Of a stretch of DNA of 64,000 nucleotides, positions 1 through 64,000 are shown piece by piece. Source of the DNA: Bacteroidota bacterium (GTDB lineage: Bacteria > Bacteroidota > Bacteroidia > Bacteroidales > DYOH01). The DNA lies in the NCBI GenBank assembly GCA_020048155.1, contig JAIFMY010000022.1, forward strand, positions 4,356 to 68,355, read 5' to 3'. The notes beneath the pieces were generated by a model. It did not search any database. It saw nothing but the letters and a program-made list of their open reading frames with translations, and was not told where the DNA came from. The translations under genes were made by a program, and so were the position numbers. How positions within the stretch are numbered: the stretch's first letter is position 1; each line of letters starts with the position of its first letter.

Positions 1-184
1 TAAAAGCAGTAATGGAAAAATCATCAATACACATATTGATATTTTTCAGAGCTTGAAAATCGCCATAAAATGTGTTTACCTGCTCAACTTGAATCTTGCT
101 ATATTGGTCTTGCAAATTGTCCATGTTATTTTCTATATCTGCAAATTTATTGATAAAAGTATTTGGACTTGTAATTGAAAACAT
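1..184 (-). CDS. pstB: Phosphate ABC transporter ATP-binding protein PstB, first 61 codons only (gene runs off the left edge)
   Basis: This ORF is not in the ORF track. My own minus-strand translation from the ATG at 184..182 gives MFSITSPNTFINKFADIENNMDNLQDQYSKIQVEQVNTFYGDFQALKNINMCIDDFSITAF, a typical PstB N-terminus just before the Walker A loop. It starts 3 nt after the pstA stop and completes the pstS-C-A-B order. Confidence 0.8.
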   Translation of the reverse strand, partial: MFSITSPNTFINKFADIENNMDNLQDQYSKIQVEQVNTFYGDFQALKNINMCIDDFSITAF

Positions 185-187
185 GAT

Positions 188-1045
188 TTAGTATTTAATT
201 TTTTTTTGCCATTTATACCTGAGATACATAGCAAAAGCATTCATCATAAAAGTAATAATAAGAAGAATGATAATAGCAGCAGCTGCATTGATGGCAAAAC
301 CAGCCTGAGGACGCGAAATCCAGTTAAAAATTTGAATTGGCATGGCAGAAAACTGGTCAAGTGGCGAACTAGGCGCAAAAGGTACATATGCGAGTGCTCC
401 CACCACTATGAGGGGCGCGGCTTCACCCACAGCGCGAGAGAGCGCAAGTATGACCCCTGTAAGTATTCCTCCAAATGAAGCGGGAAGAGTTTGATGCCAT
501 ATTGTTTGCCATTTGGTAGCACCAAGTGCATACGAAGCATCTTTAATCAGTTGAGGCACTGTGCGAATGGCCTCTCGGGTGGTAACTATGATGATGGGCA
601 ATATAAGTAGTGACAAAGTGAGAGCACCCGCAAGCAACGACGCATCGAGCATAAACGCACGAACAAAGATTTCAAGCCCAAGCAGGCCGTAAATAATAGA
701 AGGTACAGCTGCCAGGTTTGTAATATTCACTTCCAACAAATAGGCAAACACGCCATCTTCTTGATATTCTTCGAGATATATACCAGCCATAACGCCCAAT
801 GGGAAAGAGAATAATGCCGTAAGTACTAGTAGCCATACCGAGCCCAGCATAGCAGTATATATGCCACTATTTTCAGGTTTGCGCGATGGTAAGGAGGTGA
901 GAAAATCCCAATCGATACGCCCAATGCCATCTGCAAATATTTGACCTATAAAAAACAAGAGTAGGATAATACCTACAAAAGAACTCATGAGTCCCCAAAT
1001 CTCAAATAATTTATCAACAATTATATTTTTTCTCCTATTGCGCAT
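188..1045 (-). CDS. pstA: Phosphate ABC transporter permease PstA
   Basis: The 285-aa protein is polytopic and carries an ABC permease EAA-type loop (SYALGATKWQTIWHQTLP). It overlaps the pstC stop by 11 nt and is the third gene of pstSCAB. Confidence 0.9.
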   Translation of the reverse strand: MRNRRKNIIVDKLFEIWGLMSSFVGIILLLFFIGQIFADGIGRIDWDFLTSLPSRKPENSGIYTAMLGSVWLLVLTALFSFPLGVMAGIYLEEYQEDGVFAYLLEVNITNLAAVPSIIYGLLGLEIFVRAFMLDASLLAGALTLSLLILPIIIVTTREAIRTVPQLIKDASYALGATKWQTIWHQTLPASFGGILTGVILALSRAVGEAAPLIVVGALAYVPFAPSSPLDQFSAMPIQIFNWISRPQAGFAINAAAAIIILLIITFMMNAFAMYLRYKWQKKIKY

Positions 1046-1934
1046 ATTGTTTTCTGAATTTGGCTCTCAGATAAAAACTTATATTATTGAGTATAAAAGT
1101 AAAAATGAAGAGTGTAACCCCAGCTGCAAAAATAGTTCGATACTCAAGTGAATTTTGAGCCACATCCCCCAAGCTAACCTGCACAATATAGGAAGTAATG
1201 GTTTCTATTGGTACGGTGGGGTCGAATGTGAGTCGGGGTTGTTGGCCGGCAGCTATGGCCACAATCATGGTTTCGCCTACTGCACGCGAAATGGCCAGAA
1301 TAATGGCCACAATGACACCTGAGTTGGCAGCTGGCAAAGTAATGCGAAAAACAGTTTGAAAACGGGTAGCACCCATGCCATAGGAAGCTTCGCGCAAATT
1401 GTTTGGAACAGATGAAAGTGCATCTTCGCTGAGCGAAGTAACAAAGGGGACTATCATGAATCCCATTACCAAACCAGCAGACAAAGCATTGAATCCGGAT
1501 AGACTGGGAATAAACGACTGAAGTATAGGAGTAACTATTAATAATGCAAAAAAGCCATACACAACAGAAGGTACAGCAGCCAATAATTCGAGCGATGGCT
1601 TTACAATATTTCTATACCGTTTGTTTGCATATTCACTCAGATAAATCGCTATAGACAGGCCAATTGGAACTGCAAACCCTACAGCAATGGTTGTAGTAAG
1701 TATGGTGCCACTCAAGAGTGCCATTATACCATACTTTTTATTTTCAAAAAGTGGAGTCCACTCAGACTCAGTGAAAAATTGAACAATTGAAACTTCTTTA
1801 AAAAAATAAATTGCTTCATACACAAATATGAAGATTATACCCAAAGTAGTAAGAACAGTAATTCCAGCAGAGAACTGAAGCAACCGTTTTATGTAAAGTT
1901 CTTTTTTTCTTCTTTTTCTGTGGGAAGAAATCAT
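1035..1934 (-). CDS. pstC: Phosphate ABC transporter permease PstC
   Basis: The 299-aa protein is polytopic with a permease loop (ASYGMGATRFQTVFRITLP). It lies directly downstream of pstS. Confidence 0.9.
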   Translation of the reverse strand: MISSHRKRRKKELYIKRLLQFSAGITVLTTLGIIFIFVYEAIYFFKEVSIVQFFTESEWTPLFENKKYGIMALLSGTILTTTIAVGFAVPIGLSIAIYLSEYANKRYRNIVKPSLELLAAVPSVVYGFFALLIVTPILQSFIPSLSGFNALSAGLVMGFMIVPFVTSLSEDALSSVPNNLREASYGMGATRFQTVFRITLPAANSGVIVAIILAISRAVGETMIVAIAAGQQPRLTFDPTVPIETITSYIVQVSLGDVAQNSLEYRTIFAAGVTLFIFTFILNNISFYLRAKFRKQYAQ

Positions 1935-1955
1935 TTTATAAATATTGCTACAAAT

Positions 1956-2903
1956 TTAGTTCAGAGATTTTAAAAAATCTTCGAATTTCAGTTTTTGTTC
2001 GGCATACTTTCCAAGGGGTAGTGGATCGTATCCTACTTCTTTCACCAGAACAGGCGCATTGTCTAAATAGAATCTTACAAATGCCTGAACTTCTTCTTTT
2101 TTAGCAGCTTCACTATTTATATAAATGAGAAGAGGGCGAGATAGTGGGCTGTATGTACCATTGGTAATAGTTTCAAGTGATGGAAAAACAGGTCCTTTGC
2201 CATTGTCAACAGCAACTACCTTCAAATGAGCTTGGTTTTCTTCATAATAACCCAAACCGAAAAAGCCTAAAGACAACAAATCGCCCTTGATGCCTTGCAC
2301 CAAAACATTGTCGTCTTCGCTAGCAGTAAAATCGCCACGGCTCGAGCCACTTTTACCTACTATGGCATCTGTAAAATAGTCGAAAGTACCAGAAGCTACT
2401 CCAGGACCAAACAGATGTATTTCCTTATCGGGCCATTCGCTTCGTATTTGGTTCCATTTCATTATAGTACCTTGAGCTTCAGGCGACCATATTTTTTTTA
2501 ATTCCTCTACTGTCAGCGTTTCAACCCAGTTATTATCTTTGTTTACAACTACAGCCATGCCATCAATGGCGATCTCAAGTCCTATAAATTTTACATTATT
2601 TTCGTTACATAATTGTATCTCACTATCTTTTATCAATGTGGATGCGTTAGAAATATGTGTTTCTTTGCGGGCAAATTTCTTAAATCCTCCACCGGTGCCA
2701 GATACACCAATAGTAACTTTCACATCAGGATATACCATACGAAATTCTTCAGCTATAGCCTCAGTAATCGGGAATACAGTACTAGATCCATCAATATTTA
2801 TCTCACCTTTCAGCGCTTTGTCTGAGTCACTTTTACCCGAATTACACGAATAAGTAGTAACAACAAGTGCGAAAATGAGAATGATGCTCAATCGTTTTTT
2901 CAT
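1956..2903 (-). CDS. pstS: Phosphate-binding lipoprotein PstS
   Basis: The protein has a signal peptide with a lipobox-like TYSC and PstS-type motifs (DGSSTVFP, GVSGTGGGF, GPGVASGT). It is the first gene of the pst operon. Confidence 0.9.
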   Translation of the reverse strand: MKKRLSIILIFALVVTTYSCNSGKSDSDKALKGEINIDGSSTVFPITEAIAEEFRMVYPDVKVTIGVSGTGGGFKKFARKETHISNASTLIKDSEIQLCNENNVKFIGLEIAIDGMAVVVNKDNNWVETLTVEELKKIWSPEAQGTIMKWNQIRSEWPDKEIHLFGPGVASGTFDYFTDAIVGKSGSSRGDFTASEDDNVLVQGIKGDLLSLGFFGLGYYEENQAHLKVVAVDNGKGPVFPSLETITNGTYSPLSRPLLIYINSEAAKKEEVQAFVRFYLDNAPVLVKEVGYDPLPLGKYAEQKLKFEDFLKSLN

Positions 2904-3136
2904 AGTTATTGAAATTCAATTTTAATGTTACAAAGCTACCAAATTCCTACTTGTGAAAAACTAATCTTATATTATTATATTGTTACCTATTTCAACCCCA
3001 TTCGCCCAGCATCTTACAAGAAAATGCAGAAGCTAATAAACATTTTTGTTTAAAAAAATGTGGGTCACTGGTTCAGAATAATCTATTCCGTATACTTTTG
3101 TACCTGAAAATATAACCACATTAGTATTGAACACAA

Positions 3137-3691
3137 ATGAAGCTACAATCCGGAATATCAGCTATAGATTTTGAAACCCAAGATATACATGGGAATAAAA
3201 TCAAACTTTCAGATTTCATTGGTAAAAAGGTAATACTCACATTCATGCGAAACGTAAACTGTCCTTTTTGTAATGTCAGAGTAAACAGGCTTATAGGCCA
3301 TAGTGTAAGGTTGCAGAAAAGTGGAGTGCAGATGATTTTGTTTTTTGAAAGCGAAAAAGAACGTCTACTTAAAAGCGTATTGCATCAAGGCATAGCACCA
3401 TTTCCTATCATTTCAGATACCCACCTCAAAATATACAAACAATACGGTGTAGAGTCATCAGTAGTAAAAATGCTAAAAACATTTGTAAAATCAGATATAC
3501 GCAAAACCATGCAGGAAGCAAAAACACTGAATGTATCAGCGGAAAAAGAGAAAGGCGTAACCAACTCGCTTGTGCCAGCCGATTTTTTCATCAACGAGCA
3601 ATTTAAAATAGTAAAGGCACACTATGGCAAAAATATTGACGACCATGTAGACCTTGAAGAGCTTAAAAAATTTGCTGGTCTAACCTATTGA
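3137..3691 (+). CDS. Redoxin/AhpC-TSA family thioredoxin-fold protein (peroxiredoxin-like)
   Basis: The 184-aa protein has the motif RNVNCPFCNVR (CxxC-type) at the position expected for the peroxidatic/resolving Cys of thioredoxin-fold proteins. A TAnnTTTG box (tacttttg, 3093..3100) lies 36 nt upstream. Confidence 0.65.
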   Translation: MKLQSGISAIDFETQDIHGNKIKLSDFIGKKVILTFMRNVNCPFCNVRVNRLIGHSVRLQKSGVQMILFFESEKERLLKSVLHQGIAPFPIISDTHLKIYKQYGVESSVVKMLKTFVKSDIRKTMQEAKTLNVSAEKEKGVTNSLVPADFFINEQFKIVKAHYGKNIDDHVDLEELKKFAGLTY

Positions 3692-3701
3692 TAAACTGAG
3701 A

Positions 3702-4676
3702 ATGTCATCTAATTCAATATCCGGATATGCAATAGTAATTGCATGGCCTACTACTTTATGTAAACAAGTAAATTCATGGTACGATCCTATGATGAATGCC
3801 ATTGGAATAGCCAAAAACCATTTTTACAAAGTGGGGCATGCTGCAATAGTACTAATCGATTCAGAGACATCTGCAGCGCACTATTTCGATTTTGGCCGTT
3901 ACCATGCACCCTATGGATTTGGACGAGCCAGATGTGCCGATACCGACCCGGAATTGGCACTCAAGTCTAAGCCAGTAATAAACCTAAAGACAAACACTTT
4001 AGTTAATTATTCGCAGATACTGATAGAACTTCAAAGCAGCGATGTGTTTCATGGTTTTGGAAATCTGCATTCAGCGTATACTAGCATTGACTTCAAAAAT
4101 GCATATGATAAAGCAATGAGCCTGGTAAATGAGAGTCCTATAAAATATGGTCCTTTTCAGAAAGGTGGTTCAAACTGCTCTCGTTTTGTATGTGATATAC
4201 TGAATGCCGGAAGGTTAAATTGGTGGCAAAAAATAAAACTTAACTTTTTTATCCCCCTCACACCTACCACGCTGACTAATGTAAGGGCTTTCGGCAACAA
4301 AAGAGTGCTTGAAAAACAGTTTGACGAAATTAATTTCTGTCCTCCCAAACCAACAAAAGAATGGTTGAACAATACCCTACCGGCACCTGTTCGCCCAAAA
4401 AACTTACCAATACAAGCACAATGGCTTGCTGGAGAAGGACAAGGTTCGTGGTTTTGGGTAAAGCAGGTCTCAAATGCAAAAATCCGGTTAGGCAGGTATT
4501 CCGCCTTAGGTGCTACAGAATTTGAGGCAGATTTTGAAGAAGAAAACGGACATTTTATTAACCAGAATGCTCCTTTTTTTATCACTTATATGAGCGATTA
4601 CCGGCGTGTAACTATCAGGCAGAAAGGAATAAAATATATTTTCAATAGGGTGAAAAATAAAGTCACAATCAAGTAA
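3702..4676 (+). CDS. Hypothetical protein with a candidate permuted papain-fold (LRAT/NlpC-P60-like) H46..H60..C159 triad
   Basis: The 324-aa protein starts 10 nt after the redoxin gene. Its motifs YKVGHAAIVLID(x8)HYFDFG and GGSNCSRFVCDIL resemble the H-box and NCEHFV box of LRAT-like enzymes. The C-terminal ~90 aa are unassigned. Confidence 0.4.
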   Translation: MSSNSISGYAIVIAWPTTLCKQVNSWYDPMMNAIGIAKNHFYKVGHAAIVLIDSETSAAHYFDFGRYHAPYGFGRARCADTDPELALKSKPVINLKTNTLVNYSQILIELQSSDVFHGFGNLHSAYTSIDFKNAYDKAMSLVNESPIKYGPFQKGGSNCSRFVCDILNAGRLNWWQKIKLNFFIPLTPTTLTNVRAFGNKRVLEKQFDEINFCPPKPTKEWLNNTLPAPVRPKNLPIQAQWLAGEGQGSWFWVKQVSNAKIRLGRYSALGATEFEADFEEENGHFINQNAPFFITYMSDYRRVTIRQKGIKYIFNRVKNKVTIK

Positions 4677-4806
4677 AGCACGAGTAACCACTAGAGATAT
4701 AGGTGAAGCAATAAGATTTAAGCGCTTTGAACACCAATTGAAAATCGTATTCAGTTTCAAGCTTTCAGGAGATGAAAATGAAACCGAACGATTTTTTAAA
4801 AACAAA

Positions 4807-4834
4807 GCCCGACTGAAATACTATTCAGCCGGGC
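4807..4834. terminator. Hairpin between convergent genes (likely terminator, strongest for the minus-strand sigma-54 activator gene)
   Basis: The stem is gcccgactgaa / ttcagccgggc (10 of 11 bp) with a 6-nt loop. On the minus strand it is followed by TTTGTTTTTAAAAAA. Confidence 0.5.
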
Positions 4835-4895
4835 AAAATTATAATAAGATGCAAAATCTTATCTATAGATTTTTGCTGTAATGATACGTCAATAT

Positions 4896-6326
4896 TTATC
4901 GCAATTGATATTTACGAATTTTGCTTTTGAGCGTATTTAGCGCAATATCTAAAGCACGTGCAGTTTGGTTGAGGTTGCCATTGTAGTATGCCAAAGCTTT
5001 TTTAATATACCTTGCCTCAATTGCATCCATTGTTTCGGGTGCACTCGGATTTGAAACCTGATGAACTTTTTTTGGCAAATCTCTCAATTTTACATCTTTA
5101 TCGCAAAAGACATACAAATTATCGATCAAATTTTCCATTTCGCGCAAATTGCCCGGGAAAGGGTATTCAAGAATAGCATCGAGAGCTTCTTTCTTAAGAA
5201 TTAGCGCTTTAGTGCGCTTAAACAGAATTTGTTTATTGATGAGAAATTTTTCGAGGTAAATCTGTTTTTCAGCTTTGCCTCGGGCTTCGAGCGATGGCAA
5301 CTCCAACTCAGCCATAGCCATACGGTAGTACAAATCCCACCTGAATTTTCCTTGGTTGCAAAGAGTCACCAAATCCTTGTTGGTGGCAGCAATTACGCGA
5401 ACATCCACTTTTTTAACTTTCCCCATTATAGGCTGTATTTCACCTTCCTGCAAGAATCTCAAAAGCAATACCTGCATCATGGGAGATATATCGCCTATTT
5501 CGTCCAAAAATATTGTTCCCCCGTTTAAATACTCAAGCAAGCCCTCTCTGTCATCATTGGCACCGGTGAAAGCCCCTTTTTTGTATCCAAACAGTCTTGC
5601 TTCGAGCAGTTGATCGCTCATGGCAGCGCAATTAATAGCCTCGAATCGGTTCATTTTGCGGGGAGAACGCGCATGTATGGTGCGAGCCAGATGCTCTTTG
5701 CCTGTTCCAGACTCACCCTGTATGAGTACAGATACATGAGCAGCTTGCGCAATCCGATATGCTTTGTTATATATATCCTGAATACTATTGGTCATGATGA
5801 AATTATCATCGAGTGCAGGTTTTCTGCTCGATTCCATCTTGATGTAAGCTGTATATGGCTCTTTAACCTGCTCAACATCAATAGTCAGCAAATCAGGCTC
5901 AGCTTTGTTGTAAGAAAACTCAGGACGCATAAGTTGCACCAACCTGGTATGCAACCCAAGTGAAGTATGGCATATATACCAACCGACCTGCATGATGGAT
6001 GAGCCGGGCGAAAAATATATGTCAATCTGATAATCACGAAATTTGATAAGAAACTGTTCTTCGTAGCTTTTAACCAAATGTAAATCAGAAATATTGGCAA
6101 TATCTACCGGGAACAACTCTACCTTGTGAGCCGGAAAATCTGTTTTTAATTGTACCACAAGCTGATTGCCTTTCTCAATACTATCTTTGGTAAGCATGAT
6201 GTAATGCTTGTCGTAATCGATAAAATGATACCTGTGAAAATTCATGGTAGGACCTGCAGTATTTACTTCGGTACCTTTTATAAAATCATTCATGTTGGCC
6301 AACCATGATACCAATATTTTTTTCAT
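4896..6326 (-). CDS. Sigma-54-dependent transcriptional activator (bEBP) with an RtcR/CARF-like N-terminal domain
   Basis: The AAA+ core has Walker A GESGTGKE, an intact GAFTGA loop (KKGAFTGA) and Walker B FLDEIGD, followed by a C-terminal Fis-type HTH (NLNQTARALDIALNTLKSKIRKY). The N-terminal ~180 aa contain no receiver domain. They align at motif level with E. coli RtcR (KKILVSWL; IDIYFSPGSSIMQVGWYIC versus YLIHITTGTHVAQICWFLL; TRLVQ versus ARLIQ). Confidence 0.85.
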   Translation of the reverse strand: MKKILVSWLANMNDFIKGTEVNTAGPTMNFHRYHFIDYDKHYIMLTKDSIEKGNQLVVQLKTDFPAHKVELFPVDIANISDLHLVKSYEEQFLIKFRDYQIDIYFSPGSSIMQVGWYICHTSLGLHTRLVQLMRPEFSYNKAEPDLLTIDVEQVKEPYTAYIKMESSRKPALDDNFIMTNSIQDIYNKAYRIAQAAHVSVLIQGESGTGKEHLARTIHARSPRKMNRFEAINCAAMSDQLLEARLFGYKKGAFTGANDDREGLLEYLNGGTIFLDEIGDISPMMQVLLLRFLQEGEIQPIMGKVKKVDVRVIAATNKDLVTLCNQGKFRWDLYYRMAMAELELPSLEARGKAEKQIYLEKFLINKQILFKRTKALILKKEALDAILEYPFPGNLREMENLIDNLYVFCDKDVKLRDLPKKVHQVSNPSAPETMDAIEARYIKKALAYYNGNLNQTARALDIALNTLKSKIRKYQLR

Positions 6327-6346
6327 TCTATCAGATTTTTAAAGTT

Positions 6347-7207
6347 CTATGTTACTTTACGTTTACGAATAATTCTAGCAAAAATGGCAGGAAAAAATCT
6401 TTTCAGATACACCCCCAATACTTCTTTACTTCCTATGTAAGCCTCAAACTTACGTGCAGAAATAACCTTAAGTGCTTTCTTGGCAAAAGTTAGAGGCTCC
6501 ATACCATTTCTCTGGTTGTCGTCCATCTTATTGTGGGTTGTACCATTGGCAGTAAGGGCGTTTACAGAAATATTGGTACGTATATACCCCGGGCATATGA
6601 TTGTAATATCAATACCATTGTTGTACACTTCAGAGCGCAGGGCATCAAAGAACCCATGCAAAGCATGCTTAGAGGCAGCATAAGCTGAGCGCAATTGCGT
6701 AGCAAATTTGCCTACCACACTGCTGATAACCACTATTTGACCGTATTTCTGATTGAGCATATAAGGCAACACCAATTTGGTAAGCGAAATGGTGCCAAAA
6801 TAATTGACCTCCATGATACGACGATGTACATCCATAAGGGTTTCAGAAACCGCCCCCCTATGACTAATACCTCCATTGAGAATGAGCACATCTACCCTAT
6901 TGGTCAATTTGAATACCTTTTCAACCGCACTTTCAAGCGAAGGCTGTCTAGCGAGATCTAGCTCAACTACATGTATAGTAGCAGCACTATTGCTCAAATT
7001 GGCCGATACTCGGTTTAACTCATCGAGTCTGCGTGCTGAAATAATTATGTTACACCGGGTATTACTCAATTGGGTTGCAAGCGCTTCGCCAATTCCTGAG
7101 GAAGCACCTGTAATCCAAATGGTTTTATTCAAAAAATTATTCATAACAAACTTTTGAGGCGCTTCATAGTCGAGTGCAGGATACCTGCAGCATGATTTAG
7201 CTGCCAT
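6347..7207 (-). CDS. Short-chain dehydrogenase/reductase (SDR) family oxidoreductase
   Basis: The protein has the TGASSGIGEA Rossmann motif and the YAASKHAL catalytic Y-x3-K. The more likely start is the internal Met at 7144 (MNNFLNKTIWITGASSGIG), and the longer ORF is given here. Confidence 0.85.
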   Translation of the reverse strand: MAAKSCCRYPALDYEAPQKFVMNNFLNKTIWITGASSGIGEALATQLSNTRCNIIISARRLDELNRVSANLSNSAATIHVVELDLARQPSLESAVEKVFKLTNRVDVLILNGGISHRGAVSETLMDVHRRIMEVNYFGTISLTKLVLPYMLNQKYGQIVVISSVVGKFATQLRSAYAASKHALHGFFDALRSEVYNNGIDITIICPGYIRTNISVNALTANGTTHNKMDDNQRNGMEPLTFAKKALKVISARKFEAYIGSKEVLGVYLKRFFPAIFARIIRKRKVT

Positions 7208-7211
7208 AATT

Positions 7212-8336
7212 TTATTTTTTTACCAATGAAATTTCGTACAATTTAGGCCATTTCTTACCTGTGACAAATATACGCTTTTGTTTTACATCATAAGCAATTC
7301 CATTTAACACGTCGGTATCACTTCGTTTCTCATTTTCGGGCAACAAGCCTTTTAAATCGATATACGCTGTAACTACACCTGAATTTGGATTAATACGCAC
7401 TATATTGTCTGTCAAATAAACATTGGCATATATTTCACCTTCAATATATTCCAATTCATTCAATCTGTCTACCGGGCCATTGTAATCTACAACCTCAATT
7501 TTATGGGTTATTGTATACGTAACTGTATCGAGAAAATACAGATAGCTTGATCCATCAGACATTATAAGATTCCGTCCATCGAAAGTAAGTCCCCAACCTT
7601 CAGTATAATAATCAAATTTACGAATGAGTTTAAAAGTTTCCTTTTCATACACAAATCCAACTCTATTTTGCCAACTTAGCTGCGCAATTTTATTGTCAAA
7701 AAGGGCTATTCCTTCACCAAAAATATCGGAGGGTACAGCAAAACTTTTCACAACTTCACCATTATCAAGTTTTACTTTCCGGAGCGACGATTCACCAGTA
7801 AGTCCGGTGGCTTCGAGAAAGAAACCGTTGTCGTAAATAAGTCCCTGTGTAAAAGCACCTCGATCGTGTGGGTAAACTTTTAGGATTTTATACCCAAAAT
7901 TCAGGGGAGATGTATCGGGTAAAACCCTTACGCTTAAGAGATAACTTGTCTCTTGTCCATTGGTATACAGAATGCTTTTTAGCGCAGTAGTACCTGTTTT
8001 CAATCTTTTGGTGTCGAGAAATATATCTGTGACACGTTGTGTATATAACTCAAGTTTTTCAGGTCCGCTCCACACTGCAAGAGAGTCGAATTGAATGGTA
8101 TCAGGTAAAACAATGAGAATATGAATGGTATCTCCCATCCTAATCTTTGAGCTATTATCCGCAATTTTAGTACTAAATGGAATGGAAGTTTTGCTATTAG
8201 ACAAGGTGTTCTGGCTGTTATCTTCCGTATTAGATTCATTGGGGCTGCACTGCGGAAAGATTAAGGTTACATGAAAAAGCAGCACACCCAGAAAAAATAG
8301 GTTTACTTTAAAGGAAGGTATAAAAAATATTTTCAT
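7212..8336 (-). CDS. Glutaminyl-peptide cyclotransferase (plant/bacterial beta-propeller type) with an N-terminal ~150-aa extension
   Basis: The C-terminal ~230 aa (VYPHDRGAFTQGLIYDNGFFLEATGLTGESSLRKVKLDNGEV...NELEYIEGEIYANV...LNGIAYD) match the glutamine cyclotransferase family pattern. There is an N-terminal signal sequence. Confidence 0.75.
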   Translation of the reverse strand: MKIFFIPSFKVNLFFLGVLLFHVTLIFPQCSPNESNTEDNSQNTLSNSKTSIPFSTKIADNSSKIRMGDTIHILIVLPDTIQFDSLAVWSGPEKLELYTQRVTDIFLDTKRLKTGTTALKSILYTNGQETSYLLSVRVLPDTSPLNFGYKILKVYPHDRGAFTQGLIYDNGFFLEATGLTGESSLRKVKLDNGEVVKSFAVPSDIFGEGIALFDNKIAQLSWQNRVGFVYEKETFKLIRKFDYYTEGWGLTFDGRNLIMSDGSSYLYFLDTVTYTITHKIEVVDYNGPVDRLNELEYIEGEIYANVYLTDNIVRINPNSGVVTAYIDLKGLLPENEKRSDTDVLNGIAYDVKQKRIFVTGKKWPKLYEISLVKK

Positions 8337-8362
8337 TTAAAATTTCGATTTAAACTTAGAAA

Positions 8363-8854
8363 TTAAACAGCCGGACGAGTCATCCATTTCATTTGGCCTT
8401 GCCCTATTTTCAAATCACGCCAGTTTTCAATTTCAAATTCGAGACAAAAAACAGAAGCAGTAGGTACATCCATCAGGTTAGTATCTAGCCCGAGCAATAT
8501 GCGCAGCAAAAGTTCAATAATTGGATTGTGCCCAATGACCAAAACCCGTTCAAAATGATTATCGACTAACAAAACTCTGTTGATATAATCTTGGGGTTCA
8601 CCGTAGTAGAAATCAGACTCGTAAAATATTTCAGAAGTGTATTTGCAATGTTCAGCAACTAATTTTGCTGTTTTGCGGGCTCTTTTGGCAGGACTTGAGA
8701 TGATAATATCCGGAACTGCATCCCTTCTATGTATTTCAATCCCCATAGCCTGCGCATCGGTTTTCCCTTGCTTATTGAGTGTTCTGTCAAAATCGGGTTT
8801 CATAGTAGAACCCCAATCTGATTTTGCATGACGCATTATAATTAACTCTTTCAT
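8363..8854 (-). CDS. sixA: SixA-type phosphohistidine phosphatase (histidine phosphatase superfamily)
   Basis: The 163-aa protein has an N-terminal RHAKS catalytic motif, SSPAKRARKTA and VIGHNP. Confidence 0.7.
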   Translation of the reverse strand: MKELIIMRHAKSDWGSTMKPDFDRTLNKQGKTDAQAMGIEIHRRDAVPDIIISSPAKRARKTAKLVAEHCKYTSEIFYESDFYYGEPQDYINRVLLVDNHFERVLVIGHNPIIELLLRILLGLDTNLMDVPTASVFCLEFEIENWRDLKIGQGQMKWMTRPAV

Positions 8855-8881
8855 AATTGGCGAATGTTATAAAAATTTAAT

Positions 8882-10636
8882 CTATTTCCCATTCATAATT
8901 CTTAGTACAGGATACCTCATAAAACTGGGTTCTGCAAAAGGTGAATTATCGTAGATAAATTTTAGCTGAATGTAATGATTATTTGCGAATTCCGGATCAA
9001 TTTTCCGTTTTTGATCAAACTTTTCTTTCAATTCCGGATGATTTTTTAGATACTCAACTGCTCTTGGCTCAAAACCATATGGTGAGAAGTATTCTCGTCT
9101 TTCAAGTATCTCATCAAAAAAGTTCCATTGAAAAAAAGAATCTGCCCCTTTTGGTTCAAGCATTTGGACTATATACTTATTCGCATCTTGGTTTACTGGT
9201 ATTTTAATATCCCCCTTATAGATTTTCATCCATCGTTTTTCGGTTCGCAATTCTATATTGTTGATAGGGCGATGACCTCCAGTCTGATAGTTTGAGAACT
9301 CAAATTTATCTATAAAATATACTTCGGCCATGCAGACCGTGTCGCGCTGAATAACCTCAAATTTGACATTATTGAGCCTCAACCTTTCAATTACTTCATG
9401 CCATGCAAATGGAACAATATAATAATCAGGTGCTTCAATTTGAGCAGTAGTAACGAGTGTATTGTAAAAGGGGATTTTTTTGTTATATGGTTTTTCCAAG
9501 TCATACCCAAAAGTTTGGGCACCGGTTAGGCTGCTATTTTTCCATAGGGCTTCATAGCCTTTAAACCAAATACTATCAACTTGTGTAGTATCGGTTTCAA
9601 AATTAATTTCAAAAACTGACTGATTACTAACCTTTTTATTGGCAGCAGCGCGATATTGTCCTATTGGAAAATGGTATTTTTTCACCAAACCAAGCAATTG
9701 TTCCAAAAAAGCATAAGTGGCCTTCACCCGCAGATCGTAAGTTTTATACGAATGAGTTTCGGTGAGAAATGAAATGGTATTGAAAAGTGTGGCATATCCG
9801 GTTGAATATTTTGGTGAATCGTAGAAACCGAAAATCCCGGTAGAAGGGTCGTCAACTACCCAGTCTTTGGTTTGTACATAAGGTGCCATTTCAAAACCAA
9901 TCTTGGTCATTTTATTGTGAAACTCCGGCATCAGCACATCACCCATAAAATTCCCCAATGGTTCAGACAGAAAACGAGGATTGGAATGTATGAGTGTGAT
10001 TACGTACTGGTGTTCACTTCCGTCGGTGGTGTGGGTATCTACAAATACATCCGGATTCCATGCATGAAAAATCTGAGCAAAACTTCGGGCATTGTATGAA
10101 TCAGCTTTTACGAAATCGCGATTCAGGTCCAGGTTTCTTGCGTTGCCTCTAAAACCGTGTTCTAGGGGAAAAATTTGGTTGGCTCGGTTGTATGAACTTC
10201 GCATGAGAGCCCCGCCAATATTGTATATAGGAATGATGCACAAAACAGTACTATCGAGCAGTTTCATTTTATCATCCTTATTGGAAAGAAGGTCAGCAGC
10301 AAGCCACAACGAAGCATCTACACCTTCAGGTTCTCCTGAGTGAATGCCGTTGTTTATCAGCATGATCCTACGGTTTTTCTTTTTAATTTTAACAGGGTCA
10401 AACTCACCATCAGAGCTAATGACAAATAGATGAAGTGGCTTACCTACATCAGTATAGCCATATTCAATGAGCTTTGCTTGCTTGTACATTTTGTCAAGTT
10501 TCTGGTATTCAATAATCACAGAGTCGTAACTTAGCGTACGTTGTTGATTGAATACCAAGAAATCTTGCGCACTTGAGTTAAAAAAAGTCGCAAAAAAAAT
10601 AAAAAAACTGAGGAAGGTGAGTTTACTTAGTTCCAT
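8882..10636 (-). CDS. Secreted M14-family zinc carboxypeptidase
   Basis: The protein has a signal peptide (…FFNSSAQD) and the Zn-binding HxxE motif (NGIHSGEPEG), plus later DTHTT and ETHS motifs. It is 584 aa long. Confidence 0.7.
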   Translation of the reverse strand: MELSKLTFLSFFIFFATFFNSSAQDFLVFNQQRTLSYDSVIIEYQKLDKMYKQAKLIEYGYTDVGKPLHLFVISSDGEFDPVKIKKKNRRIMLINNGIHSGEPEGVDASLWLAADLLSNKDDKMKLLDSTVLCIIPIYNIGGALMRSSYNRANQIFPLEHGFRGNARNLDLNRDFVKADSYNARSFAQIFHAWNPDVFVDTHTTDGSEHQYVITLIHSNPRFLSEPLGNFMGDVLMPEFHNKMTKIGFEMAPYVQTKDWVVDDPSTGIFGFYDSPKYSTGYATLFNTISFLTETHSYKTYDLRVKATYAFLEQLLGLVKKYHFPIGQYRAAANKKVSNQSVFEINFETDTTQVDSIWFKGYEALWKNSSLTGAQTFGYDLEKPYNKKIPFYNTLVTTAQIEAPDYYIVPFAWHEVIERLRLNNVKFEVIQRDTVCMAEVYFIDKFEFSNYQTGGHRPINNIELRTEKRWMKIYKGDIKIPVNQDANKYIVQMLEPKGADSFFQWNFFDEILERREYFSPYGFEPRAVEYLKNHPELKEKFDQKRKIDPEFANNHYIQLKFIYDNSPFAEPSFMRYPVLRIMNGK

Positions 10637-11351
10637 AAATAATTACTGAGCCGGCTATTTCGCGTACCATAGGTATGCGCTCCAATGATTTACCGAGTTT
10701 ATCAACAAAAGAAATAAGAGACTGAGGTACATTAGGATGTAAAAAATCGTATGGGAACAACTCAATATTATTGAATCCGGTTTTGGCCATAAGTTTTGCA
10801 AATGGCCAACGAACAACAGCAGTTTCATCTGGAGAGTCGCCCAGCCATTTTTTTATGAAGGGTACATTTTTTTGAATAAAAATCTGTGGATTGAGCATAT
10901 TGGGTTCCGCAAAAATGATCCGTCCACCCGGTTTCAATACACGATATATCTCAGACAATGCTTTATCGAATTGTAGATGGTGCAAAATTGAACTTCCATA
11001 TACCACATCAAAAGTATTATCTGCAAAAGAGAGAGCCATCGCATCTTCAAGCCTGAAATCTACATCAGGAAGCTTTTTGCGGCCTTGGTCAAGCAGTTCC
11101 TGAGAAATATCGATGGCAGTAATGAGCGAATAAGTAGCAAAATAAATTTTTTCAGTAAACAGTGCCGTACCGCAACCTATTTCGAGTGCGTTGGTAGTGC
11201 GGTTTAGTTTACCAAGATCAATAAAGAAATTGGCTCTGCGTTGTGCTCTCAATTTTCCGGCCGGACTGCTCCAACCCCAAACTTCTTCAGCATTTTCGCT
11301 TATTTTCTTTCCATGTTCAATTTCGTTAGCAATTTTCTTATCAATTTCCAT
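10623..11351 (-). CDS. Class I SAM-dependent methyltransferase
   Basis: Motif I is LEIGCGTALF, followed by DVVYGSSILHH and LKPGGRIIF. Its 3' end overlaps the M14 start by 14 nt. Confidence 0.8.
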   Translation of the reverse strand: MEIDKKIANEIEHGKKISENAEEVWGWSSPAGKLRAQRRANFFIDLGKLNRTTNALEIGCGTALFTEKIYFATYSLITAIDISQELLDQGRKKLPDVDFRLEDAMALSFADNTFDVVYGSSILHHLQFDKALSEIYRVLKPGGRIIFAEPNMLNPQIFIQKNVPFIKKWLGDSPDETAVVRWPFAKLMAKTGFNNIELFPYDFLHPNVPQSLISFVDKLGKSLERIPMVREIAGSVIIYGTK

Positions 11352-11414
11352 TTTGAAATATTTATGATAGTCACTTTACAATTTAATAAATTAAAATACA
11401 GAAGCTGATCAAGA

Positions 11415-13457
11415 TTACAAAATTTGATATAAATAAGCCTCTTCATCGTCGCCCAAACGGTGCAACAATTTAATTTTCTCCGGGTACTTTCGTTGAATGT
11501 AAAATAAATAGCGTTGTATGGTATTTATTGTATATTCTGTTTTCTGCGTTTCAAATTTGCGCAATCTGGCGTCTACAACGTACTGAACATTATTTTCATA
11601 CAATTTATTCAATAAATCGTCGGGGTCTATGACACTGATTTCAACTTCGTGACCTTTGTTTTGGGCTTCTACTGTATCAAATTCTTTTTCGAGCAGCGTC
11701 AGATCATTGGCAGCCACCAAACCACTTTTTTCCATTAGTTTATTTAAGACAGTATCAGCACTATGCGTATATATTTCAAAAACATAGGTAGCCACGCTGT
11801 TTCCTTTATCATCTTTCTGATTAGCTGTAAGAAAGCCTACATTTTCTGTTTGCCACTTCATATAGTACGGCTGCATACTCACAACTTTTTCCCAGTCTTG
11901 AGCCCTTACGATGTAATAATTGTTTCCCAATTTGTTTAACTTAGCTTTCAGACTGTCAAGTGGCAAAGTAGGCAAATTGTACATTCCATAAAACCTTCGG
12001 TTGGTATATACAAACGAAATGCTGGGTTTCCGGCATCCAATGGTAACAGAATCAGGCACATTCTCGGCTGCATACTGGCTCATATGTATGTAGTTAATCC
12101 AATCAGGTGAAAAACCATATAATAAATCGCCTCTAAGATTGTGCGATATGGTATCTGAGTACGACTTAGTTTTGAGTATTGTACGCTGTAGGCTAGCAAA
12201 GATGAGCACTACAGCTATGAGTGGGAGTAAATATTGCATGAATGCCAATCGCTTATTTTTTCCGGCATAATAAAAAGCAGATAAAACAGCAACTACAATA
12301 AGCGGAAAATAAATAATGATAAGGCGCCTGGAATCCCAGAGGGTTTGAAGCGCAAGAAAAGTAGCTCCCAGCATGACTGCCAAATACAAGTATATAAACA
12401 ATACTTTGAGATTACGTTTGAAAACATGAATAATTCCGAGTATCAAAATACCATAAACCAGAAATACCAGAATATTTTGCACGTCAACTATTTCTTCGCG
12501 TAGCCCAAAAAAGGCAAAGAGGTGCTTAGATAAATATAACCCGGAGTTGTTCCAGAATCGTTCAATAAACCCAACAATATCTTCGTTGCCACGTGCAGGG
12601 TCATACGGATGTTTCAGAAGCAAGGTACCACCTTGTGCCTCAATCTGCGAAGTAGAATTTCCCCAAAGCAACAATTTGAGACCAGTCCATAAACTATAAA
12701 ATCCTACAAACGAGCCCAAGCTGAAAGCCAGGGGTTTCCACGCTTTGAGTAATATATAAAACAAAGCTAAGGCAACTGGCGCAGCAAATGCAATATTTTT
12801 GGTAATAGATAAAAGAAAGAGCAATAAACCTGTAATTACATGATACTTCCAATGCTGTTGAATTTGTATCTCAGCATTTTGGGTTTTCCAAACTTTCTCA
12901 AACAAAAAATAAAATAAGCCCATTTGCAAAGCCAGAAAGAAGGCTTCAGAATAAGTTTGGCTTGCATAATAAAGCACATATGCATTTAATCCCACTATAA
13001 GCATAGAAGCAACTAGTACAAAAGGCGGGATTGAATTTTGTAACGACTTGAAAAATAACCTTATATGTAAAAGTATAAAGGCAAAAGAAACAAATTTGAG
13101 CAGAGCCAGATTTATGCCAGCAATGGCTACAAATATAGACAGAACCATGGGATACAATGGCCCTTGAAAACTGGGGTACTTGAATTCCGAAACAAAATCT
13201 GCAGCACGAATCACATATTCAGAATCGTCGCCCCCAACACTGCTTTTCAAATCGAAGGTAAGGAGCGTAAAAATAAAAGTGGATGCAAATGCAACCAGAA
13301 ATACAAGATTAAGAAATTTCTCGGAGCGAAAATCTAAAGATTGTAAAAAATCTACATGCTCTAATGCTCGCTTCTTAGTGTTATTTTTAGATGCACCAGG
13401 TTGATTTGCAACATTTTTAGGTGCATTAATATTTTTTATTTTGTTTGTAGGCTTCAT
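11415..13457 (-). CDS. Polytopic membrane protein, GT-C (ArnT/PMT, GT39/83-like) glycosyltransferase candidate with a C-terminal soluble domain
   Basis: The 680-aa protein has many hydrophobic helices. An acidic first-loop motif (GGDDSEY) sits where GT-C enzymes carry their D/E motif. The C-terminal ~230 aa are hydrophilic. Confidence 0.45.
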   Translation of the reverse strand: MKPTNKIKNINAPKNVANQPGASKNNTKKRALEHVDFLQSLDFRSEKFLNLVFLVAFASTFIFTLLTFDLKSSVGGDDSEYVIRAADFVSEFKYPSFQGPLYPMVLSIFVAIAGINLALLKFVSFAFILLHIRLFFKSLQNSIPPFVLVASMLIVGLNAYVLYYASQTYSEAFFLALQMGLFYFLFEKVWKTQNAEIQIQQHWKYHVITGLLLFLLSITKNIAFAAPVALALFYILLKAWKPLAFSLGSFVGFYSLWTGLKLLLWGNSTSQIEAQGGTLLLKHPYDPARGNEDIVGFIERFWNNSGLYLSKHLFAFFGLREEIVDVQNILVFLVYGILILGIIHVFKRNLKVLFIYLYLAVMLGATFLALQTLWDSRRLIIIYFPLIVVAVLSAFYYAGKNKRLAFMQYLLPLIAVVLIFASLQRTILKTKSYSDTISHNLRGDLLYGFSPDWINYIHMSQYAAENVPDSVTIGCRKPSISFVYTNRRFYGMYNLPTLPLDSLKAKLNKLGNNYYIVRAQDWEKVVSMQPYYMKWQTENVGFLTANQKDDKGNSVATYVFEIYTHSADTVLNKLMEKSGLVAANDLTLLEKEFDTVEAQNKGHEVEISVIDPDDLLNKLYENNVQYVVDARLRKFETQKTEYTINTIQRYLFYIQRKYPEKIKLLHRLGDDEEAYLYQIL

Positions 13458-13546
13458 GCATATGAGTTTGAGGCGCTAAAATAGGTGATTTACTTGTCAT
13501 GAGCAAAGCCAATAAGCAAACAAAACAGATGATTTTGAAAAAGGGC

Positions 13547-13945
13547 TTAACTAAAGACAATAAGCGATTTCATTTTGGAAACAAGAATATCCAAGTTAAT
13601 AGGTTTGGTTACGTAATCGTCGCATCCAACTTCATACGCCCTATCTTTTTCGGAAGCCATAGCAAAAGCAGTTTGTACAATGATGGGGATATCATGATTA
13701 ATGCTTTTAATTATTTCGATGGCTTGATATCCATTCATAACAGGCATCTGAATATCCATGAGAATGATATGAATATGGTTGTTTTTTTTTACAAAATCTA
13801 CAGCCTCTTGTCCGTTATTGGCTCTAAAAATGTGAGCGCCGGTGCGTTTGAGGGCTACCCTAATAAGCTGATAGTTGATCTCCTCATCTTCAGCAATTAG
13901 AATATTCACATTTGTCCAATTCGGCAATTCTTTATTCATATTCAA
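13547..13945 (-). CDS. Stand-alone response-regulator receiver (CheY-like)
   Basis: The motifs ILIAEDEEIN, the phospho-acceptor context IILMDIQMPVMNG, and VQTA and TKP are present. No output domain follows. Confidence 0.9.
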   Translation of the reverse strand: MNMNKELPNWTNVNILIAEDEEINYQLIRVALKRTGAHIFRANNGQEAVDFVKKNNHIHIILMDIQMPVMNGYQAIEIIKSINHDIPIIVQTAFAMASEKDRAYEVGCDDYVTKPINLDILVSKMKSLIVFS

Positions 13946-14121
13946 TAAATTCGCTAATATCCAAGTATAATTCGCAAGGCGAAAAACGGAAATTTCAATT
14001 TATAATTAATAATAAAACAGTATTCAAAGATAAATACTTTATTTCCGAAAAATAGACATTTTTTACAGTTTAGCAAATATTATTGATTTTTTGCGATTTT
14101 GCTTAGAATAGAAATAATGGT

Positions 14122-16434
14122 TTAAGCTACGCTCTTGGCTTCATAACCTATAGCCACAATTTTAAAGGGCAATCCATCGGTATTTAATATAGGTGCTAAA
14201 ATGGCTTTATACCTTTTTTCTTTATCGCCTACCTGTATTTCCCAACCCGATTCAATAATTTCGCCATCGCGCAATCTGCTCCACATAACGTTAAATTCAT
14301 CAATGGTGTTAAATGGAATTTGAAAAATGCCCACCGCAGTTTTACCAAGCATGGCATCTTTAGATTTATCAAAAAATTCGGCGAACAAATCGTTGGCAAA
14401 TATAAGTACTCCTTCAAGGTCAAACTCGGCCATCAGGCTTATTTTGTCAACCGCATTCAACAAACTTTTTATTTCGGAATCCTGCTGAGCGAAACGTTCT
14501 TGGGTGGCTTGCAACTCTTCCATGTTTATGCGCATCTCGTCTTCTTGCAAAAGCATATCTTCAGATTGCTGTTTGGTTTTAACGAGTAATTTGTTGGTCT
14601 GATCGGCTATTTTTACAGAAGAAACCGTAGATGCAATATTCTCGGCCAGCGTTTCAACAAATGCAATTCGGAAAGGCTCGAGCTTATGAAGCATGGCTAT
14701 TTCAATCACACCGTATAATTTATCTTTGTAAATAAGGGGTACAAGTACTATCTGTTTGGGCTTTGTTTCGCCCAGGCCTGATGTAATGTAAACATACGAA
14801 TCGGGTACTTGATTAACGATGATGGTATTTTTCTCGATTGCGCATGTACCTACGAGTTCATTTCCAAAATCGATGACACGTTTCAGATATTTACGTTTTG
14901 AGTATGCAAAGGCACTCACCAATTCCAATTGTTTTTTATCGCCTTCAATATCTGTGACTATGAATAAAGCTCCTTGCACTGCTCCCACGTATTGTGTCAA
15001 TTCGCTGATAACATTGTATGCAAATTCTTCAATATTGTCGTTGTTTTGGCGAAGAATATTGCCAAACTTAGCCAAACCTTCGGTAGTCCAGTTCCTACGA
15101 TGATCTTCGTCTCTGCGTTTATCTTCCAAATTTTCAGCATCTATAAGACTCTGGCGCATGGCCAAAAGGGCATTTCCAAGAGAATCGTCTTTGCTAAGTG
15201 TTTCATATTCAGCATCAAGCTTGCCTTTACCTATCTGATTAGCGAATTCTGCCATCTTATTGAGGCTATCCAAAATCTGATTGAGTGAACTCGAAACTTT
15301 TCCTATTTCATCATTTCGTTCGGGCAATTTTTCCATCTGTATCTTGCCCAAAGATATTTCTTCTGCTATATCGGCAACTTTGGAAAGGGGCTTTATGAGG
15401 TAATTCAGGAAAAACACAATGATTAACCCACCAGAAAGCAACATCAGGAAACTAATGGTTATCATTTTTATTCTGAAAGACATAGCCTCATCAGCAATTT
15501 CAGATTTCAATGTAGAAGATAACACATAGAAAGATGAACGGAGGTTTGTGAGAGCTACAGGTTGTCCGATAATAAGTTTATCGTTTAAATCGTGTCTTGC
15601 AATCTTATTGCTTTGAATATCCACCAAAAGCTCTACAGATTCGGTATATACCTGATTTATATTCTGACCTACAAAAAAAGGTTGATTAGAATCGTAAATA
15701 ATAATCCCTCTGCTATTTGTAAGTTGCCAATGAGTATGAATACTTTCATTGCTGTAGGTAAAAAAATCTTTCAGTGGTGCATTGTTTACAACTACGGCCA
15801 CTACGCCTTTAAACTCATTGTTGAGCATTATAGGGGTGGCTTGCCAGAAAAGTAATTGCTCTACCCCATGAAAATTTAGAAATTCGGGTGAAGTAATTAT
15901 ATCACGCTGAAATTTACGCGGTTGTAAATAAAAATCGCCTTTCGGCTCTGAATCCAGATTAAGCAATTTCTCAAATCTGATTTTGCCAGATGGATCTCGC
16001 CAAAAATGAACTGCAAAACGGCCAAATGAATCGAAATAATCACGTATCTGATTAGTTGTATCTGAATAGCTAATAATTCCTTCTTCAAGCACAAGATTTA
16101 CACCGATTATATTTTCGTTGGTGCGCATGTAATTTCGAACCACCGGAAATATTTCGTCGATGCTTAGAGCCATGGGATAGATAGGATCGAAAGCTGCTTT
16201 TATTTGTGCAGACAAATAATTATTAAAATCGAAACCTTGTTTGTAATGAGATTGGGTTAGTACTGCAATTTCAGAAGACTTAGAGCTGATACCGGCTGTA
16301 TGCTGATTTTCAAGGCTATTTAAAGTAGAAACATAGGAAACCGAAGCTAAAACGGACATAACCACGGTAGCGGTGATGCCAACCAGCATGCCTATTTTGA
16401 ACTTTATACTTCCTGAAATTAGTTTCAGCTTCAT
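14122..16434 (-). CDS. Membrane sensor with TM, Cache-like periplasmic domain, TM, HAMP, GAF, coiled coil and PAS, and no recognisable output domain
   Basis: The 770-aa protein has a Cache-type segment (…FKGVVAVVV…), a HAMP region (LIKPLSKVADIAEEISLGKI…) and GAF (…LTQYVGAVQGALF…VPLIYKDKLYGVIEIA). It ends after one PAS. I found no H-box, HATPase, GGDEF or PP2C motifs. Confidence 0.75.
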   Translation of the reverse strand: MKLKLISGSIKFKIGMLVGITATVVMSVLASVSYVSTLNSLENQHTAGISSKSSEIAVLTQSHYKQGFDFNNYLSAQIKAAFDPIYPMALSIDEIFPVVRNYMRTNENIIGVNLVLEEGIISYSDTTNQIRDYFDSFGRFAVHFWRDPSGKIRFEKLLNLDSEPKGDFYLQPRKFQRDIITSPEFLNFHGVEQLLFWQATPIMLNNEFKGVVAVVVNNAPLKDFFTYSNESIHTHWQLTNSRGIIIYDSNQPFFVGQNINQVYTESVELLVDIQSNKIARHDLNDKLIIGQPVALTNLRSSFYVLSSTLKSEIADEAMSFRIKMITISFLMLLSGGLIIVFFLNYLIKPLSKVADIAEEISLGKIQMEKLPERNDEIGKVSSSLNQILDSLNKMAEFANQIGKGKLDAEYETLSKDDSLGNALLAMRQSLIDAENLEDKRRDEDHRRNWTTEGLAKFGNILRQNNDNIEEFAYNVISELTQYVGAVQGALFIVTDIEGDKKQLELVSAFAYSKRKYLKRVIDFGNELVGTCAIEKNTIIVNQVPDSYVYITSGLGETKPKQIVLVPLIYKDKLYGVIEIAMLHKLEPFRIAFVETLAENIASTVSSVKIADQTNKLLVKTKQQSEDMLLQEDEMRINMEELQATQERFAQQDSEIKSLLNAVDKISLMAEFDLEGVLIFANDLFAEFFDKSKDAMLGKTAVGIFQIPFNTIDEFNVMWSRLRDGEIIESGWEIQVGDKEKRYKAILAPILNTDGLPFKIVAIGYEAKSVA

Positions 16435-19400
16435 TGTCCATTTGTTTTATTGCCTCTCAATTCCTCTATAGCCTTTTTGTAGTTCATTTCGGCTACTTTG
16501 TAAGAGGTTATATCAAAACTCACCACTACTATCCGGTTTACTTGTTCATTCTTGTCGAGTACTGGAATATAATACTCAGAGAAATAGAAAGTTTTATTTT
16601 TAACTTCGTATCTATAAACCCTCTGTTGTGTAATACCTGTGCGTATTTTACTCCACAATACGTGATATTTCAGATAGTTCTCAATTACGGCCATATCTTT
16701 ATGCATTTTTCGCTTCATGTCCTTTTCTTCAAGTTCGAGAAGGCTCATCATTGGTTGGCTCATGCTTATGAGATTGGTTTCCAAGTCGTATTCTGTAAGT
16801 AAAAGGTTTCCACCAAGTGCATTCATAATTCCGTCGAGGCCGTCAAGCTCCGAGTTGCTGAATTCAACGCTTTCTTTGTACAAAACCAGGCTCTCAATCA
16901 GCTGTTTTTCATTACGTTCAGCTTCTTGTTTATATTGTTCAAATTGTTTAATTGTATCTATTTCGCTGGTTTTATTCCAACTCAGATTCAGAATTTTCAA
17001 AAGGTTCTTATTTTTATCAAGTATTGGTTTGTATATTTCCGACATGTAAAGACGTTCGTCTCCAAATTGCAATTCGAAATCTCGCGAAAGCATATTACCA
17101 CTGGCGAGTTCGTTCCAGAAATTTTCAAAATCGCGGCTATCGGTGATGGTTGTATAGTTTCTCAGATTCTTACCGAGTACATCATCGTTAATTCGATAAG
17201 TTTTCTTCAAAATGTCATTCACTTGCAAAATTGTACCGCCTTTATCGAAAATTGCAACACAAACTGTATCATTGAGCGATTCCATAAATGCATCATACAT
17301 AGCTGTATTTATATAACTATCTGTTTGTAGATTGACAAGTTGCAAGAAATAATTTTGCATTTCGAAATTGGTAATTTGCAATTCGTGTGTTTTGTGGTTG
17401 AGTTGCTGATGTATTTCTTTGTAGGTGGTAATATTGAGCGCTATAACCATAACTTTGTAAAAAGCTCCATCAGTATCGTAAAGCGGTGTATAGGTTTCCT
17501 TGAAGTATAGATTTTCTTTGCTGACTTTAATTCTCGAAATTACATTTTTCACAATACCGGCCTTCAAGTCGTTCCAGAATTGGAAATAGGATACTTCGTC
17601 AAAATCTTCAATTTCGCAAAAATCAGGATGATGGATTCCGGTGAGTACTTCGCGGGAAATTCCGAGTAACTTAAGTGTATTGGTGCTTATTTCGATAAGC
17701 GACCCAAACTGATTGAACTCATAGGTATAAGCAGCATTATCAATGGCAAGAATCAAACCTTGCATTTTGAATTCTTTGCGTGCCGATTCTTCTTGTGTAG
17801 CTTGCAATTCTTCAAGATTCTGCCTCATTTCTTCCTCTTGCGATGCCAGCTCTTCTGATTGTTTCTTAGACTGTTGCAAAAGCAACACGGTACGTTGATT
17901 GATGAGCACTGATGAAATGGTAAGGGCGATGCTTTCAGCAAGTTTTTCAACAAATCGAATTTTAAAATCTGCGATTTCTACCAGGGATGCAATCTCAATT
18001 ACACCTACAATATTATTGTCATATTTAAGCGGAACTATAAGCAAATTGCGGGGGGAAGTATTGCCAATACCAGAGGTGATAGATAGGTAATCTTCGGGCA
18101 AATTGGTTAAATGGATAATATCGCCTTCAACAGCGCACATGCCTACAAGACCTTCTTTCAGTTTCACTTGCTTCTGCAAATATTTCTTTCGGTTGTATGC
18201 AAATGCAGCTACAAGCTCAAGATATGGATCGCGTTTGTTTTCGTTCTGATATAAAAAAATACCACCTTGTATGGCCTCAAGATATCTTATAAGCTGGCTT
18301 ATAATACTATGCGTAAGTTTACTTATGTCATTGGTATCTTTGCGCAATAAATCGGAAAATTTGGAAAGGCCAATATTAGTCCAGTTTCGTATTTCGTCTT
18401 CTTGTCGTCTGTTCTTTTCTTGCTCTTCAGCTTGGTATAGTTCATTACGCATGTTGAGCAAGGCATTTCCGAGTGCATCATTCTCTGACAATACGGTGTA
18501 CTCAGCATTTAAATTGCCTGCACCTATTTCTTTAGCAAAACTGGTGGTTTGTCTAAGTCCGTCTATAATTTTATTGATATAATTGAGCATCAGATGCAAC
18601 TCAGCCGATGCTTCAATAGTAGGTATTTTTGTTATAAAAATATCGCCATTCGAAACCTTTTCAAGTAAAGTGTTGATTTGCATAAGTGGACGTACCAATC
18701 TTCTGGAAAGCAGGTATGACAAGAAAAAAGCCAATAAAACACCAAGAAATGTGAGTATATAAAATGTAAATCTCTGGTTCTGAAACAAATCTTTGTATGA
18801 TTTTGCAGAAACCAGCGATATAAGCGCCCACGATTTTCCGGTATTTCCAACTAAGAAAGGTGTAACACATATTTGTTGTTGTTCCTGCATGAATTCCAAT
18901 TCGTTTACGAATGTGAATTGGCGACCGCTCGGAATTTTGTCAATGACTTTGTGTTTCAAATTGAGCTCGCGATACATTTCACCAAACTGAGCATTCACAT
19001 TTCGGTCTTCATGGTGGGCAACAATCTGTCCGTTGTCTGAAATAATAAAAGAAGATGATTCCGAAACTGTATTTCCGCCGGCAATCATTTGCTTGAGCTG
19101 ATTTATAGGAATATCATATCCAACGACTCCTACAAAAACTCCATTGCTGAAAATGGGCACAGCCACCGAAATACACCATACTTCGTCTCTTACATCTCCT
19201 GTGTAAGAATAGCGGGTAGGCTCAATAATCACTTCGCGCTGTAAACTTCTTACTGTAAGATATTTATCGTTTTGGAGAAGAAAATTTTCTCTGTCAATAT
19301 TGATATTTTCCTGCCCTACAAAGTTTTTGTATTTATAAAAAGAAAGAATAAAACGTCCTGAATTTTTTTCATCCGGATTTACATATTGTTTGTCTAATGA

Positions 19401-19757
19401 ATCGAGAGCCATAGGTTCCCAAATCATCCATGCGCTGATGGCAGAGTTATTGCCTTCGAGTGTTGCTCCCATCAGGTGAGTGAAGAATTTTCGTCTTTCT
19501 GCAGTACTTACAGTATTATATTGCGATGAAAGTTCAGACAATTGTCTTGCCAATTGAAAAGTTTTATCAATCTCGTTAGAAATAAGTTTGGTCTGTGAGT
19601 TGGCAGTATTTATGAGTTCTGTAGATTGCCAACCCGAAGAAATATTATTGAGTATCAGCTCGCTATAAAAAACAATAAGCCCGAGTACAATAATAGCACC
19701 CGTACCAAAGAAGGTAAAAATAGCCAGGCTTATGGTTCGCAATCTGAGTTTCTTCAT
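16431..19757 (-). CDS. Membrane sensor with TM, dCache-like domain, TM, HAMP, GAF, coiled coil and about 4 PAS, and no recognisable output domain
   Basis: This 1108-aa protein is a paralog of the downstream 770-aa gene and shares the same HAMP/GAF core (AEYTVLSENDALGNALLNMR; RNWTNIGLSKF; IRYLEAIQGGIF; VPLKYDNNIVGVIEIA). Its stop overlaps the next ATG (ATGA at 16431..16434). Confidence 0.75.
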   Translation of the reverse strand: MKKLRLRTISLAIFTFFGTGAIIVLGLIVFYSELILNNISSGWQSTELINTANSQTKLISNEIDKTFQLARQLSELSSQYNTVSTAERRKFFTHLMGATLEGNNSAISAWMIWEPMALDSLDKQYVNPDEKNSGRFILSFYKYKNFVGQENINIDRENFLLQNDKYLTVRSLQREVIIEPTRYSYTGDVRDEVWCISVAVPIFSNGVFVGVVGYDIPINQLKQMIAGGNTVSESSSFIISDNGQIVAHHEDRNVNAQFGEMYRELNLKHKVIDKIPSGRQFTFVNELEFMQEQQQICVTPFLVGNTGKSWALISLVSAKSYKDLFQNQRFTFYILTFLGVLLAFFLSYLLSRRLVRPLMQINTLLEKVSNGDIFITKIPTIEASAELHLMLNYINKIIDGLRQTTSFAKEIGAGNLNAEYTVLSENDALGNALLNMRNELYQAEEQEKNRRQEDEIRNWTNIGLSKFSDLLRKDTNDISKLTHSIISQLIRYLEAIQGGIFLYQNENKRDPYLELVAAFAYNRKKYLQKQVKLKEGLVGMCAVEGDIIHLTNLPEDYLSITSGIGNTSPRNLLIVPLKYDNNIVGVIEIASLVEIADFKIRFVEKLAESIALTISSVLINQRTVLLLQQSKKQSEELASQEEEMRQNLEELQATQEESARKEFKMQGLILAIDNAAYTYEFNQFGSLIEISTNTLKLLGISREVLTGIHHPDFCEIEDFDEVSYFQFWNDLKAGIVKNVISRIKVSKENLYFKETYTPLYDTDGAFYKVMVIALNITTYKEIHQQLNHKTHELQITNFEMQNYFLQLVNLQTDSYINTAMYDAFMESLNDTVCVAIFDKGGTILQVNDILKKTYRINDDVLGKNLRNYTTITDSRDFENFWNELASGNMLSRDFELQFGDERLYMSEIYKPILDKNKNLLKILNLSWNKTSEIDTIKQFEQYKQEAERNEKQLIESLVLYKESVEFSNSELDGLDGIMNALGGNLLLTEYDLETNLISMSQPMMSLLELEEKDMKRKMHKDMAVIENYLKYHVLWSKIRTGITQQRVYRYEVKNKTFYFSEYYIPVLDKNEQVNRIVVVSFDITSYKVAEMNYKKAIEELRGNKTNGQ

Positions 19758-19877
19758 ATCAAATATAATTTGCTAAAATAAGTAATTGCAGGTTAAAATT
19801 ATCACAAATTCAGAATTTTGAAACATTTTTAGATAAAATTTGTAAATTAATCTCGTATGAGCGATTTCATAGACTTC

Positions 19878-20273
19878 CTAAACATTTGTTGAGTGCGCAT
19901 AATGCAGTATTATTTGTTGAATTTTGGTAAAAGCTTCCTGATCTTTTATTATAAATTCATTTATATTTTCTCTATTCAATTGGTAAATAGCTTCCAGATC
20001 ATTTTTAGCAGATAGAATGATGGTTCGAATGTTTTTATTGGTAGCCTTAATATCTTTCATAATCTCCAATCCGTTTCGGGCTGTATTTGAATGGTTGTTG
20101 AGATAATAGTCCATAATAACAAGCTGAGGGTTCAAGTGGAGATTGTTGAGGGCATCTTCACCATTCTGGAAAGGCACTATCTTAAACTCTTTCAATTCAG
20201 ATAAATAGTCTTTTAACATTTCCAGAAAAACCCAATCATCATCTACTATGAAAACGGTAAGTTTATCATTCAT
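19878..20273 (-). CDS. Stand-alone response-regulator receiver
   Basis: The motifs VFIVDDD, LVIMDYYL, ILSAK and IIKD are present. The gene starts 3 nt after the hybrid kinase stop. Confidence 0.85.
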   Translation of the reverse strand: MNDKLTVFIVDDDWVFLEMLKDYLSELKEFKIVPFQNGEDALNNLHLNPQLVIMDYYLNNHSNTARNGLEIMKDIKATNKNIRTIILSAKNDLEAIYQLNRENINEFIIKDQEAFTKIQQIILHYAHSTNV

Positions 20274-20276
20274 ACA

Positions 20277-22790
20277 TTACTTTATTTTAGTCCAGTCATC
20301 TATCAATCCTTCAAGCAGATGCGCTGCATGCATCCACATAATTTCAATATTACCGGCTTTTGCATTTACACTTAATCTAAATTGTTCGTTATCAATATTT
20401 TGTTCTATTTCAAGTGCGGATATGTGAATTTGCTTCATGCCCAAATAATTCATAGTACTTTTGATAGAGTGGGCAATAGTACGAACTTTTTTCCAATCAT
20501 TATTCACGCAAGCTTCCTTCAATCCATAGATTTGTAAAGGAATTTGCTCCAGATACAATCTCAGGATGTCAATCATTTTAACGTAATTGTGGTTGTATAA
20601 CGAAAGTAACATACTAAAATCGAAATCATTGGCAGTAAGAATACTGTTTGGAACATTTTCAGTACTATCTGCTATCGTAGTTTTCGGAATCCCTAAATTC
20701 AACTTATTACCTGAAAGCAATTTCTGAATTTCGGCATATAGTTCGTTTGGTATGAATGGTTTGGTGAAGTATGAATTCATTCCTATTTCCAGACATTTTT
20801 CGGCCTCATCTTTGAGCGCATGTGCAGTGAGAGCGATGATAGGAACTCTACATGCAGGTTCGTTTAAATGGTTTCGTATATATTTGGTGGCTTGCATGCC
20901 GTCCATTACTGGCATTCTAATGTCCATTATCACTATGTCTATTCTATTGGTTTGCATCATTTCTATCCCCTCTTTACCATTGTTGGCTATAAGAAAGACT
21001 AAGTTTTTGTCAAAAACCTGCAAACTATCAATAAGTAGCCGTTGATTTATAAGATTATCTTCAACCACTAGTACAGTATACTTATCAGAATTAATGGATT
21101 GAACTATAGACAGACCTTTGGGTATAACTTCGCTTTCGGAATTTCCCAATTTGAGTTCTATGATAAATGTAGTACCTAAGTTGGTTTTGGATTCTACATG
21201 CATTTCTCCCCCCAATCCTTCTATTAGGAATTTGGCAAGTGATAAACCAATACCCGTGCCAAGCGGATTGATGTATACACCGTTCTCAATTTTTCCGAAC
21301 TGGTTAAAAAGCATGCTAATTTTTTCTTCGGGAATGCCAATACCAGTATCTTTTATATAAAACTCAATTTTATTTTCTATACGCCTTCTTACCCCATATT
21401 CGATAAATCCCTTTGGAGTGTATTTTATTGCGTTAGATATGAGTATAAGCAATACTTGTTTTAGCCTAATATGGTCGGTAACAAAAGTATATCCTTCCGG
21501 AAATTCAATATTTACTTTTCGAAGTTCAACATTATTATTATTGCCAAATATTTTGATTTGGTTTTCGATAGAGACCTGCAAATCTTCGAAAAACTTACTC
21601 ATAACCACTGGCTTAGGGTTCAGGATGAGCTGCCCAGACTGAATTTTTGCAATGTCAATGATATCATTTATCAGAAAAAGCAAGTTGCGGGTGTTGCTGC
21701 TGATAAAGTCCAGATATTCTTCTTTCTGGTTTTCAATCAAATCTTTGGATTGAAGTAGTTTTGTGAATCCAATAATGGCATTAAGAGGCGTTTTTATTTC
21801 ATGGCTCATATTGGCCAGAAATATAGATTTTATGTGATCTGCTTCCTCGGCGCGCAATTTTGCAGTATTGAGGTTCTCTTCGAGCAGTTTTTGTTGTGTT
21901 ATATCTTGTATAATGCCTTGAACTTTGAAATTTTTCTGTTTCCCATTATTGTTGGATGCTATTAGCTTGGCATGTCTGATGCCGGCCAATGGATGATTTA
22001 TTACAAATTCGACTTCAAAATCCTTGTTATTGAGTATAGAATCATCGAAAGAAATAAAAATTCTTTGGGTATCGTCTTTAGAAAGATTCACAAAAAGATC
22101 CTTTATTGTAAATAAATCTATATCAGACTCTACACCTAATATATTTTGGGTTTCGTCGCTAGTTCTTATGGTTGCATTGCTTTCTATATATTCCCAGTGA
22201 CCTATTTTAGCAATGCGCTGTGCTTGCCGCAACCTTTCTGATGCCAACATGGCAGTCTCGTCCTTTATATATGCTATCAAACAATCAGACAAATATGAAC
22301 CAGCAAGCTTTAAAAAGTCGAGTATTAAATCGGGAATTATGTATGGTTTGGTGGAATGAACAATCTGTACAGCCCATATATGGTTCTCAACATAAATCGG
22401 AATATATACCTGATTGATTTTAACTTTTACCGAAACACCTTCATCTTTATTTATCCAGTTACTTACGAATGCAATTAAATATTTGTCAGTAAATACGTTG
22501 ACGAAAAATTTTTCAACAAAATTGCTAACCAATGGCGTATTTGAATGAAAATAGGCCAAATTAAAAGTATCGGTCACATATGTATGTTTACTAAAATATT
22601 GGTTGGAAGGATGATAAACCAATGAAACAGCTTCGGCATTACATTGTGAATTTATAATAGATAAATATTGATCAACTTTTTGCTGAATGGATAAATCGGA
22701 AGATAACAAAGTTGAAATTTCGATAAGAGCAGACCAAAGATTTGATATATTACCGCCGGATGATGAGTTATCTTGAAGATTTTTTTCCAT
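20277..22790 (-). CDS. Soluble hybrid sensor histidine kinase (N-terminal GAF-like region, PAS, HisKA, HATPase, REC, HPt)
   Basis: The protein has the H-box SHEIKTPLNAIIG and ATPase boxes (ISNAIKYTP, DTGIGI, GTGIGLS). The REC domain reads VLVVEDN…VIMDIRMPVMDG…TKP, and the C-terminal HPt reads HSIKSTMNYLG. I saw no TM segment. Confidence 0.9.
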   Translation of the reverse strand: MEKNLQDNSSSGGNISNLWSALIEISTLLSSDLSIQQKVDQYLSIINSQCNAEAVSLVYHPSNQYFSKHTYVTDTFNLAYFHSNTPLVSNFVEKFFVNVFTDKYLIAFVSNWINKDEGVSVKVKINQVYIPIYVENHIWAVQIVHSTKPYIIPDLILDFLKLAGSYLSDCLIAYIKDETAMLASERLRQAQRIAKIGHWEYIESNATIRTSDETQNILGVESDIDLFTIKDLFVNLSKDDTQRIFISFDDSILNNKDFEVEFVINHPLAGIRHAKLIASNNNGKQKNFKVQGIIQDITQQKLLEENLNTAKLRAEEADHIKSIFLANMSHEIKTPLNAIIGFTKLLQSKDLIENQKEEYLDFISSNTRNLLFLINDIIDIAKIQSGQLILNPKPVVMSKFFEDLQVSIENQIKIFGNNNNVELRKVNIEFPEGYTFVTDHIRLKQVLLILISNAIKYTPKGFIEYGVRRRIENKIEFYIKDTGIGIPEEKISMLFNQFGKIENGVYINPLGTGIGLSLAKFLIEGLGGEMHVESKTNLGTTFIIELKLGNSESEVIPKGLSIVQSINSDKYTVLVVEDNLINQRLLIDSLQVFDKNLVFLIANNGKEGIEMMQTNRIDIVIMDIRMPVMDGMQATKYIRNHLNEPACRVPIIALTAHALKDEAEKCLEIGMNSYFTKPFIPNELYAEIQKLLSGNKLNLGIPKTTIADSTENVPNSILTANDFDFSMLLSLYNHNYVKMIDILRLYLEQIPLQIYGLKEACVNNDWKKVRTIAHSIKSTMNYLGMKQIHISALEIEQNIDNEQFRLSVNAKAGNIEIMWMHAAHLLEGLIDDWTKIK

Positions 22791-22802
22791 GCTCAGCTCA
22801 AA

Positions 22803-25376
22803 TTAAAGATGCGCAAGATCGCATTTTATACCTATTACCAAAATATCATCCACCTGATCTCGGCTTCCCTTCCAATCTGTGTAGGACTGATGTAATATGT
22901 TTTTTTGTTCGTCGAAAGGTTTGAGATGTATATCTACCAAGAGTTCCTGCATTTTTTTTGCCATGAATTTTCGGTCTTTGGGTCCGCCAAACTGGTCGGC
23001 ATATCCATCTGAGTAAAGATAAATAACATCATCAGGCAAAAAAGTATCTTCTATACTATTGAACGACACCTCGTTCTGATGGTACACACCTATAGGCATG
23101 CGGTCAGCATCAAATTTAGTTAGCTCACCATTTCTTATCCGGTACATGCCATTATTGGCTCCTGAGAACTGAAGTGTACTGTTGCTTCTATCGAGTATCA
23201 CCATTGACATGTCCATTCCGTCTTTGGTTTCAGTACCCGTTTTATTCAATTGGTGCAAAGATTCTATCACCTTACGGCGCAACTCATTGAGCAGTTGGTC
23301 TGATTTAAAATTAGGGTTTACGGTGATAATTTCGTTGAGGAAAGAAATGCCAAGCATACTCATAAGAGCCCCAGGTACACCATGCCCAGTGCAATCTGCA
23401 GCAGCCACAATGATGCGCGAACCCACTTGTCGCGCCCAATAAAAGTCGCCACTCACAATATCACGTGGGTTGTAATAAATGAAAAACTGATTGATAGAGC
23501 CTTTTATAATTTCAAGTGGGGTAAGCAATGCTTGCTGTATGCGCGATGCATACTGAATACTATCAACAATTGCTTTTCTTTGTTCCGAAATTTTATCGCG
23601 CTGTTCAATCACATAATCGCGTTGTATTTCAATTTCATCACGCTGAGCTGTTATTTCTTCCTTTTGTTGCTCAAGCGCATGGTTCTGAAGGTTGATTTTA
23701 TCGTTTTGAAGTTGAATTTCATCGCGCTGCTTCTCAATTTCTTTTTTCTGAGCAAAAAGCAAAGCATTGTCGCGCTTTTTTTGTTGGTAGTTTTTGAATA
23801 TAAGAAAAGCAACAGCAATCATTAGCAGCAACCCAACCGAAACGGCATTTCTGATAAGTTTTTGTCTTTGCAATTCAGCTTGACTTTTTATATCTTTTTC
23901 GTGCTGCTCAAACTCAATCTGCTTTTGTTTTTGGTCGAATTGATACTGCATGGCCAGCTGAGTGATTGTCTTTGTCATTTCTTCGTTGTTGAGGCTATCA
24001 CGCATTTGCTGCGAAAGGGCCAACATATCAAATGCATTCTGATAATCGCCTGTAGCGGCATATGCCTGGCTCAGATGATAACTTGATTCTCGTTTTATAT
24101 CCATCAGTTTCATCTGATTTCCCATAGAAAGTGCTTGTTGCAGAATTATGATAGCATTTTTGAAGTCCTTCATTTTGTTGTATATACTGCCAATATTGTT
24201 GTATCCAACAGCCATTCCCTTTAAATCACCAATTTGTTCCATGAGTTGGGCCCCTACCCTATAGTTATTCAATGCATCGGCCGTTTTGTGCATGCGTTTA
24301 AAAACTTCGCCCAAATTGTATCTGGCGGAGGCTTCAATTTGTTTGATTCCAAATTGTGTGCTCATATCTAATGTTTTCTGAAAATAATTGAGCGCTTCAG
24401 CCAAGTGTGAAGTATCTTTGTCAGCCATTTTAAGGTAAACATTTCCGAGGTTGTTGTATATTTGGGTTATGCCTACCATATCCGAAAATTCTTCACGTAT
24501 TTTCAAACTTTTGAAATAATAATCGAGACTCGATTCGTAATTTTCTTGTTTCAGGTGAATATTGCCAACATTGTTCAGTGTAGTAGCCATGCCGGCTATA
24601 TCGCTAATTTCTTCGCTTATACGCAAGCTTCGCAGATAAAAATCAAGTGCTTTGTCGTATCCACCTTGTTTTTCGAAAATATTTCCAAGGTCGTTATATA
24701 CAAAGCCTATTCCCCTTTTCTCGCCAATTTCTTCAAAAAGAACGAGAGCCTTGTTTAGTTTTTCGAGAGCAGTGGTATAATCTCCCTTATTTAGGTGTAC
24801 CGTGCTGATGGTATAAAGTGAATACCCAATCCATTTTTTGTCACCCAGTTCTTCGTTTATGCGCAGCGAACGTTCGTAGTAATCGAGGGTTTTTGTAAAA
24901 TCGCTGAAATTAAGATAGATATTTCCAAGATTGTTATAAGATGACGCCAGACCTTCTTTATTTTCTCTATTGTCAGGCTCGTCTTCTACAATCTTCAATC
25001 TGATTTCAATGCTTTCTTCAAAACTTTTAATCGAATTATCGGCATCGAAACTATTGAGATAATGAATACCGATGGCATGCAATGCCCGGGCTTTTGCAGC
25101 AGGCATGGCATCTGGTGAAGATAAAATCTCGTTTACAAGAGCTTCGGTTTGGTCACTCCTCTGAAGTGCAAGTTCATATGCGTAGTCCGCTTTCAGCCTC
25201 ATTTGCTCAGATTTGTTGCTGGTTTTGAGGATGAGCGATTTCAATGAGTCAGCTTTGTTTTGTGCAAAAACTGAATTGCATAAAACTGTGATCAGCAGTA
25301 CTATATATATATGTTTGAATGACTTCATTCTTAAATGTTTATTTACTGATTTTTTTTTGCATATAAAACTAATCAT
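22803..25376 (-). CDS. Periplasmic TPR sensor, TM, long heptad helix and SpoIIE/PP2C phosphatase
   Basis: The 857-aa protein has a signal peptide (…NSVFAQNK), many TPR-like repeats (YNNLGNIY…) and a TM segment (AVSVGLLLMIAVAFLIF). PP2C motifs VSGDFYW, DCTGHGVPGA, SDGYADQFGG and QVDDILVIG are present. An alternative start at 25328 is possible. Confidence 0.85.
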   Translation of the reverse strand: MISFICKKKSVNKHLRMKSFKHIYIVLLITVLCNSVFAQNKADSLKSLILKTSNKSEQMRLKADYAYELALQRSDQTEALVNEILSSPDAMPAAKARALHAIGIHYLNSFDADNSIKSFEESIEIRLKIVEDEPDNRENKEGLASSYNNLGNIYLNFSDFTKTLDYYERSLRINEELGDKKWIGYSLYTISTVHLNKGDYTTALEKLNKALVLFEEIGEKRGIGFVYNDLGNIFEKQGGYDKALDFYLRSLRISEEISDIAGMATTLNNVGNIHLKQENYESSLDYYFKSLKIREEFSDMVGITQIYNNLGNVYLKMADKDTSHLAEALNYFQKTLDMSTQFGIKQIEASARYNLGEVFKRMHKTADALNNYRVGAQLMEQIGDLKGMAVGYNNIGSIYNKMKDFKNAIIILQQALSMGNQMKLMDIKRESSYHLSQAYAATGDYQNAFDMLALSQQMRDSLNNEEMTKTITQLAMQYQFDQKQKQIEFEQHEKDIKSQAELQRQKLIRNAVSVGLLLMIAVAFLIFKNYQQKKRDNALLFAQKKEIEKQRDEIQLQNDKINLQNHALEQQKEEITAQRDEIEIQRDYVIEQRDKISEQRKAIVDSIQYASRIQQALLTPLEIIKGSINQFFIYYNPRDIVSGDFYWARQVGSRIIVAAADCTGHGVPGALMSMLGISFLNEIITVNPNFKSDQLLNELRRKVIESLHQLNKTGTETKDGMDMSMVILDRSNSTLQFSGANNGMYRIRNGELTKFDADRMPIGVYHQNEVSFNSIEDTFLPDDVIYLYSDGYADQFGGPKDRKFMAKKMQELLVDIHLKPFDEQKNILHQSYTDWKGSRDQVDDILVIGIKCDLAHL
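23553..23741 (-). repeat. 21-nt periodic coding repeat encoding 8 consecutive I-x-x-Q-(R/N/K)-(D/E)-x heptads
   Basis: The translation reads IEKQRDE IQLQNDK INLQNHA LEQQKEE ITAQRDE IEIQRDY VIEQRDK ISEQRKA and then IVDSIQY. On the plus strand the DNA shows recurring atcgcg(c/t)tg units. Confidence 0.8.
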
Positions 25377-25679
25377 TTACTAAGTTGAAGCCAAATTTAT
25401 GTTTAACTGGCAAGATATTCAAAATGAACATGAATAAGACTGCCAACAGACTTTGTCTACATGATAAAGCCAGATATTGCAATACTAATATAGACTTTAT
25501 TTTTTACTCTACACGAAATTGGATTTGAAAAGTCTAATGCAATTTTTTCATTTTGGGAAACGTGTGGGTTATGAACTCAATTATATGTTGTAATACAATT
25601 TTTATACCATAGCCCAGGTTAAATGTGAATCATATTTGCAAACCATACAAAAGGATGATTTTCGTCAAGCGATAATTGC

Positions 25680-26708
25680 TTATTGTATCTTTATATCACT
25701 TTCATTTTCAAGGACTTTACTTTTAATATTGGTAAGTTCGCTTCTAAGCAAATCAAGTTCCTTGTTGGTAATATCTATTACAAATTTCAATTTGCGGTGT
25801 CGCCCCAATTGTATAACCAATACGATGATTATAGAAATTATAGAAATAAATATGGTTACAGCCAGATATACTTTAAACTGAGAAATCAACTCATTGCGTT
25901 GCTCCACATTTTGTTTGGTAACGTTGAGTTGTCGTCTGAGTTCGTCTTCAAGTTGGTGTTTAGATGCTTTGAGGATTGAGTCGCTCACCACTTTCAGAGA
26001 ATCGTTGAATATTTGAACAGATTGAAGCTCCGATTGCGAAGTATCTGTTTGTAGCGCATTTTTTGATTTAGAATTTACTTCAGATTTTTGTAATTGATTG
26101 AGTTTGCTTTTATAAAACGCAATATTTTTTTCGTCTTTCTTTACTGTATATATTTCAATCATATCAATGTAGCAGAGTGTTAACAATTGCACATTATCTT
26201 CAAGTGGCAATAGCAGTTCTTCAGCAATTTTGTATTTCATTAGCGCATCTTCTGTACGTAAGATTTTGGAAAGTATGCGCCCGAGGTTAATAAGCCCGGC
26301 AGCCTGACTGTGAAATGCTTTGGCTTTGGACATAGCCTCGCAGGCTTTTTCAAGAGGTTCTATTGCATTTTCATGCTGTCCTAGGTCCACAAAAAGCAGG
26401 CTAAGTTCTTGGTTAACATCGTGCACGAGATAATTATTTTCTGCTTTATTTGCAGAATATGCAGATTTTTTGAGAAACTGAATGGCAAGCCCTCTCAGGT
26501 TTTTTGATTTGTAAATAATGGCTATATCCTTGTAATGATTGGCCGCCTTCTCGTAGGCATTATCTTGCAGACTAATTTCAGCTTTTTGGTTGAGTTGCTC
26601 AATTTGTTGCTTTTCCTCAAGAGTCAAAAAAACTGTTTGAGTATACGCCAGTGTACTATATTTTAAGATTAATATACTAAATATGAGTGCTTTTATTATA
26701 AATTTCAT
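25680..26708 (-). CDS. TPR, coiled-coil and TM protein, a sensor-only paralog of the TPR-PP2C proteins that lacks the phosphatase
   Basis: The 342-aa protein has a signal peptide, TPR-like repeats and one C-terminal TM segment (YLAVTIFISIISIIIVLVIQL). It ends in a ~40-aa cytoplasmic tail with no PP2C motifs. Confidence 0.7.
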   Translation of the reverse strand: MKFIIKALIFSILILKYSTLAYTQTVFLTLEEKQQIEQLNQKAEISLQDNAYEKAANHYKDIAIIYKSKNLRGLAIQFLKKSAYSANKAENNYLVHDVNQELSLLFVDLGQHENAIEPLEKACEAMSKAKAFHSQAAGLINLGRILSKILRTEDALMKYKIAEELLLPLEDNVQLLTLCYIDMIEIYTVKKDEKNIAFYKSKLNQLQKSEVNSKSKNALQTDTSQSELQSVQIFNDSLKVVSDSILKASKHQLEDELRRQLNVTKQNVEQRNELISQFKVYLAVTIFISIISIIIVLVIQLGRHRKLKFVIDITNKELDLLRSELTNIKSKVLENESDIKIQ

Positions 26709-26752
26709 TACCTATAGGTGCTTGAGTGATGAGTTAAAGATAGGACAGATTT

Positions 26753-28750
26753 TTAAATTTTTACTCCCATAACTAAAATATCGTCAACTTGTTCGAAGTT
26801 GGCTTTCCAGTCTTCAAATTCAAAAACTATGGCTTCTTTCTGTTCCAACAAAGATTTGAAAGAAATCCGTTCAAGCATTTTGTCGAAACGGCTTGATAAA
26901 AACTTTTTATTATCTAAACCTCCAAACTGATCTAGTATTCCATCTGTGGTTAAGTATATCATATCGTTAGGTTTAATCTCTATCGTTTTCTCCTTGAATG
27001 GGTTTAATGTATCAAAAGAAATGCCAATAGGCATTTTATCTGGCTTGTATTTGGTAAGAATTTGATCGCGAACCAAATATACCGGTTGGTTGGCGCCTGC
27101 GTATTTTATGTTCATGGCATGATGATCAATGATGCACAGTGCCATATCCATGCCATCGTGGTTGTTGTAGTAGAAAGATCCCGTTTGTCGCAGAGTTTCT
27201 ATAAGTTTAGCCCTAAGCAGATCAAGTATATGATTTGCATTCTGGCTACTGGTTTTACTCATTATTTCATTCAGAAATGCAATACCAAGCATGCTCATAA
27301 GTGCCCCCGGGACTCCGTGTCCGGTACAATCTGCTACGGCCAAATATGTAAGGTTGTTGCGCTGATTTACCCAATAGAAGTCGCCACTGACTATATCGCG
27401 AGGCTTGAATATAATAAAATAATCGGTAAGAGTTTGTTTTAGAAGATCAGCAGGAGGGAATAGTGCTTGCTGAATGCGTTGGGCATAAATAATGCTATCA
27501 GTAATTTTTTTGTTTTGCTCGGCAATCTGGTTTATTTGTCTGATTGCAATTTCGTGCTGATGTTCAATTTTGTGCTTCTGTTGCCTGAGAGTTTCAAGTA
27601 GTGCTCTTTGGTTCGTAATATCAACGAAACTGATAAGAAAATACTGTTTTCCTCTGATTTCAAAATCGACATGGTTGAGCAGGATTGTCACTTTATTGTC
27701 TTTCTCAAGAATCAACTCGCACTCAATACCGTCATTCTGATTGTATTGACGAAGTTGCGCCAAGGAAGAGTCTATATTTAACCTCAGGTATTGAGTAAAC
27801 TCCTTGCCAATGATATCATCTTCAGAGCAACCCAGCATATTCATTGCCAATCGGTTGGTTTTAACTATTTCATTCGTTTCGGGAATTATGAGAAAAATGC
27901 CAGCCTGTATGGTATCAATAATTACTTTAAGAAAACGTTCATTTTCCCTAACTGCTTCTTCTTCTTTGCGTTTGGCGTCTATATCACGAATCAGACAAAA
28001 AATCTTTTTATCGCTTTCAGATCCTATTTTACTCAATTCTAACTCAGCTAAAAAGAATTTGCCATTTTGCTTTTTTACCACCCATTCTATAGAGGTTTGT
28101 CCCAAGGTAAGAGTTTTTCTCAAGGTTTCGGCCACGCCTTGGCTTATAGACTCGTAAGTGGGTTTTATAAAAAACTGGAGCGGAAAGCCTACCAGTTGGT
28201 TTCGGTTGTTGCACTCAAAAACGCTTTGCGCTTGGGTGTTGCAATCGGTAATAATGGAATCTTCGATGATAATAAACGGGGTGTGTGCATTTTCAAAAAC
28301 CAGCCTGAATTTATTTTCGCTTTGCAGCAAAGCCTGATGTTTTATGGCAAGTTTTTTTTCGATTTCCCGTTTGTTGATGGCCATTTCAATCACAACCCTG
28401 AGGTGCTTTTCATCAAAGGGTTTTATGAGAAAACCTAAAGGATCTGTTTTTTTAGCTTCATTTATGATATGAGCCTCTATGGACCCAGTCATAAAAATGA
28501 CTTTGAGCAAATATTTTTCGCGGATTATATTGGCAGTTTGAATGCCGTTGAGTTTAAATTTGAGGTGAATATCCATGAGTATGAGATCAACGGAATTGCT
28601 TTCGATGAATTCGAGCGCCTCTTCGCCGGACTCAATGATAACCATATTGGAATACCCAATCCCCCTGAGCATTTCTTTGAGCAGGATGCTTATGGGCGGG
28701 GAGTCCTCCACTATCAAAACCCGTTCATTCTGTCTATCCAGAAAATCCAT
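26753..28750 (-). CDS. Response-regulator receiver, 2 PAS and SpoIIE/PP2C phosphatase
   Basis: The REC domain reads VLIVEDSP…LILMDIHL…IKP, followed by two PAS-like modules. PP2C motifs VSGDFYW, DCTGHGVPGA, TDGILDQFGG and QVDDILVMG are present. Confidence 0.9.
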   Translation of the reverse strand: MDFLDRQNERVLIVEDSPPISILLKEMLRGIGYSNMVIIESGEEALEFIESNSVDLILMDIHLKFKLNGIQTANIIREKYLLKVIFMTGSIEAHIINEAKKTDPLGFLIKPFDEKHLRVVIEMAINKREIEKKLAIKHQALLQSENKFRLVFENAHTPFIIIEDSIITDCNTQAQSVFECNNRNQLVGFPLQFFIKPTYESISQGVAETLRKTLTLGQTSIEWVVKKQNGKFFLAELELSKIGSESDKKIFCLIRDIDAKRKEEEAVRENERFLKVIIDTIQAGIFLIIPETNEIVKTNRLAMNMLGCSEDDIIGKEFTQYLRLNIDSSLAQLRQYNQNDGIECELILEKDNKVTILLNHVDFEIRGKQYFLISFVDITNQRALLETLRQQKHKIEHQHEIAIRQINQIAEQNKKITDSIIYAQRIQQALFPPADLLKQTLTDYFIIFKPRDIVSGDFYWVNQRNNLTYLAVADCTGHGVPGALMSMLGIAFLNEIMSKTSSQNANHILDLLRAKLIETLRQTGSFYYNNHDGMDMALCIIDHHAMNIKYAGANQPVYLVRDQILTKYKPDKMPIGISFDTLNPFKEKTIEIKPNDMIYLTTDGILDQFGGLDNKKFLSSRFDKMLERISFKSLLEQKEAIVFEFEDWKANFEQVDDILVMGVKI

Positions 28751-28780
28751 TTGGTCAAACTAAATATGAATACTTTTGGT

Positions 28781-30997
28781 TTATACCTTATTTTTCCCGT
28801 TCAATTTCAACCCAATAAAAAGTATATCATCTACCTGTTCGTATTTTCCTTGCCACTTTTTGAGGGTTCTATCAATTTCATTTTTTTGTTGTGCTACAGA
28901 AATATTTTGTATAGATGTGAGCAATTCTTTAACTTGTTTTCTTGAGAATTTAAGCTTCTCATCGCCACCAAATTGATCTTGAAGACCATCGGTAAACAAA
29001 TATATAACAATTTCGTTATTGTGAGAATAGTTATAGGTTTGTTTGGTAAATTGTCTGTCCTGTTCTCTTTGCAAACCGCCAATAGAAATATTATCCCCTT
29101 TGAATTGATCAAACTCACCATCACGGAAAAAGAAAACAGGGTTTTTGGCTCCGGCAAATTCAAATATCTTGTTATGGTGATCAATCACGCATAAAGCCAT
29201 ATCCATTCCGTCTCTGTTATCGTTGTGCTCCTGATTAAGTGCTTTGCGTATAAGTTTATGCAATGAAAGTAGTATAAGGTCGGCACTGGTGATATCTTCG
29301 TAAGTAATTATTTGTTCGAGAAAAGAGTCGGCGAGCATACTCATAAAAGCGCCGGGCACACCATGTCCGGTGCAGTCTATTGCAGCTACTATGGTCATGT
29401 TTTTTTGTTTCAGATGCCTATACCAATAAAAATCACCACTCACCACTTCTTTGGGTTTCAAGAATATAAATGAGTCGGGTATAACAGTTTTCAAGCCTTC
29501 GGTATCAAGCAAAAGTGCATTTTGTATGCGGCTGGCATAGGTAATGGATGCAGTTATGTGCCTGTTCTGATTCTGGATTTCTTCTTTCTGAATGATTATT
29601 TCTTTGTTAGCAACTCCTAGTTCTTCCTTTTGTTTTAGAATTTCATCTTTCTGTTTGTTTATCTCCTCATTTTGCAAAACAAGCTTGTGGTTTGAACGGT
29701 TGAGTTTGCGGCTGCTGGTATAATAATAATATCCGAAAAATGCTATAAATATCAATCCTCCAAGCAAGCTATATGTTTGTATACGGCTCCTCTTCAGTTC
29801 TTCATTTTTGAGTGCCTGGTCGCGGCGCAAAATTTCAATTTCCTTTTCCTGCCTTTGCAATTCCAGACTTACTTGCATTTCAGTAAGTCTCTCCTTCTCT
29901 CTCTCTTCGGTTATCTCATTCATGGTGGATACCAGTTTCTCAAGATTGGTGTTTGCCTCTTTCAGATTGCCATTTTCTGAATATAAAGTAGATAAAAGGG
30001 CGTAGCTACTCTTATACTCTTCCAGAAACCCGCTGTTAGCTTCTATGGATTTATGAGCGAAATCTATGGCTTTATTGCTATTTCCTTGTTGATATGAAAG
30101 GTGGGCAAACTTATTATAAATGAGCGTAATGTTTTCATTCTGATTTGTTTCTTGACTAATGATAAGTGCCCTGTCGTAATAATCTATTGCTTCAGCATAT
30201 TCTTCATTCTCGAAATGCATATCACCGTAAAGTACATATATTTCGGCAACTCTGTCTTTGTCTGCTTCAATTTTATGGCGTATCAGTGCTTCTTTCAATT
30301 TAAGTTTGGCACCATCAAAATCTTCTTGCTGTATTTTTAGTTTGGCTAAGTGAAACAAAGATTCTGCAATGTCCTTATTTACTTTGCTTTTCATGCGATA
30401 AGCCAAAGCACTCTCAAGTTTTTGTTTAGCGGTTTCTATTTGCTCAAGCTGAAGATATACAAGCCCAGCGCGATCGTCGGCAAGTGCTATTCCCGAAAAA
30501 TTATTTGTTTGTTTGAATAAGTCGGCGGCTTTGCTATAATACTCAATAGCCACTTCTTCCACCTTTTGAATGGCATAGAGGTTCCCGACATGTATATAAC
30601 ATATGCCCATTTCATTTTTATCGCCAAGCTGATCGAACAACTTAAAAGCTTTGAAATAATAATCCATGGCCAAATAGTATACCTTTTGCTCGTTGTAAAT
30701 AGCTGCAATATTCTGGAACATACTGGCTTGCAAATGAGGCAAATTCAAGGATTCGGCCAGAATCAAGGCTTCTGCGGCAATTTCGATAGCTAAATAAGGT
30801 TTATCGGTACGGGCCAACTGAAACATATGCCCGAGTTTTTTAATAGCCACGGTATCTTGCCCATTCTCTTGAATATGCTGCTCATACTCAATACGCAGAG
30901 AGTCGAGATCTGCCTGAGCCGATGCTTGTGAATGAAACAAAAGAATGAATGTTATATAAACAAATACACTCCAGATATGGACTAAAAAATATTTCAT
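28781..30997 (-). CDS. Periplasmic TPR sensor, TM, heptad helix and SpoIIE/PP2C phosphatase
   Basis: The 738-aa protein has a signal peptide (…SQASAQADLD), TPR-like repeats and a TM segment (LLGGLIFIAFFGYYYY). PP2C motifs VSGDFYW, DCTGHGVPGA, TDGLQDQFGG and QVDDILFIG are present. Confidence 0.85.
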   Translation of the reverse strand: MKYFLVHIWSVFVYITFILLFHSQASAQADLDSLRIEYEQHIQENGQDTVAIKKLGHMFQLARTDKPYLAIEIAAEALILAESLNLPHLQASMFQNIAAIYNEQKVYYLAMDYYFKAFKLFDQLGDKNEMGICYIHVGNLYAIQKVEEVAIEYYSKAADLFKQTNNFSGIALADDRAGLVYLQLEQIETAKQKLESALAYRMKSKVNKDIAESLFHLAKLKIQQEDFDGAKLKLKEALIRHKIEADKDRVAEIYVLYGDMHFENEEYAEAIDYYDRALIISQETNQNENITLIYNKFAHLSYQQGNSNKAIDFAHKSIEANSGFLEEYKSSYALLSTLYSENGNLKEANTNLEKLVSTMNEITEEREKERLTEMQVSLELQRQEKEIEILRRDQALKNEELKRSRIQTYSLLGGLIFIAFFGYYYYTSSRKLNRSNHKLVLQNEEINKQKDEILKQKEELGVANKEIIIQKEEIQNQNRHITASITYASRIQNALLLDTEGLKTVIPDSFIFLKPKEVVSGDFYWYRHLKQKNMTIVAAIDCTGHGVPGAFMSMLADSFLEQIITYEDITSADLILLSLHKLIRKALNQEHNDNRDGMDMALCVIDHHNKIFEFAGAKNPVFFFRDGEFDQFKGDNISIGGLQREQDRQFTKQTYNYSHNNEIVIYLFTDGLQDQFGGDEKLKFSRKQVKELLTSIQNISVAQQKNEIDRTLKKWQGKYEQVDDILFIGLKLNGKNKV

Positions 30998-31167
30998 CTG
31001 GTATTAATTCTCAAAATATAAACTTAATTTCCGATGCAGTATGTTAATGGTAAAAGTAACTAAATTGTTTTTAAATAGAAAGTATGTTTCACGATAATAC
31101 AAAAAACCATTCAGTATTTTATAAGTGAGGGAAATATAGAAAAGTAAATAGAAATTTAAAACAGATT

Positions 31168-34100
31168 TCAGATTGAAATACCTACAACCAAAATATCATC
31201 AATCTGCGATGTTCCGTGCATCCACTTATCCATTTCATTCTCAAAAATAGTATATTGCTGTTGCATAGGCAAGCAAGCGGTTTGGTTGAGTAAAAGTTCA
31301 AGTCGTTTGGTAAGAAATTTTTTGCCCAAAGGTCCCCCAAACTGGTCGCGATATCCATCGGTAAAAAGATATAATTTATTACCAGGAATGTAAGGAAACG
31401 TATTGACTGTAAAAGCAGCCGGAAGCTCTTGCGAATAAAACCCAATAGGCATTTTATCTGGCTTTAGCTTAAACAGTTCATTGGTTTTGCAGGTATACAA
31501 ATAAGCAGCATTGTTAGCCCCTGCAAATTGTACGATTCCCTCAGATTTGTTTATGGTTATCATAGCAATATCAAGCCCATCTCGTGTTTCCCCGTCTTTT
31601 CCGCGCTGATGAAGAGCAAGAATGAACCTCTCGCGCAATTGGTTGAGTAATTCTGCCGGATTCAAATCTTCGAGTCGTTGTATCAGGTCATTGAGATAGG
31701 CCATACCCAGGAGGCTGAGAAAAGCTCCGGGAATGCCATGACCTGTGCAATCTGCAACGGCTATAAATGCAACTCCATTTTTGTTGGCAGCCCAATAAAA
31801 ATCACCGCTCACAATATCTCTTGGTCTATTGAGTATGAAATAATCGTCGAAAAGTGCTTCGAAGAGCAGATCGAGCGGCAACATGGCTTGCTGTATACGA
31901 CTTGCATACAATATGCTATCGCGCATTTCCTTGTTTTGCTTAAAAATCTGATCTCTTTGGGCTTCAATTTCAGCATTTTTGCGCATTATCTCTTGCTCAG
32001 CAGATTTTACATTGCTAATATCGGTATCTACGGCAATCCATCTGAAAATGGTTCCATCGTCGTTGAAAATGGGAGTAATATTGGTCTGATACCAAAAACT
32101 TTCGCCTTCAACTACATCGTGGGTTACGTAATTGGCAGATTTAAGGTTGAAATCAAAATTATTGATGATTTCTTCTAAATCTGGACGAACTAAATGCTTG
32201 ATTTTATTAAAATTAGAACCTTTAAAATTTCGAAATTTAAACTTAAATAACCGCATAAAACCTTCGTTCCACCATTCAAAATCCCCTTTCTCGTTCAGAA
32301 TTACAAAAGAAGAATCTGCTTGTTTGGTAATAAGTGAAAACTGACGCAATTCATTTACCGATAATTTGAGCATTTCTGCCTGGGATCTTAGTTTGTTGGC
32401 TTGCAATTCTATTTCTTCCTTTTGTTTCGTTATTTCGGCGGTGCGATCCTGAATTATTTTCTCCAACTCAATTTTCTTTAACATGTATCGTCTTTGATAC
32501 ATTTTCTGCCCCAAATAAAAAACAACAATGATAACCAACACATAGAAACCGTATGCAGCAAAAGTCCTGTAAAAAGGAGGGCTCACGCCAAAATGAAACT
32601 CCGTATCTCCGGTAACCTGCCCGTCTATATTTCTGGCTCTTACTTTGAAAATATATTTCCCCTCAGGCAAAGCATTGTACACTACTACATTCTGAGAGTT
32701 CACCATATTCCACCCAATATCCAGTCCTTCAAGTTTATACTCGAAATAGGGTTTATTCCCGGGCACGTAAGTTGGTAATCCGAATTCAAATTTTATTTTA
32801 CTCCTTTTGTAAGCCAATTCATCATTAAGTATCAACTTATTTGGGCTTATGGTCGAAATTTTGCTCAAGTCAAATTCCATATTCTCTTGGTTCTTTTGGT
32901 TCCAAAAGGTTATTTTACTGAAAACTACACTCGGAAGTTGAATTTTTGTCTGCTTATTGAGAATTCTGTTGATGAGCAAAAAATTATCGTAATCACCTAT
33001 ACAATACTCATTTTCATTAATTTCGGCAAAAACAATATTGTCAGAATTCGGGTTATATCCAGCAGAGTATTCGGGAGTGATATTAAAAATCTTATTCTTG
33101 TCGTAACAACCAGTATAATAACCACTCACTGTAATAATCCAGATTTTGTCATATTTTCCACTTTTCAATGATTTTATATGCAAACGTTTGCCGTTTATTA
33201 TACGATTAAACTCCTGCGCCAACTCAAAGCCACCAGCTTTGTCACCACTCGAGTGGACATATTTATAAACATTTTCATTGGCCAAAACAAAAAGATTATT
33301 GTGGAACCAAACCGGGGAATACAATTCGTTGGGGGGTAATCCATCCTTTTGGGTAAATCTTGTAATACGTGGGGATTTAAAATCTGAATTTGCATCAAAT
33401 TGCAAACGGTAGACTCCACTGTTGTCTACTCCCAACCAAATATTCCCGTCGTTATCCTCAGCTATTTGACGAATTTCACCTTCTATATCAGCAAATTTCC
33501 CTAGGCTGTCTAGTTTCACTGCATTTTGATCACTTCGTATTTTATACAAATAAATGCCTGAAGGATTGCCAACAAAAAGAATTTTGTGATTAATGCTATA
33601 CTGATGCGCAAAAAGAGGACTATATATGCTGGCAAGTTGCACAATACGGCTCTCTTCTGCCAAACAAATGCCTCGCAGATATAACCCAAGTAATATTTTG
33701 CGATTTTCGGTCAATTTTACTTCAACAAAACCTTGGTTATATATATTTTTACTATCTACTTGGCTGAGTTCGCCAGAATTCATCCCCAGGTTGGTGTCGC
33801 TTATATCCAATTTATATGTAGCTCCATGAGTACCTAAGTACAAAACATGATTGAAAAAGTATGCATTGCTAAGTAAGTGTTGCAACCCATCATTGCGCGT
33901 ATAGCTATTTATCGGAATATTTAGAAACACTTTATAAATTTCATCTTCCGTTGCAAGCCAGAGTGTCTGATTAGCATCCACAAACATTTCATATATTGCG
34001 TCCACTGTAAGGCCGTTATTTCTATTCAACTCATAGAGTTTATCGCCGTTTTTAGATACTACTACCATTCCGCCATTGAGCGAGCTATACGCAAAATTTC

Positions 34101-34902
34101 CATCGGGCAATAGTTCACCCGAATACACCATTTTGGTATTAAAAAACTCACTGGCTGTTGTTTTGAATGCTTGCGTTTTATATGGTGGCTTTTTAGAAGC
34201 CAGAAATAAACCATGCTGCGAGGTGGCAATTATAAGATTATCTGCGTTGTAGTTCAAAATACTAGATATCCGGTATTTAGCCAAATCTGCACCTATTGGA
34301 GTCAATTTTACAGTATCATTTTCAATGATTGCAATACCAGAGTTTTCAGTAGCAATGAAAATACTATCACCACATTTAAATCCGCTAAAAATGCTAAAAT
34401 CCTTATCGTGCTTCAGAAGTGTCAGATTATTCTCTGCATACTTAAATACCTTCTTGGTGCCCACAATAAAATAGATTGCCCCCCCATATTCAATGATTTT
34501 CCAGACATCACCATTCTTGTCTTTTATCCGTTCAGAAATATTAGTATATCTCAGACCAGCCGGAGAGATGGTAAAATATCCGAACTCGCCGGTTCCACCT
34601 ACATACAACTTATCATCAATCAATAGCATAGATCTGACCAATGACTTGTTGCTAAGTTTAAAGAGAGTCCAATTATTGCCATCGAACCTCAGCAAACCTG
34701 AACCGTTTCCGAAGTACATAACTCCGGAAGAATCTTGAGCAATATCCCAATTCTGAGCACTTGCCCGATGTTGGGCATGCGAGTAGTTTTGTATGATAGG
34801 CTTCAATGATTGTATAAAAGGCGCACGGGATTGTGCCCAGATTTGGGATTCGGAGATGAAAATGAGAAATAAAACCAATATTTTTAGCAGTTTGGCCGGC
34901 AT
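31168..34902 (-). CDS. Periplasmic two-component-regulator beta-propeller with a Y_Y_Y-like domain, then TM, PAS and SpoIIE/PP2C phosphatase
   Basis: The 1244-aa protein has a signal peptide (…QIWAQSRAP) and ~750 aa of propeller-like repeats of the kind found in Bacteroides hybrid two-component sensors. An Ig-like segment (KPYFEYKLEGLDIGWN…GKYIFKVRARN) and a TM segment follow, then PAS. PP2C motifs VSGDFYW, DCTGHGIPGA, TDGYRDQFGG and QIDDILVVG are present. Confidence 0.8.
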   Translation of the reverse strand: MPAKLLKILVLFLIFISESQIWAQSRAPFIQSLKPIIQNYSHAQHRASAQNWDIAQDSSGVMYFGNGSGLLRFDGNNWTLFKLSNKSLVRSMLLIDDKLYVGGTGEFGYFTISPAGLRYTNISERIKDKNGDVWKIIEYGGAIYFIVGTKKVFKYAENNLTLLKHDKDFSIFSGFKCGDSIFIATENSGIAIIENDTVKLTPIGADLAKYRISSILNYNADNLIIATSQHGLFLASKKPPYKTQAFKTTASEFFNTKMVYSGELLPDGNFAYSSLNGGMVVVSKNGDKLYELNRNNGLTVDAIYEMFVDANQTLWLATEDEIYKVFLNIPINSYTRNDGLQHLLSNAYFFNHVLYLGTHGATYKLDISDTNLGMNSGELSQVDSKNIYNQGFVEVKLTENRKILLGLYLRGICLAEESRIVQLASIYSPLFAHQYSINHKILFVGNPSGIYLYKIRSDQNAVKLDSLGKFADIEGEIRQIAEDNDGNIWLGVDNSGVYRLQFDANSDFKSPRITRFTQKDGLPPNELYSPVWFHNNLFVLANENVYKYVHSSGDKAGGFELAQEFNRIINGKRLHIKSLKSGKYDKIWIITVSGYYTGCYDKNKIFNITPEYSAGYNPNSDNIVFAEINENEYCIGDYDNFLLINRILNKQTKIQLPSVVFSKITFWNQKNQENMEFDLSKISTISPNKLILNDELAYKRSKIKFEFGLPTYVPGNKPYFEYKLEGLDIGWNMVNSQNVVVYNALPEGKYIFKVRARNIDGQVTGDTEFHFGVSPPFYRTFAAYGFYVLVIIVVFYLGQKMYQRRYMLKKIELEKIIQDRTAEITKQKEEIELQANKLRSQAEMLKLSVNELRQFSLITKQADSSFVILNEKGDFEWWNEGFMRLFKFKFRNFKGSNFNKIKHLVRPDLEEIINNFDFNLKSANYVTHDVVEGESFWYQTNITPIFNDDGTIFRWIAVDTDISNVKSAEQEIMRKNAEIEAQRDQIFKQNKEMRDSILYASRIQQAMLPLDLLFEALFDDYFILNRPRDIVSGDFYWAANKNGVAFIAVADCTGHGIPGAFLSLLGMAYLNDLIQRLEDLNPAELLNQLRERFILALHQRGKDGETRDGLDIAMITINKSEGIVQFAGANNAAYLYTCKTNELFKLKPDKMPIGFYSQELPAAFTVNTFPYIPGNKLYLFTDGYRDQFGGPLGKKFLTKRLELLLNQTACLPMQQQYTIFENEMDKWMHGTSQIDDILVVGISI

Positions 34903-34938
34903 CCGATTGTAAAGTGTATCATATTTTACACCAAATAT

Positions 34939-36255
34939 TTATAATTTAATACCTATCACAAGAATATCGTCAAGTTGACCATACTCCAGCATCCAGTCAC
35001 TGATAGTATTATCAAGTATATTCACTTGTAGGGTAAAATCGTGTGGATGCAATTTCACCAAAAGTTCCTTAAATTGTTTAGCCAGAAATTTTCTTCCCGA
35101 TGGGCCTCCAAATTGGTCAATATAGCCATCTGTAGTGAGATACATGAAATCACCAGGTTTATAAAAATGTTCTGTTTCGGTAAACGAATTATGAATTCTG
35201 AACGTAATACCAATCGGCATTTTATCACCACGGTACTCAGTAAGTTCACCCTCCGAAATAAAATAAACACTGTGATAAGCCCCGCTGAATGTTACTTTAC
35301 GCTCAGTAGTATTTACAATACATAGACTTATATCTAAACCATCTTTTGTCTCAATATCCTTTCCGGTCTGATTCAAAGATTTGATGACCATATTCCGAAG
35401 TTCAAACAGGATTTCGGAAGGTTTCCATTCATTAATTTTCAAGAAAATCTCATTGAGCAACGAAATGCCCAAAACGCTCATAAGTGCCCCGGGTACTCCG
35501 TGTCCGGTGCAATCTGCGGCTGCAATTGCAATCAAATCATCTTTCTGATTGATCCAATAAAAATCACCACTTACTATATCACGTGGTTTATAAAGGATAA
35601 AGGAATCGGGGAAAAGGTTTTTGAAATTTTGCTCTGGCACCAACATCGCTTGTTGTATGCGTCTGGCGTAAAATATACTGTCCGTTATTTCTCTCTTTTG
35701 CTCAAGTATCTGGTCGCGTTGTTGTTCGGCCATATCACGTTGTGCTTCTATTTCATCTCTTTGCGATTCAATTTCTTCTTTTTGGCGCACTATTTCGGCG
35801 TTGCGTGAGGCAAGTTCCTCTTCGAGCCTATCTTTATCTTTTACGCGTTGCACCATAGCCTTCATTACACTTTGCATGAGTTCCTGGTGCGTTGACATAA
35901 GGTTGAAAAAACTACTTTGGCTAAGTGCTATAAGCGTAACCGGTGTAATGGTTGTTACCGAGGCGGTGCGCAATGAAGAGTCGATGATGGAATACTCGCC
36001 AAAAGTACTTGGGGCATCAAGCTGTGTAAAAGTGACGTATTCATCATGCACCCTCACGCTGCCTTCTTTCAGAATGAACATAGAGTCAGATACATCATTC
36101 TTAGCAAAAATAATTTTGTATGCATCCAAGCGAATGGTCACTAATTCACGGGCTATTTTGATCAGAATATCATCAGCAATAGATGCAAACAGGGAAGTTT
36201 GCTTCAGCGCAAGCATCTCGGCTTCATGTTCCATATGGGTGTATGCATCTGCCAT
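34939..36255 (-). CDS. Cyclic-nucleotide-binding domain, heptad helix and SpoIIE/PP2C phosphatase
   Basis: The cNMP-binding signature reads FILKEGSVRV…FGEYSIIDSSLRTASVTTITP. PP2C motifs VSGDFYW, DCTGHGVPGA, TDGYIDQFGG and QLDDILVIG are present. Confidence 0.85.
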   Translation of the reverse strand: MADAYTHMEHEAEMLALKQTSLFASIADDILIKIARELVTIRLDAYKIIFAKNDVSDSMFILKEGSVRVHDEYVTFTQLDAPSTFGEYSIIDSSLRTASVTTITPVTLIALSQSSFFNLMSTHQELMQSVMKAMVQRVKDKDRLEEELASRNAEIVRQKEEIESQRDEIEAQRDMAEQQRDQILEQKREITDSIFYARRIQQAMLVPEQNFKNLFPDSFILYKPRDIVSGDFYWINQKDDLIAIAAADCTGHGVPGALMSVLGISLLNEIFLKINEWKPSEILFELRNMVIKSLNQTGKDIETKDGLDISLCIVNTTERKVTFSGAYHSVYFISEGELTEYRGDKMPIGITFRIHNSFTETEHFYKPGDFMYLTTDGYIDQFGGPSGRKFLAKQFKELLVKLHPHDFTLQVNILDNTISDWMLEYGQLDDILVIGIKL

Positions 36256-36467
36256 TTGCTGATATTTAATTTAAGTATATTATGCTTCTGATAAAACTCT
36301 AAAGTAACAAAAACATTGTATGCAATAAAATCTGTTTAGTATTTTTTTGGCACAAATATTACTCGGCGTATTCACTTTATAAAAATACACTTGATTGCAA
36401 CGAGCTATTATACTAAATATGTAACACATACGCAAGTAAATACCCATTAGTTTTTCCCTAAAACACA

Positions 36468-36504
36468 ATACCCATATTATCACAGAATAGGATAATACGG
36501 GTAT
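36468..36504 (-). terminator. Hairpin downstream of the GH24 gene (putative terminator)
   Basis: The stem is atacccatattatc / gataatacgggtat (13 of 14 bp) with a 9-nt loop. On the minus strand it is followed by TGTGTTTTAGGG. Confidence 0.4.
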
Positions 36505-36531
36505 GAAACTATGCAAAAAAAATTAAGCGAT

Positions 36532-37221
36532 TTACCTTTTTATATAGGTACGCTTGCCTTCATTGTACAAATTGAGCTCCCACATCCTGATTTTGTAGGC
36601 ATGCTTGCTTTTTATTTTCTTGCCATTGCGGGTATAATATGCCCATGCAAGTATTTCATCGTCGATATTTTCGTTACCAGAAATTTTATTCTTCAAATCA
36701 CTTCTATAAAAATTTCCAGTACCTACCGAAAATACGAAGTGTGCAATGGCCAGTTTCTGAAGCCCCTCAAGTGTAGTGTTTCTTTCAACAGCCTTCAGTG
36801 CTTTGGCAAAATCTTTACGTAAAAGGCTGTCTGCTGTTTTGCGGCTAATGGGCTCCTGAAAGCTTTCACCTTCTAATATTACATGCCCGTATCCAATGGT
36901 AGGCTGGCCGGCAGCACAAGTATAAATCAATCCCCCATTATACCCTTCGTGCTTTTTAATATATTCTATGGTTTCAATATAATATCGATTCCAAAGATAG
37001 TCTTCAGTTGCATAGTTTCGTTTGATTGACAAGGCATCGTTATCATCGTTTTTACTTGCCGGCACAACACTCCATCCAAGTATTACGATTATAGTAAGCC
37101 CAATAGCAATGAACGATCTTTTCATAAGTCGGTTTTTAAAATTACGTTGCAAAGGTACGCTACCCTTTCGGTGGTAAGGTCGTTTTTTACAAGGTTCATT
37201 CTTTTTTAACACACTTTTCAT
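36532..37221 (-). CDS. Membrane-anchored or secreted GH24 (T4-lysozyme family) muramidase
   Basis: The segment IKKHEGYNGGLIYTCAAGQPTIGYGH gives an E-x9-C-x5-T arrangement, close to the family E-x8-[D/C]-x5-T triad. There is an N-terminal TM or signal segment (MKRSFIAIGLTIIVILGWSVVPA). The start may be the internal Met at 37125. Confidence 0.7.
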   Translation of the reverse strand: MKSVLKKNEPCKKRPYHRKGSVPLQRNFKNRLMKRSFIAIGLTIIVILGWSVVPASKNDDNDALSIKRNYATEDYLWNRYYIETIEYIKKHEGYNGGLIYTCAAGQPTIGYGHVILEGESFQEPISRKTADSLLRKDFAKALKAVERNTTLEGLQKLAIAHFVFSVGTGNFYRSDLKNKISGNENIDDEILAWAYYTRNGKKIKSKHAYKIRMWELNLYNEGKRTYIKR

Positions 37222-37524
37222 GCTATATATTTATTATACTGACACTTACATCAAATTGGCCATATTAGCACTTCATTTACAAATATCGGCACTTGCTATT
37301 TAACCATCATTAATATCTGATTAAGTGTGCTTTACCATTTTCACACCTACACTTTATTAAGTATACATTTTCAAAATATCCCTATAATAAGCATCTTTTT
37401 ATGGTTAACAAAATGTTAAGGATGAATAGAAATTTTAAAACTTTCGTGTAATTTAATGAAAAAAAGGATAATATTTAGTAACTTTGGTAACGATTGAAAA
37501 ATTTAACACCTAAATTAAAAGATT

Positions 37525-37857
37525 ATGGCCAATGTTTACAAAGGTAGAAATGGCAGTACCGGAATTGGCAGAGTAGGCGCTGATGGTATTATCTACAACA
37601 AAATAAACACTTGTAGTCCGGTAGGCCGCATAGATACTCCCGAAAATTACATTTACGATAGCCAAGGAAATTTCATGGGACGAATAGACCGCGATGGCAA
37701 AGTATACAAATCCAGAACTGGCATTAAGCGCTGTGTGGGACGTATTGATTATAACGGTTTTTTGTACAATACTCCCGAAGGACATGAGTGCATAGCCCAT
37801 GTGCAGCGTGGCGAGGAAATGTATGGTGCTGCATATTTCCTTTTACATGAAATGTAA
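37525..37857 (+). CDS. Small hypothetical protein built from five ~19-aa repeats
   Basis: The 110-aa protein has a recurring (V/I/L)Y-x(3-7)-G-x(2-3)-(I/V)GR(I/V)D-x-x-G unit. The GR dipeptide falls at residues 15, 34, 52 and 72, and Y at 5, 24, 44, 61, 81 and 100. A TAnnTTTG box (taactttg, 37479..37486) lies 38 nt upstream. Confidence 0.55.
   Translation: MANVYKGRNGSTGIGRVGADGIIYNKINTCSPVGRIDTPENYIYDSQGNFMGRIDRDGKVYKSRTGIKRCVGRIDYNGFLYNTPEGHECIAHVQRGEEMYGAAYFLLHEM
37534..37821 (+). repeat. Five tandem ~19-codon repeats within the 110-aa ORF
   Basis: The units are VYKGRNGSTGIGRVGADGI, IYNKINTCSPVGRIDTPENY, IYDSQGNFMGRIDRDGK, VYKSRTGIKRCVGRIDYNGF and LYNTPEGHECIAHVQRGEEM. Confidence 0.75.
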
Positions 37858-37862
37858 GCTTT

Positions 37863-38642
37863 TTGAATCTTTTATTTTCATATAACTCAATTGCCATGCA
37901 TTTACATGGAAAGTACAATTTTTTTATCAAAAATCTGGCTGTTTTTTTGGCCATTTGTGCATTATTTATTTCCCACGTTTTCGCACAAGGAACCTACAAA
38001 ACCTTAGCTGCTATGGAAGCGGAGCTAAAAGCTCTTCAAAATGATAAGCAAAACGTAAAGCTAGTAGAATCAGGTGCCGGAGCTTGGGTAATATTGTACG
38101 GGGAAAATGGTTATTCACAAAACAATTTGCCTTTGCATATATCCAAAAAACTCGATGAAATATATACTTCGAACAAAAATATAAAGCAGATTTGGTGGAA
38201 CGAGGCAGGTGCAAATCTTATATTGTATGGCAACAATTCTTTTTCGGCATACAATATTCCAAAAGCTATGCTTAATAAACTTAAAGAACTCAATGACAAA
38301 AGAAAAGTCATAAATTTTGCATGGATAAATTCAGATAATGCATGGCTCATATTGTATGAAGATTCTGATTTTGCATGCAGCAACATTCCAAACGCCATGA
38401 TGCTCGAACTAAAAAAACTATCAGATGCAAAAGCAAAATGGATTCAGGCAGTATTTACAAATGAAACAAATTGGTTTGTACTCTACGACAAGCACAAGTT
38501 TGTAAATTCGCAAATGCCAATCAGTTTGGTATCCAATATAGAATCGTTGGCTACAACAGACGCAAGTATAGAATACATATATACTCTAGGGAAAAACTGG
38601 ATTTTGATTTACAATTCTAATCAATATGTAACCAGTTTTTAA
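37863..38642 (+). CDS. Secreted hypothetical protein with exact 43-aa periodicity (4.5 repeats)
   Basis: The signal peptide ends …ISHVFA|QG. The unit W-x-(I/V)-L-Y…(N/Q)-(L/I/M)-P…(helix)… recurs with Tyr at 79, 122, 165, 208 and 250 and Pro at 90, 133, 176 and 219. The gene starts 5 nt after the 110-aa gene (alternative start at 37896). Confidence 0.6.
   Translation: MNLLFSYNSIAMHLHGKYNFFIKNLAVFLAICALFISHVFAQGTYKTLAAMEAELKALQNDKQNVKLVESGAGAWVILYGENGYSQNNLPLHISKKLDEIYTSNKNIKQIWWNEAGANLILYGNNSFSAYNIPKAMLNKLKELNDKRKVINFAWINSDNAWLILYEDSDFACSNIPNAMMLELKKLSDAKAKWIQAVFTNETNWFVLYDKHKFVNSQMPISLVSNIESLATTDASIEYIYTLGKNWILIYNSNQYVTSF
38085..38639 (+). repeat. Tandem 129-nt (43-codon) coding repeats, four full units plus a terminal half unit
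   Basis: The units are WVILYGENGYSQNNLPLHISKKLDEI…, LILYGNNSFSAYNIPKAMLNKLKEL…, WLILYEDSDFACSNIPNAMMLELKKL…, WFVLYDKHKFVNSQMPISLVSNIESL… and WILIYNSNQYVTSF. Confidence 0.8.
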
Positions 38643-39291
38643 TTTGATTATTAAGCAAGGTATTTTTTTCAGTTTGCTTGTAATATGTTTCGTTATTTTT
38701 AAATACAATTTCCAAAACCCTAAGCACTACTAAGGATGAAAGAATATCTATGGCCTCGCTACGCCGAATCAGACACAATTTTATAAAGCGCGATAGTGTT
38801 ATAAATTCATTTTCATGCAAATACTTAAATAAAGCATGCTCGGTTTCGGAGAATGACATCTTTATACCATCTACCCTTTTGTGCTTCTTCCATACGTTTA
38901 TCATCACCAAATTGGCCAATTGGTTTTCGTCGGCAACCCTAATGTATGCCCACCATTTACCTTCACGTTCGGCCATGTGAGGTTTATTCGTACTTTCAGG
39001 TACAACTATTTCAAGTACAGTTTTACCATCAATATACCAAGGTTTTGTAGTAAAAAGCACTTCTGGTTTGCAATACAATTGAGCAGCCGCCTGCACCATA
39101 TAATATTCTTCGTCGGACGAAACACCAACAATATTGCCATTATCTTTGACACCAATAAGAAGTTTACCTCCTTGTGTATTGGCAAATGCAACCAGACTGC
39201 GGGCAATTTTACGGGAATCAGTTATAGCGTATTTAAAATCGAGATTCAGACCTTCACCCGAAAAAATCAGATCTTTTATATATTTGGACAT
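38617..39291 (-). CDS. AlbA_2 (Schlafen-like divergent AAA) domain protein with a C-terminal winged-helix-like tail
   Basis: The segment EGLNLDFKYAITDSRKIARSLVAFANTQGGKLLIGVKDNGNIVGV is the characteristic AlbA_2 N-terminal pattern. The protein is 224 aa, and its 3' end overlaps the convergent 259-aa gene by 26 nt. Confidence 0.65.
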   Translation of the reverse strand: MSKYIKDLIFSGEGLNLDFKYAITDSRKIARSLVAFANTQGGKLLIGVKDNGNIVGVSSDEEYYMVQAAAQLYCKPEVLFTTKPWYIDGKTVLEIVVPESTNKPHMAEREGKWWAYIRVADENQLANLVMINVWKKHKRVDGIKMSFSETEHALFKYLHENEFITLSRFIKLCLIRRSEAIDILSSLVVLRVLEIVFKNNETYYKQTEKNTLLNNQIKNWLHID

Positions 39292-39313
39292 ACTTCAAGA
39301 AGCCGAAAGTAAT

Positions 39314-40057
39314 CTAAGAATCGCTTTTAAGTGCGGCCATACATGCTGCTCCAATAATACCAGCATTATTTTCAAGTGCGGCTGCGGTCACCGGTGTGTA
39401 TACCGTGAAATTATGGATAAATTTGTCAAGTTTTTTGCTTGCACCACCCCCTAAAATAAACAATTCGGGTGAAAAAAGAAATTCCAGATACTTCAAATAC
39501 TCATTGAATCTTCTTCCCCATTCGTCCCATGTGAGATCTAGTTTTTTTCGTGTTGCGTCAGAGGCATATTGCTCAGCAACTACTCCTTTAAACTGTAGAT
39601 GTCCAAATTCTGTATTCGGAACCAGAATACCATCAGTGAATATAGCTGTACCAAGCCCGGTACCTATAGTAATGACTATAACTACCCCTTTGGTTTTGGC
39701 AACATGTCCATATAAGAATTCGGCATATCCGGCAGCATCAGCATCATTCAGTACATATACTTTGTTTCCGGTTTTTGCTTCAAAAATTGCAGATGCATTT
39801 GTGCCTATCCAGCTTTTATCGATATTGGAGGCAGTATATACTATCCCATTACGAACCACGGCCGGAAAACCTACTCCAACCAAACCTTTCCACTGAAAAT
39901 TATTGCTAATTGCAGATATTGCATCGGCGACAAGCGCGGGTGTAGATGGCTTTGGTGTATCTACCCTATATCTTTCAGTTATAAATGCACCTGTTTCTGT
40001 ATTTATAATGGCCCCCTTAATTCCTGATCCGCCAACATCTATACCTAAAACATTCAT
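39314..40057 (-). CDS. ppgK: ROK-family polyphosphate/ATP glucokinase
   Basis: The protein begins MNVLGIDVGGSGIKGAIIN (ATP-binding DxGGT/S-type) and has the ROK core (VLNDADAAGYAE, TIGTGLGTAIF, EFGH). The ORF-track start at 40141 adds a non-homologous 28-aa leader, so I chose the internal ATG at 40057. Confidence 0.8.
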   Translation of the reverse strand: MNVLGIDVGGSGIKGAIINTETGAFITERYRVDTPKPSTPALVADAISAISNNFQWKGLVGVGFPAVVRNGIVYTASNIDKSWIGTNASAIFEAKTGNKVYVLNDADAAGYAEFLYGHVAKTKGVVIVITIGTGLGTAIFTDGILVPNTEFGHLQFKGVVAEQYASDATRKKLDLTWDEWGRRFNEYLKYLEFLFSPELFILGGGASKKLDKFIHNFTVYTPVTAAALENNAGIIGAACMAALKSDS

Positions 40058-40355
40058 AGCTATGAGTTTTAAATTTAATATACTCCTAAACTGGATTCTA
40101 AAAATCAAAAATAAGATTTTTATACCTTTTAAACAAACCAAAGCTACATAAAAATAGAAACAAAATTTAAATAATTATAACAAATATTTTTCAACCCCCT
40201 TCATATATGCTTTCATCTGCATTTTTTTACTCTTTATTCATATCTTACCCCATTTTTTTTATGGGTATAAATATTTTTTTTACTTTTTTTTTATACACAT
40301 ACCCCTTATTTATTAAAACTAAATCATTATTTTTGCCGAGTATAAAAATTGATTT

Positions 40356-41657
40356 ATGAAAGCAAGATTAACAATTCTCTTAGTTATTTTCTTAGGTTTT
40401 AGTTTGCTAGGGGCAGTTATAAGCTACCCTACAGGAAGCGCAGATACCTCAAGTCTGGTAGGTGCAGATATAGCTTGGATGCTCACAGCAACTGCATTGG
40501 TTCTGCTTATGACTCCCGGCCTCTCCTTTTTTTATGGAGGTATGGTTCAAAAGAAAAACATAATATCTACTATGCTTCAGAGTTTCATATCAATGGGTGT
40601 AGTCAGTATTTTGTGGGTTGTAGTAGGGTTCAGCTTAGCATTTGGCGAAAGCATAGGAGGCGCAGGCACGGGTATTTTCGGAAATCCGCTCACTTTTTTT
40701 ATGTTTAAAAACGTAGGTATAGCACCGGATGGAGCACTTTCACCGACCATTCCTTTAGCGCTCTTTGCTATGTTTCAATTAAAATTTGCTATAATCACTC
40801 CTGCTCTTATAACAGGTTCTTTTGCCGAAAGAGTAAGGTTCTCAAGCTATCTGTTGTTCATATGTTTGTTCATAATATTTATATATGCCCCACTCGCACA
40901 TATGACCTGGCATCCGAATGGCTTGTTCAGAAATTGGGGAGTACTTGATTTTGCAGGAGGTACTGTAGTACACATGTCAGCCGGATTTGCAGCACTGGCA
41001 GGTGCGTTTTATCTAGGCCCCCGCATGGAACAACGACAAATTCAGCCAAATATCCCTTATGTATTGCTGGGCACCGGAATGCTATGGTTTGGTTGGTTCG
41101 GATTCAATGCTGGTTCAGCTCTGCAAGCGTCTGGTTTGGCAGTTACTGCTTTTATTAATACCAATATTGCATCGGCCTCTGCCATGCTGGCATGGATTTT
41201 TCTGGAAGGTGCAAAAGGAAAAAAACCAGGTGCATTAGGAGCTAGTATTGCGGCTGTAGTAGGCTTGGTAGCCATAACCCCTGCAGCAGGATATGTGAGC
41301 GTGGGGGCAAGTATTTTCATTGGTGCAGCGGCCTCACTTGTTAGCAATTTTGCCATTAGTATGAAAAGCAAAACTACACTTGACGATACACTTGATGTAT
41401 TCCCTGCTCATGGCATGGGTGGCATAGTAGGTATGTTACTAACAGCAGTATTTGCAAAGGATGTAGGTCTTATATTTGGAGAAACAACCACATTTCTAAA
41501 CCATTTGCTTGCATTGGTAATAGTAGGTACATTTACATTTGGAGGCTCATATGCACTTTATTGGTTAACCGATAAAATTTGGAAAATAAGGGTAACAAAA
41601 GAACAGGAAGAAGAAGGTTTAGATTTAAGCCAGCATAACGAAACCATATATCGCTAA
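40356..41657 (+). CDS. amt: Ammonium transporter (Amt family)
   Basis: The 433-aa polytopic protein has Amt signatures (DFAGGTVVHMSAGFAALAGA, WFGWFGFNAGSAL, DDTLDVFPAHGMGGIVG). Confidence 0.95.
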   Translation: MKARLTILLVIFLGFSLLGAVISYPTGSADTSSLVGADIAWMLTATALVLLMTPGLSFFYGGMVQKKNIISTMLQSFISMGVVSILWVVVGFSLAFGESIGGAGTGIFGNPLTFFMFKNVGIAPDGALSPTIPLALFAMFQLKFAIITPALITGSFAERVRFSSYLLFICLFIIFIYAPLAHMTWHPNGLFRNWGVLDFAGGTVVHMSAGFAALAGAFYLGPRMEQRQIQPNIPYVLLGTGMLWFGWFGFNAGSALQASGLAVTAFINTNIASASAMLAWIFLEGAKGKKPGALGASIAAVVGLVAITPAAGYVSVGASIFIGAAASLVSNFAISMKSKTTLDDTLDVFPAHGMGGIVGMLLTAVFAKDVGLIFGETTTFLNHLLALVIVGTFTFGGSYALYWLTDKIWKIRVTKEQEEEGLDLSQHNETIYR

Positions 41658-41683
41658 AAGCAAAGTCACCCAATAGTTAACAC

Positions 41684-41735
41684 ACGAAACCACGAATTGT
41701 TGATTAAGCGTACAATCAATAATTCGTGGTTTCGT
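41684..41735. terminator. Strong bidirectional rho-independent terminator between amt and the DUF3467 gene
   Basis: A 22-bp stem (acgaaaccacgaattgttgatt / aatcaataattcgtggtttcgt, one G-T pair) has an 8-nt loop and is followed by tgttatttt. Confidence 0.8.
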
Positions 41736-41756
41736 TGTTATTTTAGATTAAGAAAA

Positions 41757-42074
41757 TTAAGCCTCTGCAGTAGGTCCGCCAAAATTAAGGGGAAAGGCCA
41801 TTACTGCTTCGGCATTTTTAATTTTGCCAAAATTCTCTTCATACTTGATAACGTTTTCCGATAAAGCTTTGAGCATTCGTTTTGCGTGTTCAGGTGTCAG
41901 AATAATGCGTGAAACAACTTTTGCTTTGGGCATACCGGGCATAACCCTGATGTAGTCCATTACAAATTCCGACGATGAATGGGTAATAATAGCAAGGTTG
42001 GCATATTCACCCATTGCATTTTCTTCAGGCAATTCTATGCTTATCTGTTGCTGTTTGTTTTTGTCTTCGTTCAT
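41757..42074 (-). CDS. DUF3467-family small protein
   Basis: The 105-aa protein has the pattern …GEYANLAIITHSSSEFVMDYIRVMPGMPKAKVVSRIILTPEHAKRMLKAL…YEENFG. It sits directly downstream of rpoC, as in other Bacteroidota (recalled synteny). Confidence 0.6.
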   Translation of the reverse strand: MNEDKNKQQQISIELPEENAMGEYANLAIITHSSSEFVMDYIRVMPGMPKAKVVSRIILTPEHAKRMLKALSENVIKYEENFGKIKNAEAVMAFPLNFGGPTAEA

Positions 42075-42097
42075 ACGATATAATGTATAATGTGTTA

Positions 42098-42135
42098 TTA
42101 AAAAAGTATAGCAAGCACACTTGGCTTGCTATACT
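42098..42135 (-). terminator. Hairpin with T-run after rpoC (terminator or attenuator)
   Basis: A perfect 12-bp stem (agtatagcaagc / gcttgctatact) has a 7-nt loop. On the minus strand it is followed by TTTTTAA. Confidence 0.6.
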
Positions 42136-42186
42136 TAGAATATCGGTTAAATTCTTCGCAATTTTTTCACGAAGGATCCATGCATA

Positions 42187-45100
42187 TTAGTGTTGCTTAG
42201 CTGAAATCAGAGAATCGTAATGTTCCTTTGATCCAACAATAATATCAGTGTAAAGTCTTATGCCAGAACCAGCAGGAATCTGATGTCCAACTATAACGTT
42301 CTCTTTCAAACCTTCCAGACCATCTGTTTTGCCCATAATGGCCGCTTCGTTCAGCACTTTGGTAGTTTCCTGGAAGGAAGCTGCACTGATAAAGCTTTGG
42401 GTTTGCAATGCTGCACGGGTTATACCTTGCAGAATCTGGCTGGAAGTAGCAGGCGATGCATCGCGAGCCACTATAAGTTTCAAATCTTTACGCTTAAGTA
42501 TAGAATTTTCATCTCGCAATTTACGTACAGTGATAATCTGACCGGGACGCAAGTCTGAATCACCTTGATCATCAATCACTTTTTTACCATAAATACGGTC
42601 ATTTTCTTCCATGAAATCCCATTTGTCAACAATCTGTTTCTCAAGAAATTCTGTATCCCCAGGTTCGTCAATTTGCACCTTACGCATCATTTGGCGTACA
42701 ATCACTTCAAAGTGCTTATCGTTAATTTTCACACCTTGTAAGCGGTAAACCTCTTGAACTTCGTTCACAATATACTCTTGTACTTCAGTAGGACCTTTAA
42801 TAGATAGAATATCTGAAGGCGTAATAGATCCGTCTGACAAAGCCATACCAGCACGAACATAATCGTTTTCCTGCACCAAAATCTGTTTGGAAAGTGGTAC
42901 TAAATAACGTTTGATATCTTCGCCTGATTTGGAGGTAATGATAATTTCGCGTTGTCCACGCTTGATTTTATTACCAAAACTTACTTCACCGTCAATTTCA
43001 GAAACTATGGCCGGATTGCTCGGATTACGAGCTTCGAAAAGCTCCGTTACACGAGGCAAACCACCGGTGATATCACCTACTTTACCAACTGCCCTGGGAA
43101 TTTTTGCCAACACCATACCTGCAACCAAAGGTTGATCATCGTCTACTGAAATGTGTGCACCAACCGGAAGGTTGTATGTACGAATAACCATACCATCAGT
43201 ATCAACAATACGCAAGGCCGCATTCTTAGATTTATCTTTGGTTTCAATAACTACCTTCTCGCGGAAACCGGTTTGTTCGTCGGCTTCTTCCTTATAAGTT
43301 ATACCACCAATAAGACTATCATACTCAATTTTACCGCTGGCCTCAGTAACTATAACGGCGTTGAAAGGATCCCACTCGCAAATAAGTGTACCACTTTTTA
43401 CTTCGTCACCATTTTTCACATATAGCTTGGCACCATAAGGAATATGTTGAGTTGTAAGAGCAATTTTTGTGTTTTTATCGAGCATACGCAAGTCGGCCAT
43501 ACGACCAATAACTACATCGTATTTTTCTTCGGTATTCGGATCTTTGTATTCTACTGTACGTAACTCGTCTATTTGAACTATACCATCGTATTTAGCAATG
43601 ATAGTAGATTCAGTAGCGATGTTACCTGCAGTACCCCCCACGTGGAACGTACGAAGAGTAAGCTGAGTACCAGGTTCACCGATAGACTGAGCAGCAATAA
43701 CTCCCACAGCTTCACCAATCTGAACTTTACGTCCTGTGGCTAGGTTGCGGCCATAACATTTGGCACAAACACCTTTTCTCGATTCGCAGGTTAATACCGA
43801 GCGAATCTCAATGCGGTCAATAGGAGAATTCTCAATGCGAGCAGCAATCTCATCACTAATTTCTTCACCAGAAGAAACTATCATTTCGCCTGTATTCGGA
43901 TGGAAAATATCATGTACCGAAGTGCGGCCAATGATACGTTCATACAATTTCTCAACTATTTCATCATTCTTACGCAACGCAGTGGCTTCAATACCACGTA
44001 AAGTACCGCAATCGTCCTGAGTAATAATTACATCCTGAGCTACATCTACCAAACGACGAGTCAAATAACCCGCATCAGCTGTTTTGAGGGCAGTATCGGC
44101 CAAACCTTTACGTGCACCGTGTGTAGATATAAAATACTCAAGTACCGATAGACCTTCTTTAAAGTTAGAAAGAATAGGATTTTCGATAATCTCAGCACCG
44201 GCAGCTCCAGATTTTTGAGGTTTGGCCATAAGACCCCTCATACCAGAAAGCTGACGAATTTGCTCTTTAGAACCACGGGCTCCGGAGTCGAGCATCATAA
44301 ATACAGAGTTGAAGCCTTGTTGGTCGCTTGTTAAGCGAGTCATAAGGGTATCAGTAAGACGCGCGTTTATGTGCGTCCAGATATCGATAATCTGGTTGTA
44401 GCGTTCGTTGTTGGTTATAACACCATTTTCATAGTTGTCCAATACCTCTTCTACTTGCTTGTAACCATCGTCTACCATCCTTTGTTTATCTTCAGGTATA
44501 ATCACATCGTTCAGGTTGAACGAGAGACCACCTTTGAAAGCCATACGGAAACCTAATTCTTTGATGTCATCAAGGAATTCGGCAGTACGGGCAGTACCAC
44601 ATATTTTAAGCACATTACCTATGATATCGCGAAGTGCCTTTTTGGTAAGCAGTGTATTGATATATCCAACCTCAACAGGAACCGACTGGTTGAAAATGAT
44701 TCTACCTACAGTAGTTTCAATAATTTTACCATAAGGTGTGCGACTTACTTCAGGCGAAATCTTCACTTTTACATTGGCGTGTAAGTCAACTTTACCCTCG
44801 TTGTATGCAATGATGGCTTCTTCAGCAGAGTAAAAAATAAGCCCTTGACCTTTTACAAAGTGCTCAGGGGAACTTTTCCGCGGTTTGGTAATATAGTACA
44901 AACCAAGAACCATGTCTTGCGATGGAACTGTGATAGGTGCACCGTTTGCAGGGTTAAGAATATTGTGTGAGGCAAGCATGAGCAACTGAGCTTCCAAAAC
45001 TGCAGCATTGCCTAAAGGCAAATGCACAGCCATTTGGTCACCGTCAAAGTCGGCATTGAATGCGGTACATACCAGCGGGTGCAACTGTATAGCCTTACCT

Positions 45101-46467
45101 TCAATAAGTTTAGGCTGGAAAGCCTGAATACCTAGTCGGTGAAGCGTAGGGGCACGGTTTAGCATTACCGGGTGACCTTTCAGAATATTTTCGAGAATAT
45201 CCCAAATAACAGGATCACGTCTATCAACTATTTTCTTTGCAGATTTAACAGTCTTTACAATGCCTCTTTCAATAAGTTTACGAATAACAAAAGGCTTATA
45301 CAGCTCTGCAGCCATATCTTTTGGTATACCGCATTCATGAAGTTTCAGTTCAGGACCAACAACAATAACAGAACGAGCAGAGTAGTCGACACGTTTACCA
45401 AGAAGGTTTTGGCGGAAACGACCTTGCTTGCCTTTCAAGCTATCTGACAAAGACTTGAGAGCACGATTGGCTTCAGTCTTCACAGCATTCACTTTACGTG
45501 AGTTATCGAACAATGAGTCTACTGCTTCCTGAAGCATCCTTTTTTCGTTTCGAAGAATCACCTCAGGGGCTTTTATTTCAATAAGTCTTTTCAGACGATT
45601 ATTGCGTATAATCACACGACGATATAAATCATTCAGGTCGGATGTAGCAAAACGTCCGCCATCCAAAGGTACCAGAGGACGCAATTCGGGTGGAATTACC
45701 GGAACTACCTTTATAACCATCCATTCCGGACGATTAGTTATTCTGGAAGCTTTGAAAGCACTTACCACTTGAAGGCGTTTTAGTGCGTCATTTTTGCGTT
45801 GCTGTGAGGCTTCTTTTCCTGCAGAATAGCGCAATTGATCGGCCAAAACATCCAAATCAATAGAAGTAAGAAGATCATACAACGCTTCTGCACCCATTTT
45901 AGCAATAAACTTATTTGGGTCGGAATCGTCGAGAGAGAAATTTTCTTTAGGAAGAGATTCAGTAATTTCAAGAAACTCTTCTTCAGTTAGAAAATCGAGC
46001 GTTTTGATACCGCCATCCGCGCCCTTTATACCGGGCTGGATTACAATATAACGTTCATAATAAATAACGGCATCAAGTTTTTTGCTTGAAAGTCCGAGCA
46101 AATAACCAATTTTATTAGGTAAAGATCTGAAATACCAGATGTGAGCCACCGGCACTACCAGTTGGATGTGCCCCATACGTTCACGTCTTACTTTCTTTTC
46201 GGTAACTTCTACACCGCAACGGTCGCAAACGATACCTTTGTATCTGATACGTTTGTATTTACCGCAGTGGCACTCGTAGTCTTTTACCGGGCCGAAAATA
46301 CGCTCGCAAAACAAACCATCACGTTCAGGTTTGTAAGTACGATAGTTGATTGTCTCAGGTTTAAGAACTTCACCACTCGAACGTTCAAGAATTTCTTCTG
46401 GTGAAGCTAAACTAATAGTTATACTGGTAAAATCAGCGTTTACTTTATTATCTTTTCTGAAAGCCAT
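42187..46467 (-). CDS. rpoC: DNA-directed RNA polymerase subunit beta'
   Basis: The 1426-aa protein has a zinc-binding N-terminus ([23 protein letters not shown]) and the catalytic NADFDGDQM. Confidence 0.99.
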
Positions 46468-46539
46468 GGGCCGAAATTAATTGACGGTTAAAGATATTGG
46501 CCGGAACAAAAATTATCCCGGCCTGTATCAACTTATTCA

Positions 46540-49500
46540 TTAAGCCAGATTTATACTTAAACCAAGGCCACGCAACTCGTGCAACAATACATTGAACGAT
46601 TCAGGTATACCAGGATTAGGCATAGATTCGCCTTTAACAATAGCCTCGTATGCTTTGGCACGACCAACAACATCGTCTGACTTAATTGTGAGAATTTCTT
46701 GCAGTATATTGGCAGCACCGAAAGCTTCGAGTGCCCAAACCTCCATTTCACCAAAACGCTGACCACCAAACTGAGCTTTACCACCAAGCGGTTGCTGCGT
46801 TATAAGCGAATAAGGACCAATAGAACGAGCATGCATTTTGTCATCAACCATGTGACCCAGTTTAAGCATATAAATGACACCTACTGTTGCAGGTTGGTCA
46901 AAACGCTCACCTGTACCACCATCATGAAGATAAGTTCGTCCAAATCGAGGAACACCTGCTTTATCCGTCAGATTGTTGATATCGTCAATAGACGCACCAT
47001 CAAAAATAGGTGTCGCAAATTTTACTCCCAGCTTTTTACCAGCCCAGCCCAACACAGTTTCATAAATCTGTCCAAGGTTCATACGGCTAGGTACACCAAG
47101 CGGATTCAATACGATATCTACCGGCGTTCCATCGGCTAAGAAAGGCATGTCTTCGTCTCTTACAATACGAGCCACTATACCTTTATTTCCGTGTCTACCC
47201 GCCATTTTATCACCTACTGTGATTTTGCGTTTCTTGGCCACATATACTTTTGCCAGCTGTAAAATACCAATTGGAAGTTCATCACCAATGGTAATATTAT
47301 ATTTCTGACGTCTGTAGTTACTTTCAATTTCTTTAAATTTCACTACGTAATTGTGAAGCAATTCGCGTATGGTTTCGTTCTTAGACTTATCTGTAGTCCA
47401 CTTGTTAGGGTTTATGTTCAGATAATCAATATCCTGCAGCATCTTATTGGTAAATTTCACACCTTTGGCTATAACGTCTACGTTGTAGTAGTCTTTTACA
47501 CCTTGGGATGTTTTACCATTGACAAGCTCAAACAGTTTCTCAATAAGTTTGCTGTTGAGTTCTTCTCTATGCCTTTCAAATTCTTTGTCGATTTTGGCAA
47601 GAACATTTTTCTCAGCTGTTTTGGATTTTCTTTCCTTATTGGCTTTAGAGAATAGTTTCCTGTCAATAACCACGCCATATAATGAGGGTGGTGCCTTAAG
47701 GGAGGCATCTTTCACATCGCCGGCTTTATCCCCAAATATGGCCCGCAAGAGTTTCTCTTCGGGCGAAGGATCTGATTCGCCTTTAGGGGTAATTTTACCA
47801 ATGAGTATATCACCTGGTTTAACATATGCACCTACGCGAATGATACCATTCTCATCCAGATTTTTTGTTGCCTCTTCACTTACGTTCGGTATATCAGAAG
47901 TCAACTCTTCAGCTCCACGCTTTGTATCGCGCACTTCAAGTATATACTCATCTATGTGTAATGAAGTGAAAATATCGTCGCGAACTACTCTCTCTGAAAG
48001 CACAATAGCATCCTCAAAATTGTAACCTTTCCAAGGCATGAACGCAACCATAAGGTTACGACCAAGGGCAAGTTCACCATTTTGAGTACCATAACCTTCA
48101 GTAAGGATATCGTTTTCGACAACTTTGTCGCCTTTTTTTACTAAGGGTGTTAAGTTCAAACAAGTATTCTGGTTAGTCTTTTTGAATTTGGGCATTCTGT
48201 AACGAACCACTTCATCGTCAAAACTAACAAATCTTTCATCTTCAGTTCTGGAGTAGCGAACTACAACTTCATCTGCATCCACATACTCAACTACACCATC
48301 GCCTTTTGCCAGAAACATAACACGAGAGTCGCGAGCCACAAGAGCCTCAATACCAGTACCTACAATAGGTGAATCAGGCTTCATAAGTGGAACTGCCTGG
48401 CGCATCATGTTAGAACCCATAAGAGCACGGTTGGCATCATCATGTTCCAAGAAAGGAATAAGAGATGCAGCAATAGAGGCAATTTGATTAGGAGCTACGT
48501 CCATAAAATTTACCTCATTGATCTCCGCCAGCGGGAAGTCACCATTCAAACGTGATTTTACGCGTGGATTGATGAATTTACCCTCAGCATTGATAAGTGC
48601 ATTCGCTTGCGCGATGATTTTGTTTTCCTCCTCCTCCGCAGTCATATATACGACTTCAGCATGAGCAAGCTCAACTTTACCTTCTGCAACTTTACGATAT
48701 GGGGTTTCAATAAAACCCAATTCGTTTACTTTTGCAAAAACACAAAGAGATGAAATAAGACCGATGTTAGGGCCTTCAGGGGTTTCTATCGGACACAATC
48801 TACCATAGTGAGTATAGTGTACGTCACGAACCTCAAAACCAGCACGTTCACGTGAAAGACCACCCGGGCCTAACGCAGACATACGGCGTTTGTGGGTCAT
48901 CTCAGCCAATGGATTTGTTTGATCCATAAACTGCGATAGCTGATTGGTACCGAAGAAAGAATTGATAACAGATGAGAGTGTTTTTGAATTGATAAGATCT
49001 ATAGGTGTAAATACCTCATTATCTCTAACATTCATTCGTTCACGTATGGTTCTGGACATACGAGCCAAACCTACGCCAAATTGGGCGTAAAGTTGCTCGC
49101 CTACTGTACGAACCCTACGATTGCTAAGGTGATCAATATCATCTACATCAGTTTTTGAATTGATGAGTTGAATCAAGTATTTTATGATCTCTATAATATC
49201 GGCTTTAGTGAGCACTTTCGTGTCCATTGGAATTTCGAGACCCAATTTTTTGTTGATTCTGTATCGTCCAACCTCACCCAAATCGTATCTTTTATCAGAA
49301 AAGAACAATTTGTCGATAACATCGCGGGCAGTTGCCTCATCAGGAGGCTCTGCATTACGCAACTGACGATAAATATAAACCATGGCCTCCTTTTCAGAGT
49401 TGCATGGGTCTTTTTGTAATGTGTTATAGATGATGGAAAAGTCATTCTGACCTTCGGCCTCCTTCTGTAAAATTACAGATTTGGCACCAGAATCGACAAT

Positions 49501-50346
49501 CTGATCTATATGATCATTTTCAAGAATGGTTTCCCTCTCAAGAATAATACGATTACGTTCTATTGAAACAACTTCACCTGTATCTTCGTCAACAAAGTCC
49601 TCAATCCAAGTAGTAAGCACCCTAGCGGCGATTTTACGGCCAATATATTTTTTTAACCCGGCTTTAGAAACTTTAATTTCATCCGAAAGTTGAAAAATAT
49701 CAAGTATGTCTTTATCAGATTCGAAACCAATTGCACGAAGCAAGGTAGTTACAGGTAACTTTTTTTTGCGGTCGATGTAGGCATACATCACGTTGTTGAT
49801 ATCTGTAGTAAACTCAATCCAACTGCCTTTGAAAGGAATAACCCTGGCAGAATGAAGTTTCATACGAGAAGCGTGAATAGTTTGGCCAAAGAAAACACCG
49901 GGAGATCGGTGTAACTGAGAAACCACAACTCTTTCAGCCCCATTTACAACAAACGAACCTCTGGGTGACATATAAGGTACTGTGCCGAGATATACATCTT
50001 GGATAACAGTATCAAAATCCTCATGCTCAGGGTCGGTACAATATAATTTTAATTTTGCCTTAAGAGGCACACTATATGTCAAACCCCTCTCAATACATTC
50101 TTCTTCTGAATATCTTGGAGGGTCAATATAGTAATCTATAAATTCTAAAACGAAATTATTACGGGTGTCGGTAATCGGAAAATTCTCCTGAAATACCTTG
50201 TACAACCCTTCATTTTTGCGCTGCTCTGGGGTAGTACCTAGCTGAAAAAATTCTTTGAAAGACTTAATCTGAACTTCCAAAAAATCAGGATAGGTAAGTT
50301 GGTCCTTTGCAGATGAAAAATTATGACGTTGGTTATTTTGGGCCAT
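46540..50346 (-). CDS. rpoB: DNA-directed RNA polymerase subunit beta
   Basis: The 1268-aa protein has conserved blocks ([29 protein letters not shown]). Confidence 0.99.
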
Positions 50347-50390
50347 TTAATCTGGTTATTAATTGAACTTAATAATAACAACAAATAGGC

Positions 50391-50411
50391 TTAGAGCCAA
50401 TGAGGCTCTAA
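50391..50411 (-). terminator. rplL-rpoB intergenic hairpin (attenuator-type)
   Basis: The stem is ttagagcc / ggctctaa (8 bp) with a 5-nt loop. This is the classical position of the partial terminator between rplL and rpoB. Confidence 0.45.
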
Positions 50412-50439
50412 ACCTAATATAATAAACGCTAACTAGCGG

Positions 50440-50820
50440 TTACTTAAGTTCAACTTCGGCACCAGCGTCAACCAACTGTGATTTAATTGCTTCTGCTTCT
50501 TGTTTAGATACTTTTTCTTTGATTGCTTTAGGAGCTGCATCAACAAGTTCTTTGGCTTCTTTCAAACCGATACCGGTAAGTTCTTTCACCAATTTCACGA
50601 TTTGTAATTTCTGGCCACCGGCACTTTTAAGAATTACATCAAATTCGGTTTGTTCTTGAACTACAGGAGCTTCAGCAGCACCAGCACCTGCTGGAGCGGC
50701 AACTACAGCGGCTGCAGCTGGTTCAATACCGTAATCATTTTTCAAAATGCCAGCTAATTCGTTAACTTCTTTAACAGTTAAGTTTACTAATTGTTCTGCA
50801 AGAGCTTTAAGATCTGCCAT
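50440..50820 (-). CDS. rplL: 50S ribosomal protein L7/L12
   Basis: The 126-aa protein has an Ala/Val-rich hinge and a C-terminal [24 protein letters not shown]. Confidence 0.98.
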
Positions 50821-50890
50821 TGTATTTAGATTTTAAAATTATTTTTATTCTTTAAATTTGTTTGTATAGCAATATGCTATGAAAAAAAAA

Positions 50891-51412
50891 TTACTCACGT
50901 TCTGAAAGGGTGGTGAGCACGCCATGAATAGTGTTTTTTCCCGATTCGAGAGCCGACATCACGTTGTTCATAGGAGATTTCAACATGAGAATAACGTCTG
51001 CTATCATTTCGTCGCGAGATTTTACAGCTACCAGGTTATCTAACTGGTTATCGCCAATGTATACTGACTCCTGAACGAAAGCACCTTTTAAAATAGGTTT
51101 AGGCAGACGTTTTCTACGCATTTCTTTGATAAGTTTTGCGGGAGCTGTAGGACTTTGGGAAAACATGATAGATGTACTGCCTTTTAAAACAGAAGTAAGT
51201 TCGCTCAGATTTTTACCGGATTTTTCAAAAGCTTTTTCAATGAGGGTATTCTTAACCGACATAAGTATGATATCACTTTTGAAGCAAGTACGGCGAAGAG
51301 CCGTAGTAGCAGCAGCGTTCAAATCTGCAACATCTGTCAGGTAAAAATGAGAGTAGGTGTTCATTTTATCGACGATGTCGTTTATAATCAAATCTTTCTT
51401 ATCACGTGTCAT
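50891..51412 (-). CDS. rplJ: 50S ribosomal protein L10
   Basis: The 173-aa protein lies between rplA and rplL and has an L10-like sequence. Confidence 0.95.
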   Translation of the reverse strand: MTRDKKDLIINDIVDKMNTYSHFYLTDVADLNAAATTALRRTCFKSDIILMSVKNTLIEKAFEKSGKNLSELTSVLKGSTSIMFSQSPTAPAKLIKEMRRKRLPKPILKGAFVQESVYIGDNQLDNLVAVKSRDEMIADVILMLKSPMNNVMSALESGKNTIHGVLTTLSERE

Positions 51413-51431
51413 TTGTGTAAATTTTTGATTG

Positions 51432-52127
51432 TTATTCGTCGATGGTTTTCACATCAATTGCAAGCCCTGGACTCATAGTGCTAGACAAGAAAATGGATCT
51501 CATATAAGTTCCTTTTGCTGTACTAGGTTTGAGTTTCAAAACCGTGTGCAATACTTCTTTAGCATTGTCCACTATTTTTTCTGGGCTAAAAGATACCTTG
51601 CCAATAGAAGCGTGTATAATACCAGTTTTGTCAACTTTAAAGTCGATTTTACCAGCTTTGACTTCTTTTACTGCAGTACCAAGATCCATAGTAACTGTGC
51701 CAGACTTTGGGTTAGGCATCAGACCACGAGGACCAAGAATTTTACCGAGCGCACCAATTTTACCCATAACACTGGGCATGGTGATGATAACATCAACATC
51801 AGTCCAACCACCTTTGATTTTCTCGATATATTCTTCGAGACCAACGAAGTCGGCACCAGCATTTGTTGCTTCTTCAGCTTTATCGGGAGTACAGAGTACA
51901 AGTACTTTTTTGTCTTTACCTGTACCGTGGGGTAATGCAACAATACCACGCACCATTTGGTTAGATTTCCGAGGGTCTACACCCAAGCGGATATCAATAT
52001 CAACAGATGCATCGAATTTTGCATAGTTTACGTCCTTAAGTAAGGAAGCAGCTTCAGAAAGTTTGTAGAGCTTACCAACTTCGATTTTAGCGGCTGCTTT
52101 CTTTTGGTTCTTTGTCAACTTTGCCAT
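51432..52127 (-). CDS. rplA: 50S ribosomal protein L1
   Basis: The protein begins [10 protein letters not shown]… and contains GTGK and [10 protein letters not shown] motifs. I chose the start at 52127, because the longer ORF-track start (52154) would overlap rplK. Confidence 0.95.
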
Positions 52128-52140
52128 TTTTATTCGTACA

Positions 52141-52587
52141 TTAGTTGTTATCAAATGGAGGAGTTCCTGTTACAGTAATACCCATACTACGGGCAGTTCC
52201 GGCAACCATTTTCATTGCAGATTCTAAGGTAAACGCATTTAGGTCTACCATTTTGTCATCAGCAATGGCGCGTATTTGTTCCCAAGTGATGGACGCAACT
52301 TTTTTTCGGTTAGGTTCGGGTGAACCAGACTTCAAACTAGTGACTTCTTTTAACTGTATAGACACGGGAGGTGTCTTGGTAACAAATTCAAATGATTTGT
52401 CAGCATATACAGTTATCACAACGGGAATAATTTTACCGGCCTTGTCTTGTGTTCTGGCATTGAATTGCTTGCAGAAGTCCATGATATTGACTCCCTTAGA
52501 ACCCAAAGCAGGACCTACCGGTGGGGAAGGATTTGCGGCTGCCCCTTTAATTTGTAATTTAATTATTCCAGTGACTTCTTTTGCCAT
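52141..52587 (-). CDS. rplK: 50S ribosomal protein L11
   Basis: The sequence [44 protein letters not shown] is diagnostic. Confidence 0.98.
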
Positions 52588-52659
52588 ATATTGATTTATT
52601 TAAATGCGACGCTCTTGAGTGCTTGATTTTAGGAAGCATCAATCAATCAATCGTGTACG

Positions 52660-53208
52660 TCATTCTTTTTCAACTTGCATAAAACCTAATTCTAAAGGTG
52701 TTTTCCTGCCAAAAATTTTGACCATCACCTTTAGCTTTTTCTTCTCGTAATTTACTTCTTCAATAGTAGCAGTAAAATTATTGAAAGGCCCATCAATTAC
52801 TTTTACACTTTCACCAATGGTGAAAGAGGTCGTAAGTACTTCATCGGCTTCAGCCAGTTCATCCACCTTACCAAGTATTCTGTTTACTTCAGATTGGCGC
52901 AATGGGATGGGCATTCCACTTTTTTCCCCCAAAAAACCAACTACATAGTTGATATTTCGAAGTACGTGTGGTACCTCACCTTCCATAATAGCTTCAACAA
53001 GTACGTAACCGGGGAAATATATTTTTTCCTTAGATACGCGCTTACCATTTTTAAACTGAATTATTTTCTCCATAGGAATTAAAACCTGTGTGACGTAATC
53101 CTGAAGTTTAAGAATAGCTATTTCGCTCTCAATCAACTCTTTTACTTTTTTTTCTTTTCCACCGATAGCACGCAATACGTACCATCTTTTTTCAGGCTGA
53201 TTTTCCAT
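52660..53208 (-). CDS. nusG: Transcription termination/antitermination factor NusG
   Basis: The NGN domain starts [14 protein letters not shown], with a C-terminal KOW ([21 protein letters not shown]). The gene lies between secE and rplK. Confidence 0.97.
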
Positions 53209-53236
53209 TTATGGGTAACGGTAGGTACTATTTTTA

Positions 53237-53449
53237 CTAAAATAACTGATAGATAAATCCGAGTATACCTTTCCAAGCTGATGTTGTATGTATACCGAAA
53301 ATAAGATCCATGAAGAAAATAACAATAGCAATAAGCAAAGATGTAACCATCACGATTATTGCACTGCTTTGCAACTCAGGCCAAGTTGGCCAAGTTACTT
53401 TATTCATTAACTCATTGTACGATTCTTGAAGATAAGCACGTACTTTCAT
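53237..53449 (-). CDS. secE: Preprotein translocase subunit SecE
   Basis: The 70-aa protein has a single TM and the conserved motif NELMNKVTWPTWPEL. It occupies the canonical position upstream of nusG. Confidence 0.9.
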   Translation of the reverse strand: MKVRAYLQESYNELMNKVTWPTWPELQSSAIIVMVTSLLIAIVIFFMDLIFGIHTTSAWKGILGFIYQLF

Positions 53450-53500
53450 TGTATTAATTTATTATAACCTATTAAATTTAATGTCTTACAACAAAAAAAG

Positions 53501-53573
53501 CACGGGAGGAGCGACTCGAACGCCCGACACTTGGTTTTGGAGACCAATGCTCTACCAACTGAGCTACACCCGT
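53501..53573 (-). tRNA. tRNA-Trp (anticodon CCA)
   Basis: I folded the cloverleaf by hand as ACGGGTG-TA-GCTC-AGTTGGTA-GAGC-A-TTGGT-CTCCAAA-ACCAA-GTGTC-GGGCG-TTCGAGT-CGCTC-CTCCCGT-G, 73 nt. There is one U6-U67 acceptor mismatch. No CCA is encoded. Confidence 0.9.
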
Positions 53574-53579
53574 ATTTAA

Positions 53580-53608
53580 ATGGCCGACAAAGATACTAAG
53601 TCGGCCAT
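53580..53608 (-). other. Hairpin between tuf and tRNA-Trp (weak terminator or processing structure)
   Basis: The stem is atggccgac / gtcggccat (9 bp) with an 11-nt loop. The trailing U-run is poor, and the hairpin abuts the tRNA 5' end. Confidence 0.35.
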
Positions 53609-53623
53609 ATATTTCAAAGAATA

Positions 53624-54811
53624 TTATTCTAAAATTTCAGTTACCTGACCAGCACCAACTGTACGACCACCTTCGCGGATTGCAAAACGAAGTGCTTGGT
53701 TGATAGCTACTGGGTAGATAAGTTCAACTTCGATAGTAAGGTTATCACCAGGCATTACCATCTCACGACCTTCGAGCAGGTGTATTTCACCAGTTACGTC
53801 GAGGGTACGGATAAAGAATTGAGGGCGATATCTGTTGTGGAAAGGAGTGTGACGACCACCTTCTTCTTTTTTCAGGATATACACCTCAGCTTTAAAGCGT
53901 TTGTGAGGTTTGATTGAACCAGGTTTTGCGATAACTTGACCACGGCTGATTTGCTCTTTGTCAACACCACGAAGGAGAAGACCAACGTTGTCACCAGCTT
54001 GACCATCGTCAAGAATTTTGCGGAACATTTCCACACCAGTTACAACTGATTTCAAACCATCTGAGGTAAGACCAACGATTTCAACTTGGTCGCCAGTGTG
54101 AATAAGACCAGTTTCGATACGACCTGTAGCAACTGTACCACGACCAGTGATAGAGAATACGTCTTCAACAGGCATCAAGAACGGTTTTTCAGTCTCACGA
54201 GGAGGAAGTGGAATCCAAACGTCCACAGCGTCCATAAGTTCATATACTTTGTCCATCCATTTAGGCTCTTTGTTAAGTGCACCTAGTGCAGAACCTAAAA
54301 TAACTGGAGTATTGTCACCATCAAATTCATAGAAGCTCAATAGCTCACGAACTTCCATTTCAACAAGTTCTAATAGCTCAGGGTCATCAACTAAATCCAC
54401 TTTGTTGATAAACACAACAAGCTTAGGAACGTTCACCTGACGAGCAAGCAGAATGTGCTCACGGGTTTGAGGCATTGGACCATCAGTACCTGCAACTACA
54501 ATAATTGCACCGTCCATCTGGGCAGCACCAGTAACCATGTTCTTAACGTAGTCAGCGTGTCCAGGACAGTCAACGTGCGCATAGTGACGTTTGGCGGTCT
54601 GATACTCCACGTGAGCAGTGTTAATTGTTATACCACGAGCTTTTTCCTCGGGTGCATTGTCGATTGAATCGAACGACTTTACTTCTGACAATCCTTTTTC
54701 TGCAAGGCATATAGTAATTGCCGAAGTGAGTGTAGTCTTACCGTGGTCAACGTGCCCTATCGTTCCGATATTCACGTGTGGCTTGGACCTATCAAACTTC
54801 TCTTTTGCCAT
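53624..54811 (-). CDS. tuf: Elongation factor Tu
   Basis: The 395-aa protein has the GTPase motifs [17 protein letters not shown] and NKVD. Confidence 0.99.
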
Positions 54812-54863
54812 GTTGTTTTAATTTGTTTACCGTTTATGAAAAATTTTTATGCTAAACATGAAG

Positions 54864-54935
<72 letters not shown>

Positions 54936-54944
54936 AAAAAAAAG

Positions 54945-55017
54945 AGCGGGAAACGAGGTTCGAACCCGCGACCTTCAGCTTGGAAGGCTGACGCTCTACC
55001 AACTGAGCTAATCCCGC
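54945..55017 (-). tRNA. tRNA-Gly (anticodon TCC)
   Basis: Hand-folded as GCGGGAT-TA-GCTC-AGTTGGTA-GAGC-G-TCAGC-CTTCCAA-GCTGA-AGGTC-GCGGG-TTCGAAC-CTCGT-TTCCCGC-T, 73 nt. Confidence 0.88.
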
Positions 55018-55029
55018 TTCTTATTTTTG

Positions 55030-55112
55030 TGGGGAGAGGAGGATTCGAACCTCCGAAGACGTACGTCAACAGATTTACAGTCTGCCCCATTTGGCCGCTC
55101 TGGAATCTCCCC
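55030..55112 (-). tRNA. tRNA-Tyr (anticodon GTA), class II with a long variable arm
   Basis: The acceptor stem GGGGAGA / TCTCCCC is perfect. The anticodon arm is GCAGA-CTGTAAA-TCTGT, the variable arm is 14 nt, and the T arm is GGAGG-TTCGAAT-CCTCC. The total length is 83 nt. Confidence 0.9.
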
Positions 55113-55145
55113 AATCAAGTATTTCAAGTATTCGTTTCCTAAGTG

Positions 55146-55219
55146 AGCCGGTGGAGGGATTCGAACCCCCGACCAGCTGATTACAAATCAGCTGCTCTGG
55201 CCAACTGAGCTACACCGGC
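55146..55219 (-). tRNA. tRNA-Thr (anticodon TGT)
   Basis: Hand-folded as GCCGGTG-TA-GCTC-AGTTGGCCA-GAGC-A-GCTGA-TTTGTAA-TCAGC-TGGTC-GGGGG-TTCGAAT-CCCTC-CACCGGC-T, 74 nt. Confidence 0.9.
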
Positions 55220-55263
55220 AACCTCTTATCTTTTCGTCCTCGGTCGTTTCCGATTTCGGTGTG

Positions 55264-55294
55264 CAAATGTAGAGGTTATTTTATATTCACCAAA
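55264..55294 (-). promoter_or_regulatory. Bacteroidota-type sigma-A promoter (TTTG-N19-TAcaTTTG) for the tRNA(Thr-Tyr-Gly-Thr)-tuf unit
   Basis: The minus strand reads TTTG gtgaatataaaataacctc TACATTTG. This matches the Bacteroides -33 TTTG / -7 TAnnTTTG consensus with 19-nt spacing. It lies 45 nt upstream of the first tRNA. Confidence 0.55.
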
Positions 55295-55322
55295 TATTTT
55301 TACACTTTTTTTCAAAAAAATA

Positions 55323-55619
55323 TCACTCTTTTGTTTGTTCCTTGTACTTCTTCAGTTGCCTTTTTATTGCTTCTATCGATAAATCAGTTGCTTCCTCAAA
55401 TGTTTTGGCTTGTTTGCGGGCAAATAATTCTTGTTTTGGAACCGATAATTTCACCTCTGCGATTTTATTTTCGGCGTTTTCACTTTTTTGTAATCGCAAA
55501 AAAACTTCTGCTGACGTTATTTCTTCATGTTTTTTAATCAACTTTCCTACTTTTTCGGTTACAAAATCATGTAACTGCTGGCTTGCATCGAAATGCACGG
55601 AATTAATTCTAACATCCAT
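55323..55619 (-). CDS. hpf: Ribosome hibernation factor, HPF/RaiA family (short form)
   Basis: The 98-aa protein starts MDVRINSVHFDASQQLHDFVTEKVGKL and ends in a KE-rich tail, a typical sigma-54-modulation/HPF fold pattern. Confidence 0.8.
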   Translation of the reverse strand: MDVRINSVHFDASQQLHDFVTEKVGKLIKKHEEITSAEVFLRLQKSENAENKIAEVKLSVPKQELFARKQAKTFEEATDLSIEAIKRQLKKYKEQTKE

Positions 55620-55633
55620 ATAATCCTCCTTTT

Positions 55634-56521
55634 TTATGCTCTGGGATGAGCTTGTTTGTAAATTGATTTTAACTGTTCGAACGAGTTGTGAGTATATACT
55701 TGAGTAGCTGCTAGGCTACTATGACCAAGCAGGGTTTTAATGGCATACAAATTTGCTCCTGAATTGAGCAGATGGGTGGCATAAGTGTGCCTCAACACAT
55801 GCGGGCTGCATTTCTCAACAGTGGTATGTTGTAACAGAAATTGATGTACTATGGTATATATGCGGCGGCGTGTGCATGGGGCCTGATTATTGTAGGTGAT
55901 GATGAAACTTTCGGGCAGGGTGCCATATTTTTGACTAAAGGCGTGAAGATAATCTTCGATGGCAGTGATTGCGGGCAATGTAAGTGGCACGAACCTTTCT
56001 TTGTTGCGTTTACCCAATACTTTAATCTGCTTTTGAGACAAATATATATCTTTCATTTTCAGACCGCATAGTTCAGAAACACGTATGCCGGTTCCATATA
56101 GCAATTCTATTACTAATCTCACCTCCAGATTTTCAAAACTTTCTGGATACTCTGAATCTTTTTCGAGGGATTGGTTTAGCTGCTTTTGATCCACAAAAAC
56201 AGGCAGGTGATGTTTTATTTTAGGCAGAATAATTCTGCTACCAGGCGATGATTTGATGAAATCATTGCGCAGCAAAAATTTGTAATAGCTCTTGAGGGTA
56301 GAAAGTTTGCGTCTGATGGTTGTAGGCTCCATTTTATTTCTAGCCATCTGGCTTATCCATGATCGCAACTGCTTGGCAGTTGCTTCGTGAATTTCAAGCA
56401 CTAGACCTTCGGTATTCAGAAATACCCGGAATTGTTCCAGATCTGCTTGGTAAGCAGAAACAGTATTTTCAGAATAGCGTTTTTGGTTTTGGATATATTG
56501 TAAAAATAATTTTTCGTACAT
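55634..56521 (-). CDS. Tyrosine site-specific recombinase, XerC/XerD family
   Basis: The N-terminal SAM-like domain reads TVSAYQADLEQF. Catalytic residues appear in LLYGTGIRVSEL (R), HVLRHTYATHLL (H-x-x-R) and LLGHSSLAATQVYTH (H, Y). Confidence 0.85.
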   Translation of the reverse strand: MYEKLFLQYIQNQKRYSENTVSAYQADLEQFRVFLNTEGLVLEIHEATAKQLRSWISQMARNKMEPTTIRRKLSTLKSYYKFLLRNDFIKSSPGSRIILPKIKHHLPVFVDQKQLNQSLEKDSEYPESFENLEVRLVIELLYGTGIRVSELCGLKMKDIYLSQKQIKVLGKRNKERFVPLTLPAITAIEDYLHAFSQKYGTLPESFIITYNNQAPCTRRRIYTIVHQFLLQHTTVEKCSPHVLRHTYATHLLNSGANLYAIKTLLGHSSLAATQVYTHNSFEQLKSIYKQAHPRA

Positions 56522-56664
56522 TCAGAAAAAGCCGTTTGGTAATTGAAAGCTGATGTATTGGCTCAATCCAAATATATAAAAAATTTAATGATTCTCCATG
56601 TATATTTTGTTAAAAAAAAAGATGAATATTCGGAAGTGTCGAATGATTGTTTGAGAAACGGGTA

Positions 56665-56700
56665 TTAAAAACAAAACGTTCAGGTTTTTGGCCTGAACGT
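56665..56700 (-). terminator. Rho-independent terminator of rpsU
   Basis: The stem is acgttcagg / cctgaacgt (9 bp) with a 7-nt loop. On the minus strand it is followed by TTTTGTTTTT. Confidence 0.75.
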
Positions 56701-56708
56701 CTGTATGC

Positions 56709-56906
56709 TTATTCATTTTCTTTATCTTGATGCAGTTGCTGTACGTATACTGCTTTGATCATTTTCTCGCGTTTGCGAATGGATCTGCTTCTAAAAGCCT
56801 GACGATCACGCAATTCTTTGATAACGCCTGTCTTTTCAAATTTTCTTTTAAACTTTTTGAGAGCTCTTTCCAGATTCTCTCCTTCTTTTAGTGGTACAAT
56901 TATCAT
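56709..56906 (-). CDS. rpsU: 30S ribosomal protein S21
   Basis: The 65-aa basic protein (LERALKKFKRKFEKTGVIKELRDRQAF…) has the S21 pattern. Confidence 0.95.
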   Translation of the reverse strand: MIIVPLKEGENLERALKKFKRKFEKTGVIKELRDRQAFRSRSIRKREKMIKAVYVQQLHQDKENE

Positions 56907-56981
56907 TCGTTAGTATATTTTAGTTTCGAGCGGCAAATTTATGACTTTCTATCCTCTTTTACAATATTTTTTCATATTTTT

Positions 56982-58100
56982 TTAATATATGAAATATGGA
57001 TTGACTTTTTGAAAGACTGAGTCAGGTAATAACTTAGCATTCTGAAGTTTGGAGGCATCTGTAAACATACCATATTTGCTTCGATGGTTGATGATTGCTT
57101 TGACCTGATCATAACTGAGATAAGGATGTTTAAGTTCTTTAAAGTCAGCAAAATTTATTTTAATCTTTTTTAAAGCCGTTTTGCTTGAGATGGGTTTAAT
57201 GAGTGTATCGAGGCTTGATAAAAGTTTCTGGTTGAAGCCATACACTTCTAGTAGTTGATTTTTGGAGGCAAAACCACCAAGTTTGTTACGATAAGCTATA
57301 ATACGTGCTGCCAAGGTCTGACCAATTCCCGGTAATGCATTTAGCGAGCTGGTGTCTGCCTCATTTAAGTCTACAGCAGTGTATTTTCTTTCGTATACGG
57401 TCACTTTCTTTGTTTGAGCGTTTATTTCAAGTTCATGTCTCAAATCTTCTGGAATGAAGGTTATTTTGGCAATATCGCTGCTTTTTTTGAAACCTCCGGA
57501 TTTGTCGCGGAACTTTATAAATGCATCTGCTTGCTTCTCAGATAGCCCCCATTTGATGAGTTGCTGCTTCGAGATTGTATCTGGAGAATATGGATAGACT
57601 TTGCTACTTTCGATTTGCTGGATAGTGGCGAGTTTTGTTGCACTATTGTGCTCAGGTAGTTGTATATACGGTTTAAGCAAATCAAATTGTATTTGGCGCA
57701 GCCCATACATTTTCTTAAAATCATCTTTTTGATAAAATCTTCCCCCTTTTTCGCGGTAATTGATGATGGTTGCAACTTGTTTTTCGGTAAGGCCTAGTTT
57801 AAGAAATTGCACGTTGGTAGCAGTATTGGGATCGAAATTAAAAAGTTGGAGTGAGTCATATTTTTCCAAAATAAATTTATCAACGCGTGAAAGGTTTTCA
57901 TAAGAACTTCGTTTACTGAGACCTGCAATGAAACTGTCTGCCTCTTCTTTAGATATGGGCGAAATGCTGTATGGTTTTGAGTTGAGATAGATTTGGTAAC
58001 CATGCCTGAGACCGTAGAAGGTAAAAATAATAATGAGCAATACTATGACAGATTTTCGCTCACGTTTATTCATAATAAAATACTCTCGCCAGTTCACCAT
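56982..58100 (-). CDS. Membrane-anchored helix-hairpin-helix repeat protein (ComEA-like DNA-binding)
   Basis: The protein has an N-terminal TM segment and several HhH units (for example LNALPGIGQTLAARIIAYRNKLGGF and LGLTEKQVATIINYREKGGRF). Confidence 0.65.
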   Translation of the reverse strand: MVNWREYFIMNKRERKSVIVLLIIIFTFYGLRHGYQIYLNSKPYSISPISKEEADSFIAGLSKRSSYENLSRVDKFILEKYDSLQLFNFDPNTATNVQFLKLGLTEKQVATIINYREKGGRFYQKDDFKKMYGLRQIQFDLLKPYIQLPEHNSATKLATIQQIESSKVYPYSPDTISKQQLIKWGLSEKQADAFIKFRDKSGGFKKSSDIAKITFIPEDLRHELEINAQTKKVTVYERKYTAVDLNEADTSSLNALPGIGQTLAARIIAYRNKLGGFASKNQLLEVYGFNQKLLSSLDTLIKPISSKTALKKIKINFADFKELKHPYLSYDQVKAIINHRSKYGMFTDASKLQNAKLLPDSVFQKVNPYFIY

Positions 58101-58248
58101 ATTTGATCATTTGTGAAAAGTATTAAAAAAAATAAAGGTCTGTAAATCATTTTATTCTGATTCCAAACCTTCTACTAATTTCTACAAGCATTACAAAAAT
58201 GTAAGTATGTACAAAGATAGTATATAATGCAAATATTCAATCGTTTAA

Positions 58249-59094
58249 CTAAGCCATAAGAAACCTAAGCTGCTGTGCTAGTCGCAGTTTAAGCTCGCGC
58301 CTATCTACAATAAAATCAATAAAACCATGATCCAACAAGAATTCGGAACGCTGAAACCCTTCAGGTAAATCACGTTTAATGGTTTCCTTGATAACCCGAG
58401 GTCCGGCAAATCCTATAAGTGCTTCGGGTTCGGCAATATTCAAATCACCAAGCATAGCAAAAGAAGCAGTAACGCCGCCTGTGGTAGGGTCAGTCATGAG
58501 TGAAACATATGGTAGTCTGGCATCGGCAAGAAGGGTGAGTTTTGCAGAGGTTTTAGCCATCTGCATAAGTGAGAAACCAGCTTCCATCATACGAGCTCCC
58601 CCGGATTTAGAAATGATAAGCAATGCAGAACGTGTTTTGATAGCATGGTCTATGGCTCGGCTGATTTTTTCGCCTACAACGGCTCCCATACTGCCACCAA
58701 TAAATTCAAAATTCATGCTTGCCACCACCAGGTTCAAATCGTCAATTTTTCCGGCAGCTACACTCATGGCTTCGTTTATGCCGGTGCTCTTGGTTGTAAT
58801 TTTTATCCGGTCTACATACTTTTTGGTATCCACGAAACGCAATGGATCTGCAGGATATAAGTTATTGAACAATACTGTATAATCCTGATTATCAAATAGC
58901 AATTCGAAATAATGTTGACTATTGGTTTTATCGTGATAATTGCACTCACTGCATACATTTGCACTCGCATAATGATCGTCGGAGGTAACAATTTTCTTAC
59001 AACGTGGACATTTGTACCATAGCCCTTCACGAATGTCCTTTTTATCTTTTGTTTCGGTTATAATACCTTTTTTCAGTCTTGTAAACCAACCCAT
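58249..59094 (-). CDS. accD: Acetyl-CoA carboxylase carboxyltransferase subunit beta
   Basis: The protein has an N-terminal zinc ribbon (CPRCKKIV…CSECNYH) and a carboxyltransferase core (GGSMGAVVGEK, SGGARMMEAG). Confidence 0.95.
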   Translation of the reverse strand: MGWFTRLKKGIITETKDKKDIREGLWYKCPRCKKIVTSDDHYASANVCSECNYHDKTNSQHYFELLFDNQDYTVLFNNLYPADPLRFVDTKKYVDRIKITTKSTGINEAMSVAAGKIDDLNLVVASMNFEFIGGSMGAVVGEKISRAIDHAIKTRSALLIISKSGGARMMEAGFSLMQMAKTSAKLTLLADARLPYVSLMTDPTTGGVTASFAMLGDLNIAEPEALIGFAGPRVIKETIKRDLPEGFQRSEFLLDHGFIDFIVDRRELKLRLAQQLRFLMA

Positions 59095-59206
59095 AATTCA
59101 CTTTTGATTTCTTTTGGCAAATGTATAAATAATATTTAAATGAACGAATGTTCGAGATTTTTACATATAATACTGATATATAATTTTTTACAATTGGTAT
59201 AAGCTC

Positions 59207-61819
59207 TTAGAACGGATAGCCGATACTAAAAGTATAATTAGAAATAGAGCTAAATGAAGCAGGATAAGTTCCCAGCCATCGATGCCCTTGAGCACGCGAT
59301 GGATCGAAAATCTTGATGCCCACATCGGCTCTGAAAACGAAGAATGTGAAATCGAAACGCAACCCTGCACCAGCACCCACAGCTATTTGTTTATAAAACT
59401 TGTTGAGTTCAAATTTTCCTTCGCTTATATCGGTAGTATATGCCCAGTCCCAAACATTGCCAGCATCAATAAAGATGGCAGATTCGAGCATCCAGTATAT
59501 GTCTTGGCGGTATTCGAAGTTGGCTTCCAATTTCAAATCGCCGGCCTGATTTGGTGCAAGTGAAACAGTATCGGCATGGCTACCCGGACCGATGCCACGT
59601 ACCGGCCAAGCTCTAATGCTATTGGCTCCACCAGAGTAGTACTTTTTACCAAAAGGAAGTACTTTTTTATTGCCATAAGGCAAACCGAGTCCACCATAAA
59701 ACCTGAATACCAATGTATTGGTTTTGCTCATGGCTTTATAATACCTCAAATCAATATCGGTTTTCAGAAACTGGGTATAAACTTTGTTGAGGAGCGTGTA
59801 ACTTCCTGTAGAATCGGGTTCGGCAAAAAGCGGATGTACGGTTCTGAGTAAATTTCCACTGGATTCAACCGAAAAACGGACATAGGGAAAGCTTTTATTC
59901 ACACCAATTTCTTGCTCATTATACAGAAACGAGTAGTTTGTAACGGCAACCACATGATCCTCGTAACTTTCGCGCAGAGAAGGCTTGGTTGAAAGTATCT
60001 CGCTGAATTTGCTGCTGATTGCATAAAGCTCAACGGTATTGAATTCAACAACATTCAGGTTGTGTATGAAATATTTTCCGGTACGCCATCCGTAACCATA
60101 GCCAAAGTTGAGATAATCGCGCGTATAATCTGGTCGTTGCAGATAATTGTAACTGGCCGTAAGATAGGTTTTGGGATAGTTAGTTTTTTTGTATTCCTGA
60201 AAAATATTCCGGAAAAGAAACTGTGGTGACAAACTAGGAAAAGTAAGCCTAGCCTCAAACCCATATTCTAAAGTATTAAAGGAGCCTGTCTCCGAATCCT
60301 CAAGTACATCAATTCGCTTTTCGCGAGCCCCCTTCACTTTGATAGATAAATTTGTAGCACTCCGAAATAAATTGCGATGTTGGTAAACCACACTTCCAGC
60401 CATACCAAAATTTGAGGAGAAATTGCTACCTTCGAGTTCAGTAGTGATAGATTGTAAAGAGGCGGGAGTTAGTTGAATGTGGCAATTGAGTTTACCGGGT
60501 TTGTTCTGATAATTGAATGTTTTGTGCTGCAAAACAGAATCAGATAGCTCTTCGAACTGAATATTCACAATTTTGAAGATACGTAACGCGGAAAGATGCT
60601 GATAGGTCTTTTCGACATCCGTTAATATGTATAAACTATCTGCCGAAGTTTTTTGTTTGCGACCAAGATAAATTTCATCAAAAATTATTTCTGGTTTTAT
60701 AGCCAGTGATTTAAGCACTTTATAATCGGTATTATTTTCATCTTCTAAATAAGGTTGATAAGCAAAGTAGTATCCTTCATATTGAATGGTATCAAATGTG
60801 GATGTATATTCCTGTTTTTCGCGAATAGCACGTTTTGCATCGTAATCGGTGGTAAGTATAACCTTATTGATGTTGTATACCTGGTGATTTCGTTCAATGT
60901 TCTGGAGATACTCCCCCACCTTTATTTTCTCTTTACGTTGCAGTACTTCAAGTGTCAGATTTACATTATTTTCGAAAGTATAGAGCGTATCGGCTTTGTA
61001 TCTTATATACTCTTTAGAAAATTTGAAGTAACCCTTGTTTCGAAGAAGTGCGGTAATGCGATCGCGTTCGGCGTCCAATACATTCAAATCGTATCGCATA
61101 CCTTTTTTTACAAGGCAATTCTTTGCATCATTCATAAGTATGGAGTCGATAGAAGGATCGTATATCTTGTAGCTTAGCCCATTGATAATAGTGGCTTCAC
61201 CAGGCTCAATAAAATATTTGACAGCCACTTTCTTCGCACCCACAATAGTAGTATCCGATGTAACTTTTGCTCGAAAAAATCCTTCATTTTTGAGGTACTG
61301 AGAAATTTGCGCAGCGCTATTTTTCGATATTTTTTCGCTGTATATTACAGGCGCTTCACCTACGGTTTCCATCCCCCAGCGCCGAAACCTGCAACGTGCG
61401 GTTCGCATACTACCACCAAAATCGCTAAAAAGTCTATCCATGCGTATGCGAAAAACAGATTGGCCCAACTCTTTAGCTACTTCATCTTTCTCGCGATTTA
61501 CTTCGTAAGCATCCAAGCAGTCAGTACACTTTTCTTTATAATTTTTGCGGTGAATTGCATTATATACAAATAAGTGAAAAGGGAAAAACACAAATACTTT
61601 GCGGTTTGGGCGTTGCTTGATGAAGGTTTCAAGGTTGTCAACACCCTCTGTCGAAAAATTGCTAGGATATTCAATATCCATCTTCTTTACAAGATACTCA
61701 TTATCTGACAATAAATACGAAGTACTGCATGAAGACAAAGACCAGGCGAATAAAAGGATGAAAGAATATTTTTGCAAATCGGCAAATTGCTTCAATTTTG
61801 TTATCAATATGCTGTGCAT
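59207..61819 (-). CDS. BamA/TamA (Omp85, surface antigen D15) family outer-membrane protein
   Basis: The 870-aa protein has a lipoprotein-type signal (…WSLSSCS). The C-terminal beta-barrel pattern ends in an aromatic terminus (…FSIGYPF), with GGANSIRAW and LRFDF motifs. Confidence 0.7.
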   Translation of the reverse strand: MHSILITKLKQFADLQKYSFILLFAWSLSSCSTSYLLSDNEYLVKKMDIEYPSNFSTEGVDNLETFIKQRPNRKVFVFFPFHLFVYNAIHRKNYKEKCTDCLDAYEVNREKDEVAKELGQSVFRIRMDRLFSDFGGSMRTARCRFRRWGMETVGEAPVIYSEKISKNSAAQISQYLKNEGFFRAKVTSDTTIVGAKKVAVKYFIEPGEATIINGLSYKIYDPSIDSILMNDAKNCLVKKGMRYDLNVLDAERDRITALLRNKGYFKFSKEYIRYKADTLYTFENNVNLTLEVLQRKEKIKVGEYLQNIERNHQVYNINKVILTTDYDAKRAIREKQEYTSTFDTIQYEGYYFAYQPYLEDENNTDYKVLKSLAIKPEIIFDEIYLGRKQKTSADSLYILTDVEKTYQHLSALRIFKIVNIQFEELSDSVLQHKTFNYQNKPGKLNCHIQLTPASLQSITTELEGSNFSSNFGMAGSVVYQHRNLFRSATNLSIKVKGAREKRIDVLEDSETGSFNTLEYGFEARLTFPSLSPQFLFRNIFQEYKKTNYPKTYLTASYNYLQRPDYTRDYLNFGYGYGWRTGKYFIHNLNVVEFNTVELYAISSKFSEILSTKPSLRESYEDHVVAVTNYSFLYNEQEIGVNKSFPYVRFSVESSGNLLRTVHPLFAEPDSTGSYTLLNKVYTQFLKTDIDLRYYKAMSKTNTLVFRFYGGLGLPYGNKKVLPFGKKYYSGGANSIRAWPVRGIGPGSHADTVSLAPNQAGDLKLEANFEYRQDIYWMLESAIFIDAGNVWDWAYTTDISEGKFELNKFYKQIAVGAGAGLRFDFTFFVFRADVGIKIFDPSRAQGHRWLGTYPASFSSISNYTFSIGYPF

Positions 61820-61837
61820 AAAGCAAAAAATTTGTAG

Positions 61838-62593
61838 ATGAATATAAGTAAAGCAAAAGTAAAATTAATTCGCTCATTAGATAGTAAAAATGCACGAAGT
61901 GAAGCCGGATTATTTGTAGCTGAAGGGGAAAAACTAGTAAAAGATTTATTGAAAACATCATTAAAATGCAAGTTCCTGGTGCATAGTGATGCAGTAAAAT
62001 TCCAAAAAGATAATCCTGAAACTGAATATTATGTAGCCGATACAGCCACGATGAAACAAATCAGTTTTCTGGCTACACCACCCGAATTATTAGGAGTTTT
62101 TGAGATACCCATACTTATTGAAAAAACAGATGCACATCAAGCACCTATCATATGCCTCGACGGCATACGAGACCCGGGAAATTTCGGAACCATAGTACGT
62201 ACCGCAGATTGGTTTGGTTTTCATCATATTATATGTTCCAAGGATTGTGTTGATGCCTACAACCCCAAGTGTATACAAGCAAGTATGGGTGCCATAGCTT
62301 CGGTAAAAATTGAATATACTGATTTGGTATCATACATATCTTCCTTCGGGAAAAGCCTACCTGTAGCGGGTACTTTTATGGAAGGGGCAAATATATATAC
62401 ACATGACTTGCAAAAAAATGGATTCATAGTGTTTGGAAATGAAGGAACCGGAATTTCGCGGGAAGTGCTTCCACTCATTACCCATAAAATTTCGATCCCT
62501 TCATTCGGAAAAAAACAGGCAGAATCGCTGAACGTTGCAAGTTCGGTGGCTATCATTGCATCTGAATTTCGTCGCCAGAATACAGTGTTTTAA
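61838..62593 (+). CDS. TrmH/SpoU-family RNA 2'-O-methyltransferase
   Basis: SpoU motifs are present (LDGIRDPGNFGTIVRTA, IVFGNEGTGIS, IPSFGKKQAESLNVASSVAI). Confidence 0.85.
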   Translation: MNISKAKVKLIRSLDSKNARSEAGLFVAEGEKLVKDLLKTSLKCKFLVHSDAVKFQKDNPETEYYVADTATMKQISFLATPPELLGVFEIPILIEKTDAHQAPIICLDGIRDPGNFGTIVRTADWFGFHHIICSKDCVDAYNPKCIQASMGAIASVKIEYTDLVSYISSFGKSLPVAGTFMEGANIYTHDLQKNGFIVFGNEGTGISREVLPLITHKISIPSFGKKQAESLNVASSVAIIASEFRRQNTVF

Positions 62594-62621
62594 CCCATTA
62601 CGAAAGTGTCAAAAAAAAATA

Positions 62622-62655
62622 AACCCTCTCGGACATATTAAATGCCGAAAGGGTT
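62622..62655. terminator. Bidirectional hairpin between the TrmH-like and GH3 genes
   Basis: The stem is aaccctctcgg / ccgaaagggtt (10 of 11 bp). It is flanked by an A9 run on the plus strand, which is a T-run for the minus-strand GH3 transcript. Confidence 0.6.
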
Positions 62656-62716
62656 ATTATTAAACTAAATTACAATAAAACAACTTATTAACTAACTCAT
62701 TTATAAATCAAGTAAA

Positions 62717-64000
62717 TTATTGCAATTTGAAAGATGCATTAATTACATCTACCGAATTTCCACCTACAAATACCATAAAATCGCCATTCTCAGGTTTGAA
62801 AGTAAGATCTGAATGATAGAAAGCCAAATCTGAAGCTTTGATCGTAAAACTGATGGTCTGCTCTTCTCCTTTTTTCAGGAAAACTTTTTTGTATCCTTTC
62901 AATTCCTTTACCGGACGGGTAACATTGCCAACCAGGTCACGCACATAAAGCTGTACCACTTCTTCACCATCGAAATTGCCCGTATTGGCCAGTTTCACTG
63001 AAACAACAATAGAATCGTTGCTATGCAATAAAGAATCGGAAAGTGCAAGATTGGAATAAGCAAAAGTAGTATAGCTCAGACCGAAACCAAATGGGAAAAG
63101 AGGTGTATTACTCACGTCCAGGTATTTGGATGTATACTTACTCTCACTAATAGGACGTCCTGTATTTTTCATATTATAAAAAATAGGAATCTGCCCCACG
63201 TTGCGAGGAAAGGTAATTGGCAATTTTCCTGAAGGATTATACCTTCCGGTAAGCACATCGGCAATGGCATATCCGGCTTGCGTTCCTGCAAACCAAGTTT
63301 CGAGCACTGCATCGGCCATATCCACTTCTTTTTCGATGGTAATTGGGCGGCCATTCATGAGCACCAGTACTATGGGTTTGCCCAATTTTTTGAGTTCAGC
63401 CAGCAATTCGGATTGAACTCCCGGAATGGAAATATTGGTACGGCATGCAGCTTCGCCACTCATTTCAGCGGTTTCGCCTATAGCTAATACAATTATATCA
63501 GCAGCCCGTGCTGCAGCTATTGCTTTTGCAAAACCAGATTTATCGGTACCTTCAATATCGCACCCTTTTTCAAACACCACTTTGAAACCCGGCTCTTGCT
63601 GCAAAGCCATAAGCAGTGACACTGCTTTGGCATTGTCGCCGGCAGCACGCCATGTACCGAGTATGTGATGCTGGGTATCACCAAGCGGGCCAATGAGGGC
63701 CACATTTTTAACATTTGCTCCAAAAGGCAAAGTTTGGTTATTATTTTTGAGTAGCACAAAAGATTTACGGGCTATATCGCGTGCAGCATCAAGGTGCTCA
63801 GGAGCATAAATCAATTGTTTTTCACGTTCTTCATCGGAATACCTATACGGATCATCAAACAAGCCAAGCTGAAATTTGAGTTTCAAAATACGGCGCACAG
63901 CATCATCAATCTGAGCTACAGTTACCTTTTTCTCATCTACCAATTCTTTCAAAAATCTCAGGTATGCAGTGCCTTGCATATCCATATCTACGCCAGCATT
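62717..64000 (-). CDS. Glycoside hydrolase family 3 beta-glucosidase (BglX-like), C-terminal part; gene continues past the right edge
   Basis: GH3 C-terminal domain blocks are present (VALIGPLG, VLAIGETAEMSGEA, LVLMNGRP, FPFGFGLSYT), followed by an FnIII-like tail. The reading frame stays open upstream of the listed Met to position 64000 (…NAGVDMDMQG). Confidence 0.9.
   Translation of the reverse strand, partial: NAGVDMDMQGTAYLRFLKELVDEKKVTVAQIDDAVRRILKLKFQLGLFDDPYRYSDEEREKQLIYAPEHLDAARDIARKSFVLLKNNNQTLPFGANVKNVALIGPLGDTQHHILGTWRAAGDNAKAVSLLMALQQEPGFKVVFEKGCDIEGTDKSGFAKAIAAARAADIIVLAIGETAEMSGEAACRTNISIPGVQSELLAELKKLGKPIVLVLMNGRPITIEKEVDMADAVLETWFAGTQAGYAIADVLTGRYNPSGKLPITFPRNVGQIPIFYNMKNTGRPISESKYTSKYLDVSNTPLFPFGFGLSYTTFAYSNLALSDSLLHSNDSIVVSVKLANTGNFDGEEVVQLYVRDLVGNVTRPVKELKGYKKVFLKKGEEQTISFTIKASDLAFYHSDLTFKPENGDFMVFVGGNSVDVINASFKLQ

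Follow-up and report, generated by a model that had tools for sequence, protein, structure and literature searches.

The 64-kb window analysed here, the whole stretch of 64,000 nucleotides, contains a tightly linked pair of intact paralogous genes, each encoding a transmembrane receptor that lacks a transmitter. We call the two products A and B. Both belong to a large, essentially Bacteroidota-specific family, in which a sensor domain is followed by HAMP, a HAMP-like unit, GAF, an acidic helix and a variable number of PAS domains. The missing output is truly a property of this family, rather than an artefact. As to how the receptors signal, we tentatively suggest that A and B are read in trans, and that the soluble hybrid kinase encoded next to them is the most likely reader. 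Features of the locus are listed in Table 1.

Table 1. Features of the sensor locus and its neighbours (positions in the window)
Feature	Position	Strand	Basis or content
Receiver, single domain, 132 aa from TTG start (ATG at 13937)	13547..13945	(-)	Pfam Response_reg 7e-26; 176 nt downstream of B
Sensor B, 770 aa	14122..16434	(-)	TM1, dCache, TM2, HAMP, putative HAMP-like unit, GAF, 79-residue helix, one PAS
Terminal PAS of B, residues 666-766	14137..14439	(-)	AF2 pLDDT about 85-90; weak PAS_4; BLASTP match to PAS of PAS-MCPs
Signature helix of B, residues 625-654, SEDMLLQEDEMRINMEELQATQERFAQQDS	14473..14562	(-)	Sequence, AF2 model
ATGA overlap: stop codon of A (TGA) and start codon of B (ATG)	16431..16434	(-)	Sequence
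Sensor A, 1108 aa	16431..19757	(-)	TM1, dCache, TM2, HAMP, putative HAMP-like unit, GAF, long helix, three PAS, C-terminal helix
PAS1 (676-776), linker helix, PAS2 (816-929), linker helix, PAS3 (973-1083) of A	16509..17732	(-)	Pfam PAS_9 and PAS_4; B PAS aligns to all three; AF2 secondary structure
Signature helix of A, residues 635-664, EELASQEEEMRQNLEELQATQEESARKEFK	17766..17855	(-)	Sequence, family alignment, AF2 model
Conserved core of A: putative HAMP-like unit (413-472) and GAF (476-596)	17970..18521	(-)	GAF_2 1.2e-12; family consensus; 42-46% mean pairwise identity
Periplasmic double-Cache of A, residues ~40-320	18798..19640	(-)	Pfam dCache_1 3.7e-8, below curated cut-off; two alpha/beta modules in AF2 model
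Receiver, single domain, 131 aa	19878..20273	(-)	Pfam Response_reg 5e-15; 3 nt downstream of kinase, 120 nt upstream of A
Soluble hybrid histidine kinase, 837 aa	20277..22790	(-)	Weak PAS (209-293), HisKA, HATPase_c, REC and Hpt by Pfam; no hydrophobic segment; ortholog in L001, same position

An earlier reading, made from the sequence alone, had described the two genes as translationally coupled paralogs. Both reading frames are on the minus strand, with coordinates identical to those it gave. At the junction, ...CAATGAAG..., a single ATGA is common to the TGA of A and the ATG of B. The proteins share 33% identity over 666 aa (E 6e-97) and so are indeed paralogs. We also considered whether A and B derive from ordinary sensor kinases, by truncation to remnants or through an assembly artefact. 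The sole support for this is the missing transmitter, and we find the idea barely credible. In a relative with 70% identity (L001), ORFs of 1106 and 770 aa are intact and arranged as in the window, with the orthologs 2 nt apart rather than overlapping at an ATGA. Several independent assemblies give ORFs of identical length and structure, and hundreds of homologs share length and end point, the modal family length being 770 aa. Note that B has a complete N-terminal membrane sensor of its own. Hence, A and B are not halves of one gene. Beyond the B stop codon lies an AT-rich spacer and then a receiver gene, with no kinase-like frame. The assembly frameshift that the sequence-only reading had itself raised as a concern is effectively refuted by L001, the family lengths and the independent assemblies.

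The layout TM-Cache-TM-HAMP-GAF-helix, proposed for both proteins at the outset, is apparent from Pfam, TM segments and AlphaFold2 (AF2) models. Each protein has two hydrophobic segments, one either side of the periplasmic domain. Pfam detects GAF_2 (1e-12 in A and 1e-11 in B), HAMP and PAS, with dCache_1 below threshold (33.6 and 22.6 bits for A and B, respectively; the cut-off is 45). As in dCache_1 domains, two tandem PDC modules with a long N-terminal helix are found between the two TMs. The AF2 model of B matches the solved dCache ligand-binding domains of TlpQ, PctD and McpU (Foldseek E 4e-16 to 1e-11, target TM 0.70-0.76). In the dCache_1AA subclass, amino acids are bound by the motif Y..R.W..Y..D. 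By eye, the R-x-W-Y element is missing from A (NDKYLTVRS) and B (KGDFYLQPRK), which rules out this subclass at that level of inspection. Between the canonical HAMP and GAF, the motif pattern and the modelled helices point to a second, HAMP-like unit that receives no Pfam call. In A, the helix lies inside residues 597-675 (~79 residues) and PAS follows directly in the AF2 model. Alignment of the B PAS, together with the AF2 model, locates three PAS domains in A (about 677-775, 833-928 and 986-1082), where about four had been counted. The single PAS claimed for B is present in the AF2 model and gives a weak PAS_4 match. Both proteins were said to stop right after a PAS domain. This is correct for B, which ends 4 residues past the last PAS strand, but in A a 24-residue C-terminal helix follows.

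No transmitter was detected by HMM searches or in the AlphaFold models, in agreement with the original claim. Pfam and NCBIfam (E<=1) identify no HisKA, HATPase, GGDEF, EAL, SpoIIE, MCPsignal, REC or HTH domain in A or B; NCBIfam kinase models match only over the TM/HAMP stretch. HD-GYP and Guanylate_cyc are absent from both proteins (Pfam E<=1) and from 118 family tails. Neither protein has a DHp/HisKA segment with a phospho-accepting histidine, since the modelled post-GAF helix runs directly into PAS, and PAS alone follows the helix in both AF2 models. HATPase_c matches neither A nor B, and none of the 118 tails. The same is true of MCPsignal (PF00015), the CheA/CheW-binding tip. PHY and PAS2 have no Pfam match in A or B. 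Altogether, an output domain was found after the helix in 0/118 family members. Similarly, in a search of 5.8 billion proteins, every match of at least 644 bits was without output; the next matches, at 285 bits or less, were generic PAS/GAF/Cache proteins.

Relatives number at least 519 across the species genomes of GTDB, and nearly all come from Bacteroidota. Members end in PAS, or just after the helix, without a transmitter, as do A and B. The consensus in the HAMP-like/GAF core is FAxxIGKGxLDxEY..LGxSLLxMR..RNWxTEGLAKFxxILR. A and B both carry the HAMP-like pattern FAxxIG.G.L.AEY..LS..D.LG..LL.MR, then RNW.T.GL.KF..ILR at the start of GAF; the corresponding segments are FAKEIGAGNLNAEY... 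and RNWTNIGLSKFSDLLR in A, and FANQIGKGKLDAEY... and RNWTTEGLAKFGNILR in B. Mean pairwise identity across the family is 42-46% in the HAMP-like/GAF/helix core and 63% in the helix motif, compared with 16% in Cache and 21% in PAS. The terminal PAS is thus the least conserved cytoplasmic part, and some members end 43-50 residues after the motif without any PAS. About half of members lie in tandem arrays, in which as many as five paralogs differ in their ligand-binding domains. Among the top 150 representative clusters, only two combine the family core with an enzyme domain. A Rosetta-stone check did find fusion to a histidine kinase (P0182). Such cis-fusions are rare, and also involve PP2C (P0113) and an MCP. 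The family did not come up in literature searches on its motif strings or on HAMP/GAF/Cache sensors without output.

The family signature is the helix between GAF and PAS. Its sequence, QEEEMRQNMEELQATQEE, is almost invariant, with Glu-Glu pairs in exact heptad spacing; near-invariance extends to positions that the search pattern for the loci did not cover. A has the motif QEEEMRQNLEELQATQEE and B the variant QEDEMRINMEELQATQER. The helix motifs quoted in the sequence-only reading are present, at residues 642-656 of A and 631-646 of B. In A, a spacing of exactly 7 residues separates successive Glu-Glu pairs (635/636, 642/643, 649/650 and 656/657). Long family members repeat the motif 2-8 times, between pairs of PAS domains, and a true MCP (L073) has one copy within its sensor part. 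Outside the family, the acidic heptad motif was seen only in an MCP with the same helix-PAS module. The recurrence between PAS pairs, and the presence in the sensor half of the L073 MCP, weaken the notion that the helix is a unique output site.

The neighbouring genes are as first described; Pfam and hydrophobicity indicate a kinase without a membrane sensor, and stand-alone receivers. The N-terminal ~180 aa of the kinase have no domain assignment. Five PP2C genes lie directly upstream, on the same strand, and a REC-PAS-PP2C protein is encoded at 26753..28750. AT-rich spacers of 120 nt and 176 nt flank A-B and allow for transcription separate from the kinase and receiver genes. Scanning 13300..23000 for sigma-70 promoters and intrinsic terminators gave the same counts as shuffled sequence, with a tool that does not model Bacteroidota promoters. 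Rfam returned nothing for 13000..26000, and PADLOC no defence-system match for A, B or a 680-aa membrane protein.

The sequence-only reading had placed A and B in a split system, where output-less membrane sensors control the soluble kinase or the PP2C enzymes. The lack of output is firmly a family property. Control of the kinase or the PP2Cs in trans can be put forward only as a suggestion. A kinase neighbour is lacking for most members. We envisage that ligand binding would be relayed, through TM2 and the HAMP units, to GAF and the coiled coil. The output would be an altered geometry or association of the helix/PAS end, and a separately encoded signalling enzyme would read this change in trans. 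At the present locus, the likeliest reader would be the hybrid kinase encoded just upstream. This could then act on the two single-domain receivers and, via Hpt, possibly also on the REC-PAS-PP2C protein. Because A and B are co-translated, and tandem paralog arrays are a habit of the family, mixed A/B receptor complexes with different ligand specificities may form.

The gene order HK-REC-A-B-REC is kept in L001, the one available relative. We give this synteny little weight, since it is seen in only one close relative. In an unrelated Bacteroidales lineage, an operon of hybrid-HK, YgjP and a sensor array is kept across kinase orthologs of 43-76% identity. Together with the operon position in the window and in L001, this operon and the P0182/P0113 fusions favour a trans-acting kinase; overall, the split system is only partly supported. 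A kinase lies within three genes at only 11/79 GTDB loci, and 8 of the 11 belong to this single Bacteroidales kinase-YgjP-sensor block. Note that the Bacteroidales array kinase has its own dCache sensor and so does not need another protein to supply one. Most of the family are orphans, surrounded by unrelated genes. Furthermore, because the terminal PAS is poorly conserved, and missing in some members, contact between PAS and a partner cannot be the general family mechanism. A metagenome scan for close relatives of B gave no intermediate relatives with kinase context; che-operon members turned up.

Could the conserved core be the output? If so, the HAMP-like unit, GAF and acidic helix would dock a conserved partner, or bind a second messenger, encoded elsewhere. 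The kinase and receiver neighbours would then be incidental and the terminal PAS domains extra inputs. The distribution of conservation, the members ending shortly past the motif, and the missing signalling neighbour at most loci all fit. So do the nearest solved relatives of the PAS profile, MmoS PAS-A (1e-18) and Aer (1e-12), which are cofactor-binding sensor PAS domains. However, clustering of neighbours at 79 GTDB loci gave no candidate partner. Since the motif recurs, a PAS-associated structural coiled coil fits better than a unique docking site, and we consider the core unlikely to be the output. It is also quite improbable, in our view, that the sensors act on the PP2C (SpoIIE-type) phosphatases instead of the kinase, via mixed coiled coils or PAS contacts. 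Three of the PP2Cs encoded upstream do have heptad acidic linkers, comparable in style and with Q[KR][DE]EI repeats, ahead of the PP2C domain, the member P0113 is fused in cis to SpoIIE, and the TM-HAMP module resembles that of 593-aa HAMP-SpoIIE proteins. Yet the linker repeats are unlike the family motif in sequence, and a SpoIIE neighbour occurs at only 6/82 loci analysed, L001 among the 6. PP2C genes are very abundant in such genomes. Hence, their adjacency is weak evidence.

A further proposal, which we regard as a long shot, concerns the invariant helix. This could be a candidate methylation or deamidation site, its Glu-Glu/Gln residues tuned by CheR-, CheB- or CheD-type enzymes, or a docking site for them. 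Judged from sequence, the family might then be a new class of methyl-accepting receptor in Bacteroidota, MCP-like without the kinase-control tip. They would show chemoreceptor-like adaptation, have no tip for CheA coupling and pass signals to other enzymes. The exact heptad spacing of Glu-Glu pairs in A fits, and MEELQAT in the helix is presumably similar to the Tsr site MEQLTAT and to the half-consensus EExxA[ST]. Outside the family, the helix profile matches best in PAS-MCPs, over segments that look like methylation helices (EEMSTNMNNMAASTEEMT is one), at a non-significant iE of 0.23. The terminal PAS is also of the type found in soluble PAS-MCPs. At three loci (L092, L093 and L096), a bona fide member with the exact motif is the last gene of a CheY-CheA-CheW-CheR-HK-CheD-CheB-member operon that has no MCP according to Pfam. 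The second case is Rhodocytophaga aerolata (L073), where an MCP-CheW-CheY-CheB-CheA cluster follows three genes downstream of a member and shares its strand. These two independent chemotaxis-operon associations leave room for a methyl-accepting role. Against it, one product of the L093 operon, a 577-aa all-helical protein, may itself be a receptor of divergent type. The full CheR consensus, [ASTG][ASTG]xx[EQ][EQ]xx[ASTG][ASTG], is represented in the helix by half-sites only (EExxAT), and a canonical match was rejected. There are no che genes in the 64-kb window, or at about 75/79 GTDB loci, and chemotaxis systems are not known from many of the host lineages (Bacteroidales).

The closest known systems include certain bacteriophytochromes. 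XccBphP has GAF/PHY, a helix and a PAS output module without enzyme activity (PMC8612531). The output module of RpBphP1, PAS9 with HOS, is also non-enzymatic and binds PpsR2 (PMC6899989). From such PAS9 modules, signals are thought to exit as the geometry of the dimer and the binding of partners change (PMC8612531, PMC6899989). A and B share with these proteins a GAF core, a long helical linker and a terminal PAS, and likewise carry no enzyme, kinase or otherwise; full-length XccBphP is among the Foldseek matches of the B model. Phytochromes, however, are soluble and bilin-binding, with a PAS2-GAF-PHY knot, whereas A and B span the membrane and have dCache and HAMP units. The analogy is purely functional, and the relationship shown in sequence goes no further than generic GAF and PAS folds. 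A second parallel is NreA, a stand-alone GAF protein that acts on the PAS kinase NreB. NreA is a soluble nitrate sensor (PMC12423327). In both cases, a transmitter-less sensor is encoded beside a soluble PAS-containing kinase, with contact presumed. Unlike A and B, NreA is a single soluble GAF; contact of A and B with a kinase is only a suggestion, and most of their family lack an adjacent kinase.

With dCache/PAS MCPs, A and B have in common the dCache fold (Foldseek E 4e-16), TM-HAMP topology, the type of cytoplasmic PAS and an acidic helix whose Glu-Glu pairs keep heptad spacing. Both families have also expanded into paralogs that vary in the ligand-binding domain and conserve the cytoplasmic core. 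Unlike MCPs, A and B lack both MCPsignal and a hairpin tip and, therefore, any known coupling to CheA or CheW. Over the TM-HAMP-HAMP-like module, they share 31-34% identity with the 593-aa HAMP-SpoIIE proteins and with a HAMP-cyclase; over the HAMP-like/GAF part, identity to a Cohnella HAMP-GAF hybrid kinase is 31%. Such HAMP-SpoIIE phosphatases and HAMP-GAF kinases end in a catalytic domain, whereas A and B end in PAS.

Signal transduction is poorly understood in Bacteroidota, which are major bacteria of the environment and the gut, and hundreds of species carry this receptor family. Identifying the reader of the GAF-helix core would give function to a large block of sensory genes, and might uncover a principle of signalling distinct from the classical outputs (kinase, cyclase and MCP). 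The window is a compact test case, with two sensors, one soluble hybrid kinase and two receivers. Members in che operons offer a direct one for non-MCP methyl-accepting receptors. In databases, members of the family carry generic names, such as "PAS domain S-box protein" and "cache domain-containing protein".

The sequence-only reading had described two paralogous membrane sensors encoded by overlapping genes, and this was nearly exact. Both ORFs are present (see table), the junction sequence is CAATGAAG, and ATGA at 16431..16434 is common to the TGA of sensor A and the ATG of sensor B. The proteins align with 33% identity across 666 residues (BLASTP, E 6e-97). Note that the genes are not frameshift fragments, and that the pair should be an artefact is barely credible. 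Contradicting this, the exact A and B proteins recur in several independent assemblies, and members of their 90% clusters are all of identical length; the sequence comes from the metagenome WGS set JFJP01. Furthermore, ORFs of 1106 and 770 aa, with 2 nt between them, are intact in L001, a related locus at 70% identity. Gene order in L001 is as in the window: kinase, receiver, A, B, receiver, and a 681-aa protein.

Each sensor has two hydrophobic segments in Kyte-Doolittle windows (residues ~11-29 and 332-350 of A, ~14-32 and 325-343 of B). The cytoplasmic parts are taken as residues 353-1108 of A and 346-770 of B. Pfam detected GAF_2 (1e-12 in A and 1e-11 in B), HAMP, and PAS, with dCache_1 sub-threshold. 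The AlphaFold2 models (pLDDT 73.7 for A; mean pLDDT 75.7 for B) share one layout up to PAS1. By Foldseek, the periplasmic part groups with solved dCache ligand-binding domains of the chemoreceptors TlpQ, PctD, and McpU (E 4e-16 to 1e-11; target TM ~0.75). After the GAF domain and its helix, the models show only PAS folds and helices. Hence, A has three PAS domains, and neither protein has an unrecognised C-terminal domain. Three separate segments of A each align, by BLASTP, with the single PAS domain of B. The count of one in B was therefore correct, but the count of about four in A was not. The proposed lack of output withstood both checks: the modelled C-termini contain none, and Pfam and NCBIfam, at E<=1, found no transmitter or other output domain in either protein. 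In tests of class membership, A and B belong only to the dCache fold and the family described here; neither has the HisKA and HATPase domains of a histidine kinase, the MCPsignal domain of an MCP, or the catalytic domain of a c-di-GMP enzyme or PP2C.

Positions of genes and operons (nucleotides) and of modelled protein regions (residues, AlphaFold2)
Feature	Position	Strand	Remarks
Window: phage-lysozyme-domain protein, 229 aa	36532..37221	minus	just past the PP2C run
Window: five PP2C/SpoIIE genes in a row	22803..36255	minus	directly upstream of the hybrid kinase
Window: REC-PAS-PP2C protein	26753..28750	minus	part of the PP2C run
Window: sensor A, 1108 aa	16431..19757	minus	ORF
Window: sensor B, 770 aa	14122..16434	minus	ORF
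Window: 133-aa ORF	13499..13900	plus	antisense to receiver gene
Window: 680-aa protein	11415..13457	minus	~10 hydrophobic segments, soluble C-terminal part
L073 (Rhodocytophaga aerolata)	4027..15952		family member, cytochrome b5, PAS kinase, 4xPAS-HAMP-MCP, CheW, CheY, CheB, CheA
L093 operon	366..11208		CheY, CheA, CheW, CheR, 303-aa kinase, CheD, CheB, family member
B: TM1/stalk	N-terminal to 109-309		long helix
B: two alpha/beta modules	109-309
B: TM2 and HAMP	310-402
B: second helix pair	418-463
B: GAF	468-581
B: helix	587-665		single, unbroken
B: PAS fold	667-766		then chain end
A: PAS1	677-775		then helix
A: PAS2	833-928		then helix
A: PAS3	986-1082		then 24-residue terminal helix

A search with B retrieved 34 homologs from Fulvivirga, Salinivirgaceae, and Bacteroidales genomes, with generic names only and none with an output domain. 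In a profile search, a clear score gap separated hits of at least 644 bits, all without output, from generic PAS/GAF/Cache proteins at 285 bits or below. The motif, a conserved acidic heptad segment between GAF and PAS, was then used to scan one genome per GTDB species. This gave more than 599 matches, at least 519 encoding relatives, nearly all in Bacteroidota (Bacteroidales MAGs, Marinifilum, Draconibacterium, Williamwhitmania, Rikenellaceae, Perlabentimonas, and Rhodocytophaga). Typical members also occur on two contigs (L023 and L031) binned as a Thiohalospira (Gammaproteobacteria) MAG; since these contigs are short, mis-binning is more likely than true occurrence outside Bacteroidota. Across 79 GTDB loci, the modal member has ~770 aa and extends ~140 residues, or one PAS, past the motif. 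Some members end 43-50 residues past it, and in others PAS repeats span 300-660 residues. Pfam identified PAS in 107 of 118 post-helix tails, hemerythrin in four, GAF in one, and HisKA, HATPase, GGDEF, EAL, MCPsignal, SpoIIE, REC, or HTH in none. We conclude that the A/B locus belongs to a large, uncharacterised family of transmitter-less receptors, in which a sensor is followed by HAMP, HAMP-like, GAF, acidic helix, and PAS segments.

Fusion of such sensors to a kinase, suggested as a check in relatives, does occur, but rarely. An exhaustive search of 1.84 billion representatives was considered for its best 150 clusters (all at least 790 bits; 763-4799 aa). Only two of these join the core to an enzyme domain: P0113 (GAF, helix-PAS repeats, SpoIIE) and P0182 (GAF, motif, PAS, kinase). 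Three representatives with outputs (P0105, P0122, and P0221) were rejected as core-enzyme fusions, having matched through PAS arrays only. Some relatives, P0103 and P0105 among them, are giants of 2000-4800 aa with up to ~14 PAS domains, and an output domain is absent from most of these; P0103, at 2391 aa, is 4HB_MCP-GAF-14xPAS.

The segment AQEEEMRQNMEELQATQEE-x-x-RK-x-x-E is near-invariant over 118 sequences, in part by ascertainment, as nine of the near-invariant helix positions are in the pattern used to find loci. Flanking positions outside the pattern are equally conserved (Q640, E641, A653, T654, Q655, E656, E657, R660, and E664 in A numbering), and the motif is also present in homologs found through protein similarity alone. 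Glu-Glu pairs at 635/636, 642/643, 649/650, and 656/657 have an exact seven-residue spacing; in the heptads, L/M/L occupy the a positions, and the polar residues Q, N, and T the d positions. Pairwise identity averages 16% for Cache, 24% for HAMP, 46% for the HAMP-like segment, 42% for GAF, 46% for the helix (63% for the motif), and 21% for PAS. Hence, the HAMP-like, GAF, and helix segments form a conserved signalling core with two variable ends. Long members have 2-8 copies of the motif, placed between PAS pairs. Furthermore, the true MCP of L073 has one copy (37 bits; ASEEELRQNMEEMAATQEEMVRKEQEL) in its sensor half, between the first two PAS domains. The motif is therefore a portable helix-PAS module and not a unique terminal site. 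Among solved proteins, the best matches to the PAS profile are MmoS (domain E 1e-18) and Aer (1e-12), in both cases through an FAD-binding PAS domain.

Tandem arrays account for 59 of 129 family genes in the loci analysed, in 19 arrays of 2-5 paralogs with gaps of -4 to 186 nt. Hence, the A-B pairing is typical. At nine loci, the gene immediately upstream of a ~645-aa subfamily member encodes a YfiR/HmsC-like periplasmic protein, and a Cache-type member of ~780 aa often comes next. The recurrent three-gene unit (YfiR/HmsC-like DUF4154 protein, ~645-aa member with another N-terminal sensor, ~780-aa dCache member) is seen in L014, L025 (7140..12310), L026, L027, L082, and others.

In the window, every gene from 36255 down to 11415 is on the minus strand. 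The PP2C inputs differ (in order cNMP, Reg_prop/Y_Y_Y-PAS, TPR, REC-PAS, and TPR), and a small TPR protein gene sits within the run. A gap of 12 nt leads to the 837-aa soluble hybrid kinase (HisKA-HATPase-REC-Hpt), whose N-terminal 320 aa give a weak PAS match only. A receiver (after 3 nt), A (after 120 nt), B (after -4 nt), a second receiver (after 176 nt), and the 680-aa polytopic membrane protein follow. Kyte-Doolittle windows reveal no hydrophobic segments in the kinase or either receiver. The 680-aa protein, without a match in Pfam or PADLOC, is kept at the same position in L001. The 133-aa ORF, without a Pfam match, is most likely a shadow ORF.

The signal probably exits A and B through protein contact. 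The sequence-only reading offered, as one hypothesis, a split system in which the sensors control the soluble kinase or the PP2C enzymes. For the A/B locus this is plausible but only partly supported. Operon position, the rare fusion to a kinase, and an independent operon that combines a kinase with a sensor array lead us to favour, tentatively, the adjacent hybrid kinase as reader, at a little short of an even chance. The independent operon is a Bacteroidales block in which a kinase gene, a YgjP-like peptidase gene, and a sensor array lie together. In the seven block loci with sequence upstream of the array, a dCache_2-PAS-HisKA-HATPase-REC hybrid kinase and a YgjP-like metallopeptidase precede three or four sensors. 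The block is kept though kinase orthologs are only 43-76% identical, and flanking genes differ in L040. The peptidase gene is always between kinase and array (L015, L020, L029, L032, L040, L044, and L049), and a Fe-hydrogenase-like 4Fe-4S protein is next after the array in L015 and L050. Against the kinase, a kinase core is within three genes at only 11 of 79 GTDB loci, eight of them this block. NreA acts on a separate kinase. Stand-alone sensors of the NreA type (PMC12423327) are a second functional analogy to A and B; the nearest are bacteriophytochromes with a bare PAS9 output module on a helical linker (PMC8612531, PMC6899989). It is unlikely that the sensors are read, through their GAF-helix core, by some conserved partner encoded elsewhere; neighbour clustering of the loci gave no universal partner gene.

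More doubtful still is that the PP2C phosphatases are the targets. The P0113 fusion, a common TM-HAMP module, and the heptad linkers of three PP2Cs nearby argue for it. These acidic linkers, before the phosphatase domain at ~23660, ~29668, and ~35778 (minus), include QQKEEITAQRDEIEIQRD, NEEINKQKDEILKQKEEL, and RQKEEIESQRDEIEAQRD, alike in style to the sensor helix but different in sequence. That the helix is methyl-accepting or deamidated is quite improbable, though consistent with its heptad Glu-Glu pattern, a half-site likeness to MCP methylation sites, and two che contexts. Glu/Gln residues of QEEEMRQNMEELQATQEE would be candidate methyl-ester or Gln-to-Glu sites. Interest in the family is moderate overall, and comes mainly from the invariant helix, paralog arrays, and che-operon members, with which a concrete biochemical test is possible. 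The two che contexts are independent. One is L073; in the other, on three JGI metagenome contigs (L092, L093, and L096), an exact-motif member is the last gene of a che operon with the content tabulated for L093, in which Pfam finds no MCP. The first genes of this operon encode an all-helical protein of 577 aa and a protein of 102 aa.

Follow-up and report, generated by a model that had tools for sequence, protein, structure and literature searches.

Five SiaA-like sensor phosphatases in a single Bacteroidales gene array: a probable multi-input partner switch

Six consecutive genes on the minus strand occupy positions 22803-36255 of the 64-kb stretch of Bacteroidales DNA analysed here (the window), and five of them encode an intact C-terminal SpoIIE/PP2C domain according to ORF coordinates and Pfam. 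Domain architectures were assigned with Pfam and transmembrane (TM) segments with a hydropathy scan. The genes of the array are:

34939..36255, minus strand: gene E, 438 aa; cNMP-binding domain, one long helix, SiaA-like PP2C (Pfam, NCBIfam, AlphaFold2, Foldseek)
31168..34902, minus strand: gene D, 1244 aa; signal sequence, periplasmic Reg_prop beta-propeller/Y_Y_Y, TM, PAS, helical linker, SiaA-like PP2C (Pfam, NCBIfam)
28781..30997, minus strand: gene C, 738 aa; signal sequence, periplasmic TPR sensor, TM, coiled-coil linker, SiaA-like PP2C (Pfam, NCBIfam)
26753..28750, minus strand: gene B, 665 aa; receiver (REC), two PAS, linker, SiaA-like PP2C (Pfam, NCBIfam)
25680..26708, minus strand: X342, 342 aa; signal sequence, weak TPR-like region, TM, short cytoplasmic coiled coil (Pfam, hydropathy)
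22803..25376, minus strand: gene A, 857 aa; signal sequence, periplasmic TPR sensor, TM, long coiled coil, SiaA-like PP2C (Pfam, NCBIfam)

Gene E matched Pfam cNMP_binding (5.7e-14) and SpoIIE (4.9e-16) as well as the NCBIfam SiaA model (2.6e-51). Its AlphaFold2 model (pLDDT 91) consists of a beta-barrel (residues 39-112) and a continuous 81-residue helix (124-204) running into the PP2C domain (218-437); the CNBD resembles that of MlotiK1 (TM-score 0.87, Foldseek), and a phosphate-binding cassette (FGE...RTA) is readable in the sequence. Gene D contains Y_Y_Y, Reg_prop, PAS_9 and SpoIIE domains and a TM segment at residues 777-799, with the SiaA model covering residues 966-1241 (3.8e-50). Gene C matched TPR_12, SpoIIE (1.5e-13) and SiaA (4.6e-49) and has a hydrophobic stretch at about residues 405-425 of its translation. 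In gene B, Response_reg (1.6e-19), PAS_9, SpoIIE (8.9e-21) and SiaA (2.7e-52) were detected, and the receiver retains its Asp (LILMDIHL) and Lys (LIKPF). Gene A, which would encode 841 aa if the second Met were used, as called on other contigs, matched TPR_12 (2e-45), SpoIIE (1.7e-16) and SiaA (1.8e-47), has a TM segment at residues 507-530 and matched the NCBIfam FimS-type TPR sensor over its TPR/TM part (1e-39). The remaining gene, X342, has no catalytic domain in Pfam and only sub-threshold TPR matches; its TM segment lies at 275-304 (hydropathy), its sequence is weakly similar to A over the TPR part of the latter (E 3e-6), and overall it looks like a sensor half lacking an output. Its counterpart in a related species (L091) lies at the same position with 66% identity.

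The SpoIIE scores of the five phosphatases (A 61, B 75, C 52, D 60, and E 60 bits) are all comfortably above the Pfam gathering score of 25 bits, and the motifs (V/I)VSGDFYW, DCTGHG(V/I)PGA, DG(M/L)D, (S/T)DGxxDQFGG, and Q(V/I/L)DDIL are kept in every one. The nine active-site residues listed for SiaA (D457, D474, C475, G477, D534, D600, G601, D604, and D653; PMC7647112) all correspond to invariant columns of the A-E alignment, and A to E are thus apparently active phosphatases. In the five-paralogue alignment, the first PP2C domain shares 41-52% identity with the others, which marks them all as old paralogues instead of recent copies. The first-pass annotation, whose ORF positions were exactly reproduced, all on the minus strand, had described five intact SpoIIE/PP2C genes out of six behind unlike input modules (TPR/TM, REC-PAS, propeller, and cNMP); coordinates, profile scores, motifs, and hydropathy bear this out. 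The occurrence of five PP2C copies within 13.5 kb is far from chance: in 80 GTDB loci harboring relatives (all Bacteroidales/Bacteroidia MAGs; ±10 kb), 68 contained one copy, six two, three three, two four, and none five.

The array is part of a larger signaling island of 11 genes that share a strand and are separated by very short gaps, to which the following genes belong:

20277..22790, minus strand: cytoplasmic hybrid histidine kinase, 837 aa; HisKA, HATPase_c, REC, and Hpt (Pfam)
19878..20273, minus strand: single-domain receiver, 131 aa, 3 bp after the hybrid kinase (Pfam Response_reg 5.2e-15)
16431..19757, minus strand: output-less membrane sensor, 1108 aa; dCache, GAF, and several PAS (Pfam, translation)
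14122..16434, minus strand: second output-less sensor, 770 aa; dCache, HAMP, GAF, and PAS, 4-bp overlap with the 1108-aa gene (Pfam, translation, homologues)
13547..13945, minus strand: second single-domain receiver, 132 aa, TTG start (Pfam Response_reg 7.2e-26)

The hybrid kinase gene starts 12 bp downstream of gene A, and the H-box (SHEIKTPLN), the receiver Asp (VIMDIRMP), and the Hpt His (AHSIKS) are present in its translation. In the 1108-aa sensor, Pfam revealed neither a recognisable output domain nor HAMP, which is seen in homologues.

By sequence, the catalytic modules and helical linkers of all five proteins are closest to SiaA of Pseudomonas aeruginosa. When a profile of the five domains was compared with PDB sequences, SiaA (6K4E, E 2.3e-56) was the sole match at E<=1e-3; no chain of RsbU, RsbP, SpoIIE, RsbX, or Rv1364c reached this threshold. 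The NCBIfam SiaA model, which covers the linker plus PP2C, matched A to E with E-values of 1e-47 to 1e-52; the scores of 162-178 bits are far below the equivalog cut-off of 700, so the five are not SiaA orthologues. The gene E model superimposed on 6K4E with a TM-score of 0.92 (rmsd 1.9 Å), and the top Foldseek match was 6k4e_B (E 2.5e-23), with RssB and SpoIIE trailing by 11 orders of magnitude in E-value. SiaA works with two partners: SiaB (DUF6272) acts as the kinase of SiaC (DUF1987), a STAS-like phosphoprotein whose phosphorylated form SiaC-pT68 is dephosphorylated by SiaA (PMC7647112, PMC8457831). A search for RsbV and RsbW misses both families, and they would have escaped the first-pass annotation, which had considered partners of the STAS/RsbW kind only.

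No STAS, HATPase_c_2, or sigma-70 family domain was detected by Pfam in any substantial ORF of the window, in agreement with the first-pass annotation, and neither STAS, RsbW-like, nor sigma-70 genes are present in the 10 kb beyond either window end. SiaB and SiaC were likewise not found in any of the six frames of the window (best E > 0.2) or in the 10 kb beyond each end; the DNA covered amounts to 84 kb of a source contig of 115.7 kb. Coding density in the window is high, with only nine ORFs of at least 50 aa lying mostly outside substantial ORFs; of the four run against Pfam, two were SecE and S21 and two gave no match. A Ser/Thr kinase of any type is encoded neither in the island nor in the window.

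Among the relatives, SiaC was the commonest family of small neighbours within 5 kb (n = 133 in the 80 loci), with 10 members vs 2 for STAS. SiaC was found in nine of the 80 loci and SiaB-family kinases in five, all above Pfam or NCBIfam cut-offs, and 71 loci lack SiaC within 10 kb of the PP2C gene. In L021, SiaB-SiaC-SiaC adjoins a tandem of three sensor PP2Cs, one with a TPR and two with propeller sensors, the operon order is PP2C, TPR-PP2C, SiaB, SiaC in L058 and L062, and in L092 one SiaC lies amid cNMP-PP2C, 7TMR-PP2C-REC, and TPR-PP2C. A Ser or Thr occupies the position of SiaC T68 in 11 of 12 SiaC-like proteins. The SiaC-linked PP2Cs are scattered over the PP2C tree and form no separate clade; the PP2C domains of the window share 33-52% identity with them, a range equal to that of all pairs. 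The two STAS neighbours are classical Pfam STAS proteins, and SpoIIAA-like proteins (PF11964) occur in three loci; part of the family may therefore act on different substrates. Four neighbours are ECF sigma factors, and HATPase_c_2 was absent among the 25 most frequent neighbour families. In SiaC-centred metagenome loci of at least 8 kb, neither PP2C nor SiaB was nearby in 19 of 28, which indicates that dispersal of the partners is normal; in this lineage, the genes for SiaC, SiaB, and the phosphatases as a rule lie apart from one another. No GGDEF gene was found beside SiaC in the Bacteroidales loci examined, and the effector thus probably differs from that of Pseudomonas, the diguanylate cyclase SiaD (PMC7647112, PMC8457831).

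The gene order of the array is kept in the related species mentioned above, with 79-83% identity in the linker plus PP2C regions and 52-71% in the periplasmic sensors; the conserved order and the identity of the former point to purifying selection on each gene. All five architectures recur in metagenomes and are common in public data.

We consider it reasonably probable (about 60%) that the array represents a multi-input SiaABC-type partner switch, the phospho-SiaC substrate of which is encoded elsewhere. A to E would be active Ser/Thr phosphatases that depend on Mn2+/Mg2+ and belong to the SiaA-like branch of the SpoIIE/PPM family, and each protein a dimeric sensor whose N-terminal input acts on PP2C via a long helical, probably coiled-coil, linker. 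Such control has been demonstrated in RsbU, and it was proposed to apply to bacterial PPM phosphatases in general (PMC12143880). Inputs would be received by periplasmic TPR sensors in A and C, by the periplasmic beta-propeller/Y_Y_Y sensor plus PAS in D, by His-Asp phosphorylation and two PAS in B, and as cyclic nucleotide in E. The His-Asp input of B probably comes from the neighbouring Hpt-bearing hybrid kinase, a phosphotransfer that we infer solely from proximity. As the substrate common to all five, the most likely candidate is a SiaC-family (DUF1987, STAS-like) protein in its phosphorylated form, a state that a SiaB-family kinase would maintain; the genes for both would lie in other parts of the genome. 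Activity of any one phosphatase would then yield unphosphorylated SiaC, which would bind and switch the effector; if true, many inputs feed one partner switch. The five genes are a real multi-input array, and this part of the hub proposed in the first-pass annotation stands; its target is probably a SiaC-type phosphoprotein. The designation as an undescribed signaling system is not supported, as the modules are SiaA-like, SiaA has described partners, SiaB and SiaC adjoin similar sensor phosphatases in Bacteroidales, and the architectures are common.

In a classical RsbU-type switch, the target of A to E would be a canonical anti-anti-sigma protein of the STAS family; this protein, its partner kinase/anti-sigma factor of the RsbW type, and the sigma factor would all have their genes elsewhere. 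The Pfam SpoIIE assignment, the database label "serine phosphatase RsbU" on relatives, and the STAS, SpoIIAA-like, and ECF neighbours would fit, but such a switch is rather unlikely given the profile match to SiaA alone among PDB sequences at E<=1e-3, the much better fold match of gene E to SiaA, the prevalence of SiaC over STAS, and the lack of HATPase_c_2 among the frequent neighbour families. It is improbable, too, that the island is a self-contained circuit without a STAS-like switch, in which the targets would be pSer/pThr on the output-less sensors, X342, the hybrid kinase, or the receivers, or substrates of a Hanks-type kinase. The compact same-strand organization and the many loci lacking SiaC are in line with this, as are homologues of the output-less dCache sensors that form divergent pairs with TPR-PP2C genes (L042, L052, L060) or, in another dCache-HAMP-GAF-PAS case (L067), lie about 6 kb from one. 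However, such pairing may equally be explained by co-regulation or shared signals, and with no local Ser/Thr kinase, nothing local would create the phospho-sites. To our knowledge, there is no precedent for SpoIIE-type PP2Cs acting on output-less dCache-type sensors.

Lineage-specific duplication of an abundant family (at least 8,000 matches at E<=1e-20), leaving genes with overlapping or little individual function, has parallels in the tandem arrays of recently duplicated TPR-PP2Cs in L076 and L042, the copies of which group together in the tree. For the array, redundancy of this kind is very improbable: the low identity among A to E, their four different sensor kinds, the complete set of catalytic residues, and the conserved order in L091 all argue against it.

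The multi-input SiaABC-type reading is closest to the SiaABCD system of P. aeruginosa: the linker plus PP2C of A to E are closest to SiaA in sequence, as is the gene E model in fold, the active site is complete, the ungapped alignment to SiaA implies an equal Flap-less domain layout, and Bacteroidales relatives lie in operons with SiaB- and SiaC-family genes. In contrast to SiaA with its membrane/HAMP module, the sensors of the window are TPR, propeller, REC-PAS, and cNMP modules, and there are five phosphatases instead of one, with no siaB, siaC, or siaD nearby. With RsbU/RsbP-RsbV-RsbW-sigma-B of Bacillus subtilis and SpoIIE-SpoIIAA-SpoIIAB-sigma-F, A to E share the enzyme superfamily (Pfam SpoIIE). 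RsbU and RsbP both act on RsbV, and the proposed convergence of several sensor phosphatases on one phosphoprotein would follow the same logic. The helical linker dimerising the PP2C domains of RsbU (PMC12143880) is predicted in A to E as well; unlike RsbU, they do not possess its N-terminal domain, and RsbT, STAS, RsbW, and sigma-70 family genes are absent from the window.

As a receiver-controlled PP2C, gene B resembles RsbY (REC-PP2C) of Bacillus cereus and the HptB-HsbR-HsbA pathway of P. aeruginosa (PMC8457831). The Hpt-bearing hybrid kinase and the two stand-alone receivers of the island would suit a comparable logic of a His-Asp relay gating a phosphatase. HsbR carries a C-terminal kinase domain and HsbA is a STAS-type protein, whereas gene B has two PAS between REC and PP2C and no C-terminal kinase domain, and no HsbA-type STAS protein is encoded nearby. 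The periplasmic module of gene D is like that of the Bacteroidetes hybrid two-component Reg_prop/Y_Y_Y sensors, and the periplasmic TPR of A and C are like those of FimS-type kinases; in contrast to the Bacteroidetes histidine kinases, which have a histidine kinase/response-regulator cassette as output, these proteins end in a PP2C phosphatase.

The array consists of six consecutive open reading frames (ORFs) on the minus strand, five of which carry a SpoIIE phosphatase domain (PF07228) at the C-terminus, as determined by ORF calling and Pfam searches:

22803-25376, minus strand: gene A, 857 aa, periplasmic TPR domain and transmembrane segment (TM), SpoIIE
25680-26708, minus strand: X342, 342 aa, signal sequence, weak TPR-like periplasmic part, one TM, short cytoplasmic coiled coil
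26753-28750, minus strand: gene B, 665 aa, REC and two PAS domains, SpoIIE
28781-30997, minus strand: gene C, 738 aa, periplasmic TPR domain and TM, SpoIIE
31168-34902, minus strand: gene D, 1244 aa, Reg_prop/Y_Y_Y propeller, TM and PAS domain, SpoIIE
34939-36255, minus strand: gene E, 438 aa, cNMP_binding domain, SpoIIE

The observation of the first-pass annotation, five intact phosphatases behind unrelated input modules, is confirmed. All five SpoIIE domains match the profile (51.6-75.1 bits, Pfam gathering cut-off 25), the input modules were recovered as described by Pfam profile search and a hydropathy scan, and the signal or anchor segments and membrane spans in that scan agree with periplasmic TPR and propeller modules. 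The quoted catalytic motifs were read in all five proteins, none of which looks degenerate. The nine active-site residues of SiaA, a phosphatase of Pseudomonas aeruginosa (D457, D474, C475, G477, D534, D600, G601, D604, and D653; PMC7647112), correspond to the invariant columns D101, D118, C119, G121, D179, D247, G248, D251, and D300 of the alignment of the five paralogues (A1), and the acidic residues predicted to coordinate the metal ions of the PP2C active site are kept throughout. Because the identity of the catalytic modules to the first one is only 41-52%, they are regarded as old paralogues. Which codon starts gene A is ambiguous, as the full ORF encodes 857 aa and calls on other contigs use a Met 16 codons downstream (841 aa), located directly at the signal sequence.

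In a search with a profile of the five linker-plus-PP2C regions, 6K4E was the sole solved protein at E ≤ 1e-3 (E 2.3e-56). This structure is the PP2C domain of SiaA (PMC7647112). All five proteins match the NCBIfam SiaA model (NF038263) with E-values of 1e-47 to 1e-52, and the matched part of the 658-position model (~363-657) covers the linker and the PP2C domain. Since the scores (162-178 bits) are far below the equivalog cut-off of 700, the modules are classified as SiaA-like and not as SiaA orthologues. The other genes of a siaABCD operon (SiaB, SiaC, GGDEF) are all absent from the window. The AlphaFold2 model of E (pLDDT 91, 36-sequence alignment) predicts a cyclic-nucleotide-binding barrel (residues 39-112), one unbroken helix (124-204), and the PP2C domain (218-437). 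Foldseek ranked SiaA first for this model (E 2.5e-23, TM 0.92, rmsd 1.9 Å), with the runner-up at 3e-12, and its E-value is better than those of RssB and SpoIIE by eleven orders of magnitude; SiaA, RssB, SpoIIE, RsbX, and tPphA were each matched with a probability of 1.00, consistent with a PP2C alpha-beta-beta-alpha fold. Judged from the profiles and the predicted structure of E, no other characterised or solved protein is as close to the linker and PP2C module as SiaA. The predicted long helix of E matches the coiled-coil-linker mechanism that was shown for RsbU and has been proposed for PPM phosphatases with REC, PAS, GAF, or HAMP sensors (PMC12143880). The placement of the SiaA docking residue F612 is uncertain, as the invariant Lys-Phe of the paralogues lies two columns off in the HMM alignment, in a flexible loop.

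SiaB phosphorylates SiaC, and SiaA removes the phosphate from pT68. SiaC belongs to DUF1987; its fold is STAS-like, its sequence similarity to RsbV is negligible, and in the unphosphorylated form it activates the diguanylate cyclase SiaD (PMC7647112, PMC8457831). Because a reading by eye for STAS and RsbW would miss such proteins, HMMs of SiaC and SiaB were built from relatives and run on the window. Six-frame searches detected neither SiaC (PF09345/DUF1987, best E 0.21) nor SiaB (DUF6272/NF038262, best E 0.75, with a narrow HMM built from three sequences) in the window. The flanks were read on the metagenome contig JGI 3300001765 MIS_1001056 (115.7 kb), and no SiaB, SiaC, or further PP2C gene was found within 10 kb past either window end. 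Two ORFs considered as partner candidates, a 78-aa ORF upstream of E (36280-36516) and a 259-aa ORF with a TTG start (37863-38642), match no family and were discarded as candidates. Among the best 120 of 490 matches to the SiaC profile, none was assignable to the window's organism; a metagenome scan with a 9-sequence SiaC subset returned no contig from the window's samples, and a single pattern scan of the GTDB representative set with gene B yielded no close relatives.

A pattern scan of GTDB species representatives gave at least 596 relatives, of which the best 80 were taken, all of them Bacteroidales/Bacteroidia MAGs with 40-51% identity. At least 8,000 proteins matched at E ≤ 1e-20, and the sensors among the matches listed include cNMP, TPR, HAMP, 7TMR-DISM, DUF4154/YfiR, REC, Y_Y_Y/Reg_prop, PAS, and HD; since these cover each architecture of the window, every one of them is common. 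Within ±10 kb, a single phosphatase copy was present in 68 loci of the best 80 relatives; pairs occurred in 6 loci, triplets in 3, and quadruplets in 2, and no locus had five copies. The window lies at the extreme of this copy-number distribution, yet not different in kind.

Clustering of the neighbouring genes revealed a family of ~125-aa proteins that directly adjoins the phosphatases in nine loci of the best 80 and was identified as SiaC by Pfam and NCBIfam (E 1e-37 to 1e-40). Adjoining proteins of ~175 aa, or double versions of ~380 aa, are SiaB-family kinases (DUF6272) with scores above the cut-off. SiaC occurs in 9 of the 80 GTDB loci and additionally in locus L092, SiaB in five; close relatives of the phosphatases are hence genetically linked to SiaB/SiaC. 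In locus L021, a tandem group of three sensor PP2Cs, of which one has a TPR and two have a propeller sensor, is convergent with SiaB-SiaC-SiaC. In L058 and L062, a PP2C, a TPR-PP2C, SiaB, and SiaC form an operon, and in L092, a cNMP-PP2C (43% identical to E), a 7TMR-DISM-PP2C-REC, and a TPR-PP2C surround one SiaC. These four loci are direct analogues of the window with the partner attached. The Bacteroidales SiaC-like proteins match the solved SiaC at E 4e-26, and 11 out of 12 have Ser/Thr at the position of T68.

Several other arrangements were observed. A sensor-PP2C-REC phosphatase followed by one or two SiaC genes recurs (L003:8901-13417, L009:7287-12085, L092:12446-15596, and L106:5674-7407), in L003, L009, and L106 flanked by large OmpL47-type or Big-domain surface proteins. 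Small proteins adjoining the relatives' PP2Cs, suspected to be STAS proteins, were ABM, YqeY, MORN, sigma-70 region 2 (ECF-type sigma), or unknown, and a 389-aa SiaC neighbour in L092, considered as a double SiaB, resembles MORN-type repeats in sequence. In about 20 metagenome loci (e.g., L143:1760-4594, L165:6456-9308, and L171:8914-9933) and in L037:970-2629, SiaC lies alone in a housekeeping context, between tsaD and the gene of an AI-2E-family transporter, with no phosphatase or kinase gene nearby. A set of 28 metagenome loci centred on SiaC, each at least 8 kb long, includes 19 with no SiaA-like PP2C or SiaB nearby, as far as the narrow SiaB HMM can tell. The components seem to be dispersed as a rule in this lineage, and the absence of the partners near the array is not unusual.

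The reading we favour, with a probability of about 0.6, is a multi-input partner switch of the SiaABC type. The five sensor phosphatases, each gated via a helical linker, would share a common substrate, a SiaC-family phosphoprotein maintained by a SiaB-family kinase, and the genes of both partners would be located outside the window. A rival reading is a classical STAS/RsbW/sigma module elsewhere in the genome. Among the 133 small proteins encoded within 5 kb of the relatives' phosphatases, four ECF sigma factors and two STAS proteins were counted; SiaC was the commonest neighbour (10), and DUF6272 was found three times. The absence of STAS, RsbW-like, and sigma factor ORFs noted in the first-pass annotation holds for the Pfam search of all substantial ORFs, which are tightly packed: no STAS, HATPase_c_2, or sigma-70 family domain was detected in the window, so that all components of an RsbU/RsbV/RsbW-sigma locus besides the phosphatase (STAS protein, RsbW-type HATPase_c_2, target sigma factor) are absent from it. 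The N-termini are TPR, REC-PAS, Reg_prop/Y_Y_Y-PAS, and cNMP_binding modules and not the RsbU-type domain that pairs with RsbT. We regard the classical module as quite unlikely. A local or otherwise novel substrate is very unlikely in our estimate. In a neighbour-joining tree of the PP2C domains, the SiaC-linked phosphatases are scattered among unlinked ones, and the window domains are 33-52% identical to SiaC-linked PP2Cs, compared with a median of 44% between any two members. Nothing sets the window enzymes apart as a substrate class.

Five copies of one catalytic module might also reflect mere redundancy. The order of the array, compared with a related species (L091, Logan SRR32934939), is the same as in the window: lysozyme-family gene, cNMP-PP2C, propeller-PP2C, TPR-PP2C, REC-PAS-PP2C, X342 homologue, and the next gene. 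The identities to L091 are as follows:

Amino acid identity of array phosphatases to their counterparts in L091 (overall; sensor; linker plus PP2C)
E: 83%; 87%; 81%
B: 83%; 84%; 83%
C: 78%; 71%; 82%
D: 59%; 52%; 79%

The linker and PP2C regions are uniformly 79-83% identical, whereas the periplasmic sensors of D and C diverged more. This uniformity argues against decaying redundant copies, and we consider redundancy highly improbable; the pattern fits a conserved common output with diversifying inputs. The sixth gene, X342, has a homologue with 66% identity at the same array position in L091. Pfam detected no catalytic domain in X342, and a comparison with A and C, of which it might be a truncated paralogue, showed no more than weak TPR similarity. 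X342 could act as a co-sensor or form heterodimers with the TPR phosphatases.

Downstream of gene A, further signalling genes are found on the same strand:

20277-22790, minus strand: cytoplasmic hybrid histidine kinase (HisKA, HATPase_c, REC, Hpt), 12 bp after A
19878-20273, minus strand: single receiver, 3 bp after the kinase gene
14122-19757, minus strand: two output-less membrane sensors, genes overlapping by 4 bp
13547-13945, minus strand: second single receiver

All four Pfam domains of the kinase are above the cut-off, Hpt narrowly (25.1 vs. 24.6 bits), and the H-box His, the receiver Asp, and the Hpt His are readable in the translation. The genes of the kinase and the receivers share the strand of the phosphatases and are separated from adjacent genes by 3-12 bp. 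The kinase and the two stand-alone receivers are probably parts of a phosphorelay that leads to the REC-PAS-PP2C protein B, whose receiver is plausibly fed by the kinase Hpt, judged from the proximity of the genes and by analogy with HptB-HsbR. A 133-aa ORF at 13499-13900 on the plus strand is almost certainly spurious; it has no family match and is antisense to the second receiver gene. The 770-aa sensor has a dCache-HAMP-GAF-PAS and the 1108-aa sensor a dCache-GAF-PAS architecture, the latter with no HAMP detected, and neither contains a recognisable output domain. In three other Bacteroidales MAGs (L042:5637-8405, L052:5635-8475, and L060:6028-8370 and 14741-17053), sensor homologues of the dCache-HAMP-GAF-PAS architecture form divergent pairs with TPR-PP2C genes, and in a fourth (L067:202-2520) the homologue is located about 6 kb from a TPR-PP2C gene. 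This gene arrangement suggests a functional tie between output-less sensors and PP2Cs.

A sigma-70 promoter scan of the array gave 67 promoter-like sites, compared with 66 expected, and no convincing intergenic terminator was detected in it. The Bacteroidetes −7 box (TAnnTTTG) was matched in 3 of 11 gaps, two of these 2-15 nt from the start codon. Judged from the gene spacing, the putative operons are E-D, C-B-X342, A-kinase-receiver, and the pair of sensor genes. Rfam identified no regulatory RNA in the array, five tRNAs being the only matches. The region between the array and amtB (36532-39291) encodes a phage-lysozyme-family protein with an N-terminal extension of ~90 aa, a Bflower_2-like small protein (below threshold), an unannotated 259-aa ORF, and a Schlafen/AlbA_2 protein; these genes also flank the array in L091. 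The sole sigma-related regulator in the window is a sigma-54-dependent activator (4896-6326, minus strand) with AAA+ and HTH_8 domains; in its first ~170 residues, neither a receiver nor any other sensor family was matched. A gene at 3702-4676 (plus strand) encodes a TseH-like type VI secretion effector domain and DUF6695 (Pfam 7.6e-42 and 6e-15), and no T6SS genes are visible near it. The region 41757-56906 comprises housekeeping genes, namely DUF3467, ORFs of the size of rpoC/rpoB and of ribosomal protein genes, nusG, secE, tRNA-Trp, tuf, four tRNAs (Thr, Gly, Tyr, Thr), a ribosome hibernation factor, a XerC-like recombinase, and rpsU. L11 and L1 were confirmed on the source contig. Because of this block, the window is considered chromosomal.

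Class III cyclase genes are located beside the PP2C-SiaB-SiaC operons of L058 (7781-9382) and L062 (7062-8666), the gene directly after SiaC in L032 (13407-13946) encodes a class IV CyaB, and in ten loci of a single lineage (L127, L138, L141, L143, L148, L149, L154, L160, L165, and L170), SiaC and a cyclase-HD gene are two genes apart. The class III adenylate/guanylate cyclases are of the REC-PAS-cyclase or cyclase-HD type, with further genes at L060:18082-20904 and L046:78-1490. These gene neighbourhoods, few in number, mostly from one lineage, and without operon linkage, hint at cyclic-nucleotide synthesis as an output of the Bacteroidia SiaC switch. Candidate effectors are adenylate cyclases and surface proteins of the OmpL47 type. 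A bolder version, which we hold to be unlikely, is that the switch has been rewired in Bacteroidia to a large and dispersed network, with many sensor phosphatases acting on a stand-alone SiaC that would control an effector other than a diguanylate cyclase, or with SiaB/SiaC lacking and a substrate of no known class in their place. Part of this network would be the five phosphatases grouped in the window with the putative phosphorelay and the output-less dCache-HAMP-GAF-PAS co-sensors; the effector might be, for example, an adenylate/guanylate cyclase, and the cNMP-binding phosphatase E would close a feedback loop.

If, as the favoured SiaABC-type reading has it, the five phosphatases share one SiaC-type target, the array would offer a compact model of how one bacterium combines periplasmic, phosphorelay, and second-messenger signals in one switch. 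No diguanylate cyclase gene was observed next to SiaC in the lineage, and the effector controlled there would be new biology. Studies of Ser/Thr partner switching cover Firmicutes, Actinobacteria, Chlamydia, and Proteobacteria, and our literature search found no experimental work on partner switching or on the SiaA-like phosphatase family in Bacteroidia. As the locus and its relatives show, SiaA-like sensor phosphatases form a very large family in Bacteroidales; their sensors are interchangeable, and in some genomes they are linked to SiaB/SiaC. This corrects an annotation habit: the proteins are labelled "RsbU," and their likely partners are DUF1987 and DUF6272 proteins. The suggestion of an undescribed signalling system in the first-pass annotation is not supported, because the catalytic modules are closest to SiaA, whose partners SiaB and SiaC are described; the array represents a system uncharacterised in Bacteroidia rather than a new kind.

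Follow-up and report, generated by a model that had tools for sequence, protein, structure and literature searches.

What does the repetitive helix in front of the catalytic domain do in five neighbouring SpoIIE/PP2C phosphatases? Their genes lie together on the minus strand of the 64-kb stretch of DNA that was analysed (the window), and in all five proteins the segment between the PAS domain, the cNMP-binding domain or the membrane helix and the PP2C domain is occupied by a helical linker. An initial annotation described this linker as uninterrupted heptads with Gln at position 4 and read it as a metastable signalling helix. We propose that these heptads serve as the signalling helix between sensor and effector in dimeric PPM (SpoIIE/PP2C) phosphatases of the SiaA/RsbU type, and put the probability of this reading at about 65%. 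The genes, and the architectures of the proteins that they encode, are:

22803-36255, minus strand: the five neighbouring SpoIIE/PP2C genes
22803-25376, minus strand: gene of the 857-aa protein; TPR, membrane helix, heptad linker, SpoIIE-type PP2C
Minus strand: 665-aa protein; REC-PAS-PAS-PP2C
Minus strand: 738-aa protein; TPR, membrane helix, PP2C
Minus strand: 1244-aa protein; propeller/Y_Y_Y, membrane helix, PAS, PP2C
Minus strand: 438-aa protein; cNMP-binding, PP2C

The five proteins are SpoIIE-type PPM/PP2C phosphatases of the SiaA/RsbU branch, as judged by profile, metal-binding residues and fold. All of them score 51.6-75.1 bits against the SpoIIE profile (Pfam PF07228; curated cut-off 25), and the motifs SGDFYW, DCTGHG, DG..DQFGG and DDIL, which are invariant in alignments A1 and A2, are present in 5/5 translations. 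An HMMER alignment, together with the published residue list, matches their metal-binding residues to D457, D474, G477, D600, G601 and D653 of SiaA. The sequence match to the PP2C domain of SiaA has an E-value of 5e-34 at 31% identity, and the AF2 monomer model of the 438-aa protein is predicted to have the PPM alpha-beta-beta-alpha fold, with SiaA-PP2C (6K4E) as its best structural match (TM-score 0.91, rmsd 2.1 A), followed by RssB, SpoIIE and Rv1364c.

The heptad frames were numbered backwards from the anchor I(T/V)DSIxYAxRIQ, the helix with which the PP2C domain begins. Numbered in this way, the linkers are composed as follows:

23529-23570, minus strand: anchor helix of the 857-aa protein, IVDSIQYASRIQQA, which carries the heptad register on into the PP2C domain
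23571-23759, minus strand: nine uninterrupted [L/I/V]xxQxxx heptads of the 857-aa protein, aa 540-602 (LFAQKKE IEKQRDE IQLQNDK INLQNHA LEQQKEE ITAQRDE IEIQRDY VIEQRDK ISEQRKA)
23781-23846, minus strand: transmembrane helix of the 857-aa protein, followed by the juxtamembrane motif KKRDN
27464-27505, minus strand: anchor of the 665-aa protein, ITDSIIYAQRIQQA
27506-27589, minus strand: four heptads of the 665-aa protein (LRQQKHK IEHQHEI AIRQINQ IAEQNKK)
29516-29557, minus strand: anchor of the 738-aa protein, ITASITYASRIQNA
29558-29683, minus strand: six in-phase heptads of the 738-aa protein, five with Gln (LVLQNEE INKQKDE ILKQKEE LGVANKE IIIQKEE IQNQNRH; LGVANKE is the one without)
31885-31926, minus strand: anchor of the 1244-aa protein, MRDSILYASRIQQA
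31927-31989, minus strand: three heptads of the 1244-aa protein, two with Gln (IMRKNAE IEAQRDQ IFKQNKE)
35647-35688, minus strand: anchor of the 438-aa protein, ITDSIFYARRIQQA
35689-35793, minus strand: five heptads of the 438-aa protein (IVRQKEE IESQRDE IEAQRDM AEQQRDQ ILEQKRE)

All five arrays are in register with the anchor, as the initial annotation had claimed. The array of the 857-aa protein is uninterrupted, and the 738-aa and 1244-aa proteins each have one heptad without Gln; in the latter this is IMRKNAE, with Lys at position 4. The counts had been given as 8, 5, 5, 3 and 3 for the 857-, 438-, 738-, 1244- and 665-aa proteins: five is right for the 438-aa protein (with Ala at position 1 in one heptad), the 857-aa and 665-aa proteins have nine and four, the 738-aa protein has six, or five when its Gln-free heptad is left out, and the 1244-aa protein has three heptads in phase and two with Gln. 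In the 857-aa reading frame, aa 546-608 (EIEKQRDE...ISEQRKAIVDSIQ) are encoded by the segment 23553-23741 (minus strand). In this protein the anchor IVDSIQYASRIQQA aligns with IGDSLDYASLIQRA of SiaA-PP2C 6K4E, and the KKRDN motif stands 70 residues (10 heptads) upstream of it; the PAS motif of the 1244-aa protein lies 35 residues, and the D of the PAS DIT motif of the 665-aa protein 39 residues (7n+4), upstream of their respective anchors.

That the heptad pattern is not a product of chance is confirmed by six-frame translation of the whole window, in which runs of at least three heptads are confined to the five PP2C genes, and by residue shuffling (2000 shuffles per protein): a run of at least three arose in 0.3-1.3% of shuffles, a run of four once in 10,000, and longer runs never. 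The pattern leaves a trace in the DNA, where base identity is 0.49 at a lag of 21 nucleotides and 0.52 at 42, against about 0.30 at other lags. The 21-nt periodicity noticed in the initial annotation is thus real, and since close homologs differ by exactly 21 nt it could be taken for a recent or unstable tandem repeat that gains and loses copies by slippage in the manner of a contingency locus. This was rejected and is hardly credible: the units are only about 51% identical in nucleotides, identical residues share a codon in only 55% of cases with CAA and CAG mixed, and Tandem Repeats Finder returns just 2.2 copies at 77% match. Low unit identity and mixed codons mean that the periodicity reflects selection on the protein and not a DNA repeat.

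Conservation was assessed in 150 representatives, the best of about 30,000 cluster representatives matching the catalytic domain, which were retrieved with the catalytic domain alone and are therefore unbiased for the linker, and in a second sample of 78 species-level Bacteroidota genomes; nearly all of the best 80 genome matches are Bacteroidota. Position 1 is Ile, Leu or Val at about 95% in the three proximal heptads over the two samples, and in about 97% of the 150 representatives (I73/V12/L12% in heptad -1). The Gln at position 4 is conserved, as the initial annotation had required, occurring in 68, 69, 56 and 38% of the representatives in heptads -1 to -4, and at 55-70% in heptads -1 to -3 across both samples; in the 150, Glu predominates at position 7 and position 5 is Lys, Asn or Arg, and the 78 genomes give a like residue profile. 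Linkers free of Gln are present in some homologs (P0062 and P0075 are examples) and SiaA has Ala at position 4 of its last heptad, so the Gln is not essential to the family. Linkers of this type precede PP2C under varied sensors, namely TPR or Y_Y_Y with a membrane helix, PAS, REC, cNMP, YfiR and HAMP.

The prediction that linker lengths are multiples of seven among homologs was borne out. Linkers span 2-10 heptads and keep a single phase in 169/170 distinct cases. The distance from the juxtamembrane motif K-K-x-[A/D]-N to the anchor runs from 14 to 70 residues in steps of seven (77/77 distinct linkers), that from the PAS motif hxxD[ILV][TS] from 21 to 63 residues in multiples of seven (20/20, and 15/15 in a smaller set), and that from an [E/D]RT motif is 7n+5 residues in 72/73. 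Measured from the first charged residue past the membrane helix, the lengths fall into two indistinct groups, at 5 and at 3 mod 7 (p = 2e-22), which the motif-anchored distances resolve into the juxtamembrane and ERT classes. Homolog pairs with catalytic domains 75-79% identical have linkers that differ by exactly one heptad (7 residues, 21 nt), and the 438-aa protein and P0280, the sole informative pair among cNMP- and REC-linked sequences of which too few are distinct, differ by 35 residues.

We assign these positions to a coiled coil, in which position 1 (Ile, then Leu/Val) would be a, position 4 (Gln) d, position 5 (Arg/Lys/Asn) e and position 7 (Glu) g. The [E/D]RT homologs provide an independent check of the a/d assignment, because they have Arg at position 4 in 72/73 and the S-helix, as published, is defined by ERT at positions c, d and e of its central heptad, with Arg at d (Anantharaman, Balaji and Aravind, 2006; PMC1592074). 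A monomeric, charge-stabilised single alpha-helix of the ER/K type, acting as a spacer that pairs with no second chain, would also suit heptads with many E, K, R, D and Q residues, in which salt bridges from i to i+3/i+4 are possible (E2-R5, R5-E2'), and would appear as the isolated straight helix seen in the monomer AF2 models. It is nonetheless highly improbable, as a conserved hydrophobic seam is foreign to a single alpha-helix, whereas position 1 is hydrophobic in about 97% and mostly the beta-branched Ile; this seam runs on into the helix that forms the dimer interface in 6K4E, and the lengths change in steps of seven, which points to coiled-coil packing, and do not vary freely.

The structural models are consistent with an unbroken connection between sensor and enzyme. 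In the AF2 monomer models a continuous helix enters the PP2C fold, of 91 residues in the 438-aa protein (aa 114-204, containing the five heptads) and of 104 residues in the 857-aa protein (taking in the nine heptads; pLDDT 94-97), with pLDDT of 89-97 over both helices. The linker helix is thus predicted to extend unbroken from the sensor or the membrane to the first PP2C helix, a long helix being what monomer models form whatever the partners. SiaA (Pseudomonas aeruginosa, HAMP-PP2C) is the closest solved relative; it shares the anchor helix, as IxDSxxYAxxIQ, carries an ERT motif in its linker, and its PP2C domain is a homodimer in solution and in the crystal through the N-terminal helices alpha1-alpha3, with the linker before residue 407 disordered (PMC7647112). 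From this crystal dimer and the published RsbU models we infer the dimer, in which the two linkers would pair or cross. The proteobacterial SiaA differs in having a linker without a Gln core (MAAAQKK is the last heptad) and in being encoded alongside SiaB, SiaC and SiaD, genes that are missing from this window; Pfam scans of 37 ORFs in the window found no partner-switch genes (STAS or SiaC-like substrate, kinases), which may lie elsewhere in the genome.

Other assemblies have to be weighed here. Trimeric coiled coils readily accept Gln in their core, and the helices could assemble as trimers or tetramers or pair in antiparallel fashion; alternatively, the repeated, near-identical QRDEI surface could be a rail on which a repeat-recognising partner docks, much as the partner RsbT touches the linker in RsbU. 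We regard such arrangements as quite improbable, given that the solved or modelled relatives SiaA, RsbU, RsbP and RssB are all dimers, that a variable number of heptads argues against a fixed docking site, and that a candidate partner gene is absent from the window.

In a parallel dimer, two linker helices would pair such that layers of Ile alternate with layers of Gln, with Glu(g)-Arg/Lys(e') pairs flanking the core. As this core is only half hydrophobic, the coil is expected to be marginally stable; the metastability of a Gln-cored coil is assumed from general knowledge of coiled coils, and the Gln layers at d might be joined by hydrogen bonds, which would make the coil more stable, not less. 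The coil would enter the first catalytic helix (I-T-D-S-I-x-Y-A-x-R-I-Q), part of the phosphatase dimer interface, without a break of phase. Input from the sensors (TPR with a membrane helix, REC-PAS, propeller/Y_Y_Y with a membrane helix and PAS, or cNMP-binding) may alter the tightness or angle of the helix-helix association, and the dimer interface and the switch helices would thereby become ordered or disordered, which would set metal affinity and activity, a direction of regulation that we likewise infer. Gain or loss of a whole heptad would alter the length of the coil, and probably its stability, and leave the angular phase between sensor and enzyme unchanged; we propose that it is because this phase is kept that only whole-heptad changes in length survive.

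A stable dimeric coil that merely dimerises the enzyme and sets how far it stands from the membrane or sensor, with Gln providing register and partner specificity and regulation taking place elsewhere, is unlikely, although several observations agree with it. A range of 2-10 heptads within the same architecture would be tolerated more easily by a passive spacer, and the SiaA-PP2C domain dimerises without its linker; nine heptads, as in the 857-aa protein, and other long arrays may make a stable coil even with Gln at d, yet a polar residue at 55-70% of core positions is hard to explain in a constitutive stalk. The strict phase (169/170) is typical of linkers in which rotation or phase matters, as in PadC and LOV proteins, and a single Gln-to-Leu change in the linker of RsbU activates that enzyme. 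The reading of the linker as a metastable parallel coiled coil that couples sensor to phosphatase is supported by phase and Gln conservation, and it agrees with the S-helix concept and the linker mechanism of RsbU.

The idea as such is not new, since polar a/d residues in PPM linkers and S-helices before PP2C have already been published, and the linker described here belongs to a known device, the coiled-coil signalling helix, of which it represents a lineage-specific variant in sequence; the type of system is not new. The linker of RsbU buries Gln94, and Q94L activates by lowering the metal KM; many bacterial PPM linkers have polar residues at a/d, and the device has been proposed to be exchangeable among PAS, REC, GAF and HAMP sensors (Baral et al., eLife 2025; PMC12143880). 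As there, the helix connects a sensor or adaptor module that is dimeric with a PPM domain of the SpoIIE type, runs on into the alpha0/alpha1/alpha2 dimer interface and has polar a/d residues. Here, by contrast, Gln would occupy d in nearly every one of 2-10 heptads of the stereotyped form I-E-x-Q-R/K-D/E-E, and the sensors are fused to the enzyme, whereas in RsbU activation comes from the partner RsbT. The word "heptad" is absent from Baral et al., which therefore contains no analysis of heptad length.

The S-helix is a coiled coil of about five heptads (~40 residues) between sensor and catalytic signalling domains, PP2C included, with a dimer interface that contains polar residues and a proposed role as a switch against constitutive activation (PMC1592074). 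Many homologs carry an in-phase ERT heptad directly before the I-x-x-Q heptads (72/73 in one phase); the present linkers differ in having a repeated Gln at d in each heptad in place of one central Arg, and a variable length. In the linkers of kinases and diguanylate cyclases coupled to PAS, LOV or phytochrome sensors, such as PadC, lengths differ by sevens and the coiled-coil register carries the signal (PMC9587094). Those linkers also have length classes of -4 and +2 and two overlapping registers, unlike the one phase and the single hydrophobic seam (Ile at a) found here. A literature search, whose incomplete coverage makes it weak evidence, returned no report on the peptide IEAQRDE or on Bacteroidetes TPR-SpoIIE coiled-coil phosphatases.

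A further, tentative and rather doubtful extension is that the Ile(a)/Gln(d) heptad (I-E-x-Q-R/K-D/E-E) is a distinct, Bacteroidota-wide "polar zipper" module, inherited along with PP2C of the SiaA-like kind and put to further use in front of PAS and cyclase domains. Its Gln layers would give each heptad a small and nearly equal stability, so that evolution could adjust activation threshold or basal activity through heptad number (2 to at least 10, in whole units), as if turning a dial, and the five paralogs, with 3-9 heptads, might be set to different thresholds. If the signalling mechanism holds, these proteins offer a natural length series, with the same enzyme and repeat unit, 2-10 heptads and many sensors, in which one could test directly how the length of the coil and the polarity of its core set the switching threshold of a signalling enzyme. 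The family carries the RsbU linker model over to a clade of very large size, and suggests a design rule for engineered sensor-phosphatase fusions, in which whole I-E-x-Q-R-D-E units are put in or taken out.

The heptad motif is associated with PP2C and is not exclusive to it. In related loci, 30/41 runs abut the PP2C anchor; most of the others lie further upstream in the same PP2C proteins, and one precedes a cyclase-like domain (locus L074). That the motif is a general linker of the host organism was rejected, as the other ORFs of the window contain no run of at least three heptads; such a helix is also missing from the window's hybrid histidine kinase (20277-22790). None of the five window proteins has the ERT signature in its PP2C-proximal linker; the one DRT variant lies in the membrane-proximal helix of the 1244-aa protein, where the same heptad type also joins the membrane helix to the PAS domain:

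32371-32433, minus strand: second run of the 1244-aa protein, between membrane helix and PAS (ITKQKEE IELQANK LRSQAEM)

This second run is directly preceded by the S-helix-like DRT motif.

The window carries SpoIIE-type PP2C phosphatases in five consecutive minus-strand genes, with five different sensor modules.

Phosphatase genes of the window
22803-25376, minus strand: TPR, membrane helix, PP2C (857 aa)
26753-28750, minus strand: REC-PAS-PAS-PP2C (665 aa)
28781-30997, minus strand: TPR, membrane helix, PP2C (738 aa)
31168-34902, minus strand: propeller/Y_Y_Y, membrane helix, PAS, PP2C (1244 aa)
34939-36255, minus strand: cNMP-binding domain, PP2C (438 aa)

Within the 857-aa gene, the minus-strand translation of window 23553-23741 reads EIEKQRDE...ISEQRKAIVDSIQ. 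Divided into seven-residue frames from the conserved I(T/V)DSIxYAxRIQ segment that starts the catalytic domain (the anchor) towards the N-terminus, all five phosphatases are confirmed to have IxxQ heptads directly before PP2C. The initial annotation described these arrays correctly in substance, but its counts were slightly off: the recount gives nine unbroken [ILV]xxQ heptads in the 857-aa protein (the eight reported plus LFAQKKE), five in the 438-aa protein, six in phase in the 738-aa protein (Gln in 5/6), four in the 665-aa protein and three in the 1244-aa protein (Gln in 2/3). The arrays are not due to chance; runs of at least three are limited to these genes in the whole six-frame translation of the window, while in shuffled versions of the proteins such a run is seen in no more than 1.3% of cases, and four in a row turned up once in 10,000 shuffles. 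A further IxxQ run (ITKQKEE IELQANK LRSQAEM; 32371-32433, minus strand) lies in the 1244-aa protein between its membrane helix and PAS domain, just downstream of an S-helix-like IIQDRTAE motif (DRT). Homologs at two related loci, L024 and L067, share this arrangement, and the heptad type is thus not confined to the PP2C junction.

At the DNA level, the 21-nt periodicity that had been noted is real, with base identity of 0.49 at lag 21 vs ~0.30 at other lags of the heptad DNA, but it is imposed by the protein, since the units share only ~51% identity and use a mixture of synonymous codons, and Tandem Repeats Finder reports 2.2 copies. A 147-aa ATG ORF antisense to the heptad region (23382-23825, plus strand) probably arises as a side effect of the sequence periodicity.

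So that the linker itself would not bias the sample, the catalytic domain alone (aa 603-857) served as the query against 1.84 billion cluster representatives and gave 29,966 matches at E <= 0.001. Among the best 150 of these, the last heptad has I73/V12/L12 % at position 1. Gln occupies position 4 at frequencies of 68, 69, 56, 38 and 21% from heptad -1 to heptad -5, and positions 5, 6 and 7 are K/N/R, D/E/K and mainly E. The profile of 78 species-level genomes, sampled independently, matches this one (Gln 55, 70, 61 and 33%); across both samples Gln occupies position 4 in 55-70% of the three proximal heptads, which bears out the conservation expected of it. The unit precedes PP2C irrespective of the sensor, and Gln-free linkers occur in some homologs and in the proteobacterial relative SiaA. 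Almost all nearest genome relatives are Bacteroidota, and the linkers appear to span a very large, mainly Bacteroidota clade. A large REC-PP2C family (P0003-P0114, ~610 aa) has linkers of at least 12 heptads in which the alternation of Q-less and IxxQ units is conserved (…YIKQGDV ITSQRTK IQKQRDQ LAVEKKD IAKQKEL MEKDLDF IMKQGDK IAEQKHK…), and ~130 residues that lack a Pfam assignment lie C-terminal to PP2C. In a 536-aa minus-strand ORF of another related locus, L074, LDTQRKE IEKQKEF IEDQKKK lies directly before a class III nucleotide cyclase-like sequence, assigned by eye (NILP...VTILFTDFKDFS).

Linker length, measured to the anchor from three independent upstream landmarks with each distinct linker counted once, changes in multiples of seven across homologs, with one exception among the [E/D]RT linkers; a landmark may occasionally match within an array, and unbroken phase is still demonstrated in such cases.

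Linker phase by landmark
Juxtamembrane K-K-x-[A/D]-N: 77/77 in phase, multiples of 7, 14-70 residues
PAS end motif hxxD[ILV][TS]: 20/20 in phase, multiples of 7, 21-63 residues
[E/D]RT motif: 72/73 in phase, 7n+5, 12-75 residues

The PAS-motif linker of the 1244-aa protein (35 residues) is consistent with the homolog phase; the pattern misses the 665-aa protein, where the distance from the D of DIT to the anchor is 39 residues, which corresponds to 42 and is in phase. With simple control motifs the departure from uniformity was mild, as periodic composition would lead one to expect, the GD control being skewed because one REC-linked family dominates its matches. Homolog pairs whose catalytic domains are 75-79% identical have linkers exactly one heptad apart in length, and linkers therefore change by gain and loss of whole heptads.

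In homologs the Arg of the ERT motif falls at position 4 of the IxxQ frame, and the published S-helix definition places ERT at c, d and e (PMC1592074); position 1 is therefore a and position 4 d, in agreement with the a/d core assumed initially. The remaining register follows from this, e being Arg/Lys and g being Glu. This is the classical g-e' ion-pair arrangement of parallel dimers, and beta-branched Ile, favoured at a, is typical of parallel two-stranded coils. The register extends through the anchor, with I, S, A, I and L at core positions.

AF2 monomer models (97-107 homologs) predict one continuous helix in the 438-aa protein (aa 114-204, pLDDT 89-97 from aa 121; its cNMP-binding domain is poorly predicted) and in the 857-aa protein (104 residues, pLDDT 94-97), both entering a confident PP2C fold without a break. 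The best solved match in Foldseek is SiaA-PP2C (6K4E; TM-score 0.91, rmsd 2.1 A), followed by RssB, SpoIIE and Rv1364c, and SiaA is the sole sequence-level PDB match (E = 5e-34). SiaA-PP2C is a tight homodimer via helices alpha1-alpha3 in crystal and solution, its chain traced from residue 407 onward and the remaining linker disordered (PMC7647112); by index count from the SiaA sequence alignment, residue 407 lies ~9 residues before the anchor.

The initial reading, a Gln-cored signalling helix of paralog-dependent length that would be dimeric and metastable, is supported by its agreement with the tests on register, conservation, length and monomer structure. It is essentially the published model, because its elements have been described. 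The S-helix defined by Anantharaman et al. (2006) is a coiled coil whose interface includes polar residues; it joins sensors to outputs, PP2C phosphatases included, with a proposed switch role (PMC1592074). Baral et al. (2025) found that the RsbU linker is flexible before RsbT binding, that Gln94 is buried where two linkers cross, that Q94L activates the enzyme by lowering the Mn2+ KM >50-fold, and that in AF2 dimers the a/d positions of many PPM phosphatases carry unfavourable polar residues (PMC12143880). Heptad-quantised linkers are well known in PAS, LOV and phytochrome effectors (PMC9587094). We propose, with a probability of roughly 0.65, that the IxxQ heptads would form a parallel coiled coil of marginal stability, a signalling helix that in a SiaA/RsbU-type phosphatase couples the dimer interface and switch region to diverse sensors. 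That the linker is instead a constitutive dimeric stalk, the main rival reading, seems to us unlikely. The linker is a known device in a new sequence variant; in a limited literature search its stereotyped I-E-x-Q-R/K-D/E-E unit, with Gln in almost all d positions, 2-10 copies and a single phase that is strictly maintained, was apparently undescribed.

The surroundings of the phosphatase genes are chromosomal and include rpoB/rpoC, L10, L7/L12, EF-Tu, a hybrid histidine kinase, two Cache-GAF-PAS proteins and single REC proteins. JGI metagenome contig 3300001765 MIS_1001056 carries an identical 438-aa protein with the same neighbours. Pfam scans of the window ORFs found neither a STAS/SiaC-like substrate nor an anti-sigma-type kinase encoded near the five phosphatases (22803-36255). 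Between two of them, a 342-aa ORF (25680-26708, minus strand), also a called gene on the JGI contig, looks like an output-less sensor module: it lacks a PP2C domain, matches TPR weakly and has a membrane helix and a short helical tail (…DITNKELDLLRSELTNIKSKVLENESDIKIQ). Two paralogs (1108 and 770 aa; 14122-19757, minus strand; start/stop overlap at 16431-16434) have Cache, GAF and PAS matches and no recognisable output domain; they are flanked by single REC genes (13547-13945 and 19878-20273), with a 680-aa ORF lacking a Pfam match nearby (11415-13457). Unrelated to the heptad linkers, an ORF at 3702-4676 (plus strand) combines a TseH-like type VI secretion effector domain with a DUF6695 C-terminal domain.
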